Shown here one piece after another: positions 1 to 64,000 of a stretch of 64,000 nucleotides of DNA. Source of the stretch: Magallana gigas (Eukaryota). Position 1 is the first letter of the stretch. The number at the start of each line of letters is the position of its first letter. The position numbers were made by a program, and so were the translations under genes. The stretch spans positions 20,956,001-21,020,000 of the forward strand of contig NC_088859.1 of assembly GCF_963853765.1 (NCBI RefSeq), read 5' to 3'. The notes under the pieces were generated by a model that saw nothing but the letters and a program-made list of their open reading frames with translations, ran no database searches and had not been told where the DNA came from.

Positions 1-59
1 ATTTATTGTATATCTTTAATGGTGCCATCTTTCACATCTGAAGAGTGCCTAATTCTTAC

Positions 60-3000
60 CAATAAGAGGAATAGAAGCAGATGCAGGCGGTGTGGATTCG
101 TTGAGGAGCAAAAGTAACACAAAAAATGCCACAAATATGTTCATACCTAAAAAAAAAAACCAATGATGGTAATTCAGATATTTCACATCGGTTCATATGA
201 AAGGTAAGAAAGGTAATAGATTAACTGAATCAAGCAAATAACACTAAGGGAGGTATGAATAGATCGAACATAAATATTATCTTACTTTGATAGGTAAAAC
301 CGAAGTTCTGTGGTTGATATTTCAATTATTTAGCGTAAATTACAAAGTCTCTTGAACATACCCAATTGCATTTTCGCAGGGGACTCCGGTGGAAGCCAAA
401 AAAGAACCAAGGTCAGCGATGACAACAAAATACAAGGTAGAATCAATATGTAATTATAAAATGCTGGTTTTCTTTTGATCGTGATATTAAACGTGATGTC
501 AACATACGGGGCATCTGGACAGCAAGCGTAAGTAATGACGTTTCTATCAACACCGGAACTCATCACATCCCATTCGTTGCTTTTGACATAGTCTGACAAC
601 TCAAATCCCGTTTTGGAACCGTATAGATCCATCAAGTCGATCTGTCCCCCGTCGTAACTCCAAGTGCTAAATTTCATACGGCAAGTTTGAATATCAAAAG
701 GGAAGTACATAATGTCTATTTTGCACACACTTTTAAATATTGCTTGCGGAATCCATAATACCGTCCCGTCGCTATTAATAACCATGTTGGCGTCTCTTCT
801 TTCTTCCATACGCTCGTCGGCACTGACAAAAAAATAAATAAATGGAAATTAAATTATTTCCATGTAAATGACTTCGTCATCTTTTACCAATCTGTAACCG
901 CTTTGAAAATTGGACTATCTCCACTTCATCTGCATTTGTCAATTTCTATAGAGCAATGTCACGTTATGCTGTGAATGGTAAAGCGATCGCACAACTTTCT
1001 ATGAAATTGTTACAAGTTTACCAAGCTCAGAAGAGATAATATGAATTATTATAGCTGTAGTTGTATGGTTTTCTAGGAACACTTACTAGTTGTAGAGTTT
1101 GATGTCCGGCTCCCATATTGTTCCCTTTGGAACTCGTATCTTTGTGATATTGTCATATTCGGATTCATTCCATCGCATGTAAATGTCCTTCCACTCCTGT
1201 TTCATATGGATGCAAAAAAAAACCATTGTGATATTGCGGAATAAAACCAAATTAATGGTACAAATAATATTGTCAATTAGCAACACGTGATTGATTAGTT
1301 TCTCGCAAAATGATTTCTTTAGAACGATAATTCCTATCCTTAAATTTCATTGTCATACACCGTAGTCTATAGTATAGATTAACCGTTTCTCTGTTTATTA
1401 CTGAGCAAAGGAAGTAAATGTCAAAGGTATTTTGGACGATAATGTGAAGTTATAGTATTCAATTCAAACCGTCTGTGGAATACACAGATTTAAGGAACCA
1501 GCCATTGCTGCCTTCAGAATGTAAACATCAAAACTAAAAACAGGTTAAGTCTTAGGTTACGTGACATTTTGCAAGGGACGTTTAATATTTAATAAATAAA
1601 AACAGCAGTTGAAAAAAAAACAGTCTCCTTGATACTTTTTTGCTTTCTAATGTACATAATTTATATCAGTTAGTTTTCAAAGTTTGATATGATTCTGCTA
1701 AGAGCTGAAAATCCAAAAAAAAGTTAACTTCACTCTTGATAGCTAGTATCTAACGAACAATTGGAACCAACAAAAATTAAATATTAATTTATTTTTTCAA
1801 TTTTTTTACCAATTCTCATATCGACCCCCTTAGTACTCGCTTTTCATAGGAGTTGGAAGAATTCAGCATGCATCTTCAATTGTTTTGTTACTAGAACAAT
1901 ATACGTGACACCCCCTCAGAAACAAGTTTGCATAAAATATTAATGAAGTGTCATGAAATAATACAGTGACAGCCCATCTTACCGCTGCTTTATGAAAAAA
2001 GAGTTTGGTTTTTTAATTAGTCTGCATTGTTGATTTCCTGTCAACCCGTATAGTATATTGCAAACCTGCATCATAAATCTCAATAATTGGAAATTGGAAA
2101 AATTTTGGAAGGTATGAATCGAAACTTCAAACTAAACAACGATGGACCCCATTCAAAATTGATTGTTGATTAATGTGCTGTCTGCTAGATAACTTAGCTT
2201 ATAGTTGCTACTTAAATTAAAAGCATCTGCTGTTAAAAAAAATTTTTTAATACTTTAAGATTCGAACTTTTTAAAACCTTTTTATGCTAGAAAGTTCTCA
2301 GAATATCTATAAACAAAACATTAAATAAAAAAGTAAGGAAATGGCAACATAAAATTCTAAAAGAACCACATGTAGCAATAACAAAACAAACCCAAAATTA
2401 TAGGGTTCCAATTCTAGAAATTATTTTTTTTAAAGATTCATAAGGAAAACATTAAATGATTTTTTAAAATATTTTTTATACCCCTTTTTTAAGGACAAAT
2501 TCCGTTTGAAGTTTTTATTGATTTCGTGTACTTTAAACATTTCATTGTATAATTATGTATCCGTAGTTCGAGTCAGTGAAATAACACTCGTATCATTCAT
2601 ACATACAAGTATATTGTGTCCACCTCTTCTCACCCGGTGAAGTTAAGTGGGAAACTGGTGTTTAAGGGGGATGGTGTTTATTTAATATCTGCTGTTACAG
2701 CTGGGGCTGTTGTTACCGCAATAATGGTCAGGAACAAGAAGGAAACCAGCGAGATGTTCCAATATGTGTGATATTGCTGAAGTTAAATTTCAGCGGGGGA
2801 CTTGGAGTGTTTGGAGAATTTGCGCCATATATAACACGATTTTACCATCTTTCCATTCGGCCAATGAATGCAACCAGTTGGGGAGAACATTGAAATTTTG
2901 TAATAAAATTAAACAGAGCAACGTTTTACAATTTCAGCGCCTTTGCAGCTGACTAATGCATTAAGATTATAAATATAGAAATTGTGGCCAAATTTATTGA

Positions 3001-6000
3001 CAAAATCAACAGACAAGGCCATGCGAAATTGTTATTAAGAACCACGATGACATTCATCTTCTCTTTTAAGGAAAAAATGTGCTTTTAATACATTTTGCAA
3101 AGCAATAATTTTCTTGTTTTCAATTAAATTGCAATTGGCAAAGGCAAATAAAATTGATTTTCTTCTGAACAAAGATTCCGATATCTAAACCCGTCCTATA
3201 AAAATTGCAAGAAATTAACGAAAATCATACGTCGCATACAGCTTACAGCGTACTTATGTATGCAATTTAAAATTCCAAATGACAATCATGTACACGACTT
3301 TGTCGGTGACAATTATATGTATAGGGCCATATATTCCTGGAGACAATCGATGAAGCAATGACGTAATGTCTATAACACAACCACACAATCAATCCAGACA
3401 CTTACATATGTGACCCACACGTTCGTGGTCAGTACTTGGTTCCTTTCGTCCAAGTCCAGGATCTGAATCAGGCTAAGACCAAACTTCACCGTAAGAATCT
3501 CCTGATGGCGTTCGACGGGCCTTCCCATGATGCCTCGCTCCTGGTACTCTGAGAGTAACTTTTTGATCAGAACTTTCTCCGTGGATGTCTGTACCACGTC
3601 TTGGGAAGTAGAAAAAAAAATTAGCGTAAAACACATTATTTAAATATGAACGAAATGCTCAGACCTACTGAGCCGAAGAATTCATGAATATTTACAGCAG
3701 CCGACTAAAAACAATCAGAGAATCTATTCTTAAAACGTCGTTTTGTATTTGACTGTTTATTGGTAAGAGACATACGCTAGAGTTATATTTGGGAAGTAGA
3801 GGATTTCGTGTTATAAATATTAAATACGCAACGAATCTACTTTCGCTGTGATGATAAAAAATTTTAACTGAATTTTTCTTGCTCTATCTTAACGAATTCT
3901 GAAGCACGTCTTAATATCTTCTGTACAGGTTTACTTATAACACCCAGTAATTAAGTCTACATGCAGAGTCTACAGGTGCTTCTTCCAAATAACAGATTGC
4001 AATCGCTATTAATTTCACAGTGGAAGCCGGATAACATCTTATCTTCTCTATTGTACTAGATTTTTGTTGCGCAACGAAACAGCCAATAATATTCATTAAC
4101 AGGTGTGTCATGATTTAAACATGGTCTTTTACGATCTCTATCGCTACCATTTTCTTACGACTAATTGATAACCGATGTACCTATGCGAGCTTCAATCAAT
4201 CAATAAAATCAATCTACGGGTATATAGCTACATATGTTCTTAACTGACATCTCATATTTTTAAAACCTTTCTACTTTTGTTAAAAAAAAAAAAAAAAAAA
4301 AAAAACTCTATCAGTAAATATACAAACAATATCCCATCAGTGAGTGTATATTCATTTTTTTCAACTCGGCAGAAATTTGAATGATAAAATTGGTTTTTTT
4401 TTATCAAAAATAAATTTCTAAAATGACTAATTCTTTGAATAAACTCACAACAGTGGTGTGCATGGAAAAAGGAATGCACTTAAAACAGAATTTTAAAAGA
4501 TATAATGAAAGGAAAGAGGAAGGTAAATTTTATATGCATGCTTAAATTTTTAAAATAGGAAAGCGAAATAAAAGAATGGTTATAATAGATACTGTCTGAA
4601 TGACGTCAATACGCATAGAAGAAATGCACTGACAGAAAAATGGTTTTGTATTTCAGTTTAAGGTTGCTGCATGAGTTGAATTAAGACAATGCAGACTTTA
4701 AAAGTCGCATATCCTCATTTTCAGCAAACGGTTGATAGAAATATTGAAAGGAAAGCTTCACTGTACATTATTAAAATATTTGCAACTTTTATATGGAAAA
4801 ATAACTCATCTGGCAAATAACCCTCCTCTTTTTGCATAAGAAAACCAAATGAACATTAGCAGATAGCACAAACTATGCATTACTCATCACACATATTCAA
4901 ACGCAGAGACAATAAACCTAATCATGGAGGGGTTTTTTGTGTCTTCATTGAAATATAATATCAGCAAAAATTAAAATAACTACGTGTTGACAAGAGCTTT
5001 GTGTCGAAAGGAAACAACAAATAATTAATTCCAGGAGTAGTAAAATTCTGTGATATGATCTCAGACTTAATAACAACAACATATCAATATTGTATGATAT
5101 AAGACAAATAGAAAACACTGGATGACTAGTCAGTTATTAACAAAACCCATGGCAATAAACGCCCTATGCGTTAATTACGTAAATGTTAAGAACAAATTAC
5201 TTATTAATTTTGCTAATTCGAAATCGATATACTCGGACATTTTTATCTATTTGTAATTACATGTATTGATATTAATTTTCATATCAAAATTAATACTTTG
5301 TGACAAATTGTAGTTAATTCAATTTTTGTTACATTTGCTTGAGTACTTGGCTTAACTTATGAAGAAGTGAAATGTAAATATAGTATATTATCAATGAGTC
5401 CTGTAAAGTGAAAATTGTCATCATATCAACTTACAGACATTGATGGAAATATAAATAGACCAACTTCATTAAGATTTCAACGGTAAACGCAGTATTGCTA
5501 CGAGTGTAATTTTCTCACAATTTAAGCGTGGGTGTCAAATAAGAAAACAATGTCAAAAGTACAATTTCAGTGTTATTTTGTCGTACATAATTCTAAATAA
5601 GTAATGTATTATGTAAATAACGAGATCTATTACAAAGTGTAACAGCTTGAATTCTTTTGAAAGTTGATCATAAAACAAGACAAATCTATTACAGATACAG
5701 TTTCTAAATAATTTTATGCAGATTTATTCAAGTGGTGATGTTAAATGTTTGTTCTGCGAACAAAAGCTTTTTCAGCAGCCAAGTCACAGATGTGCTCAGC
5801 TGAAGTTATTATCTATCTATCTCAATTCTCATCTCCAAACATAGTTAGACAATTAAGTGTAACAAACATTAAGAGTTACATTCTGATATTGATTATTAGT
5901 TTTTATACTCGATGAATTATTTGACTAAAATCGCACGCTTATGGCGTAACTAAGATTGTTTTTATATAGAAAATACCCTCTTATGACGTTATAATTAGTC

Positions 6001-6832
6001 TAGATAAAATATAAACCCTTTATTAATTGAAAGAAATTTCAAGACTTTCTCCCCTCTATTAACTTTAAATAAGAATTCAGTAAATGGCAAAAAATTGCAA
6101 TAAAAATGTCGTAAAAGGTTGAAAAACGTGTAATACACTTTCATTTCTATTATAATATGTAACCATGAAAACTAACTATCCAACCTTTAAACATATAATA
6201 TTTAAAATAAAATCTTTATCTCCATTATTTACTTCTTTGGGCTACAAAACAATTCAAATTTGATCTCTTTGTATCATCAATGAAACGATATAAATTGCAT
6301 TTAATTTATCTACACCAAAAACTTATACATCTTATTAATCTTGGATCTACACTTTACAAGTCTGTGAAGGGGTGTTTCCTGTGAAGCAGCTTTGTATTAA
6401 TTCTGAAGAAACTTGAAAGTCTAGCTTGCTCTGTATATTATCTTACAATCAATGGTTAACAGATAAAAGAACATGCACGAAAAAAAGGTTTTACTATAAA
6501 CTGTGTAGTATATATTATTTCAGTGCAGTGAATGTTGGATATCTCTGAGGACTCCAAATGAATTGTTGTTTTTTCTCTCTCTCGGTTAATTAACTAAAAG
6601 ACTATGGTCCTATCAATCAATCAATCATATATATACTATATCAAAGTGACATTAATTGAAGTGAAAGCTATATTATATTAGAGTCCTAGTTTTAAAGCCT
6701 TTTGAAGTATATTCTGCAGGGATAAACAACACACATGCAACCTTATGAGTCCTTTGGCCTCCTACCTCGTGCATGACAATTTTGCCATGTGAAAACCGTC
6801 GTCAAATGTAAAATGATCAGCAACCAATCCAT
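60..6832 (-). CDS. Nicotinic acetylcholine receptor alpha subunit, anion-selective molluscan type; 5' partial gene (continues beyond window start). Exons 6766-6832, 3406-3599, 1087-1196, 362-822, 60-146
   Basis: Spliced in frame with GT-AG sites: signal peptide MDWLLIILHLTTVFTWQNCHAR|D; VVQTSTEKVLIKKLL...VWVTY; EWKD...WEPDIKLYN|Y (loop A); Cys-loop CKIDIMYFPFDIQTC (C-x13-C); loop B STWSYDG; loop C YACCPDAPY with vicinal Cys (alpha type); M1 AFYNYILILPCILLSSLTLVLFWL; M2 PAKMQLGMNIFVAFFVLLLLLNE. Exon phases 1,0,2,1,1 all match. Confidence 0.95.
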
Positions 6833-9800
6833 CTTGTAGAGCGACTAAAGTCGATCTGTTTTGACATATAGAGTGACATCATATTAGAATACGTCATCAC
6901 TAATTAATAGAATTCCAGCATTGATAGATTCACTAGATATTGGTAAAACATGTCTCAACACAGGATAAGTTAATTATCGCCGGCACTTGCAAATAGCATC
7001 AGAATTTAAATCGAAGAGTGTGTTAAGATAATAAGGCATTTTGAAGTTGAACGTTTGTTGCACTTTCGATGAACCTGCTAAAAACCACAGGTATCGATGA
7101 AATATCAGATGATCTCTTAATCTAATGTTAGCTATACCCATCACCTTTAAGATAAAGATCTAAACCTATCTCATAAAATAAATAACATATTTTAGGCAAA
7201 CACATCTGAAAGAAATGAACCGTATCTGCAGGAGGCTTCTATTTTAAAATGTGTTTTTTTTTCAATCCTCTCAAAATATTCAAATATATCTATTTACCTA
7301 GTATCTCTTTCTGGGATAACTACTCCTTCACTTTTAGTCGAATGGAAATTAATAAACATACCCTCGAATCGATGTTTAAATTATAACTACTCTAGTCGCT
7401 GCCCTAGACAAAATATTTACTTTGGTAAGGGTTCTGCATGGATATTCTTTTTTTAATCAGCCATTATATGTTCTGTAGTTATAAAGCAATGTACGAAGCA
7501 GACATACAATGTATCATTATCAGTTTACAAAGATCATCATATATTTTGGCAAAAGATTTTATTGTTTTGCGTCGGTGTATATTCGGAAAAAATAGATATT
7601 TGTTCTCTTCGAAATCAATTATTCGTCTGTAAAACATTAAGGATGTTTAAAAAAAAACCTGTTGTCCTGTGACTTGAAAATAAAATAAAGAAAAAAATCA
7701 GCACCTATTTACCTTCACAAAACAAGATTCTTGATAATCAAAATTTTTTCTCGTTGTTATTCGAATAATCAAAATGTTTTCAAGTTGTGAACAAATTTTC
7801 ATCATCAAGAATCTAAATTTTGATAAATGATTACTTTTATAAGCGTTTGTAGATAGTGTTTGTTTTCTTAAAAAGCAGCTTTGAAATATACTTTAGAGAA
7901 GACTTAAGATGGAAAGAAGGAACAATTGTAAAACTGACGTACATTCAATATTTGGATGTCTGATCAAATATCGAAGAGATAAGGAGGATAGCATTAGCAA
8001 GGTTTTGAACCAATGATAATATTTTATTTAAAAGATAACTTAGTCAATTGAAAAGGTCAAACATGTGTTGGGCTAAAAGTATTTGATACGAAATCGTTAT
8101 AAACGGAAATTTTAGATCTGGGTTTATTTTTCAAAACATGTAAAACTTTTTCAAAATATTGCTAATTTAATTACCAAGAACATCTCTTCTCAGAAACAAA
8201 CATCCCGATTGTACATTAAAATACATGTACACATAAGATAGATACGTGGAAGTAGAGGAGACATTGATAGCAAAGCAGAGATATCCGTTTATTTATGTAT
8301 AGAAGTAAAAACAATATTGGCTAAACATTGTAAAGTTGAGTGCAAAGAAGTAAGATATTTCGAAAGCTCGAAGAAAATCAGGAATTCGTCAAAGTGAGTG
8401 AATAATAGACTCTTGCAAAATCGAAGGACGTACCAAATAAATGCTTATCTGAAATCCTGAATATCAATTCTCTATTTGGTTTTACAATCTAGCAACACAT
8501 TTGTTTTTAACATGGAAGTAATAATTCAGCTATTCACGCTAATATTTCTTTTGAACATCAAAATGGTATCATCGTTATTCCATTCTCAGCCAACGAAGGA
8601 GTTAAAATAAGCATAAAGAAGTACATTCAGGGGAAAAAAAATTATCTTCGTTAGAATGCACTAATGGTCTCTTCTTATCTTTTAAATGGTTTCGAGACTG
8701 ATTTTACATAACACTGTCCTACGACGACCATCATTTACAATGGAATCCGATAAATGACGATTTCGAGCCGTCGAGAGCCATCGAAATAATGTAAATGTTA
8801 ATCTTACACTCTTGACGTAAGAGCAAACAAGACTTATTGGGTTTAATTCTCACCATAATTAAATCCCCAGTCTTTTCGATTAAATTTCACATTGGGTGAT
8901 TAAATTAAAATGTGGAGAAAGGTAAATATCAGTGATTGAACCATAAACCAATCGGATATAGGCAACATGCGTGCACAGGTGTTGAACTTATATCGACATT
9001 ATATTGACATTCTCTGAAGTGGTGCGTCATTTGTGCAAAAGGGGCGTTTGTCTGTTGGTGTACATTAATTATAAGCGTGTAAAACCTGTTGACTTATTAT
9101 TTCATAAGTGAAGATTATGTATTCTTTGATATGTTTACGTTTAAGAACTTGATTTTTGACACGAGATAATCTTGCAGTTATTGATATAACTCGATATACA
9201 ATAATTCATTAATAATTCTAAATCTCTTATGCAAATATTTAACCAATTCGGCTGCATAAAAGGTTTTAAAAGGTACCTCAAAAATACTTAATTTAATTTT
9301 TAATAGTCTATGTTCGTAGCAATCCGAAATATCTTTTGAGGTATTCTTTAAAGTGTTGCTTAACCGCTGATCGAAGAGTTGACATACATATAATTATGTA
9401 TTATCTTGAATAAATAAAATAAAGATTTATCATTTTATTTCCTAATTGATTCTCCAATAAAAAAAAAAAAAAACCAAAGGAAGTTTTTTTTTTTAAAGCA
9501 TCTACCTTCGACATTCATAAATGAAACTGAATGTTAAAAATTATTGATTTTCTCCCGTTCAAAGAATGCAAGATTTCACATGTAACAACAAACGCGTATA
9601 GCAAAAACAGAATATTTGCAAACATGTGATGTCAATTAACATATTTCGAAAGAAAATTAACAACTTACTTATTACGCTTGCAACAATCAAAGAAGTGAAT
9701 AGTGTCCAGACACTGCAACGCATCATAAATTAAGAACTTCGGTGCTTATCCAAAGGGCTCCTTGCACATGTAATGCTGCAAATGAAATGTGTGCTGCGTA

Positions 9801-12800
9801 CCATCGCCTATGAGGCGCGGGATTACAGATCCAAATATTGGTAAATCCTTCTAAAGCCAGTCACGTCCTGTGGGCATTTCAGCTTCACGGATGAAGGCCT
9901 ACAAATTGCACAACGGTGTTTGATTGATGTGTGAAAAATTGAGAAAGGAAATATTATACATATGCACCATGGAAGAATACGGATACGAAAGGAATACTCT
10001 CTTCTATCATTATAGCTTGTCATGAATAGATCCTGTTCAGAAACGGTTGCGAGTATGCTTTCCGAGTTCAAAGAGGCAGATTGAGCGCGCTGTCACTACG
10101 TTCGATTTTTAAATACCAAGCAACTGTCAATGAACTGAAGATGCAGACGGGAAAACGTAAACTGTTAAACGGAAATGTTATATAAACATTTCATTTCATC
10201 ACGTACTTCTCTGCGAATCCTCTTAATTAAATTCCAATTAAAAGCATGTGCATTATAAACATTTACATTCCGTTCTGAGTTTATAAGCTGATAAGGACGT
10301 ACTTTGGCGTAGACAGAGGTTGATCCGAAACGTTTACCTTTTTTATTTTTCCATTATATCATGAATAATAAATTTTCATCGAAGCAAATACTTGTATTTG
10401 TAAAGTTCTACGTGACACGGGAATGAATAGTTAAAAGTTTAGATGTAGGACCTATTGATCAATTTTTTTAATGAGTCGAACAAACACTTATTTAACGGAT
10501 AAAACAAAATGAACGTAAACAATCTAAACGTGTCCATAAATCCTAGAATTAATAGGAACAAAATGGTCGTTTTTGGCCAAATATTTAACACTTTTTATCA
10601 ATACAAAAGATTAACCTGTTCAAACTTTACCGTTTTGGACCATAAAGAATTAAATAGTTTTTAGTACCTAAAAGGTTAGAAATCTACGTTGCATACAAGT
10701 TTTTCTAAAGATTTAAATCGTTGACATATATAAGTACCGAGACTGTGTTCGTAATGCCAGATTATTGTCAAATTGAAATTAAAATTACAAAAGTCAATTG
10801 TGAAACTGGGGTAGCATGAGGACAAACAAGACCTATACCATTAAAATTCCACCCACTTCCCTGAAAGTCTCAGAAATGCACTGTGTTTCAACATCTGGTA
10901 TTTTATACTTTAGTGAAGGTTAAAGTTTACTTAGAAGTTGACCAACATATTTAATATTTATACGAAAAATATCAAATAAGCATGGCATCAGGTTGGAAAT
11001 TAACCTACCGACATATAACGTATTCATAAGGTTTAAAGTCAAAGCAACCGTATTTTTTTCATAAGTTTCCGGAGGGAACGGTTGAAAAGCAGAAAAGGGA
11101 ATTATTGATATGGGGCAATCCTGTCGAAAACAAGGTTTCGGGTACGCCCAATACGATTACTGAAGACACAGACAATTTCGTTATATAACAGGTAAATAAT
11201 GTACAGTTTGCTGTTGAATCATTAAACAGCTGCCACTTCTCTGTAGTCCGATGAGTATTGCAGTGCCTCGAGTTCTCGTAAGTCACCGAATGGTACGTGC
11301 TTGCATACATCGGCAAACTTTGAACGACAACATTTAAAAGAATATACAAAATTGTAAATCGTACGAGAACGGTTCTGTTATACATTACAATGCGCGCAGT
11401 GCATGTCTGTTGTACCTTAGTGCGAAGTTTACGATATGGTCCCTCTCCGATGCGTTATCGCCTTACCGCTCAGTGAACTCCTGTTACATAAAACACTTTG
11501 GTGGAGTGTTCGTGTACAGTGGTTAAGTGCTGTAATTATTCAAAGTAACACAAAGGATAACTCTGATTTTGGGGAATGTGTGCCCTTTGTCGCGAATTAA
11601 CCAAAAATCGCATTTCCTAATTAAATGTCTTCCATCCATTTCTTTGCATAGACTTTGTAATTTACAAAACAAAACAAAAACCCACACAAATCAAACACGA
11701 TATAGCCACAGGCGCCTTTAATTAAGTAATACGACACAAGGGCATATACGAATATAAAAATACAAATTGATTTCATGAAAACATTTCCGAATCGTACATT
11801 GTCTCAATTTAATAAATCTCATAGTTTGCTCTCTCTTGAAAATGGAGTTCTTCTGTGGTATCATCAAACTACGTGTATACAAACTGATGCCATCATTTTA
11901 AAAAGCTTTCCTACCACAGGACTTAATGCAATCGTAAAAAAATATATATTGTTTTCACAATTAAAATCAAGGAAGTGTTGTAAAAGTATAATATTTTTAA
12001 AATCTTAGTAGACTTTTGGCAAATACACATCTCTTCGTTCTTACAGGCATTGCGTTCCAACAAGTTTGATGTGTACATTGTAAATTCCTAAGAGTAAAGT
12101 ATGGAGAGAAGAATCAGGGCTTCACACATAGGCCGTTAGATTTTCGTCTCGACTGGCTTTTTTTCCCCTTTCTCCAGGGAGAAAATGATCAAATGAAGGC
12201 AGGTTTACGGCTTTTCTGATTCACATTTATCTTCTATTAAGTTAAATATAAAGTAATTTGAGATGCGGTGTCATTTCTTAAAAGATGATTTAGTAGGCAT
12301 TTGCAAAATGAATATTTTTAAAATAAATAGTGAATGCCTGTGGCTTTGGTATCTTTTGCGAAACGTGAACGTCTATTCACAGATTTCTCTAACGGGAACA
12401 GACTGAATGAACACAGATTAATCTCATTCGGTCAGAGACAATATGATCCAAAATGTATCTGTGGCCCTTTCTTAATTAAACAAGAGCTATCTATCGATCT
12501 CTCTCCTTTTCGGTGATTTCATAGACCATTTGATTTGAAATGCAAAGTGGTTTGGGCCCAAAGTTTTGTTGGATGTTTACGACCTACCTTTTTTTTTAAA
12601 GGTTTATGTTTTGGATAATGTGTATTAACATATGCAAGTACATTGAATTAAAGTCATGTAATGCCTTTTAGTGAACTTTACAATCACTACTACCCCACGA
12701 GCCGGTTATATTACTATGACACTTAACTTTTGTGCAGCATGACAACGATTTGCTGTCTCTTTAATTTCTTTCTGTCCATCAAAATGAATAAAGCCGAAAT

Positions 12801-12928
12801 GGCGTACTGTTGAAACGCACTGCTAAAAAAACATTATGTCCTGTAACTGTCGTTCTTTAATTGCTTTGAAAAGTCATTTATACCGACAACGTTGACAAAT
12901 TGAAAAAAGAGGAGGACTGACTCTTAAT

Positions 12929-13463
12929 TATGGTAGCAAAGGTCTGCCACCAATTGTCAGATGATTATGTCGACTTGTCAGATATTTATGTCGACTTGTC
13001 AGATATTTATGTCGACTTGTCAGATATTAATGTCGACTTGTCAGATATTTATGTCAGTTTGTCAGATATTTATGTCAGCTTGTCAGATCTATACGTTGAC
13101 TTGTCAGAAAATAATCATTATGACTAGACATTAAGATAATTATGACAAGTTAACATAATTATCTGACAAGTCGACATAGAGATCCGACAAGCTGATATAA
13201 TAATCTGACAGAAAGAAGAAAAAACAAAATGGCCACTAGTTTGAAGAAAATTATCATGTCGACATGTCAGAAACTATTTTGTTTACTTTATAGCACAAAT
13301 TGGGCGTGGAAACGTTTTAGATGTTGAATTTTTAAACCTATAAATAAGTAACAAGTCGACATAAAGATCTGACAAGTCAGCACAACTATCTGATAAGTCG
13401 ACATCAAGATCTAACAAGATGACATAATCATCTGTCAAGTGGTGGCAGAACTATGCCACCATA
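12929..13463. mobile_element. Foldback/MITE-like element with long inverted arms built from a 21-bp tandem unit (TGTCGACTTGTCAGATATTTA)
   Basis: Left end TATGGTAGCAAAGGTCTGCCACCAATTGTCAGATGATTATGTC matches the reverse complement of the right end (TATGGTGGCATAGTTCTGCCACCACTTGACAGATGATTATGTC). About 7 direct 21-bp units at 12955-13110, inverted units at 13130-13210 and 13350-13440. Flanked by CTTAAT on both sides (12923-12928, 13464-13469); alternatively a TA duplication. Confidence 0.85.
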
Positions 13464-16400
13464 CTTAATTTGTGTTTTTGATAAATTTTGTCGTACCAGT
13501 TTTTTCATATATTTTATTTGCTGACATCTACACGTAGATTTGCATCCGATTCACAATGTCTATCAATTCGTATTTTACCAAACAAGAAACTGCTTGTTGA
13601 TATATTTCAAAACATTGCTTTCGAATGGTTAACCATTTTTGACTTAATCGACAAACAAAGCAGAGGAAGAGTAACTGCGATGTCTGGACGATGTGGTTTC
13701 TGCACAAGGACATGCGCATGCAATTATATCAGAATCATGGTGCTAGATTTCTGACAACACGCACGAATTTATTAAATGGAAATGTTTGAACGTGTTGTGA
13801 TGGGTAATATTTTCACAGCCTTCTAAGCCGATTTTTGTTTAAGACAGTCTTTTGCGCAAAAATAAAACATTCTTCTCCGCAGTCATGCAAATATATCTTC
13901 CTCCAAAATCAATTTCAATCAAAAGCAAACTTCAACACCCTTAAGTGTAAATGACAAATTTTCGAGCACCAATAAGAACTCATTTCCTTAATAATATGGC
14001 ATTTGCAACTCAATATCGTCGTGCAAATTGCAAATGTATAACATCTCTCGGTTCAACAGTTTTACATCCGAAGGAAGGGAAAGTTGGAAATCTTTTCCAG
14101 TTCAGCGTCATCGATAACTGCATTTTCTGATAATGGCTCGGAGAAATCTAGTTACAGAATGAGGCAGATAGACGGTATGTGTTATGACAATTAAATGGGA
14201 AATATCAAGAACGCTCTATAACAGGAACGGAAGAACTTCCATAAAAGATTTTGACACACTGGTTACATAGAGAGCGAGGGAACGAGTTGAATGGGAAATT
14301 GCCAACTACAGAAAATATCTATCTCAAAACGTGCTACAATAACTGTAAGACCGTCCCTTAACACAAAATAGGTGTTTATTTTAAGACACTGATCAAAAAT
14401 AAGGTAATTGGTTGTTTGGTGTTCTATATATTCTGAGATTTAGACCCCGAAATTTTGTTACTTTATCGATGCAGTAGTCAATGCGTAATAGCTTGCTGGG
14501 CCATCTATCACAAATAATTGTCTAAAATAAAAACAGTTTCAAAGAAAAAGTTTATGGTAGAGTGTCCATGTCGATAAATTCTGAAAACATTTTGGTCATT
14601 TCGTCGATTAACGCCATGTTATTTTATGTAATGTTTATGTCTTTCCAATAAATCACTGGCTATCAGTTCTTGTATCATTTTATAGTCTCTAACTTATTTG
14701 CCAATTCTTCAATGGCGGATGCTCCTCGGACTATTTTGTTGGTAAAAGTATTGTTTGAAACTATTATATATTGAAGAATCCGAGTAAGTGACCAATATTC
14801 CTCATCGAAATTAAACTTTTCAGTGAGATCGAAGGAAAATAAATCCATAAAAGTATGAACATAATTGAAATATAAGGGTACATGTACTCCGACTGAGCTA
14901 ATGCTTTTAGAATTCAGTTAAGTGAGACTACGATTTTTCTAACTAATTCGAAGTATCGTTCGTTCTCAGAGAAGCTATTAAACGATTCCCATCACGTTCT
15001 GTTGATATAAACTTCCCTTTATCGAACAGACACACACACTTACGTGCATACAAACTGATGATTATTGCTCTTAAATAATTTTTTTTCTAAACCAACTTTT
15101 TTGTTCGTTTATTCCGATTCGAGCCACAGTGAATACACCTTTTTCCTTATTTTTTTTCTATCTTCACTTTATCTGAATTTAACACTTTTTTTACTTCAAA
15201 TATTACACCAACTTGTATGTTGTAGCGTCCATACAAGTATAAGGAACACAAACTTTCTCACAGTCAGCGGAATTAATAATTATGTTGACCAAAAATATAA
15301 GCGATATGCAGATCATATAATTGTGTACTTTACTTATATAAAGATAGATTTGTCTACTTACCAGTGAGCTGGAGGATATTGTTTTTCTATAGTTACACCG
15401 TCCTCGGACTCTGATGCTAATGTTCGATGTGGGAATTTTTATTTGTCCGTTTCCATTTGTAGATACTGAGAGACATATTTAAGTGTACGCGTTTGAGTTC
15501 GGCTGAGTCGATATTTGTTGGATTTCATCATGCATACCAATGCACTCGTCGAAAAAGAAAAAAAAAATGAGGGGCATTGCTATATTTCTTGTTTACTTTT
15601 CTCCTAATAAAAACAAAACTTAGTTAGTAAAATAGAGGTGAACAAACACAGAGTCTTCAAAGAAAAGCAAAAAAAAAAAATCACTTTTTTTGTTCAATTG
15701 TATACAAAGTCACTCGTATTGATGAAATCGTTTATTGGTGTAAAGCCACGATTAATAAAGAGTTCATTCGAAATTCAAACACAAGGGAATTGAGACAGAT
15801 CAAATGCAATGATCCTTGTTGAAAGAAGGCCGATACAGTACATACAAAGATCATGAATTGTCAACAGTTACAGCTGTTACTCGCAAAGAGTCTGAATAAA
15901 CTCAATTAGTATGAAAATAAGATACGTCAAACATTGAAGGAGGTTATTTTGAGACACGCTTTTAAATCTACCTTCAAGTGAGGGGTATGGACAACACCAG
16001 ATATAATCGTTATGTAAAGTATGATTACAAACTTGCAGTTGATCCATTTGTGCATTTTAGTTTTATATTAGCTTCCCATTCTTAAATAAAATCCACATAT
16101 TATCGCCAAAAGATGAATTAAAAATTAGAGAGCATTAAAATTACATGGGCGCCACAAAGCGAAGCATCACCTCGCCAAATGAAATTTTGTGGGGGGATGC
16201 ATTATTTAGGACTATATAATTGAGGGGATCAAATATTAAAATATTTCGTTTATTCCTTTCTCCCATGCATGCTCTGGTACCACACCAAACCGGTAATGTA
16301 TTTTGTCAAGTCGTACATAACATTTCTGTTTTAAGTGTTGTAATTTCAACGACACCGTGTATTTTGATAAATATTGATCAGAATTACTTGGAAATGAATA

Positions 16401-16489
16401 GGGGTTGTATTTGTCCTTCGACCATGCTTATGAAGTGTACGAAGTTTGAAAAACATATATGCGGGAGTTTTCTTTGAAACTTTTCCATA

Positions 16490-16490
<1 letters not shown>

Positions 16491-16527
<37 letters not shown>

Positions 16528-16533
16528 TGAGAG
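16491..16533. repeat. Imperfect (GA)n microsatellite
   Basis: Direct reading. Confidence 0.95.
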
Positions 16534-17339
16534 CAGCGATGCTATACCCCCTTCGCAACAAGTTGCGCGATAATAAGCGATTGCGGGTTTCAGCTATTAA
16601 GACGTTGTATTATAATGAATACAAAACAAAGTCGAACTTGCATATAAAAATTACAGAACATTCTTATCACCTTTTCCCGCCAAAATACAGGACATAACTT
16701 GACGGTTTTTATGGGCCAAATGTCTGAGGTCTTTATGGTGTAAGAGATATTAATTTCCCAGTATTTTCTTTATCCAAATAATCAAATATAAGCAGATGGG
16801 GAATTCTACGTGCAGATTTACAAAAGTTTAACAGCCCGAAATAGAATTTTTCCAATAATAAGAATTGAACAGGTGATGAACTTAGAAATTGTTTATCTTT
16901 TCTCAATTAAGACGATAAAACATTTCGTAGCTGGAAAGCAAATGGGTACGAAGAATGTCCAATGTTGTTTTTTCCAACAAACCAGTGACGTAACAAGAGA
17001 TGCTCTCTGAATGAAACTCCCAAAGAGATTTTTAACGCTAAAAAACATCATGATCACAAAAGCATTATAGAGTATTCCATTTCTACCATCGCTTTTCTGT
17101 ATATTCCATTGAATTAAATACCTCATAAAAGTCCATAAATGCCAGAATCCGGGTCGTTAAAGATCGTTGATGATGATTGAACGAGTGTTACTGATAGCCG
17201 AATTCGGAATTTTTTTCCCTATTCAATAAGAACTTTGATGGTATTTTCTGGAATTTGCTCGGATTAATTTGGGTAACTGTCTGTATATAGTAATCCCCTA
17301 CGACGACCAACCAGCATGACATGCTTTCAAGATAGATAA

Positions 17340-17524
17340 ATGTATTTAACAGGAAAGAAAAAATACCATTTTATGTTTCCTGCAACGATGATGAAGATGA
17401 AGATGATGAAGTTGATGATGTATTTAGTAGGGGGAAAAATACCATTTATGTTTCCTGCAACGATGACGACGATGATGATGATGATGACAGCGACGAAGAC
17501 GACGACGACGACGATGATGATGAA
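17340..17524 (+). repeat. 75-bp local tandem duplication with GAT/GAC/GAA trinucleotide tracts (poly-Asp in one frame)
   Basis: AAAAATACCATTT(T)ATGTTTCCTGCAACGATGA occurs twice, 75 nt apart, each copy followed by GAY/GAA tracts. Confidence 0.85.
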
Positions 17525-18981
17525 AACAGTAGAAGTCAGACAACCAGTCGTTGGATCAATGGTAATTTTAAATAATTTGTCTTTTCGTCTGGACAGGACA
17601 AACTGTCATTATAACGGGGAATTAACATACTCCATGGTTTGAATTCATGATTATTTGAAGTTTAAGGTTCTTTTTTTCCTCTCTGGAAAATATCCCAAAT
17701 GCTCTGAATGGTAGTCATTAGATAGAAAATCTTCAAGTGACTGATTTGCTATAGCACAGAAAGAGAAATAATTTGATATTTTCAGCTGGCTTCAGTTTTG
17801 CAAATGATTTGTCAGACGTCAGAATTTACGAAGCTTTGCAAAAATTGATGATTGTAAAGCACACCAAGAAAAAAAAATGAGACGATGGCCCATTGCTGCA
17901 AATGTGGTGCACAGTTCAAGCAATTTTAGGAATATCAGATTGTCTTTCAATAGAGATTCAGACAGATACATGTATTTATATAGCGTTTACATTTCTGTTT
18001 TCCATAAGGACAGAATATAGTCTGTTCTGATGTATAAGTGAACCTAAATACATAGGCACTTTACTGTACATAGTAACGAAACACGGTAATGATAACTCTT
18101 TCACATTGCGTATTATATGGAAAATTACGCATAAACCCGGGTTTTCTATAAACAATTATATATTTATTTGGTTAAACACAGCTAAACCCAAACATTCACA
18201 ATTTATTGCGAACATACTTTGCAATTCGAGTATCGTGCTTCTAGTCTCAGAAACAAGCTCATGGTTCTCGAGCACGAAATCCAATTCCATTATCATGGTC
18301 TTTAATCTCACAATAAAGTCAGCTTTGCTGATACTCAACAATCAAAGTTGTGTAGACTATTGGCTTACCCCTGTACACAACCTGTCGATTGCTTTTAACC
18401 TAATTTGACCTCGGGGACCAACAAGAAGCAAATCAAATTGAGCGGCAGTAGGAACAATATTGTCGTTTCTTTTGATTAATCCCTTATTATTCTCTGAGCA
18501 ATAACAAATCATTTTGTGTTTAAGATGGCTAATCTAGAAAGTCGATGAAAGGTTTTGTCAACAAGAGATATCAATATAGCATTTCAACGGTGTTATACTC
18601 GAACCAGTAGAAATACAAGGAAAGATACACGTTTTTTTTTAATTGGAATCAGGGGGAGGTTTTGATTTCTGGGTGTTTTATAATACATGTACCGCAAGTC
18701 AAATATTTATGTGGATGTCAAAACTATTGAATTCTCATTACATGTATGTGGCTGTAATACTGATTATCTACTGCACTGACAGAGTGATGAATGGGTTTTG
18801 TCCATCTTTGTGAAGTTTTACACCTACAAATGATAGATTAAGTGTTAAAAACCGACACTGATATTTCAGACATGCAAGACTATATGAACAGTATTCCTGA
18901 TTCGTGTACGTAATTGTAGTGAGCAACGAAAGCTTGTATTTTTTGTATATTTTTAATTTTGAAATTAATCATTAATCTTCT

Positions 18982-18984
<3 letters not shown>

Positions 18985-19019
<35 letters not shown>
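18985..19019. repeat. (GA)n microsatellite
   Basis: Direct reading. Confidence 0.95.
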
Positions 19020-19020
<1 letters not shown>

Positions 19021-21142
19021 AATCTTTCCATGTTAATCGGATTTGACTGTTTACAAGATATCAAGGCTATTTTGGTTTGGATACCATATAGACGGTCTTG
19101 TTGGAGATAAATAAAACATCAAAAATCTCGCTTAATTCACACTTTCGCACTTGGGATTTTAAGAATGTTTTGATTTCTTGATCATGTCACTCATAGATGA
19201 TATAGCTATTGAGCTTTTTCACAGCTAACCCCCCCCCCCCCCCCATGATCTTTGCACAAGATAGACATGGCAAACTTTGAAGACATTTAAAAATTGTCTT
19301 CAAAACTGTACGTGATTGTCACCTTACTCTCAGGATGATGATGGTTTGAGAGAATTAATTGAAAGGAATTGAACAGAAAGAAAAACTGTTTCTATTAATT
19401 TTTATACACACCCACGCACGCAATCTTATCCTCAAGTATATCACGTGTGTCCATGCAAGATGATAATTAAGACTCAGTGATTGATTACCAACCTGATGTT
19501 AAAACATCATTGCACGTGACGTTTCTGGATTACTGAAACATTAAAAAAACATCACCAATACAAAGTACATCACTTGGATTTCGTCCTTAAATCTTCACGC
19601 CCCGTAAGAATGGCGACTTTCATACATATATGCTTATTATAAAACTTAATATACTCATTATGATTATACAAAATTTATATAAAACTTAACTTTTATAACA
19701 GTATTGTAACTCTGAGTTCATCTAATTTTGAAAGAATAGACTGGTGTGTTACTAGTTTATTGAATACCATGTTTACTATTCATTTTCTCTACATTTGTAT
19801 TTTTTGCATTTCAATTGTGCGACTCGATATGGTCGTTATATCACAACTTTTTAATAGATGAAGGGGAAGACAAGTCATTTTTAAAGAAAAGTTAATAAGT
19901 AAACAACCAATTTCTCATACATATTTTTGTGGTGACTATTTTAGAATCTTGGTTATTTCTGTACATTTCTAATGATACGATATTTTGTTGATTAAAAACA
20001 TTCACTTGAAAGTTTAGAGGTGTTGATAGACTCTACAAATTATATAACGGTGTTTGGAATTCTAAGTGACAGCATATGCTACATAATTCTTAATAATGTA
20101 AAGGGGTGTATCTAACGCCATAGGTGTTTTCATCTCCTACGACGCAATTTGAAAATTCTGCGAAGTATCCTTCCTAAGTGCAAAAAAAAAACCCACCAAA
20201 ATCACACCACTTTTCGCTGAATTCATCTTTTGTTTTAAACTTCGTTTGATGATTCGTAAAAGAAGGTAACGAAGCTAATGATATCTCTGTCGACTTTTGT
20301 TAATTTATAAAAAAAAAAGAGCATTATAAATGCAAAACATGCTAAATATGTCTGAGTATATCCACGCCTGGTTCTTCAAACGAAGTACATGAAGGATGCG
20401 TGTACATCAACAATAAAGGAACCACTCTTCATAACAAGCATATACGCGAGACATTGTCATACCGTTGTGCTTTGATGACATCATTCATATAACCGCTAAA
20501 TTTGCCACTTTTTACAGTTCGGAATGAAAAAAATTAAAAGATAAAAAAGAAACCACGGTTGATGCTTTGATACTATTTGCAGGGGTATGAATAATGTAAC
20601 ATATTTTGATTAATTTTTCTTGTATCCATGTACTTTTCAACGTCTACAAAAAGTCGGTAGAACAAATTCGTTTGCTTTCAATGCCTTTTGTTTGCTTTGA
20701 TTTTTTTTGGGGGGGGGGGGGTGTAGCAACAGAGAATTGGTTTTCTTCACGAATAATTAAAAACTGTTCTAACTGCACGTGTAAGTTGGCGTTTGCCTAC
20801 CATGAAAATGTATTTTAAGGGGTTTTTTTAATATCACGTAGTTTTGTTGCGATATCTACAAATAAAACATAATTAAACATTAGAAAAGACTTGATTGTTT
20901 CCACTTATTTTAATTTTAACGGTTAATTTTCTTTCGAGTAGCAAAAATGATACCCGGTATACTAATGAATTTCTCAATAACTTTGAAAGATATAGTTTTG
21001 AACGCTCTCAACATCATTATTGGCAAATCCCGTTTTCATTTTCGCCATGATGCCTGGCGATTGTTGACAAAAGGTCAGTTTAACTTTCAGAGAGCCAAAT
21101 GTACTTGTTTTTCAAACCTTAGAGGTTGATATTATCGGTGCC

Positions 21143-21148
<6 letters not shown>

Positions 21149-21176
<28 letters not shown>
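21149..21176. repeat. (TA)14 microsatellite
   Basis: Direct reading. Confidence 0.95.
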
Positions 21177-21470
21177 CCACTATAACATACTCCCTACTGA
21201 CAAATTAACACAATCGACTGAAATGTCAGATAGATGATCAGTTTCTACTCGGATACATGCTACAAGAAGAATAGACAACCTGCAAATGCTTTGATAGGAT
21301 AAAAGAAATCATCGAACCGTTCCCAATAACCACTCTAGACTTCATAATGACAGCCATTTAATTCGAAAATCATAGATTTGTTTTCATAATATTTTCGTGA
21401 CAGGAAGCTTGGCAATGATAGCAAATTGGCGTTTGGTCAGTTCATATTATTTTGGTGGAATTGAATACGG

Positions 21471-21473
<3 letters not shown>

Positions 21474-21515
<42 letters not shown>
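21474..21515. repeat. (CT)n microsatellite
   Basis: Direct reading. Confidence 0.95.
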
Positions 21516-21517
<2 letters not shown>

Positions 21518-23205
21518 AGAATTTCATCTGAGAGAGATTTTCTCCTAAAGAGATAGAATCCACATGATAATACGCAAAGAAGCGGGCGTCATTATCACGC
21601 TCATATATTGTGCTGTGGCCGCCAGAAAGAGAAGGCTTCGCTTTATTAATGTAATAACAAGAGAATGATCGCCTTCCGTCTTTAAACCTTAATGAACCTC
21701 TCCAAAGTAAAATTGATTAATGTTTTCTATAAAATTAGTAGAAGATGATTCTCTCCCTCCTCGCCCTAGAAATGTCCACTTCAATAATGGGGGAAGACGC
21801 GACAATTTATCAATATCCCACTGGTAAAATGAATCCGAAGAATCAGATAATGTTAATTTTAACAATGTAGCACCGGCCTTGGATTACTCTTCACCAGAGT
21901 CTAGTTTCTTCACAGATTGTATAATAAGGAACCTAGTTTCTGCGCACTAGGGATCTATTGAGACGAAATTTTCTTCAATGGCTTAATGCTGTTTCAAGGC
22001 TCTTGCATGTAACTCCTTTCCCTTCAACAGTCGTATTTACACTTTAAAAGTTGGAAGTTCTTAGTAAAACACAACACAACTTTGTCAATTTTAATCATCA
22101 TGGACACATCATCTTAGTGCACTACAGTCGACTAGACTCGATCTCTATCTCTTGAACTTTAAACTTTTTGTTTTCAGATTTTTTAGGTATTTGTTCAGCA
22201 TAGTTGAAGATAATTATTCTTTTTGTTGTTGAAAATGCGACTTCATTTTTTTCTGTACTCAAAATCGGTTCAGCCAAAAAAAAAAAAAAAGAAGAAAAAA
22301 ATAGGAACTCATGATGCTTTTTGGAATTGACTTTTCTCATTAATCCCATATACCCGACAAATCATTATATCAAAGCATGTTTGTTGCATTTGAGAACATT
22401 TAAGATCCCTTGTGGTTTTGGCAAGGTCTGCTTTGTCTATTTCCAACCATAAAGCGAATCATTATCAAGTTTTCATCTCTTTACGCTCAGAAACTGATTA
22501 TTCCCTGCAAACAGCGAGCTCAGATAACCACACTCATTGACAGACGATGGCCGGGGATTCATCATGTGGTGCAGATTGCCTATCGTACTGAGAGAAAGAG
22601 GACTTCTGGCCGAAGTTTAGCACTGTATACAACACATTCTATTACAATAGGTCTCAATATCAGACATGTCATTGACACAAGAAAAGTTTGATTTCTTTGA
22701 AATTTGTTAAGGGACGTTTATTATATTTACTCATTTAATACAAAATATGAAAAATGCGATGTCAGATATTAAGTGTGCATTTTAAAAGCGTGTTAATAGT
22801 AGTTTTACAAAGCTTCAATAGACAAGATAGGTTTTAAAAGTGAACCTAAAAATAAAACATATTAGTAAGGAAATAATAATCTGCATAAACTCTTACAAGC
22901 ATATACTTCCCCTCCCCATCCCCACTTAGTGTAAAATTATCTAAATTGCATACTTACACTGGTCTTATTATTCTAATCATTCAAAAACCCAGTGGTCCAA
23001 GAGCAAAATACATCGTACTGATTGGAATATCGTTATTTCGAACAGCTTAATTGGGATTATTGAACTTGTAAATAAATGCAATTTTTAACGCGAATGTTAA
23101 GGAATCTAAAGTTACCTTACATCCTTTTAATACATCTATTTTTTTTCCTTTATCATGTCAAATTCAGGATATACCCTATTTTTCGTTTATAAACCCACTG
23201 TGATG

Positions 23206-23208
<3 letters not shown>

Positions 23209-23290
<82 letters not shown>
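23209..23290. repeat. (GA)41 microsatellite
   Basis: Direct reading, 82 bp perfect. Confidence 0.95.
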
Positions 23291-23293
<3 letters not shown>

Positions 23294-26149
23294 ACTTAGA
23301 GAGATATTAACTTACAACATTATCAAACTTCTATTACATTTTTAAACACTTTACCTGTAGTCAGTTAGCACATTCTTTTTAATTACATGTACATGCATCA
23401 CCTAATTAATTTCTTTTCTCCCCTTTCATGCCACTATAGTTACCACAGTTAGAGAGATTTTTTACTTTAAATGGGAGACAAGGCCCATATATGCACGTTT
23501 CTTTTCTATTTGATTCAAGGGAAAATATGCATTGAATGTGAAATCAATTCAAACTTTAAAAGTTTTCTAAATAATTTAGTTCACAAGTTTCTTTAAATGA
23601 TTGAGTGTTTTACTAATGTACTAATTAATACATTCATAAGAAAATTAAATTAGTGTCACCGTATTTCGCTTTAATTTATTCATAAGATAACCACTTGAAC
23701 ATGCACCAAATTGATCTTGTTAATGTATCAAACTTCGTAAAATATTCCAAGTGCATAATGAATCGAAAATATCATCAAATACCAGAGTGACTTATAATTC
23801 CCCAAAGAAATAAATAAATGTCCAAAATGCAGTATGTTGGAAATGTGTCTCAATTTATAGCATATAATTCTGCACGAGTAATAATGATAAAATATAAAAT
23901 GGATGGTGTAGCATTTTAGGCAATTTCATTTGGTTATCAATCATATCCACGATCGAATAGAAACAAAACGAAATAAAAACTGTATCATACATATATATGT
24001 ATGCATCATACCCATTTCACATTCGAAACCAAACAATGAAAAGTTGATCAAATTTCACAAAATTCTCACTTATTATTTGCACTATTAAGCAAACAGCAGG
24101 AGAATTTCAATTTTAAGAATGCATTTAAGCATTGAATGCTTATATTTTTATTTTTATACTAATGTCTATTTGTATGAAAAACTGTATCTCGCTGCTATAA
24201 AGCCATTATATGCGCTCTTAGTCAGGGATATGAAACAAACATGGAACAGCTATTTTAACATGTTATTTAGTTAGCTTCCGCGACAAAAAATATAGTGCCA
24301 GAAACTTTGTTTTTATATATATTTATGATTTTTTTTCAAAGTATATATCAAATTGGTTATGTAAGATTGAAAGTTTCATGTAATCTTACAAAAATATACA
24401 CGAGAAGACGTTTGTATCTGTGCTCATGGCGCATGGATTAGCAAAGTGTATTCATAGAAACTGAACGTCGCAGATTTCCAATGCAAACATAAGGGGAAAT
24501 ATACATTGAATGAAAACATTGATAGGTAAACTAAAGTATTGTACATCCATAAACCAAAGTGGTTATGGAAACATTTTCTCCAAACCTTGCAAAAGGTCTT
24601 GAACAAAGGCCAGTATCTTTCACTAAAAATGACCTTGACCACCCCTCCTCACGGCACGTTCATCTTATTGTATTATAAGAGAACTTTTTTATTTCAACAA
24701 ACTAGTTTTTGAAATATATATAATAATCCTGAAAAAAAAATAATTGTATCTATGGTGAAGATTTTATTAAAAGTTCCTCTTTCTAATACGCAAGATTTTG
24801 ATACCTCTGCTATAGTACTATACATGAACTATGCTAAACACAATTTTTTTTTATCAGACAATAAAACTAAGTAAAATTACTAGTTCCTTTTATGCAAATA
24901 TATTCACTTTCACACGCTTTGCTGCCACGCGCTTTGAAATTAAGCAGTGTTATAAACCTAAACTCTTAGAAAAATTCAATAATATTTCAAGACCATTCTT
25001 ATGGAAAGTTCAAAGAGTCTTTGACAAGAAAATAAAACACTAGGTAAAGCATAAAAGACAAAACAAATAATAAAACTTTAAGATTCCATTTTTGCAAAAA
25101 TCACAAGGAAATGAAAATATTAATTTCAAAACAATGCTATACTGATGTTTCCTTTGTTCTGCTTTTTTATAAATCAAATTTCCTTGAATGTTTTGAGTAA
25201 AGAGGGTTTAAATTTCTATAAACATTCCAATACCGGGTTGAAACGAAGTTTAAAAAAGCCCAAACTTTCCTACTGTAACTGTAAAATGGCTAATAAATCT
25301 AAAAAGATCACGCATAATTCAAAAATAACAAATATATCAACTGTGTCATTCTTTTCCTTGCGACAATATTCTATTAATCTTATGTACATGTACATGTAAC
25401 AGCAAACCCGGTATGTTGTAAATGCAATGAGACCAAATTAAATTCATTTTTTTAAATATGAAAAAAACATGTACCTGAACCCTTTATACATATATCGGTT
25501 TACCGTAATTTTGAATAGAAAACAAAAAAGCATTGAATGATACAGTTACGCATATATTGAGTAAAAAACAAACAATCAGAACTGTCTAATTCATTTTATC
25601 AAGAATACAATAACTAAAAATAATTTACAAAAAAACCCCCACTAAAAATACTTCGACAAACACAATATTTATGGAAGATAACAATGTACAAATAGTTCAC
25701 TTTTAAAAAAAAATAAACTCTCTTTTTTTTCTTTCTTTCCGAATTTATCAACATTGAAAAAAGGGGCGAGGAACAATACGGGATAAAAAAAAAGTTACAG
25801 AAAAGAGAAGGCATAATTGGCCAAATCATCAAAAAGAAAAAGGTTGGCATAACTTTGTAGACTTGATATGCAATATCTGGTACAAAAGATACATCCCAAA
25901 CTTTATCATTTGCAATGTTTTAAGCAGGAATTGGTTTTGTTCATCTACTTATGTGTAAAAATCAAATGTACTGAAAATATTTTATTTAAGTACATTTAAT
26001 CATATACACAATTAAGAACTGATCGTTAATATCGCACCCAAGATACAAAGTTTGTTTCTTTACTTTAATTACACGGTATGTAACTTTCAAATTTATCTAC
26101 CTAGCACATTTAGTAAAAATTACAATCTAACATGAACTACATGTAAGAT

Positions 26150-26646
26150 TGCGTTTGACTTTGTTCTTCTTGGTAAAACTCTAAGAAAAGTCAAGTTGGC
26201 GGCAAGACACTTTGATCAATAAACTAAACATAAATCCCACGCATATCAAACCGGAAAGAGTTCGCACCTTTTTTGATCCATTTTGACATTTTCATTTACG
26301 AAAAACTTGAAAGATTCACCAGAAAGTATGTCATTCACACATTGTGGCAATACCATTTTCTGATAACCGTGTGAGAAGAGAGAAATCCAAGATAGTCGAG
26401 TTTGTTTTTAGAGCCACGAGGGAATACATGGTAACTTCAAAGGTTCGACAGCTTCAAAGGGCAAACTTTATACAATGTATTCAGGGAATTCGGCAAAGAA
26501 GTTTTCATCAATCTTATCATCGATGAAAACACGATGTGCAAGCAGACGTCCAGCGAGTTTGAAACCTAGCAACAGGTAGAAACTGCTCAATACATACTAT
26601 ACCGACATCGCTCTTACGCTTACACAAAGTTTGGACTTAATATCGT
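26150..26646 (-). pseudogene. Degenerate coding-like (LRR-like) segment in the intron-6 equivalent of the BFAR pseudogene
   Basis: Homologous to 49640-50106; starts after a TTTTAAACAG acceptor; multiple stops and indels. Confidence 0.3.
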
Positions 26647-28524
26647 CTGTTTAAAACAACTCAGTTTTTTTTGTTGAAATAGCTTGTAAATCTTGATTGC
26701 AGATGTCTAAACAAAACTAAAATGGTTTGGAAAGCTACCGCTAAATTTTCAATGGAAACGTTCATTCTCTTTTGAGTTTCACAAACACGTGATATTTTTC
26801 CATGAAAACTGATGGAAAAAACTTATTAAAAGACTGAAACCTTGTATATCACAATGCATACCTACAACATATTCACTGGGAAGAGTTTTTTAAAAGTCAT
26901 TGTTTCGAGGAATGTCAAAAATTGCACAATTTACAACCATCATAGAGCAGAAAAAATAGTGGACGTCAAACCACACCCAACGAAATTTGGACACCACCCA
27001 ATAGAGCAGTACAGTGGAGTAAGTCAAAAACTCAATTTCTTGTTTGAAACTGGGGCCATCATACTGAATGTAGATATTATATCAATTTATAAACATTAGC
27101 CTATATCAAAATAAAAATCCGTGGTTCCCTCATAACTATCATTAAAATCGGGAAAAAAAAACTCGAAAGAAAGAATTGTTACAAATTATTGATTTAATCA
27201 ATATTACTGATTTAAACTCATGCATTAAACTTTAAATTTTCTCATTTTTTACAATTTCATCATCAACAAAAAAACCAGTTGGATAAGGTCGCTGTGTTCA
27301 TCGATCTGCATGCTGTTGTCAACAGTCAAGAAAAGTACGTCAAAAATGAAAAGAAACCTGGAGTCATTCCAATATTAAAAAATCACGACAAAAAACTAAG
27401 TAGTTCATAAATGTACTTATATTCAATTTTTTATAAATTTTTCTTAAATTGTTTACGAATACCGCTCTATTAAATGTTTTGCTTCTAGAACTGTTTCGCC
27501 GAACTGCTTTCATTTGAGTTTCACTGCATGTTCGCAGAACGATTATGATCATTCAAAAAGCCTTACAAGATTACACCTTTACGACTTTATTGCATGTTGG
27601 GCGATTCTTCATTCCATAGAGACAACCAGCAAGATGTAAAATTCGATAGCATCTTTGAATAGAAGACTTTGGGAGAGCGATGGGCTCACGTATGGTAGAA
27701 GTAAAAACAAAGACAAAACTCGATAAAGATTTATCTTAGTTGAATCACAAAGCACGAACATAATCCCATTGAAACCCGAAACGAAACTACTTAGATAAAG
27801 AAAGCAGAACAAAGTGAAAATAGTTTATAATTGGTTTCAGATTTATTGATCTTGTTGATCCGATCAGAACTCAATTATGTATGAATAAAAATGTAGTTCA
27901 TTTTATCAGACCTCCAGGATGGAACATTACAAAAAGAGGATACATAAACAAGATAGGAGAGAGATTAAAACAAATAATGAAGCTTTTGATAATTTTCATT
28001 TTTTGCATAGCTGATGAAAGAACATGACAGTTTACACCAAAAATGGATGTCCGTTTATAAAGGCCTAATCGAAAATTATCTGTAAATGTGATGACTGTGT
28101 CAAATGAAAATTAATTTCATCTTTTGAAATAGTATCTTTTACAAATATTTCGTATAATTTTTATTGACTAATACATTACATTAATCACTGTTTTTCAATA
28201 GTAGCGTTAATCTATTCTTTACCTTAATGAAAATGCTCAAAACTTCTTTAGAAGACCACAAAGAACATTTCACGAAATGAATTGATTTGTATTCTTGCTG
28301 TAGTAGTATTATCAGTTTTATAACACCATGCATCCCTATTGACGCAACATATCCTCCTTCGTATAGGACAGACTTGAGTTCTTTCGAAAAACTACCATAC
28401 ATTTTAGGTTGTTCATATATCCTTTTGCTAAATCTTTCTGAAAGTTTTTATACCTTCCTTACGATAGTGTTTCTTCTTCATATTCATAAAAATATTATAA
28501 ACTTTGTAAAGCTGAACTGTAATG

Positions 28525-28683
28525 TATTCTCTTTTGAGAAGTGGACAGGCATAGCCTACATCCATGAAGAATCGCCCAACATGCAATAAAGTCGTAAAGG
28601 TGTAATCTTGTACGGTTTTTTGAATGATCATAATCGTTCTGCGAACATGTAGGCTATGCCTGTCCACTTCTCAAAAAAGAATA
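28525..28683. mobile_element. 159-bp TIR mini-element (MULE-like) carrying a captured inverted copy of local host DNA
   Basis: 37-bp TIRs (28525-28561 and 28647-28683, 1 mismatch); 10-bp direct repeat AACTGTAATG at 28515-28524 and 28684-28693; interior 28564-28649 equals the reverse complement of 27527-27612 with 2 mismatches. Confidence 0.85.
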
Positions 28684-31600
28684 AACTGTAATGTAGACAC
28701 TAGCTGGCTTTTTGCGTTTTCACGCATCAACAATACAAAAATTGAAATTGCTCAAATTTTTCACGATAAAATGTTTTGTGTTGACCAAAATTTTTATTTA
28801 ACAAAAATACTTAAAAGTACTAATTTAATGTCCTTAAAACAAGTAAAATCCTTTTAGTCTATTTCAAAATTTTAAAGTTCAAGTACTTCAATAACCAGTA
28901 TGCCTGAATCGTTGTCGTTTCTGGGAATAATCTTGACATGTATAAGACATTAAACGAGTCCAGTGCAAAACGAATCTTGGTAACTAGGAAAGTCTTATGT
29001 CTGATCAGGAACTAAGTCGATAATGAGACGAAAGCTGAGAACAAATGATAGGACTGTACAACACTTATAGAGCAGACAGAAAAATCACAGTTTAGTAAAT
29101 TTACAGTCTAGTCCAATACATCATTACGGAACGAACTTTGTTTGGCAATTTGTGTAATGGAATTATTATACTTACTACAAGAATATCTTTCGACAATTTC
29201 AAAGACAAAGATAAGAGACGATGACAATTCTCTTAATTTTGCTTTGTAATTTTGTGTATACTAGTATGTTAAACGTTAACTAGACACTGCTACTCCTTTT
29301 TGTGTTTTGAAAATAATAGAAATGCATAAAACAGAATTTCCATTTGACTAATGCAATACAAATGAGTTGTCCACGGGAATGCAATTTGGACCATAAAACA
29401 AATTCATTACACATTTATTTCCTGCAAAACTGTCGATTTATCTCGGATTTAATTACCGAGTCATTCATTTCTAGAGTTACGAAAAGAGCCAAATTATAAA
29501 AAAGAAATTAAGCCAAAAATTAAAACCGCGATTAATGCTGTTTGTTCAATAAATTAGAAAAGGAATCATTTCTGTGAAGGCGAGCGTAAAGATGTCAATT
29601 AATGATAATTTAATTGACCGTATCTCTCCCTCCATTGATGAAATAATTGAATACAATAATAATAAGTTAACTGCTTAATTGAATTTGAATGAAAAAAATT
29701 TGAAAGTAGACAACGCTATGGAAACACTCCTCCAACTTTCAATAGTCGATAGTCATGCACTGGCGTCATATCTATTGAATTGTCTCTGAATTAAGTAACT
29801 TTTATTACTTTTGGAAATTGCCATTTTTCAAATGTTTCCATTTTTTTTAAACCGATGATTCATGTTTCAGAAGCTAAACAGGCATTTTCAAAGATTGAAC
29901 GAGCAATATATGTCCACACTTAGTATTTATACGATGTTAATCAAATGATTTACTATTTGTATTTCTCCAAATACGTTTTTGTTAGAATTTTCCATGTAAA
30001 AAGAATGAAATTGCGTAAAATATCTATCTGTAAAAAAATTGGTTGGAAGAGACAATCAATACTTAACACTGACACATCTCTTCCTTATATTGAATTTATA
30101 AGCATATTTGGAAGTCTAAATTAAACGTCATTCTGCAACATAACTGGGTGTTCCGATCAGTTCACAAAGATTATAATTAAAATGAACATGTATTCCACCA
30201 TGTGGCCACTTCAAAATGCTATTCATTATCTAAGGGGAAAAAACCATGATCAAAAAAGTAGGGATTTAAAAAAAAAATAAAATAAAAAAATAAAGAAATG
30301 CATACACAGTAGAATTTATACGTAAGCTTCCCAGAAAACACCTTTTTAAACAATAAAAAGCTTTCTCTTGGTAATTAAAGCGGGTATGAAGGTAGCGTGC
30401 AAACATGGTTTTTTCCATAATAGTCACTACCTTTAAAACTAGCCTGTCTGAATCCTGAAAGAGGCATTTGTTCATAAATGCGTCTTAATTTAAATGTTTC
30501 ATTAATTATACATGATTATAAATGATTCAAATCAATTTGCATAAACAGGAAGTGATAAAAACTCAATATTTGACAAACATGACTAGAAAGACGGATTTAA
30601 ATCTTAACACTCGCGGTTTTGCCTGTCAAACACGCTGATGTAGGAATAACATATAACCTCCATAAATTTCATATCGACTATAACATTCTTTACTAAATTC
30701 AATTAATCAATAGATCCATCAATTCAATTACATCAATCAATCAGTGAATAAATTTTCGACAATGCGAGAATATCTTTTTCGTATACTAGTACGCAATTCA
30801 TTTTAAAGGCAAATGGACACCATTGGCTCGTCGAGGAATTGTGTCTTTAAACAAAATGAATGAATGAAGTTTACCAATTTGGTTCTATAATAGCTTTTCC
30901 TCCCTATCCGAACGTTTTTACGTTATCAAACACATTTTATATTTTATAAAAAGAGACAAGTGATAACCGTCCACAAATTTGCTAATCAGCCTGTTAAAAT
31001 TTTGTGTGGAGTACATCATGGTATTCCAAATAAACGAAAATTGTCAACTGATGTTTGTTTACGATGTGACCTTTGCGCACGAATCTCATGATCGACAACC
31101 GACCGATCACTGCAGAAATTCTACTGGAGGAAAGGTTGCTAAATAACCAATTACATGTATAAATAGAGATCTGCATACACAGCTGTAGCCAAACTTATTA
31201 CTGAAGAATGTACACACAGGCGTAAGTCAAGAATACATCTGGGCAGTCTGACATCGCTAAGAGTGCAGTGTTCCCAGTGCATTTCGTTTAACTCCTAGAG
31301 GATGGTGCCAGAATGAGATACACCGGTATGTCAGAGATATAAAATCTCGATTTATGATCGAATTGTAAGGCATGAACTTTCATAAAACAGCGGGAGTCAA
31401 ATCAAGTTCCTTTTTCCAAGTTCCAAGTTCCTTTTTCCTGTCTAACATTTGCCGATGATTGCACTGTTAATTGAGAAGTAGCTGAACTTGTGACTGAGTA
31501 ACAATTACTTTTTAACAAAACTGCAAGTGATTTTTTCCGCCATGAAGCAAGTTAAAAAAAACTCTTTAAGTGTTAGAATTTCCACATAAGAAACAAATGA

Positions 31601-33343
31601 ATATATATGCAAATAAATAAGCACTTGTTTCGAATATTTTGAATATTAAGTTGCCATATTGCTTTATTGCACAGAATAATAACATATATGGTTTGCCATT
31701 TTGATTTACATACTTATGTGTTCGTACACGAGAAAAGAAAAAGCTAAATATCATGCAATATATCTGACATTTTACTGGCAACTTAGCACACGTTATCAAT
31801 AAAGGTATAACCCACAAAACAACAGACACAACACAGGGATCTCCAAGCACCTGCCAGGCTTCTTCTTAGTATCATCGGCAGCAAGTTCGCTGTAAACAAG
31901 CTATTTCCTTTATTAAATTAACAGCAACGGCAACACTTACATGCAGAGTTCTTCATTAACAGTGTACTTTTCATCCTAATACTAAAAGACTCGTCTCTCA
32001 TTAAATAAGATGAACGTAACACTGTGCATTATTACCACATGGCAAGGACAAAGATGAACATGTATTAGATATAACACACGGTGTTATAGGCAGACAGAAT
32101 GCAAAAAAAATCATGATTTGGTTCAATTGGTTTACAGCACATAAATTGAACGCATTGTTTCTCTTCTGAACAAAACGACATCTTTAATGGTCTTTACCAT
32201 CTAAATTTTAAAGCATTAGAACACTAACTCAGTCCCTATTATTCGTCTTTAGACAGAAATTTGATTTGCATAAAAGCCTTCTAGTTACCAACAAAATAGC
32301 CCTCTAGTTACTTAATGAAAGATGACAACTAATTCGTGGAAGATACAACATACACAAATATGATGCCAAAATCACCATATCTGCAAAATTAAAGAAAAGA
32401 AGGTTATGGCAGTTCCAATCCTGACCAATTAATTTAAAAAATTCTAGTATTTGCAAACGTTTGTAATATTTCCTAATTAACACTCTTATGTAAAAAAATG
32501 TTTATATATACTGGGAAACTTGTGTTAGCATGTTTGATTATGTAAATCATGGGTTTTTAATGAAGTAGATCCGTGGGGGAAAACTATCTCTTCCTGAGCT
32601 TGAAGAATCATATTGAGATTTCAAAGAACACATATGAATGCTAAACAAATGTTAGAGGTGGAGCAATTGTCTGGAAAAGAATTGCACAATGTAATGCAAG
32701 TTTAAATTGTAGATTTAGCAGCATTAATTGTTTGCGTCAGCATATGATGCAAGTAATTGATCTGTCTGTGTTAATCCATGCTCTCCAATTTCCCTGCAGT
32801 AATTGACTTCTGCAAAATATTTACTGAAGTTCTGGAATAACACTAACGATTAGACAGTTTCTTCCGCAACCTGAAATGTAAAAACCTCTAAAAATACCGT
32901 AATAAAAGTTCACACTGGAATATCCAAGGGATGCACATGCAGGTTTTTTTTTTAAGTTAAGAAGTTCGGAAGAAATGTTGTCTTGACAGTTTTAACAGGT
33001 TTAACTGCCACTCTATTGACTGTTGGATCTCCAAAAACAACGAAAAAACAAGATTGTTTTCGCAAAAGCGACTCTAAGGAATATTATTATCTTCTGGGCT
33101 TTGAACATTAAAATAGTGATTTTAGAAAGAGAAGGAGAAACAAATTTATCTGATTTTTAAGACTAAGTCTACAGATGTACTTTAAAGCCAATGATTCAGT
33201 GTCAGTTTTTATATGACATCAGTTCAATAATAAAATTAGTCAGCACTGACAAATGTGAAATTTTAACGTTAGCAGACAGGGTTCACACTGTGTTGGAAGA
33301 TATCACACTGTATAAACTTAAGATATTCACAAGGCTTTTTAGA

Positions 33344-33349
<6 letters not shown>

Positions 33350-33400
<51 letters not shown>
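33350..33400. repeat. (TC)n microsatellite
   Basis: Direct reading. Confidence 0.95.
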
Positions 33401-33402
<2 letters not shown>

Positions 33403-36400
33403 GTTTGATTAGGGTTTATTTCCCCCCAATTTCATAATTTACAATGGTTGTTTCTATTTCACATTGGTGGGTCTTCTCAAACAACCTTCTAATGAGGATT
33501 AATCTCATTCCCCTGGGTCTTAACAACCTGCTAATTAAAAAAAAATAATTGTGTTCTCATCTCCTTCATACAGGTGTTTCCCAAAAATGTGATGAATTTT
33601 ATTTTTGCATCCAGTTCTAACTCTATATTATTCACGTACAGGCGGTTCGTGGTCATTTGGAATTCTTACAAGGGCTATATACAAACTTCTCTTATAGTTT
33701 TCAGCCCACACCACATACTTTGCATAAGTTTTTTTTAGCATTACATAAAAAGCTACTGTGTTCTTCTTTTTCTGAGAAACCGTTTAGTCCAGTAAGTGAA
33801 AAGAGTTTTCAAATAAAATAAAGTGACCATACAATTATTTTAACTCATCTAATGTACAAAGGTCTTTAAATGAAAATTTTCAAAGGTTATATTACATGAC
33901 TTTGTTAAAATAACATGCCAGATGAATACTGGGGATGTCTGTGTTCTCTGAATATGTGGTACGAAGGAATGGCAGAAATAGTTCATCATATTAAAAGAAA
34001 TACACACAGAGGAGAGTAGTTCTTGGAAAATCTTTCATGCCATACACAAGGAACAGAGATTGGCCAAGATGCAAAGCCTGTAAAATAAAAGTAAGATTTA
34101 CAATATAGAATAAGCTGGTAAAATGACAATATAATTATCGTAACCTCAGCTTGAATATCATATGAACAGCACTAGCTAGAAAGGGCTGACAAACACAGGG
34201 ACAGACATTTAACTAACACACACACATGACAAAAGGACAAGGGCAAAGACAAAACGATACAAGGACACTCAATGAAAAATACAAGATCATTTTTAATATT
34301 TACTCTTTCAAAACAAATCCTTGATTTAGAGAAGAAATTGAATTGCATCAAATTTTAATCTTACAACTTTTATCTAGTTGTCTTTGTTGCAAATTTTATT
34401 AAAATCAGGCCAGGAAACCTGAAGACAAAAGATCTCCGACAATCTTCTTTATGATTAAAGGCATTTATTCACAACATTATCAGATGAAAGATATGTTCAA
34501 ATACCAAAATTTTCTGCTTATACAGCTAAACCTATGATCTTTTAAATTAGATTTTTCATATCGTGTACTTCAGTAAGTTCAAAACATCATCAGTTGGCTT
34601 TATTTTGGATTCAAGCAACTGCTAGACTGTGGTTTTTGGAGATTTTAACAAAATTTGCATTGTTTTGTAAGAGATGATATAGGGTTTACGAGAACACCAC
34701 CCAAAAACCAGGTTGGATCTTCACAGCTGATCCAAGGTACAGTTTTTCCCTGTTACATAATATTTCATAATGAATGCTTTGTATCTCTTGTAACTGAACA
34801 TGCTTAAAGACACGTGCTAATTAACTGGTGCAGACAAGTCACTCGGATGCCAAATCCTCCAAGAAAGTGTTTTTAAACATTTCACAACTGGAAGCTATTA
34901 AAGGACGCATCCTCACTTCAACTGTTTGTCACATGAATTAAGTTGAATTTCAGACACAATTTTGTACAGAGAAACAAACATCACATAAAAATTCAACTTA
35001 AAGTTTGATAATATGAGTCTAATGATATAATGTCAACTGTACAAAAGAGGCTATTATAAATTTCAGCAATATTCTGATACAGGTCTACATTACATATATA
35101 CCTACCATGGCAATGTAAAATAGCTGCTACATATATATGTGCACAAAGAGCCTACGTTTTAGAACTTCAATGTTTTAGACAACAAATTTTAGGGCAGTAA
35201 AATAGGCTTTATTTGCATCATCAACAGAAAAAGTTATTCATAAGGGTCTATCAACAACCTTTTTTTTCTGATTCATCACTGGCTCATATATACGACAAAA
35301 ATCTGTAAGTGTTTGCTTTTGAATGTTAATGAAATCACATACAACTCCCATAAAAATAAATCATAATTTAATCTATGTATAAATCACCAATCTTTATGCT
35401 ATTTTATAGCTAGGTGCCATAAAACAGGGCAATAGAAAAGAAAAACTGAGCACTTTACACCCAAGTCCTGGAGTTACTATTATACTGATTACCGGCGGGA
35501 ATTAAAATGACTTGTTTTTGCACCATAATTCACTGTATCGGTATTCATCAAAACAATGTTTTACTGTATAGATGAAAATCAAGCTTGCTTGATTTATGCA
35601 TTATTTAGTCTATGATACAGAACAAATTTGACAAAATGATAAATATTTGAAAACAAATAACAATAAAACATACAGTATTTCACACTGATAGTTTGGTCTT
35701 GTTTTCTTTCACTCTTTTTAAATATTTAATTGCTAATTATTGCTCCATAACAGTTTACGACATGGTTGGTGGTTTTGTATTATCGAGGCTCTCAATCACC
35801 TTGAACACCCAGAGAGAACCCGGGAGCTTCATATTAAACTCCTTCAGCTGCTAAATAGCCTTGGAAATGGCTTTATTATGAAAAACTTTGGTCACATTTA
35901 AAATGGTCTCAAGACTCGCATTGTCTGCAGCAAAACGGAGTCTTCTATCTGCAAAAAACAAGAGAGAGTATACAAATTGTTGGGTTTTTTCCCTTTGTCG
36001 CCAAATTGGTTTCAAATTTTCTATTAGAGAAGTAACAAATGGTACGAAATATCGGGCCTTTTGTTTGAACACTGATGCTTGATATGACCATACAGAGTTT
36101 AATTGAATTAAGTGCCCCATTCATTGTGGTAGGCCATTTATAAAAAAAAAAGAAGCTGGAAATCAAAGACAGGAGTAAATATTGTAGCACTTGATGCTTT
36201 AAGCACTCTACAGCCAAATATTGGGCAGAGTTCCTGACTCTTGTGGCTGGTTAGGTTTACATTTTCTTTGATAAATATTAGCACTATTGGTGCTCTTTGG
36301 CAGGCATTCAAGCCAAACTAGCTACTTGAAACTAAATAAAAACCCGGTACACATCGATCACAGAACACCCTCAATGCTTCACAGTAATACTGCTATTTAT

Positions 36401-38389
36401 ACCCTTATGATAATTAATCCTCAGACAGACTAAAAATCACACAGCTCACATTTTTTCTCTGCCCCCTCTTAAGTGTTCTGTTGACAATGAAGGATGTGCA
36501 TACACACTTCTGTGAATGATGAAAATCAAGGGTTTTTTGGTGTGCCTGTTATTAACCAATGGAAAGTCAACACAAACAAATTAAGCCACTTAAAGAATTA
36601 CAAGATGTCATTAGCAGGTGAGCAAATATTTCAATTACAGCTCTACATTAAATCAATTTCAGTGAAAATGACGGAACAAAGTCTGGATTCGGAGGTTGCA
36701 TTTGCCATTTACCATTAACCTTCACCTAAAATTGTGGACATGCAAATACATGCTATAAATATACGCAAATGAAGCTTTATAGAATAGAATATTGTAGAAG
36801 ACGTACAATGCATAAAATTCTTTTATAAATTACAGAAATTCAACACTTTCAAATACAGGCCATTTAAGGTCAAAATACTTTTAAAACAAAAGGCAAAATT
36901 GAAAATCAATGAAGTTCTCAATTTCTATCCGGTTTTTGATTTAAATTTTACAGTAGATCTGATATAGTTGTTCAAAACGTTTGACAATTTGTTCTGCTCA
37001 AGTAATACAATGCCGAAAAACCATATAAAATACATCCATATATTAATCAGAGTTAATCAAGCAAATATTGTCATATATAAAAACAGTAACAGGAACTTGA
37101 GTTCTCCTATTTCAGTAAAGTTTGTATGTAAAACTGATTTTATCACAGTGGGGTCTGCAACATTATCATTTAAATTTTATTGATCATTGAATTCATGAGC
37201 AAAATCTAGCTAGGAATCCATGTTCCCATAAAATTGTTATCTGACACTTATTCTCGTCTTACAGGGGTATAATTATCATTTCTCAGTTAATTGATTTCAG
37301 ACACAAAAACGAGTACATTATTGAATTTACGTAAGATACAGTCTTTCCTGCTTCTGCAACACAAACCTTTTACTCAGTTGACCAAGTCTTTTATGCTATA
37401 CAAACCCAAAACATCAATGCATCAATACTATATAGTACTTTAAATATTTGGTTAAACTACTCTAAAGAAACTGGAGCGTGTGCATATCCATTAATATGTC
37501 AAATGATACAAGGTGCTCACAATTCAATGTCATTTCTGACTTTGTCTTTTCGCAGGGAGTGTACTTTATGTGTGTGTATATTATTTTTTGGGGTTGAAAA
37601 AGGTACTTTAAAATCGGTAATTATTTCAGAGAAAAAAAATATTTAAAAGAGCTTAAAGTACAACATAAATAGTCAAAGGGTAAAACTTTAAATGTATACA
37701 CCAGATATCTAACGATGGAAATGAGGTCTATCATTCTTTACAAGTTCGTGCATTTGGTTATGCTGATGCCTGCAGTGTATATAAAAGTTGACTGTTTTCC
37801 CAAAGACCAAGGGCAATAACTCTGAAACCAAATCATCAAAATATTTAGCAACATGAGTTCGATATGCGAAACTCAGTAAATCAAAAAGTTACTACCACAT
37901 AAAATGTATCAACTTAATCACAATGCATTCATCTCTGGGTATTTTGGCACTAATTAATCATGACTGTAATTATTCAATGTCTGCCAACAATCAAGAAGTA
38001 TTGTGGTTACCAGTATTATTGTAATAAATCTAACCTTTTAGGTTATTTAGGATATATTTAGGATTATAAAACAGGTTTATTTCATTTTGTGTCATTTGGT
38101 TTATAAGAATAAATAATAAGAACATCCACACATGCTTGACCCTGCATTGAGGATAATCTTCTTGAATAAATATAATTTGATAAAATAAACTCGAGTTAAA
38201 CTGTGAGTGAGTGGAGCATTAATTAGAGTTTAAGTAAAGTAACTTCAAATTATTAATTAATGTTAAACAGGTCCAATGATTCTAGAACATGTAATCAAAG
38301 GGAAGTTATACATTTTTTGTTGATCTGTTGTATGTACAAGTATTGAGACATTTCAAAATGGGGGTTGGGGGTTGGGGTTGGGTCTGAAG

Positions 38390-38391
<2 letters not shown>

Positions 38392-38450
<59 letters not shown>
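38392..38450. repeat. (TA)n microsatellite inside a decayed MITE-like segment, preceded by a G-tract motif
   Basis: Direct reading; G5-TT-G5-TT-G4-TT-G3 at 38360-38382. Confidence 0.9.
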
Positions 38451-38455
<5 letters not shown>

Positions 38456-39514
38456 TTCAGGGGTGGTCCGATGGTTATTTGAGTTTTCCAGGGGGTCGGA
38501 GGCATATTTTTGGTACAATGTAATTTTATAATGTAATTCAAAGAAATTTGAATTTTGTAGGGAGGGGGAACCCTAGCCTCCCTTTATAGATGCATGCATG
38601 CATGCATTATAAGTGCGAAATCGTAATCTGAGTATGTGGCTAAAAAATTGACTTGCTGAACATGCTAAACTTCTATAGTAATGAAAAGAATAAAATATAT
38701 ATTATCAGAGACATAAATAAATAATAAGTTATTTTTGTCTCTGATATTTTAAGTTAAAAGTTTTATGTCAAAGATCTTAAATAAAATTTGTTCTCAGGAT
38801 TAGAAGTAATGAAGACGACTACATTATGCAATGAAGTCGGTCGTCATAGAAATTATCAGAGTACTGCAAGTGTCGACAGTTTATTTTACCATAGTTTAAT
38901 GGACTTGCAGACTATAATAAAGCGACTTTTTTGTCTCTCAAAAATGTATGCACCTCTTAAAGTTCCACATAATTGCGATAGATATATGTTTTTGGGGATT
39001 TTATTTATTGCTATATATGCACATTGATTTAAAAAAATTCATTGAAGTTGTGTAGTATGTGGTTGTATTGCAACTTCATTAAATCTGGCTTGTCAAAATG
39101 GGAGATTGTTAACTTGTAGCTTGTTAACTCTGAAAAAGTCTAGAACAGAAGAAATAAATTATTAATGGCTTTCGCTACATCTTTTTATTTATGTGTACGA
39201 GTACATAAAGCTACATGTACCTTAAATTTTGTTTCACTATATCAAACAGTGTTGTTTTCCTTAACCTAAAATTTAGATCTATAGAAATTCAGTATCTAAC
39301 TTCTCAAAAGCTTTGATACCTTACCACTTGGAAATCATTTAGTGATGCAAATTGACAGATGCCAATAAAAGGACATCATTGGAACCCAAGGGTTCCGATG
39401 ATGAGGAGAATTCAAATGTGCATACAAATCATACATTTACATGGATATTTATATGTGATATGATAAATATTATTAAAAATATTGGTCGTTTTTTGTGCAA
39501 ACAGGCGAAAGGGA

Positions 39515-40120
39515 TTTTTATACCCCACGAAAATAAATGGGGGGGAGGGGGGGTAAATAGGAATCACTTTTTGTCCGTCCTTCCGTCTATCTGTGCAAAA
39601 TTCGTGTCCGGTCTATATCTTTCTGATGGAGAAACATTATAAGTTCTTAATGCATACAAATCATTTGGACAAAGTAAAGGTCACTGGCAGGAAAAGTGCA
39701 AAATTTGTTTCCGGTCCACTTTGGAATTTCTTACTTCACACAAAGATTGCTTATGACCTGAGAGTGTGTAATGATTTGTCCCTTGTCAATGAACGAGATA
39801 CATTGGGAGTTTCTATTTCATAAAAAGATTCCTTAAGACCGATTATGTGTCATTAAACTTGACCCAGGGTCAGTTGCGCAAGTTTAAAGTCATATGAAAA
39901 AATGCTTTATTCCTGTCTGTGTCATATCTTGTATAAATGGAAATGAGTAAAAGCTAAAGTTTGATATAAAGATTGCTTGTAACCTGTAAATATACCCTGC
40001 CTTGTCTGACTCACTATAAGAAAAAAAGCATCCATTTTTCTCTAATAGAGAAATACTTGAGTTAAAATTCTTTTCTTAGCTGGGGTATCATCTGTGAGCT
40101 TGCTAACAGTACCTTTTAGA
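39515..40120 (-). mobile_element. Non-autonomous Helentron-like (HINE) element, decayed
   Basis: TTTTTATACCCC...GGGGGTA hairpin-like end, (GTCC/GTCT) short repeats, CCTTGACCCAGG-type internal motifs and a GGGGTATCATCTGTGAGCTTGCT end motif resembling bivalve HINEs (recognised from memory). Confidence 0.55.
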
Positions 40121-40355
40121 TGGTCTAGTGGGAGGACTGCCCCCCCCCCTTTTTCGAACCCGCTTGTAACCTGTAAATATACCCTGCTATGTCTGACTCA
40201 CTATAAGAAAAAAAAAGCATCCATTTTTCTCTAATAGAGAAATACTTGAGTTATTAATAATTCTTTTCTAAGCGGGGGTATCATCAGTGAGCTTGCTAAC
40301 AGTACCTTTTAGATGGTCTAGTGGGAGCAATGCCCCCCCCCCTTTCTCGAACCCC
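39975..40355 (+). repeat. Tandem duplication, about 187-bp unit, two copies
   Basis: GCTTGTAACCTGTAAATATACCCTG...TCGAACCC starts at 39975 and at 40162; near-identical with a few indels. Confidence 0.9.
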
Positions 40356-41583
40356 CTTTAATTAACGTTTAGAAAATTAATTTTTGAGGCATTCTACCCA
40401 CCATCACACACACTTTTATTATGATTAAATTAATTATATACATATTACTTGTACATATATGATGTGCTTTATAAAGTGATCCTAAACATGAAGTAATTTA
40501 AACGAAGAACTTCCCAGGTATGAAAATAATACTGTGAAATTGAGTCTCGTTTACGATTTTTTGATCTTACTTTTATCATATTGATAATCCAGTCACATTA
40601 AAACTATTTCCCTTCTCCTTACACTCGTCAGGGTCTGATAGACCTGTATTGTATCAATACTGGATCATTTCACTTGACCTCCACATTTGCATACGATCTA
40701 AATATACTGTTATATACAAAAAGATATTCCTTTATCTGTTTAATGAGTAGTGCAACTTTTCAATACTCAGTCTAGAGGTTACATAGGAAACAGGCATGAA
40801 TTACTTTTTGGTCTCCATTTGAAGAGTTCCAATCAATTTTCTAAAGCTCTAATTGGTAACAAAAAATAATCATGTAAAGATGACCTTTTATCATTACAGG
40901 ATCTGTCAAGCTCTGACAAGTGTGAGGAGAAGGAGGTGGTTTTAATCAAACTGATGGACAATCTTTTTGCGACACGAAGTTGTGACGGAAGACCTCCTCG
41001 TTGCTTTGCAACGAGCTCGGCTCTAGTTACACTTTACGTTTTATCATTTGAAGAGGTTTAGAAACTCTTGTCCTTATATGCGAAAAAATCGTCAAGACTT
41101 GTGAAATAAAGGTTATATCATGTAAAGTTATAAGACCGGGTTGACCTAGTAATATATCCACACGGACGGCAATTTATTAAGCATATAAGGAAGCAGGCCA
41201 CACCACTGCAAGAATCTATTACCTTGGAAATATAGATAGCTGCATGCCAGAAGTACGTGTTGATAAGAGAACTAAAAAATCTTTAGGGTCATTTATTATG
41301 AAACTGCATGATGACAGTTCCCTTCCCAGATTCTCATTCTACAAGTAATAAGCATCTTAAAATGCACGTTCTTTTATATGATCACTGTAAAATATATGAG
41401 CTTTTTTAAAACTTCCGTCATCTAAAGCATCATTTTTTCACGTACTAGCAATTATGAACCTCCATTCACTGAGGCCAGAATACTATGTGAGTATAGTGAT
41501 TATGATCAGAACCGGCGCCATTAAGAAAACTGGAAATGGCACCGGTTCTGACGTTTCCTGGTAGGTAAAATATCAAAATCGTT

Positions 41584-44199
41584 AAACAAGAGGCTCAATG
41601 GGCCACATTGCTCACCAGAGCAACACTGGCTTTATATGGGCGTTCAATAAAGAAATAAACGGCAATTTAAAAAGTTCACCGGGATATGAAGTTGGTTGGT
41701 CACGTGATCAAATCCTGTGAAGCCCGAAATTGTGACGTCACGAAAAAGTTCATACAGACTTGAACGTTTTCGCTATTCTACTGCAGTATAGGTTCACATA
41801 AGGAAACTTATCTGCAAATGTAAATATACAGAATTGAACGTTTTCGCTTTTCTATAGGTTCATATAAGGAAAAATATATAGTGAAATGTGGCCCCTCGGT
41901 AGACTAACCAAAAATGAATATCCGAATTTTACACTTATTTTTGCACATACTTAATCTTTGACATATTTACCTTTATGGAATATCATTTTTACCGAAAATA
42001 AGATCATATGCAATATAAATAACTAAATTTTCAGTTGGTGTTCACAGTTAACTTCAAGTTCCCTTTATTTTAGCCCCCCCCCCCCCCCCCTCCCATCACT
42101 TAATAAAACGATCAAAATACATGAGAGCACAACGGTACATTTTCTCCATCCACTACTCACTAAACTCTGTCCCGATTTTTTGCTTCCACCACTTTTCGCT
42201 TGATATTTCGATAATAATAAATACCTTTGTGCTCTAACTGTGTTCATCCGCTAATATGAAAAATTTCCAGATTATCTGTTTTGAAACGCCCCCTCTACCG
42301 CTTTAGGTTTCAATACACATCCCAAAATAAAAAGTCTACGGGGATGATTCATTGCATTAGCCATTAATTAGCCCGGAAAATAACGTTGAAAAATTGAGCA
42401 AGGTGTCCCGAGTACTTCCGAATGGAGAAAAGATGTAAACATTCCCCATTATAAATCTCTGTAAGAAATTTGTTTTCGTCCCTGTAAACTTTTATGAGAG
42501 AAAAGGGATAATTTGTCAGTAAAGATATTCATTCGATATTTTCCATATCATCAGTTACAACTGCACTTCTTTCACGTGTATTTGTATTTTTATTAAAAAT
42601 CATCAACGAGTGATGGAAGCAATAACTTGAGACAGACTACAACTTGGGACAGACTATAGTTATTGAATTTTATTTTTAAAAATCCTATATGCGAAAGAAG
42701 AAAAGTGTACCTCAATGCAACAGAATGAATGCGCTCAATTCCTCAAATTAAAAACATTGAAAAATTTAATAGGCCTTCTCTATTATCAACGATTGTCGTT
42801 TACCAGGCATGAATTCATTTCATTTGACGTTTCATATCCTTACTCGATTGATGAATAAACTTAACTAAAAAATGTTGTCACATATGTTAAAGAGTTATAA
42901 TTCAAATTTATGTATTGGCAGGCATGTCGCTCTGTTGTACCAAGGCCCACCCATTATTTTCATTTTATTGCTGAAAAAACATCAAATGTCTACAAGCAAA
43001 GATGATTTTCCCTTGCAATATCTTTTTAAGAACACCGATAATGCTTTAATCCTCATAATAATAATAATGTGTCAGGACTATGGAAACTGTTTAATAGACG
43101 TCGTTTTTATTTACTTGTGTTCGAAAAACTATCAAAAATTGTGTATATTTTATGCAATTCATCGTTGAAGAAGGGGGACCATTAAGTAGTTACAGCATAT
43201 CATCCTTTTAGCAAGACATTTCTATTGATCAACCAAAATTTCAGCGTCAATCGTAGAATTATAAGAAAGATACATAGCTTGGTTAGAGTCATGTTTTTGT
43301 TCACATGAGTTTATTACATTCAACTTTAAAATTTTTAAACTTGGTATTTTCCTATTCAGCATAGCTGCATTTGAAATATAAACGAACTAAAGCATGACCT
43401 CAGCTTTGTGTACAAACATACAGTAGCATTGTGCGCAAAGCTCTATATCTTGCTTATAACTCGAAGCTTGACTCTCAGGTTAGTAAATAGAAATTTGTAA
43501 ACAATTAAAACAAGAGAAAAATGCACTAAAACAAAGAAAAACACAATTTATTTTTCATCATATATACTTATATATTTCTAGCAGGGAGAATAATCTCCGT
43601 TTAGATTGAAATTGCTGAGCATCTTAATAAAACATGGTGCATTAATCAACCATTACGTAGAGATCGAACCGAATTACATGTACCAACATAATGAATAGTA
43701 TTCATTAATATGTTGTTAGTGCATCAGATTTTGCGCAGTTACATGTAAACAATCAACTGTCTGATTAACCGGTCTACACGTAAAAATGTTAAATTCGAAA
43801 ATAAAGACGACGGTTCCTCTCAAGTTAAATTAAACATGCTAAACGAAAATCAAAGCAAGCTAAAACCACCGTCACAAATGAAAATGTCAACCCATTAAAA
43901 TATTTAACCTCAATTTACTGCACATAAACGGCACAAATATATTTTGGATGCTTTAAATATTCCCTTCGCACGTAAACTGTTGCACAACAACCAATACATC
44001 TCCGTTCAACTTCAAGATGGCTGCTTCTATATCATGGTTAAATATCGAGCCCGAAGTTAAACTGATTGACCCCCATTCTCTCTGTCTTATTACTGTTTTC
44101 GTAAATTACTCAAATTTGAAACAGAATTAGCCCTTAATTTTTACAATTTATATTTTCCTTCCCATAAGGATGATATATGCTTAACTACGTTGAATTTGA

Positions 44200-44231
<32 letters not shown>

Positions 44232-44324
44232 ATGCACCCCTCTTTTTCTACAGTATCGAGGTTTTCTCCGCTTTGAACAAAGATCGGTCTTTCATTTCTG
44301 CAATTTATATTTGCCTTCCCATAA

Positions 44325-44358
<34 letters not shown>

Positions 44359-44446
44359 AAGCGGTTTTAGAGAAGAAGTTCAAAATGTAAAACGTTTACA
44401 GACCGACGGACGGACAGACGGACGACAGACATTATGAGATCAGAAT

Positions 44447-44482
<36 letters not shown>
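41584..44482 (+). mobile_element. Composite non-autonomous Helentron-like (HINE) element with nested or captured DNA
   Basis: 5' end AAACAAGAGGCTCAATGGGCCACATTGCTCACC; 3' end (GACG/GACA)n tract then AGCTCACTTGAGCTTTCAGCTCAGGTGAGCTAAAA palindrome; unrelated sequence at about 42100-44120 between the two halves. Confidence 0.7.
42410..42660 (+). repeat. Dispersed repeat fragment, also present at about 53205-53450
   Basis: Shared GAATGGAGAAAAGATGT(A/C)AACATT(C/T)CCCATTATAAAT...TTGGGACAGACTATAGT in both places. Confidence 0.7.
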
Positions 44483-44483
<1 letters not shown>

Positions 44484-44767
44484 CCAGGAAAACGTCAGAT
44501 ATTTCGGACTACCTACTGCGCAGCATACGATAAATTAAATTCCCTCTTCATAATTCATATTTCATAATCGCGCAGAGAACTTGTCTTGAGTAACATAAAA
44601 CACTTTTGCACAGTAATGTCTCAGAGTTTTGCTACATTTGTGTTGGGGATATTTAATTTGAATATCATTGTGAATATTAAACGATGACGAATATTATTTG
44701 GGGTTTTCAATTGCTAAAATACTCGGTCGACAGACTGCTTTTCGTGTGTACCCGATAGTTATGTTAA

Positions 44768-45260
44768 AGGGGCATGGTCACGTTTTTGGTCAAAAATTAT
44801 TTTTCCGATTTGAATAATTACAATGCTTCAGTGAGACATTCTTAATAGGCAAACAAAATTTGAGCGTCATTTGTTGAGTTATAAGCGAGTTACAGAGCTT
44901 ACAATTCTTTGACATGTAAACAAAGCTTTAGTTTACATTTTGTATGTTGAAGTGAAAATTTCAAATTTAGACCTAAATTGAATGTGTTAAACGTTAGGAA
45001 CTGTTTATCTATGCTTAAAACGAATAAGAAGATAGAAAAATAAGCTTGAAAAAAGTTTTTAATTGGTATATTGAACCTATGTAAACAAAAAACAGGGCAC
45101 GAGCCTTGTTTACATGACACAGATTTGTGAGCTCTGTATCTTGCTTAAAACTTAAAGACTGACTCTCAAATTTCATTTATCATTAGAAATGCATTTCTAA
45201 AGCATTGTAAATAATAAAAATAGAAAAATGGAATTTGACGAAAATCGTGACCATGCCCCT
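44768..45260. mobile_element. Non-autonomous DNA transposon with TTAA target duplication (Kolobok-like), 493 bp
   Basis: TTAA|AGGGGCATGGTCACG ... CGTGACCATGCCCCT|TTAA; 15-bp perfect TIR, AG...CT termini. Confidence 0.85.
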
Positions 45261-46091
45261 TTAAAAGGGGTATGGTACATTTTAAACTTGAACACAAACG
45301 AACCCATTTATTTTGTCCTTAAATTATTATTCTCTGAGGCAAAAAAAAGTATCATTTATAAACACCTACTAGTATTCATTATTGCTAGTATTATTTTTCA
45401 TTGTTCATTATTGGACTGTAAAGGAAAATATGAAATAGTGAGATAAACAAAACAATGACGCAATTTATGGTTCATAACTACATGTATCACTATTTAATGT
45501 ATAAATATATGAGATTTCTTTCATTCACTGTGTACTTAACCGTCTTTATGCCGTAAGGCGGTACCAACTTCTAACTTGGGCGTTTGTCAGATCAATGTGT
45601 GCACATGCTAACGTCACGACAAAGTATAATTTAATGTTTAAGTTTAAACACACAAGTCTCAATAACATGCATAATCAAGCATATCAAAAGAGGAAGAACA
45701 TTTTAATTTTAAGAAAGCATTTATTAACAAAGTATTTTACATTATATAAATATAAGTGTTTTTGAGTTTTTTAACTTTACCAAAGATCTTCGAACTGTCG
45801 TTTATAGTACACAATGGCATGTTCAAAGAATCTCATCTCATAAAAAGCATTTACTTTGAACACTCTACACGTTTATCATATTTCATCCTAAAATTAGTCT
45901 TTTAATTTGACCATATCAGGTTAAAAAAATGTACATTCTGAAAAATTTACTTTATACGCGTTGCTGTCGAGCTTAAATCAAGCAAAGTTATAGAATAAAA
46001 ATCTTCTAAAAATAATATTTTAATACCACTGCCATAAAAACTTCAAGTAATCATGGACAAAAAACATTCAGCAAAGCATAAAATACAAATT

Positions 46092-47620
46092 AAACAAGAG
46101 GCCAATTGGCCTTAACGGTCACCTGAGTAGCATATATCCCATACACAAACTTGTCATGGAGTCTCAAATATGCATCTAATTAATTAGGTTTCATACTGGA
46201 GTAGAAAAATTATAAATTTGTAATGACAACCACATTTAATTCAAAAAGATCTGTGAAACCTATAATTTTGGTGAAAAACTAAAAGATCTGGTCTACAAAA
46301 TAGAGAATTCAGTTTTCCTTTCAGCTGTGTGGGAGTAAAGAAGATAATTTTTTAACGTTATATGCATTAACATCTATACATCCATTTTGGCCCTGCCCTA
46401 GAGTCAAAACCCATACCCAAGGGGACATGAAAATTAAAATTTCAGTAGAAGACTTCCTGGTAAACATAATTATTAGTCGTTTTTTTTATACAGATGTGTG
46501 AGAATAGAGAAAAAGATTTTTAAACATTATATGCATTAACACTTTATTGCCATATTGCCCCCCCCCCCCCTTCATGTCCTGAACCACTGACCCAGGGGCC
46601 ATGAATTTCACAATTTAGGTAAAGGAGATTGTGGATATCATAACCATGTATTCAGTTTTTTGCCTACATATGTGGGAGTAGAGAAGAAGATTTTTTAAGA
46701 TTTAAAACATTTTTACTATATGGCCATATTGGCCCCACCCTAGAGCCTGAACACCTAACAAAGGGGTCATGAATTTCACAATTTTAGTAGAGGGCCTCGT
46801 GGACATCATAACCATGCATTTAGTTTTTAACAAATATATATGGGAGTAGAGAAGAAGATTTTCTAAGATTTAATACATTTTTACTATTTGGCCATATTGG
46901 CCCCACCCTAGAGCCTGAAACCCTGACCGAGAGGTCATGAATTTCACAATTAAGGTAGAGGGCTTCATGGACATCATAACCATGCTTTTAGTTTTTAACA
47001 AATATATATGGGAGTAGAGAAGAAAATTTTCTAAGATTTAATACATTTTTACTATTTGGCCATATCGGCCCCACCCTAGAGCCTGAAACCCTGACTCAGG
47101 GGTCATGAATTTCACAATTTAGGTAGAGGGCTTCATGGACATCATAATCATGCATTTAGTTTTTAACAAATATATATGGTAGTAGAGAAGAAGATTTTCT
47201 AAGATTTAATACATTTTTACTATATGGACATATTGGCCCCACCCTAGAGCCAGAACCCCTGACCCAGGGGCCATGAATTTCATAATTTTGGTAGAGGGCC
47301 TCATGGACATCACAACCATGCAACCAGTTTTTTCCACACATGCGTGGGAGTAGAGAAGAAGATTTTTGAAAATTTGGCTTTTTTTGCATATTTGGCCCCG
47401 CCCGTGGCACCCCAGGGGTGGTAGAGCCATAAATTTCACAATTTAGATTCTTCTTACCATAGAGATGCTTCACACCAAAAATGGTAACGATTGGCCTGGT
47501 AGTTTTCAAGAAGAAGTTAAAAATGTAAAATTGTTAACGCACGACGCACGACGCACAACGCACGACGACGGACGAAGACCAATTGCAATAGGTCTCCTGA
47601 GTGACTCAGGTGACCTAAAA
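46092..47620 (+). mobile_element. Non-autonomous Helentron (HINE) with a central array of about 168-bp satellite-like units
   Basis: 5' AAACAAGAGGCCAATTGGCCTTAACGGTCACCTGAG; units start at about 46382, 46550, 46724, 46892, 47060, 47228; (ACGC/GACG)n tract; 3' ATAGGTCTCCTGAGTGACTCAGGTGACCTAAAA palindrome. Confidence 0.9.
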
Positions 47621-48147
47621 AAATGAAAACCAAAATAAGTGAAATAAAAATATCCATTTTTAAAACAAATGAATGCTATTTTTATGTTCTCTTTGTTTTG
47701 TTTACAATTTTAAATCAAAGGCCCTTAAAGTATATTGAGTATGGATATTTCAATTTTTCATATCAAATTGTTACAAGGTATTACACATATAAATAATATG
47801 GACAATTTTAGAAGAAAGATCAAAATAATAATCTGAATCATGCATGTTCCAGTAAAAACCATATAAACATATCAACGCTGTTTAATTCTTTTCTGTTGCA
47901 GTAATACTTTATATCTGTAGTAAAATCAAATTTTAAAAGAGGAAAACAAAGAGGGTGTTAGTGAACCCTGTATATGTCAGTTATATGGTTAATAAACAAA
48001 CGCGCAACAAATAATTTATTTACACATATCTTAGAGTTTAAAAATGAAACAATCAGAACATTTCGATTCATTCTATCCAGAATTTTAAAAAAAGCAAAAA
48101 AAAATAAAAAATGAAAGACTACACACTTCCGACAAGCACATTATTAA

Positions 48148-48744
48148 AGCTGCTTGGTCCGATTTCATATCAATTTTTATGCACGCTTTTAAACGATGGC
48201 CATGCTTAGTATATGTATAATAATAGACATTGCAGTAGTTTTACCCGTCAATTATGCCAAATTTCAATGAAGAAAAATACGTACAAAATTTGCTAACAAA
48301 ACAAACGACATTAAAAGGTACCTCGATATTTCGCCTCATGTTGAATTTCACCCCTGACGACGAGACGGGTATAGTTGTATTACGAATTTGAAATCGCCTT
48401 AAATAAAGGTCGAAATGATCAGACAAATTACAAATAAACATGTGTACATTTTGTTCGCTAACATTTCTAAAGTCTGCTTTCTTTACAATCGATGCATAGC
48501 ATGCGGGTTGAATAACCCCAATCATTCGGGGGACGAAACCAAGGGGTTTCCCGTGATGCATTTTGGTTTGTTTTTTCGTTTGCCCAAAGAGAAATTATTT
48601 TTATTTACTTTGAATATTTCTAACTTTGAAAGGAGACTGATTCTGCTGGTGTAAATAGGAGAAAGTCCAGAACTTTTTAAGATAAATGATTTGTATGAAA
48701 AAAAAATTGATACTGTAATTACAAGAAAATCGGACCAAGCAGCT
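48148..48744. mobile_element. Non-autonomous DNA transposon with TTAA target duplication (Kolobok-like), 597 bp, just downstream of the BFAR stop
   Basis: TTAA|AGCTGCTTGGTCCGATTT ... AAATCGGACCAAGCAGCT|TTAA; 18-bp perfect TIR. Confidence 0.88.
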
Positions 48745-48994
48745 TTAAAACAAAAAAAACAATGTAGAAATAATCGACGTTTGAAAAACAACTTATACAT
48801 TTTTATCAACGTTGTAAAAAGGGGGTGAAGAACAAATTTAAAAATTAAACTATCATCAGGGTTTGATTCATTTTATCAAGAAATAGAACAGCTAAAAATA
48901 ATTTTCGAAAAAAAAAAACTATACGTACCTCGAAAAGCACAACATGAATAGAAGATAACAATATACAAATACTTCACATTTAAAAAAAAAAACC

Positions 48995-51900
48995 CTAAGT
49001 TCTTTCTTTCCAAATTTTATCCACATTGTAAAAAGGGGTGAAGAACAAGACGGAATAAAAGAAAAAGTCACAGATAAGTGACGGCACGATTGGCCAAATC
49101 ATTAAAAAGAAGAAAGTAGACATTAGACCCTTGCCATAACTTCGTAGACCCGCTATGCAATATCTGGAACAAAGGAAAGATATATCAAAAAATAATATTA
49201 TGTTAAATGTTCCTATCTAACAAAAATCATGCATTTGCATATACGTGTAATTATGTATGTATTTGTAGAAATACCTTGTGTAAATACATTCTCATGAGCC
49301 AAAAGTATCCACTTGTTTTTATATGGGTTTTGCATTCAAAATAAAGAAACTGGTTCTTTACTCGTACAGGACTGTCGATTACTCATCTTCTCTAACCAAG
49401 GTTTTCTGATCCGCACCGCTTCTCACAAACCCTTGGCATATGGTACTATCAATAAATAAATTCAGTAAACCTCAATCAAAACCAAGGGAAAAAATATCGA
49501 CTTTTGATATCAAGATATGCCAAGGGTTTGTGAGAAGCGGTGCGGATCAGAAAACCTTGGCTAGCGAAGATGTCGATTACTTGGTATGTAGCTTTCGAAT
49601 TTATCTTTATTACGCATTTATTAAAATTATATTTTCACATAAACCGAGATTGCTTTCTTCCTTGCTTTTGTAAAACTTTGAGAAAAGATAAGTTCGCAAC
49701 AAGAAACTTTGATCAATAACTAAACATAAATCCCATGCAGAATCCACACCATTTTGATGGATTTTGACATTTTCATTTACGAAAAACTTCATTCACCAGA
49801 AAATATGTGATGCACACATCGTGGCAACACCATTTTCTGATAACTGTGGGCAAAGGGATAAATCCAAGAGAGTCAAGTTTTTTTTAGAGCCACCAGAGAA
49901 TACTATATAGCAGATGGTACATGTAACTTCAATGCTTCTAAGCTTCGTTTATATGATATATTCAGTAAATTCGGCAAAGAATTTTCCATCAAACTCTTCA
50001 TTGATAGAAATTCGACGTGCAAGCAGATCAGCAACAAGTGTGCTATTCAACATGGAAGCTACTGACATCCTTCTGACGCTTGCATATACTTTGGACTCAA
50101 TATTATCTGTTAAAAACAACTCTTGTTTTTCGTTTAACTATCTTGTATATCTTAATTACAGACGTTTGATCATAAAAATGGTGTTTGATAACAAACGTTA
50201 ATTTTTTTTCTAATTTTACAAAAAATTTTCTCCTAAAAACTAAAAAAAAAAGCTGAAGATTCAAACTTGTACATCACTATGCATACTTACTCTTTATTCA
50301 TTGGGAAGAGCTTTTTAAAGGCCATAGCTTCGAGGAATGTCAAAGTTGCGCAATTAACGAACATCATAGAGCAGATATAAAAGTGGACGTCAAACCACGC
50401 CCAACAGAATTTGGACACCACCCAATAGGGCAGTATGGTGAAGTAGGTCAAAAACTCGATTTCTTGTCTGAGACTGGGGTCGTCATACTGAAAATAGATA
50501 TTGATATCAGCTAATTAACATAACATTCAAAATGAAAATTCAAGGTTCCCTCTTAACTACTATTAAAATCGGCAAATAAAACCTTCATGCTCAATGGAAA
50601 GAACATTGTAACACATTTAATTTTGATAACTGGTTCAAACTCACGCAATAAACTTTTATATTTGCACAGCTCTTAAACTTTAGTCATTGACAAATAATTT
50701 ACACAAGCCTAGCTAGGTCGCTTTGACCATTTGCATCATGTTGTGTCAAAAGTCATCAGTCAATTAAAGAACGTCCAAAATGAAAAATAAATGCAGTAAT
50801 TCCAATATACATTACGATAAGGAACATAAGAACATGTATTGACGTTGTTTTAAGATTTCTTTTTTTTAACGGCGATGTGTCTATACGGTTTGCTTCCATA
50901 ATGGTTTCAATGCACCATTTTCAGTTGTTGTTGTTGCTAGAACGATTGTGGTCTTACATGCAGTCTTAAAAGATTACACCTTTACAACTTTATTCCATGT
51001 TGGGCAATTCTTTACTCCAAAGGGATAGCCAGCAAGATGTAAAATTCGATAGTACATGATTGTATGTGATCATTTTTGGAAAAAACAATAGGCTTAAGTA
51101 GGAACTCGCTTGAGCAACAATAGCCAAAACTCTTATCAAATCAGCTTTATGGAATCAATTACTAAAATAATTTGAGAATTTAGTAGAGTAGATCTTGTTT
51201 AAAAATATTTTCTATTGTTCTCCATATTTTTATATATGTTAAATATAGGATCTCTCATGATTTGCGATGGTATATGATTTTTATCCAACGAGTTGTGTGT
51301 AACGTAATGATTAACTATGACGACACGTGGCGTAAGAACACACAGTGGAATATCAAAAATTTATCCCATGAGTGATATCCACCGTATATTGGGATAAACA
51401 TGTGATAATAATAAATATTGAGACACTTTTAAAGATTCTTGGAATGTAAAATTTATAAAAAAAAAAATAAAAATTTTAATAAATTTAGTAGGTCCAATAA
51501 AAAAAATAGGAAGACTTTTTACATAGCTTTTTTTACTTACTTATAACGTCATTTTATCACCAAATGTGGTGGACATAATTTATCAATAATTTCAATTAAT
51601 TTAAACTCAAAAAATTAAATATATTCCTGTATATCTAAGAATTATTTAAAATTCAAAACTGCAAACATGGGGTAACTGTGCACGGCCACATTTTGTGTTC
51701 TGTGAACAAAACCATATAACCATATAATGTCGAAATAATGTTTCAAAGAAACCAAATAATACTGAAACCTTAAATTTAGTACTGCCATTCTATGTACCTA
51801 ATTATGATGGAGTAAACTATTTTGCTGAACAAATTAAGACAGACTACCTCATTAAAATTCACTAAATCTGATGACGTACATTGCCGGACATCACGAAGCA

Positions 51901-54900
51901 ATGAAAAATTATAACTTTTGTTGTTTGGCAAAGAATTGTGTGATTTCCTTTATTACATAATTATATTTCAGTCTTATTTCACACTGGTCAATCTTAACAA
52001 CTTGTCAATGAGTTTTTTGCTTTCTTATTTCATTCCTACAGCTGGGTCTTAACGATTAAAAATTGCTAATTAAAAATCGTTTTCTCATCAGATGTTTCCT
52101 AAAAATGTGATGATGAAAATTTGTTCAGCTGCTGTGATACTTTAGTCTTTTACTCCAGTCTAGACTTCTTTAAATCAATATTACAAAGAAAAGTTATGAA
52201 ACTAGTAGATAAATTGTTCTTGAACAGTAAGAGGTCTTTCCACCTTATCATTTTTTTTATATTCAAAACATTTCTGTTTCAAATTTTTTTCATTAGATTC
52301 GATGAAATGATTTCCATACATTAATTTAAAGATTTAGTATAATTTTTTTTTTACCTTGACCTTTATGTCATTTTGATGGTCATAGTCATCTCTTCTTTTT
52401 GAAGTGATCTGATGTCTCTATGATGAATGGTTTAAAAATTGTGTTTTCAATGAAATTAAAAAAATTTAAGGGGAAATAACGCGTATACTGCTTAAAGGAG
52501 ACATCAGGGCTGCGTTTTACAACGGGACTTATGAATTACGACCAAATTAATGAATGCTTATTTTTCAAAATCTAATAAATGTTTTAATTTAATGGCTGTA
52601 GAATATGATTACAGAAATTAAAATATGGGTAAATTAATAGTTTTATTTAAATTTTGTAACTCAAAGAGCATTCCATGAGACTGAAAATATTTACGACTTT
52701 ATCGTAAGTTCTTTTGTAAAACACAGCCCAGATCCTTTTGGTATGAATAGATCGAAGGAACCTCTATGTAACTAAAGATATTGGTATAAGTTCCAAGTCT
52801 CTATCTGTTGTGGTTTCAAAGGAGTAGCGATAACAAGCATTTCCTTCACAAAGGGCAATAACTTACGGTAGTAAGTTCTCGAAGTTATATCAGGCAAAGG
52901 GTCGTCTGGTGCCAGAACTTTTAATGGCCATTTAGGTAAAGAAAAATTTATGTCAATATATCTAAAAGGTGGAAAGACCTATAGTCTGTTCCAAGATATT
53001 TATGCAGCACATTTTCTTAAATTATTCTATATTTATAAATACCTCTTGTTTCAAACAATAGTCATTCAATAGTATGAAAAAATCCCAATATTTTCCCTTT
53101 GAATGTTCCCTCTAGTTTGTAAAGTTTCAATAAAGGCTAAAATAAAAAGCCTACAGGGAATTTGGATTGCAAAAGAGATGAAAATACCCGATTGAAATTG
53201 TGTGTGAGGTATTCAGAGTGACATCTGAATGGAGAAAAGATGTCAACATTTCCCATTATAAATTTCTGTAAGAAATCTGTTTACGTTCGTGTGGTTTTTT
53301 TACAGTGAAAATTGATGTGTAAATGAAAATATCTTGGATATTTTCCTTTTCATCAATTTCAATTGCGCTTTTTTTATCATAAGTATGTGTAATTTTATTA
53401 AAAATTGTCCAAATGTGCTGCATAAAAATCTTGGGACAGACTATAGTGACAAAATGAAGTGACCTTCCTCTACAGTTTGTCTCCCGCTGAAAGTTTGCAA
53501 TATCTGTAATAAACATGACTACACTACAATTCATAACATACCAAATGAATACTGGGGATGTCTGTGTTCTCTGGATATGTGGAATGTAGGAATGGCAAAA
53601 ATATCTCATCATATTCAAAGAAATACACATACAGGAGAGTAGTTCTTGGAAAATCTTTCATGCCATACACAAGGAACAGAGATCGGCCAGGATGCAACGC
53701 CTGTAAAATAAAAATAAGATATATACAATACTTTAAACTTGAAAATTATATAAGCTTATAATAACAATCTACTGTGGTTTCATCAATATTCGTTGAATAC
53801 CAATTTTCGTGGATTTCGTTGTTAAGTTGATCCACGAAATTCAATGTTCATTGAAGTTCAATTTCAACTAACACTTTGTATTGATAGGATCATTGGCCAC
53901 GAAATTACGTATCCTTGAAACTGTGGTTTTCAGAAAATCCACGAAAATTGATACCCACGAAAATTAATGAAACCACAGTATTGTAGCTTCAACCTTGAAA
54001 ATCATGTGAACAGCACTAGCTAGAAAGGACTGACAAGCACAAGGACAGCCATTTGACAGTTAAACGACAACAGAACAAAGATAGACATTAGACGATACAT
54101 GGACGCTCAATGAAAAAAAACGGGATTTTTTTTATTTTGATTTTCTAAAATAAATCTTCTTGGAAAAGAAATATTCTACAAATGTTGAATTGAATTAACA
54201 AATATAGTTTTGTAATTAAAACTTTTAAATGGACAAGGGTATATAATAAATTTATCATCGTACATGTAACAGTAACCTGACCCAAAGAACCGGATCACGT
54301 CTACAAACATCTCATTGCCAAACGCCTCAATGCCAGGCGCGGCTCATCAGATCAAACTTGACGCTTCACCTCTCGTTTGATCTGATGATCCGCGCCTGTC
54401 AACTCAACATATAAATCTGATATTTTTTTATCAAGTTACTGTTATGATAATATATATGTATTGGTATTCATCAAAATGATGTTTTACTGTATCAATGAAA
54501 ATTAGAACCAGCTTGATTTATAAATTATTTAGTCTACCATACAGAACAAATTTGACAAAATGATAAACATTTGAATCAATAACAATAAAACCATATATTA
54601 TTTCAGACTGATAGTTTGGTCTTCTTTTCTCTCACTCTTCATAAATATGTAATTGCAATTTATTGCTCTATAACAGTTTACAACATGGCTGATGGTTTTG
54701 TATTATTGAGGCTCTCAATCACCTTGTACTCCCAGAGAGAGCCCGGGAGCTTCATATTAAACTCCTTAAGCTGCCAAATAGCATTGGAAATGGCTTTTTT
54801 ATGAAGAACATTGGTCACATTTAAAATGGTCTCAAGACTTGCATTGTCTGCAGCAACAAGAAGTCTTCCATCTGCAAAAAAACAAGAGAGAACATGAAAA

Positions 54901-57414
54901 GTGATGCTTTTTCTTTGTGATGGGACATCATCAATCTTTATACAGACTTCTGGATTAGAAAATACAACTGGAAAACAAGGTACTCAAAGTACTGATATCC
55001 AGGTTCATTTGATGTGTATTGAGAATGTTTTCAAGATATGGCATTATCACAGACTAAATAAACACATTGAGTCATTATTAATGAATTAACTGAGTTTATA
55101 TAAGCATGTTTATGCATATTTATATTGATATCATGGCAGGGTAAGATATTTAACACTAGATTAAATGTTGCATAGTTACGTTCTTAAAACAACTCCTGCA
55201 AAAATACAAGATGATGAAGGCTACAAGTGTATAAACAATTTATTACACTGCTCAGCTATAAACAGCTCAGCAACTTTTTGTTGCAAACTCCAAGTAAATA
55301 TTACAGAGAAGAAGAGCATCATTTCATGTGTATATACATCAGGTCACCTGATGTATATATGCATCAAATATTAATGCTCTTCTTGTTTGCTTTTAAGGGT
55401 GTATGTTCTCTATTCTAATGAAACACATCCAAGAGAAGGGTGAGGATTGGGGTGTTTAGCACCTCTTAAAACAAAAGATTGTTTTGATACTTAGATTAAC
55501 CTTGGGGCATTGCGTGTTGTTGACACATTCTTCACAGTAAAGAATTCTTTAAATGCTTAATAACTAATTGTATAATTTAATTTTTCAAATGATATCAAAT
55601 TCTTAATGACAACACTCTTAAAATGTTATAAAATTGTGTTGTTATAGCTAGTTATATTGACAATTTAAGAATGGATTGTTAATTTTCATTTTAATCATAC
55701 AACTAAATATTTTTAACTCAAGAATTTTTTTCCTTCTTTAAAACAATTTTTAATCAAATACAATTTCAGTTATTCAATTCAATACCATTTTATGAAATTA
55801 AAATGTACATGCATAAAAGAGCATAGTAATGCAAAGTAATGCCATGTAATGCCAGCATTTCACTAGATTTTGAAAAGTAATGCATTACATTACTATTCCT
55901 TGCAATGCTAAATTTGTGGCATTACACATTACTAGCATTACTTTGAAAACATGTAATGCATTACATTACAATAAACATTACCCCAAGCCTGATCAGGTGT
56001 AAACTTAAAATAACCAAATGGCATGCTATACATTCTACGTTCTCTTTTAAGTTGGAACTACATTTTTGTGAATTAAGGCTGTTAGATAACTTATTTTTTT
56101 CGCAAATTTGTGACATCACAAGTAAAGCCTGTTGGGGTCAGTTTTGCGTGATATGTACATCACAACACACTTACCTATTTCATTTCTCATTGCTTCCATT
56201 CTATAATCAACTGTCCATGAACCTAAATCAGTTAACCATTGCACTACATCATTGGTACTCCATCGTATCGGGGGTTTGTGAATGAGCAGATCTGATCCTG
56301 AATTTCTCCAAAACATCACCAGATACAGCAACTGTGTCAATAAAAAGAAGTATTTCAGCAACAAACAAAGCTTCATTCAGAAAATATGTTTTACATCATC
56401 ATTCTACATTAAAATAAGAAGCAAACTTGTTTTTTTTCTAAATATTCAACCATTATTTTCTATAAAAAAATAAATCTCAATTCTGTACAACTTTTGTTAG
56501 TGCAAAAATTACTGGTAACTTGTGCAAATTAAAAAGTTAACAAATTTACTCATTTTCCAAAATATGCAGCATAAAATTTAACAAAGAAAACCCAGATATA
56601 CAGTACACTTACAAGTATAATGCCGCCCATGACACAAATCCCTGAGCAGAAGCCTTGAAACCGTAAGTTGCCAACATTTTGGAAGACATTTCCTTGAAGT
56701 CTATTCTGGGAGCCAGTTGTCTGAGTTACTCCTTGTAGGGACTGTTCAAATATTCTTATCAATTCTTCATTTTCTGAACTGCGAACTTCCACCTCCCTCT
56801 CCGATAGTTTACTTGAATAGGATTTCTCAATGAGATTTCTGTATAAATAAAAATTTCATTAATTAAAAATTCACATGCAAAAGATGCCAAATTTTTTTTT
56901 GAATTAGCTTTTAATACTTATACATTTTTCTTTTAAGGAAATGTAAAAGAATATTATTATAATATGATAAAAAAATACTATACTCATCATGTCAATTCAA
57001 GCCAATAACACTTAAATTAATTGCATTGCATACTATATATTCTTATATATACTGCTATATTGAAAATGATTTTTGGATTAATTATCAAGCTCTAGCTCGC
57101 TGCTACTAGCTTCTGTATTTTTAATCTTATTTTCATAAATAATAAAAAAAAAATTTAAAACATTTTAATACACACTTGATGGTGATATTGACTCCTGGGC
57201 ATCCTAGATAAGCCTGCTGACAAAAGGGGCATGTTCTCTTTCGGGACTGAGTGAACCACTGAGCTAGGCACAGTCTACAGAAGCTATGGCCACACGTCAG
57301 GGTGGTCGGCTGAATTAAAAGGTCTGAACAACAGCCACAAATAAACTCCGACTCCATGGATCCTTGGCGTTGAAATACATTCAACTGTCCTTCTTCATTG
57401 TCCTCATAATCCAT
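48995..57414 (-). CDS. BFAR: Bifunctional apoptosis regulator (RING E3 ligase, SAM domain, multiple TM segments), 431 aa. Exons 57176-57414, 56613-56838, 56175-56331, 54723-54871, 53542-53700, 50291-50487, 48995-49163
   Basis: 1296-nt spliced ORF with GT-AG sites and matching phases. RING CGCCSDLLIQPTTLTCGHSFCRLCLAQWF...CPFC; SAM region LLIHKPPIRWSTNDVVQWLTDLGSW...IDGRLL...LPGSLWEYK; HPGRSLFLVYGMKDFPR; TM region EFLTYFTILPYWVVSKFCWAWFDVH and MIWPIVPSLICDFFFYSVLFFTP. All blocks parallel the human BFAR sequence as recalled. Confidence 0.93.
49384..49572. mobile_element. MULE-like MITE, 189 bp, in BFAR intron 6
   Basis: 58-bp TIRs (49384-49441 and 49515-49572, 2 mismatches); exact 9-bp target duplication TCGATTACT at 49375-49383 and 49573-49581. 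Confidence 0.9.
49640..50106 (-). pseudogene. Degenerate LRR-like coding segment nested in BFAR intron 6
   Basis: After a TTTTTAACAG acceptor: NIESKVYASVRRMSVASMLNSTLVADLLARRISINEEFDGKFFAEFTEYII*TKLRSIEV...KKNLTLLDLSLCPQLSENGVATMCASHIFW*MKFFVNENVKIHQNGVDSAW. The LTLLDLSLCPQLSENGV stretch fits the Cys-containing LRR consensus; two in-frame stops. Confidence 0.35.
52508..52728. mobile_element. PIF/Harbinger-like MITE, 221 bp
   Basis: TIR GGCTG(C/T)GTTTTACAA...ACTTA(T/C)GA; 3-bp duplication CAG at 52505-52507 and 52729-52731. Confidence 0.7.
53772..53978. mobile_element. Tc1/mariner-like MITE, 207 bp, in BFAR intron 4
   Basis: TA|CTGTGGTTTCAT ... ATGAAACCACAG|TA; internal CCACGAAA repeats; absent at the homologous site of the pseudogene (about 34130). 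Confidence 0.85.
54334..54398. other. 65-nt hairpin (24-bp stem, 17-nt loop) in BFAR intron 4; mini-MITE or pre-miRNA-like
   Basis: CAGGCGCGGCTCATCAGATCAAAC and GTTTGATCTGATGATCCGCGCCTG pair with one mismatch. Confidence 0.75.
55820..55990. repeat. Truncated MITE-like segment with GTAATGC/CATTAC short repeats
   Basis: Repeated GTAATGC then CATTAC motifs ending CATTACCCCAAGCCTG; the matching left end was not seen. Confidence 0.45.
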
Positions 57415-58735
57415 TCTGTTTCTAGAGAAAATATATATAATTTCACTAGAAACTACATGCATGGGGCTTGTAATTTAATTTTAAAAGCTTTGCTCATTTT
57501 TACAACATGTATATATACATGCACTGTCTTCTTTAGAACCTCAAAACAAGGTCTCTAGAACCTCTAGAAAATGGTCTTATAACAGCATTTACAATCTCAT
57601 AATTATTACAATTTTGTAACGCTCTAACACTTTTCAAGTCATCCAATTTCCATTGTTTTTTTCTTTATCATTCAAGCATGATAAAAAAAAAATTAAATTT
57701 TACTTAAACCATATAACTTACCAAGGCTCTCAAACTGAAAAATTGGTCCTTTCATCCAAAATAATATGGACCAGATAACCATCTAATTCTGCTTGTCCAT
57801 TATGTGTCCAATTGACACAGTAAATAAACAAAAATTTTTTACATGGACATTGTACAATGTACATGTACAAATATATTTATGATAAAAAAGATAACTATCA
57901 CAAGGTGGAAATAAAGGTGTTTATCAAAATAGAGATAAACATATTAATGTTTTTTTTCTCACATCCACCACAGAATACACAGGTTGACATATCTCTTAAC
58001 TATTTTTAATTTATAAGAGCATGTAGATAGTTTCTGAAAATTAAAATGTTTACAAATTCATGGTATCTTTACTTAATTGACATCAAACTGTTTGAATTTA
58101 AAAAAAATAAATAAACAGGAATGGCAATTTCAAATGCAATTTTTTGAATTCATTTTTTGGAGAGAAGAAATAAGACACTGTTTGATGCACACTCTGGACA
58201 AATTTGGGAAAATCGCTGCTTTAACTTGCATTTTAAAATTTTCAATTTGCTGACAAAAGAGACCTGACATCACCAATAATTTTGTTCACTGTACATAGAA
58301 GTCCCTTCTAAATGAGGGGCCAGGGACCTTATACACTTTAAATGTTTACATAAGAGCAACTGAAATGTATTGAAGCACTAGCTATAGCTACATGTATGTA
58401 ACTACTTTCTGTAGATATTGCCTCTGCAGACTGCTGATGGTTTGGATAAGCCATATAGGTTCTACAGTTTGCACATTCTTATCCAGCATTATATAGTGAA
58501 ACCACCTAGCTCTTTAAATATAATACTTATACCACTGCATTAGCATTTATTGGCACAACGGATATTGTCGGTTAATGCATTAAAGACGCATCTTCCTTTT
58601 TCCTGTAAATGTACAGTATTTATCTTGTTTTCTATAAAGAGCTAAAATGTTCGCCCATTCTTAACAAAGAAAAATGTGAACGCAAAGTTATCTAGAAACT
58701 GTACCTAATGAAAACGATCAAAGCCAAATACTTAC

Positions 58736-59037
58736 ATTGCAACTCATCTAAAAATCTTGTTTCTGCTCGTTACTACTGCGTCACTTTTATTTTGTTTGGG
58801 GTTCTACTTTCATTTTAAAGGTATATACCGCTTAGGTCCTGTTTAAAAAAATCTATTTATACAATTCTACCTGTAATAGAACACCTTTATTGTAGTCTGA
58901 ACTTCATTATTTTTTTCTGTATTTCATATGTACGTCACGGTTTGGAAAATTATGAAGAGTTTAGAGAAGGAATTAAGATAATCCCCCAAAATGATTGCTC
59001 TGTGCGGCCTCATAATTTGCCGCACTTTCGTCTGGTC
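58736..59037. promoter_or_regulatory. Bidirectional promoter region shared by BFAR (minus) and PARN (plus), including the probable first non-coding BFAR exon (about 58736-58790)
   Basis: Minus-strand donor AAT|GTAAGT at 58736/58735; PARN ATG at 59038; CRE-like TGACGCA (minus, 58777-58783) and TGACGTA (minus, 58931-58937). Transcription start sites are inferred, not observed. Confidence 0.6.
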
Positions 59038-62000
59038 ATGGAAGTCACAAGAAAGAGTGCGTGATAAACTGAATGATAAAATAATTAAGTTATATTCGAT
59101 CTAAAGAATTTATAAAAGTATTTCACTTATATTTGATTTTTTTAGATTTTTCATCTGTCCTTCCTGAAGTGGAGAAGGCTATCAACGAAGCTGATTTTCT
59201 CTGTGTTGACACAGAATTTTCAGGTATAAATATTTGTTCTCAAAATATTAGAAATATACATTATGCAAATTTTAAATAAGAAACAATGAAATAGAGAAAA
59301 TAAGCTTCACTCCTTTTCATTGCGATTTGACGACACTGTAGATCCACTGTAGGATTTTTATTAGATAATTGATATTTAACTATAAATTATTTTTTGTCAT
59401 CTCTTGTTCTTTTATTTAATTAGGTCTTCATGCATCCAGTTCTTTTCACATTTCATCACTTGATACACCAGAGGAAAGATACCACAAACTGAGAAAAGTA
59501 ATTATCTCAATTACTTATTTTAAACATGTGTTAAACTGGATATTTTTGAAAATTGTAATGTAGGTCTACATGTAGGTGTCACTGCATGAGACAATTATAC
59601 CGGTATCGGGTGCGTTCGCCCTATCCACATGTTCGCCTTAGTCCGTTCGCTCTAGGTCCCTTCGCTCTAATTATCGTTCGCCTTAAACCTCGATCGCTCC
59701 TTGTTTATAAATAAACAATATTATAAATTATTTCATTTGCGTTTAACTTAAAACTTGTTAACTTTTATTGATTATTCGTATATAATATGTTTTTTCTTCA
59801 TCAAAAATGACGTTACTGGTATACGTTAATTGTAAGATTTTATTGCCTTACATTGTCGATAACCGTCTTCTTGTTTTTAGAATGTTTCGCTTGCTGTTTT
59901 TAAACAATTAAAGAATTTGAGACTTTAATCGGCTCATTCAGAAGCCTAGCAGATGATTATCACCTATTCTATCTTTTTTAAACTACTGTCAACCATGGTG
60001 ATTATTATGTAGAAGTAAAAAGGGTGGAATTGTTTTCATTAATTATATATGTATCTTTCAAAATGTTTAAATTGACCAGAATACACAAAAATATATAAAT
60101 TAATTAATACTATATAAAATTAAGGCGAGCGGACACAGTGCGAACGGCGTCAAGAGCGAACGGACCTAGGGCGAACGAAAACTAGAGCGAACGGCGTCAA
60201 GGGCGAACGCGTTTTAGAGCAAACGAACAGCCAATCAATTATATCGCATGTCTCAATTTTATTCATTAATGAATTAAGTTATGAACTTTATCATTTATCC
60301 AAGACATTCATTAAATTGAAACATTTATATTTTTTAAGTGCTGTTATTGCTTTCTTTTTATTTGGTATTTTAATAATACATGAATGATAGAGTGAAAATA
60401 GGCATGAAACATATAAACATGTTTATGTCCCTGATAACAGGTGTGTGGTTCAGAACTGCCATACTTCTACTACCACTAGCTTAATTAACTAGGGTTAATC
60501 CTTTAGCTCAGTTGGTAGAGCGTTGGCTTTTAAACTAAAGGGTCTCGTATTGAATTGTGGTTTTTCCTTTTGTTCTATCATTTAATTATGGAATACAATG
60601 CATGCAATAGATGTATATGTATTTTGCTTCAAATATTGAAGGGAATGATTCAAAGAAAATCCATATACATGTATGCTGTACGTTGCTATATGTTTGCCAT
60701 TGGTAACAAGATGCCTAAATCATGTTGTGTCCTTTTCTTGAATTTCCTCAAAACATGATTGTGTAAGCCTTCAAACATAAAATCTTCTTTGAATGTTTTG
60801 TGTATTGTTTTTGATTATCTTTTTGATGTATATTTGCAGAGGACTGTTAATTCCTTCACTGCTTGAGTCTTGTATTATGTTTATTTCAATTTTTCAGGGA
60901 TCCTCTGATTTTTTGGTGTTTCAAGTGGGGCTTTGTACATTTTGTTATAATGAAGAAGATAAAAAGTATGTATGATAATTAAAGCTATCGACTTTCTTTT
61001 TCATATGAAATCATATATTTCCTAAACATTTTGTCATCTATTTTTTTTAAATCTAATTTCTTTTATTTTAGATATGAAGCAAAACCGTTCAACTTCTATG
61101 TTTTCCCTAAGCCATATTCAAGGGCAGCACCAGATTGCAGATTTTTATGCCAGGTATGTACATGTTCTTCAGATCCAGTGTGACAGAAAAGATAAATGGA
61201 GAGGCAGCAGTCACACCTTATGACCTTAAAAAGTGTGATATGGATTAGTTATTAAACTTAATGTTTTTGTGCTATTTAATTAGATAATCTCTTTGGGTTG
61301 TATTCTTTTAAAAGCATTCTTTAGTTTCTATCTTGTCAACAGCTTGTCATTTATATTGTGTTGAATTAGATAAAATGTTTTGAATAATAAGCAGTGTAAA
61401 CAAATAAATAAATGGAAATAATATAATAAAAATTAATTACTAAGCTGTTAACTGTGTATGATTCTACTTCATGAATATTTGTTATTGTATGATTCAGCTA
61501 CATGTCATGCACATGTATATATATTGTAGAGTTCAAGCATTGATTTCCTTGCATCTCAAGGTTTTGACTTTAACAAAGTTTTTAAAGAAGGTAAAAATGT
61601 TGTTCTTATTGTTACTATATATATATATTACAACAATTTCACATTAATGTAAAAATTGGAACAATAACACATGGGACGAATAGAGATAAGTTTTTTTGAG
61701 CTGAAATGATCGAAATAAACTTCTCTGTTTCTAGCAGTCATATGACCAGATCAGTGTTTTATCTTGTTCATTCATATATTGTTGCATATAAATTTTGTTT
61801 TGATGAATATCAAAGACCTACAGATTAATGTTTACAAGTAAACTGCAATAATCTTCATCTGATTATAATGCTTATCAGCCACGTGTGTAATGTTATTTCA
61901 GGTATACCCTTTATAACTTCTACACAAGAGAGTGAGTTGAGAGATTTGATGGAGGAGAGACATAAACAGTACAAGCAGTTTTCCTCGCCGGCCTTCGTGA

Positions 62001-63774
62001 CCCCTGACAGTGGGGCGGAAGCGGTCACAACAAAAGGACCCATAAATGTACCGGAGGAACACAAGGATTTCATCGAAGGCATTTGGTTTGTATTTGAACT
62101 TTATAAATCTTAATTCTAGGATACATCAGTAATTTTATAATATCCCAAAGGAAAGGAGGGTATACCATTTTACCCATGTATGTCTGTCTTAACAAATTTT
62201 TGTCACATTTTTCTCAGCAACTATTAATCGCAACTAGATGCTTGATATGTTAACACACTTTCTGTTTAATAAGTATGTTAAAAGGTGGGATTCATTATTT
62301 TTCCAATCAGACGTCAACTTTCCGTTGATGAGTACTTTGTAAATTTTCAAACTAATTCTCATCAAAGTTATTATCACAGATGGCTGAAACGTTTTTTCAT
62401 ACTATTTGTTTAGGCATGCCGTATAGTGCCATTCATTTTTTGACAAACTCAATTTCAACTTCCTGTTAAATGTCAACTACTTTATATTGTATTATAACAT
62501 CAGAGCGGGTTTATCACTAGTAACTACTGGCTCATAGATATCGCGATCAATTTATTTTTATTACATGTATTTGTTATTACATGTGTGTGTGTATATATAT
62601 GCAAGGCATGTAATGATGATACAAAAATGCACAGCCAAATGTAGATATTTGGCTTAAATTTTCACTAAATCTAAACTGATATTTAAATTCTCTTTACAGC
62701 AAGAGTGTTGAAGAGTTTTTGGAAAAGGATGGAGAAGAAAATCTGTCACTTCCACCATGTAATGGATTTGTAAGAAAGCTCATATACCAGACAGTCAGAC
62801 AAAGGTATAATCTGGTGGATTGAATGAAATCAAAGTGTAATGTAGCATCCCTTAATGTGTTTCCTGAATTCATGAACATTTTTATTTATCAAACTTAAAA
62901 ATTTATGGGTTTTGTATGTATTTTTGGAAAAATTACTGATGCATTAAATGAGTATAGAGTTTAATCAAACAGGTGTGAAATGGTTAAATATTAAAATAAC
63001 TGTATTTAATGTACATGATAAGAAAAATTGAAAAAAAAAAAAAAAAATCAGAGATCAGTAAGCTGAAATTTTGCATTATTTATAGGGTGTTCTTTGTTAA
63101 GGTTTCAGTCGGGGGTTCACCTGGGCGCCAAGACAGATGAGAAGAAACAGAGGTATATCCAGGTCACCCGCATCAAAACAGAGGATGAAATGAAAATGAA
63201 AGAACAGGAAAAACAGTCTGCAGAACTGGTTAGTGTGTAAAAAATTTTTTAGCTCACCTGAGCTATATTTAATTTGGAAAGAACTTTTCTGATCATCTTG
63301 TGTCTGCCATCAGTCAATTGCTTCGTAAACTTTTTTCATTTTCAAAAATTTTAATGAACTAGCTGCACACTTTAAATGGATAATTATCCAGATAAGTAAA
63401 GAGCTGCATGAATGATTTCCTGTATTTCTGATTGCCTCTATTTGTTATCATATTTATAATGTCTTTTTTTTTTGTAGGCTGAGCTGGAAGAAGCTGTAGG
63501 ATTCACCAAAGTCATTAGGTTGATATCTCAAAGTGTAAGTAAAAACTTTTCATTACGATATCACCATAGCTTATGCTAAACAGGGTACTGTACCCAAGTC
63601 ATCTTTAATCTACTCCAAACATCACTGTGTATATATATTATTGTGGTGTTTGTCTCTCTGTAGCGATATATTATTGTGTGGTTTGTCTTTCTGTAGGGAA
63701 AGTTGATGGTGGGCCATAACATGTTTATGGATCTGGTGCACCTACTGAATAGGTTCTGTTCCCAGCTCCCGGAG
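59038..63774 (+). CDS. PARN: Poly(A)-specific ribonuclease, 5' partial (continues past window end). Exons 59038-59056, 59146-59223, 59424-59497, 60898-60965, 61072-61153, 61530-61590, 61902-62085, 62700-62804, 63102-63228, 63478-63534, 63697-63774
   Basis: Spliced in frame with GT-AG sites: MEVTRK|NFSSVLPEVEKAINEADFLCVDTEFSG (DEDD motif DxE), [54 protein letters not shown], R3H region PPCNGFVRKLIYQ, EAVGFTKVI, GKLMVGHNMFMDL. Collinear with human PARN as recalled. Confidence 0.97.
59600..60235. mobile_element. Non-autonomous DNA element with inverted subterminal GTTCGCYCT / AGRGCGAAC arrays, in PARN intron 3
   Basis: About 7 GTTCGC(C/T)CT-like units at 59612-59700 and inverted AG(A/G)GCGAAC units at 60122-60228, AT-rich centre; CAATTATA on both flanks (59592-59599, 60236-60243). 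Confidence 0.65.
60499..60556 (+). pseudogene. tRNA-Lys(TTT)-like 5' fragment (tRNA pseudogene or SINE head)
   Basis: TAGCTCAGTTGGTAGAGCG (D-arm, A-box) followed by TTGGCTTTTAAACTAA (anticodon-arm like); T-arm/B-box degenerate and no acceptor stem. Confidence 0.45.
62135..62530 (-). mobile_element. Decayed Helentron-like (HINE) fragment in PARN intron 7
   Basis: TTTTATA...CCCAAAGGAAAGGAGGGTATAC hairpin-like end, (TGTC)n, CAACTTCCTGTT and GAGCGGGTTTATCACTAGT motifs. Confidence 0.45.
63244..63350 (-). mobile_element. Truncated HINE 3' end in PARN intron 9
   Basis: TTTTTTAGCTCACCTGAGCT...CTTTTCTGATCA is the reverse complement of the HINE 3' end seen at 44440-44482. Confidence 0.6.
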
Positions 63775-64000
63775 GTGAGTTGTGTGCCCCCGCCGTTCGC
63801 TGCCACTGAAAATATGTGCCATCCTTATACAATGTACTTGTATTTCCCCCAGCAATTTCAGCATTATTATCACAATTTGTTATGAATGCATGGAGATCTT
63901 TATATGCTTGTTTATTAAAAAGATAATCTGTTAATACATATACCTGTAATTCATTTGTCCAGAACTAATCTTGAGTCTGTCTGTATCTATAATATTGTTA

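What the first reader, a model, noticed from the sequence alone, without database searches (positions are those of the whole stretch)
28515..28693. Tiny TIR element whose entire cargo is an inverted copy of host DNA from 1 kb away
Structure: 10-bp direct repeat, 37-bp TIR, 86-bp interior, 37-bp TIR, 10-bp direct repeat. The interior is the reverse complement of 27527-27612 at 84/86 identity and shares a 3-nt microhomology (ATG) with the right TIR. The donor is ancestral host intron DNA, because its more diverged homolog lies in BFAR intron 5 (about 50940-51015), so the direction is host to element and the event is recent. This looks like a snapshot of Pack-MULE-type capture, or of templated gap repair after internal deletion of a MULE using a nearby template. 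Pack-MULEs are established in plants; I am not aware of such a local-capture case in bivalves.
Basis: partly seen in the sequence, partly recalled or inferred. Interest (0 to 1): 0.7.

Follow-up and report, generated by a model that had tools for sequence, protein, structure and literature searches.

The report
Palindromic oyster MITE with locally copied filler
A 76-base palindromic mini-transposon in an oyster intron-like region took up, exactly at its centre, an 83-base inverted copy of DNA lying 1 kb upstream, most likely through repair or replication template switching; it is a clean example of a process already described in animals ("single-copy Pack-TIR").

Summary
The site holds a 10-nt direct repeat, 37-nt inverted termini (36/37 complementary), and an interior that is the reverse complement of 27527-27612 at 84/86.

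- **The termini are a young, abundant family.** There are 336 exact 26-mers in the 564-Mb genome. Members have 9-bp target-site duplications and long (about 230-270 bp) TIRs in the larger copies. Most copies are 60-85-bp palindromic deletion derivatives.
- **The donor is host DNA.** It is low-copy (three genome matches, all in this window) and ancestral, because it lies in a collinear, about 70% identical tandem paralogous segment. Both differences between copy and donor are derived in the copy.
- **The precursor can be named.** The element equals the family's "cc-type" 76-bp palindrome (8 exact copies elsewhere) plus 83 nt inserted at the symmetry centre, with the same 3-nt microhomology at both joints.
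- **The event is rare in this family.** Among about 70 members inspected, no other carries unique host DNA.
- **The insertion is polymorphic.** A precise empty-site contig exists in another oyster run.

Best reading: a template switch at the palindrome centre (snap-back on a resected end, or fork switching), not Pack-MULE-style capture followed by movement. This matches the cis-biased, microhomology-bearing single-copy Pack-TIRs of Tan et al. 2021. Modest interest; new member of a known kind.

The parts
28515..28524 (.). Left target-site duplication. The family norm is 9 bp (28516-28524); the 10th base matches by chance.
   Evidence: The empty-site joint 28514->28684 with a 12-nt ambiguity appears in run X11.
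28525..28561 (+). Left 37-nt terminal inverted repeat, identical to the family consensus.
   Evidence: The inner 26-mer has 336 exact copies in the genome.
28562..28563 (+). CC, the native 2-nt centre of the cc-type 76-bp palindromic element.
   Evidence: L014, L028, L010, L022; L015 and L030 in reverse. One search finds 8 exact genome copies of this centre.
28564..28646 (-). 83-nt filler copied from 27530-27612 in inverted orientation. Its boundaries can slide by 3 nt because of ATG/CAT microhomology.
   Evidence: The identity block 28564-28649 matches 27612-27527 at 84/86. Both differences are derived in the filler when compared with the paralog.
28647..28683 (-). Right 37-nt TIR, with one difference from the consensus (28677 A, consensus G).
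   Evidence: table 3 shows 28677 A>G in other copies.
28684..28693 (.). Right target-site duplication.
27527..27612 (+). Donor: unique host non-coding DNA, bounded by CAT at both ends (27527-27529 and 27610-27612).
   Evidence: One search gives only three genome matches. Searches show it is collinear with the paralog.
50939..51052 (+). Diverged paralogous copy of the donor region (84% identity), inside the old tandem duplicate 48839-54912. It shows that the donor is ancestral.

Best explanation
**Step 1 (shown).** A minimal, 76-bp palindromic non-autonomous transposon, made of two 37-nt termini joined by CC, inserted here and duplicated a 9-bp target. It belongs to a young family with 9-bp TSDs and long TIRs, MULE/Rehavkus-like in structure.

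**Step 2 (inferred).** A 3' end became stranded at the symmetry centre, where the sequence can form a hairpin or cruciform. This happened either through a break at the hairpin tip or through a stalled replication fork.
- The top-strand 3' end, ending in ...CCATG, paired through 3 nt with CAT at 27610-27612 on the same strand, 0.95 kb upstream.
- That strand would be the resected 3' tail folding back on itself, or the lagging-strand template behind the fork.
- The end copied 83 nt leftwards to the next CAT (27527-27529).
- It then re-paired through the same 3 nt with the right half of the element.

The product is TIR-CC-[inverted 83-nt host copy]-TIR inside the original TSD. This is a single-copy Pack-TIR made by transposition-independent gap filling. 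Nothing suggests a function or later mobility.
For: **Structure and family**
- The family has 577 first-look candidates and 336 exact 26-mers, with 9-bp TSDs at about 25 loci.

**The precursor**
- Removing 28564-28646 leaves exactly the cc-type palindrome.
- That palindrome occurs 8 times elsewhere, on five chromosome-scale contigs including this window's own (C7), each with its own TSD.

**Joints and geometry**
- The same 3-nt microhomology is present at both joints.
- The copy is inverted and in cis, which is the geometry that same-strand fold-back or fork switching predicts.

**Donor**
- The donor is unique and ancestral.
- Both differences are derived in the copy, which fits error-prone synthesis or later drift.

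**The centre is a rearrangement hot spot**
- Centres vary between copies: cc, ccatgg, ccacgg and ctacatgg.
- Some copies have inserts built from snippets of the element itself (L013, L029, L044, L039).

**Polymorphism and precedent**
- A precise empty site appears in an independent run.
- Tan et al. 2021 (PMC8277862) describe the same class. It is single copy, 57% of cases lie within 15 kb of the parent, and 68% carry microhomology. Breakpoints there are skewed to the TE interior and attributed to fragile sites.
- Snap-back and SD-MMEJ chemistry is described in PMC4912351, PMC2943611 and PMC5728401.
Against: - No allele carrying the filler-free 76-bp element at this locus was seen, so the order "insert first, capture later" is inferred only from the subfamily match.
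- Templated insertions attributed to polymerase theta are usually a few to tens of nucleotides and come from within tens of bases of the break. Here the copy is 83 nt from 951 nt away, which fits long resection or a fork-based switch better. The enzyme is unknown.
- The filler interior was not covered in any of the four runs laid (depth 0 to 0.17). Only the right TIR-flank joint of the reference allele is independently seen, in run X15 (record 23).
- Only about 70 of several hundred family members were inspected.
Confidence: 0.7

Rival explanations
1. Excision-triggered abortive gap repair. Transposase cut an element (76 bp or longer) out of this site. Synthesis-dependent repair from the sister copy re-copied both termini, slipped onto the nearby 27.5-kb template, and rejoined by microhomology.
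For: - The family is young and evidently active: TIRs are near-identical across hundreds of copies.
- The many deletion derivatives with microhomology joints are the classic products of abortive gap repair.
- Filler DNA is known from Ac/Ds and P-element repair (established knowledge; PMC3260210 was listed but not read).
Against: - Both breakpoints coincide to the base with those of the pre-existing cc-type subfamily. That is a coincidence if the deletion arose here from a longer element.
- If the element was already the 76-bp form, this rival differs from the best explanation only in what made the break.
- Tan et al. found that breakpoints skewed to the TE interior favour breaks inside the element over excision.
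Confidence: 0.17
2. True Pack-MULE-type behaviour. The element acquired the fragment while sitting at or next to the donor, then transposed about 1 kb to its present site carrying the cargo.
For: - The element has an intact TSD and near-perfect termini, so it looks mobilisable.
- Even smaller derivatives (62-65 bp) have moved.
- Cut-and-paste elements often reinsert locally (established knowledge).
Against: - The filler exists only once outside its donor.
- The donor site shows no footprint or element remnant.
- No other inspected family member carries unique host DNA.
- In Tan et al., Pack-TIRs that had transposed (the multicopy ones) were always located distally, not beside the parent.
Confidence: 0.06
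3. Assembly or consensus artefact. A chimeric or fold-back read introduced the inverted 83 nt at a palindrome during assembly.
For: - Palindromes are error-prone in sequencing.
- The filler interior had essentially no depth in the four runs laid.
Against: - The copy differs from the donor at two positions, which is not expected from a chimeric read of the same molecule.
- The joints are clean, with microhomology.
- The right TIR-flank joint is present with 0 differences in an X15 contig (record 23).
- Logan contigs break at a 37-nt high-copy repeat anyway, and the tool itself states that a hole in coverage proves nothing.
Confidence: 0.03

Closest known systems
Single-copy Pack-TIRs formed by transposition-independent gap filling (Tan et al. 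2021, Nat Commun, PMC8277862)
   Same: - TIR-element termini and TSD enclose a non-TE insert whose parent lies in cis within a few kb.
- There is microhomology at the joints, the element is single copy, and the breakpoints lie in the interior of the element.
   Different: - The host element here is a minimal 76-bp perfect palindrome and the insert sits exactly at its symmetry centre.
- The family has 9-bp TSDs (MULE/Rehavkus-like), whereas that survey found no Pack-MULE in 100 animal genomes.
- Molluscs are not mentioned in the paper's main text.
- The orthologous filler-free element was not observed here.
Plant Pack-MULEs
   Same: - Mutator-like termini with a 9-bp TSD flank host-derived DNA.
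   Different: - The cargo is 83 nt of non-coding DNA, not gene fragments.
- The element is single copy, with no evidence of mobilisation after capture.
- No MuDR-type transposase has been linked to the family.
Synthesis-dependent MMEJ and polymerase-theta snap-back templated insertions (PMC2943611, PMC4912351, PMC5728401, PMC5068794)
   Same: - An inverted templated insert is copied from the same strand.
- It is primed and resolved by 3-nt microhomologies at a sequence that forms secondary structure.
   Different: - The insert is longer (83 nt) and its template much farther away (951 nt) than typical events.
- The polymerase is not identified, and a fork-stalling or template-switching route would fit equally well.
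Abortive gap repair with filler DNA in Ac/Ds, P and Mutator elements
   Same: - Internally deleted elements keep only their termini, show microhomology joints, and occasionally contain foreign filler. The rest of this family shows this pattern abundantly.
   Different: - The precursor here appears to have been already minimal and mobile, so excision need not be the trigger.
Center-break revision of DNA palindromes (established knowledge; term found in papers)
   Same: - The rearrangement is confined to the symmetry centre of a perfect palindrome and destroys the perfect symmetry. The spacer grows from 2 nt to 85 nt.
   Different: - It was described for long transgene or PATRR palindromes, usually as deletions. 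Here a 76-bp transposon gains a templated insert.

Membership tests
Single-copy Pack-TIR (gap-filling type) | TIR-TE termini plus TSD enclosing non-TE sequence | tested here: met
Single-copy Pack-TIR (gap-filling type) | The insert has a parental copy, and the direction is parent to element | tested here: met
   The donor is collinear with the paralog, and both differences are derived in the insert.
Single-copy Pack-TIR (gap-filling type) | Single copy and close to the parent in cis | tested here: met
   One search gives three matches only. The two copies are 951 nt apart.
Single-copy Pack-TIR (gap-filling type) | Microhomology at the breakpoints | tested here: met
   There are 3 nt at each joint relative to the cc-type precursor. 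At the right-TIR joint 5 of 6 nt match.
Single-copy Pack-TIR (gap-filling type) | Filler-free TE at the orthologous locus in other individuals or species | tested here: inconclusive
   One search shows an empty site and an unresolved allele with 55 other letters. No locus-anchored filler-free element was seen, because contigs break in the repeat.
Pack-MULE (plant sense) | Captured host gene (exon) fragments | tested here: not met
   The donor is non-coding. The ORFs over 27.2-27.7 kb are short, and none of the ORFs of 75 aa or more tested across the window, including the one nearest the donor (26830-27096), gave a Pfam hit attributable to the donor.
Pack-MULE (plant sense) | Mobilised with its cargo (multiple copies or a distant parent) | tested here: not met
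MULE superfamily, including the Rehavkus group | 8-11 bp TSD | tested here: met
   A 9-bp TSD is seen at about 25 loci. The criterion comes from PMC6446971.
MULE superfamily, including the Rehavkus group | Long TIRs | tested here: met
   The termini of L023, L034, L035 and L036 are inverted repeats of about 230-270 bp.
MULE superfamily, including the Rehavkus group | MuDR-type DDE transposase in an autonomous copy | tested here: inconclusive
   - No PF10551 hit lies near the listed TIRs.
- The only large TIR-bounded copy (L035) encodes broken DUF6589+PHD ORFs and no MULE domain, even at E<=5.
- Homology between DUF6589 and DDE transposases was not tested.
MULE superfamily, including the Rehavkus group | Rehavkus hallmark: a PHD finger within the transposase | tested here: inconclusive
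   - The PHD match is at or just under the Pfam cut-off (22.3-23.7 bits against 24).
- In L048 it lies inside the DUF6589 match. In L035 it lies next to it.
- The atlas lists a mollusc DUF6589+PHD cluster.
Polymerase-theta / SD-MMEJ templated insertion | Short template-proximal insert (typically under 30 nt, within tens of nt of the break) | tested here: not met
   The insert is 83 nt, copied from 951 nt away.
Polymerase-theta / SD-MMEJ templated insertion | Dependence on POLQ | not testable with these tools
   This needs genetics.

The most novel reading that the evidence does not exclude
The perfect centre of minimal palindromic MITEs may be a hairpin-tip fragile site that repeatedly primes template switching.

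- This family would then show the whole series, from self-templated snippets to capture of 83 nt of host DNA.
- That would give a base-resolution snapshot of how Pack-TIRs are born.
- It would also be the first Pack-TIR in a MULE/Rehavkus-like family in an animal reference genome.
- A second inverted, cis capture in another MITE of the same oyster genome hints that bivalves are rich in such events.
Probability: 0.35. Interest if true: 0.5.

Novelty: new member of a known kind. Interest (0 to 1): 0.3.

Why it matters
How TIR transposons pick up host DNA is still debated. Here the precursor (a 76-bp palindrome), the donor (unique, 951 nt away, ancestral) and both joints (identical 3-nt microhomology at the symmetry centre) can all be read directly. 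That makes it a tidy natural example supporting break- or fork-induced template switching over transposase-driven capture. It also extends the phenomenon to bivalves and to a family with 9-bp TSDs. It does not reveal a new mechanism or a function.

Tried and rejected
**Explanations rejected**
- *The interior is a dispersed repeat or a small nested TE.* The donor has only three genome matches, all in this window, and has no termini or TSD of its own.
- *The TIR is unique, so this is a one-off replication slip.* It has 336 exact 26-mers.
- *The helicase and PHD ORFs in L035 are Pack-like host cargo.* Diverged helicase and DUF6589 homologues are linked at 6 or more other loci, so they are element genes.

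**Searches that led nowhere**
- *Other copies with local fillers.*
  - Family members with larger interiors turned out to be ordinary internal sequence (L023, L036, L037, L038), a nested LINE (L034) or a nested copy of another repeat (L018).
  - The junction classes CCY (13 loci) and CCATGM (6 loci) are all deletion derivatives.
- *An autonomous MULE.* 61 PF10551 hits exist, but none lies within 10 kb of the TIRs listed on C1-C3.

- Trailing N in a pattern is trimmed, so flanks cannot be displayed that way.
- Only the first 100 of the 336 TIR positions are listed (C1-C3), so the census is partial.
- One Pfam call failed on a reference with stops and was repeated without it.

**Reads**
- They could not show a filler-free allele at this locus or cover the filler.
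- The many 83-102-nt "skips" have sides of 34 nt or fewer inside the TIR, so they come from other genomic copies.
Full report
**Observation.**
- AACTGTAATG occurs at 28515-28524 and again at 28684-28693.
- Between these lie two 37-nt arms, 28525-28561 and 28647-28683, that are 36/37 complementary.
- The stretch 28564-28649 is the reverse complement of 27527-27612 at 84/86. The mismatches are at 28613 and 28616.
- A 28-mer of the arm gave no match in 100 shuffles of the window.

**The termini belong to a large, young transposon family.** The window is G000:C7:20956001-21020000 of a 564-Mb, 29-contig assembly. Run labels say oyster.
- A search with the whole element gave 577 first-look candidates.
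- The inner 26 nt of the arm occurs 336 times exactly, against 0 for the reversed control.
- In about 25 copies read with their flanks, the arm always starts at TATTCTC and is bounded by a 9-bp target-site duplication. The tenth matching base in the window copy is chance.
- Larger members (about 1 kb: L036, L023) have terminal inverted repeats of about 230-270 bp.
- L034 is such a member with a nested LINE carrying endonuclease and RT domains.
- Most copies are far smaller: two 37-44-nt arms joined head to head with a centre of 0-11 nt (cc, gg, ccatgg, ccacgg, ctacatgg and others).
- Some are asymmetric forms of 62 or 65 bp in which one arm is cut back at a microhomology. Each of these is found at several loci with different TSDs, so even they have moved.

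**Superfamily.** A 9-bp TSD plus long TIRs is the MULE pattern (criteria from PMC6446971). I could not link a MuDR-type transposase to the family.
- 61 PF10551 hits exist in the genome, but none lies near the TIR positions listed for C1-C3.
- The one large copy with perfect arms and a perfect 9-bp TSD is L035 (7.8 kb). It carries two sets of ORFs:
  - broken ORFs matching DUF6589, with a PHD-like finger next to them;
  - on the other strand, DEAD and Helicase_C ORFs.
- Diverged homologues of both genes sit 2-4.5 kb apart on opposite strands at six or more other places. The helicase is therefore part of the element group, not captured cargo.
- In one relative (L048) the PHD match lies inside the DUF6589 match. 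A mollusc DUF6589+PHD protein cluster exists.
- This is a resemblance, not a tested homology.

**The donor is unique, ancestral host DNA.**
- The region 27440-27700 has three matches in the genome: itself, the copy in the element, and 50939-51052 at 84%.
- The third match is not a dispersed repeat. 25562-35988 is collinear with 48839-54912 at about 70-90% identity, an old tandem duplication, and 26068-27649 aligns with 49576-51052.
- ORFs matching RING and SAM domains occur between 18 and 60 kb.
- At both positions where copy and donor differ, the paralog agrees with the donor. The direction is therefore host to element, and both changes arose on the copy.

**What the precursor was.** Deleting 28564-28646 leaves arm+CC+arm.
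- That 76-bp cc-type palindrome is the most common centre class in my sample: L014, L028, L010 and L022, and L015 and L030 in reverse.
- Its centre occurs 8 times exactly elsewhere, on five chromosome-scale contigs including this window's own (C7).
- The window element is therefore a cc-type copy with 83 nt added between CC and ATG, at the axis of symmetry.
- The insert begins with ATG and is followed by ATG. In donor terms, the donor block is bounded by CAT at 27527-27529 and 27610-27612. Both joints therefore share the same 3-nt microhomology. At the right-TIR joint the match is 5 of 6.

**Mechanism (inferred).** Reading the top strand, the left arm ...CC(ATG) continues into the complement of the donor's top strand.
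- A top-strand 3' end stranded at the palindrome centre must therefore have used the same strand, 0.95 kb upstream, as its template.
- Two situations provide this geometry:
  - The 3' tail of a resected break folds back on itself (snap-back, SD-MMEJ; PMC4912351, PMC2943611, PMC5728401).
  - A nascent leading strand stalls at a hairpin and switches to the lagging-strand template behind the fork.
- Either route explains why the copy is inverted and local.
- The centre of this family is visibly unstable. Besides the varied short centres, L013, L029, L039 and L044 carry inserts assembled from direct and inverted snippets of the arms themselves. The window copy looks like the rare case where the switch landed outside the element.
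- With its two arms the present element folds as a long hairpin (-43 kcal/mol, z = -12).
- I cannot tell what made the 3' end, nor which polymerase acted. At 83 nt from 951 nt away, the event is larger and more distant than typical polymerase-theta inserts.

**How common is it?** I read about 70 family members in four sets:
- 27 distinct loci (the other three of its 30 duplicate the window element or L003);
- 12 fetched regions;
- 13 loci of the junction class CCY;
- 6 loci of the junction class CCATGM, one of them the window element itself.

None but the window copy carries unique host DNA. L018 carries 743 nt of another repeat, a copy of which lies at window 59610-60236. This is not a systematic cargo-carrying family.

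**Population evidence.** Eighteen runs from seven studies hold the locus. I laid four on 27300-29300.
- Run X11 (organism B) has a contig joining 28514 to 28684 with a 12-nt ambiguity. This is a precise empty site, so the element is an insertion and is polymorphic or lineage-specific.
- X11 and X15 also have contigs in which 28518 and 28687 are separated by 55 other letters that the tool does not print. I cannot explain this allele.
- X15 has a contig covering 28656-28771 without a difference, which confirms the right arm-flank joint.
- No run covered the filler interior (depth 0 to 0.17). The many short "skips" have sides of 34 nt or fewer inside the arm, so they come from other copies.
- A filler-free element at this locus was therefore neither shown nor excluded.

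**Comparison with what is known.** Tan et al. 2021 (PMC8277862) found 370 Pack-TIRs in 100 animal genomes.
- They are mostly single copy. 57% lie within 15 kb of the parent, most of those under 5 kb. 68% carry microhomology, and breakpoints are skewed to the TE interior.
- The authors attribute them to transposition-independent gap filling at fragile sites.
- The window element meets every one of these features except the orthologous filler-free TE, which is untested.
- That survey found no Pack-MULE in animal reference genomes, and its main text does not mention molluscs.

**Verdict.** It is a clean new member of a known class rather than a new phenomenon.

Noticed in passing
L035 (G000:C1:54951300-59500); relatives L047-L051: A 7.8-kb element with this family's perfect termini and a 9-bp TSD encodes two sets of ORFs. 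One set is broken DUF6589+PHD ORFs. The other, on the opposite strand, is a DEAD/Helicase_C helicase. Diverged homologues of both genes are linked at 6 or more other genomic places. This looks like a two-gene, Rehavkus-like DNA transposon group whose putative transposase is an uncharacterised Pfam DUF.
   Followed up: partly
window 28518-28687 (alleles in runs X15 and X11): Contigs in two runs join 28518 to 28687 with 55 other letters in place of the element. This is a third allele besides the empty site and the reference. The letters are not shown by the tool, and I have no explanation for it.
   Followed up: no
L054, L055, L061 (62 bp); L066, L067, L070 (65 bp): Asymmetric derivatives that keep one full 37-nt arm and only 23-28 nt of the other occur at several loci, each with its own 9-10-bp TSD. 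About 23 terminal nucleotides therefore seem enough for mobilisation.
   Followed up: partly
L013, L029, L039, L044 (element centres): The centres contain 27-141 nt built from direct, inverted or tandem (30-nt unit in L029) snippets of the arms' inner ends. These look like self-templated synthesis at the palindrome centre.
   Followed up: partly
window 25562-35988 and 48839-54912: An old tandem segmental duplication (about 70-90% identity, collinear blocks). ORFs matching RING and SAM domains lie within 18-60 kb, which fits two BFAR-like paralogs.
   Followed up: partly
window 46322-47375: A tandem array with a period of about 170 bp. The self-matches are offset by about 169, 343, 511 and 679 bp, at 72-82% identity.
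   Followed up: no
window 39975-40358: Two adjacent copies of about 190 bp at 92% identity.
   Followed up: no
window 12924-13052 and 13340-13468: A 129-nt inverted repeat at 84% identity, 288 nt apart. It is possibly another TIR element.
   Followed up: no
window 59610-60236; L018:761-1503: A repeat with GTTCGC-rich subterminal motifs. A copy of it (85-95% identity) lies nested in the centre of a family member on C10.
   Followed up: partly
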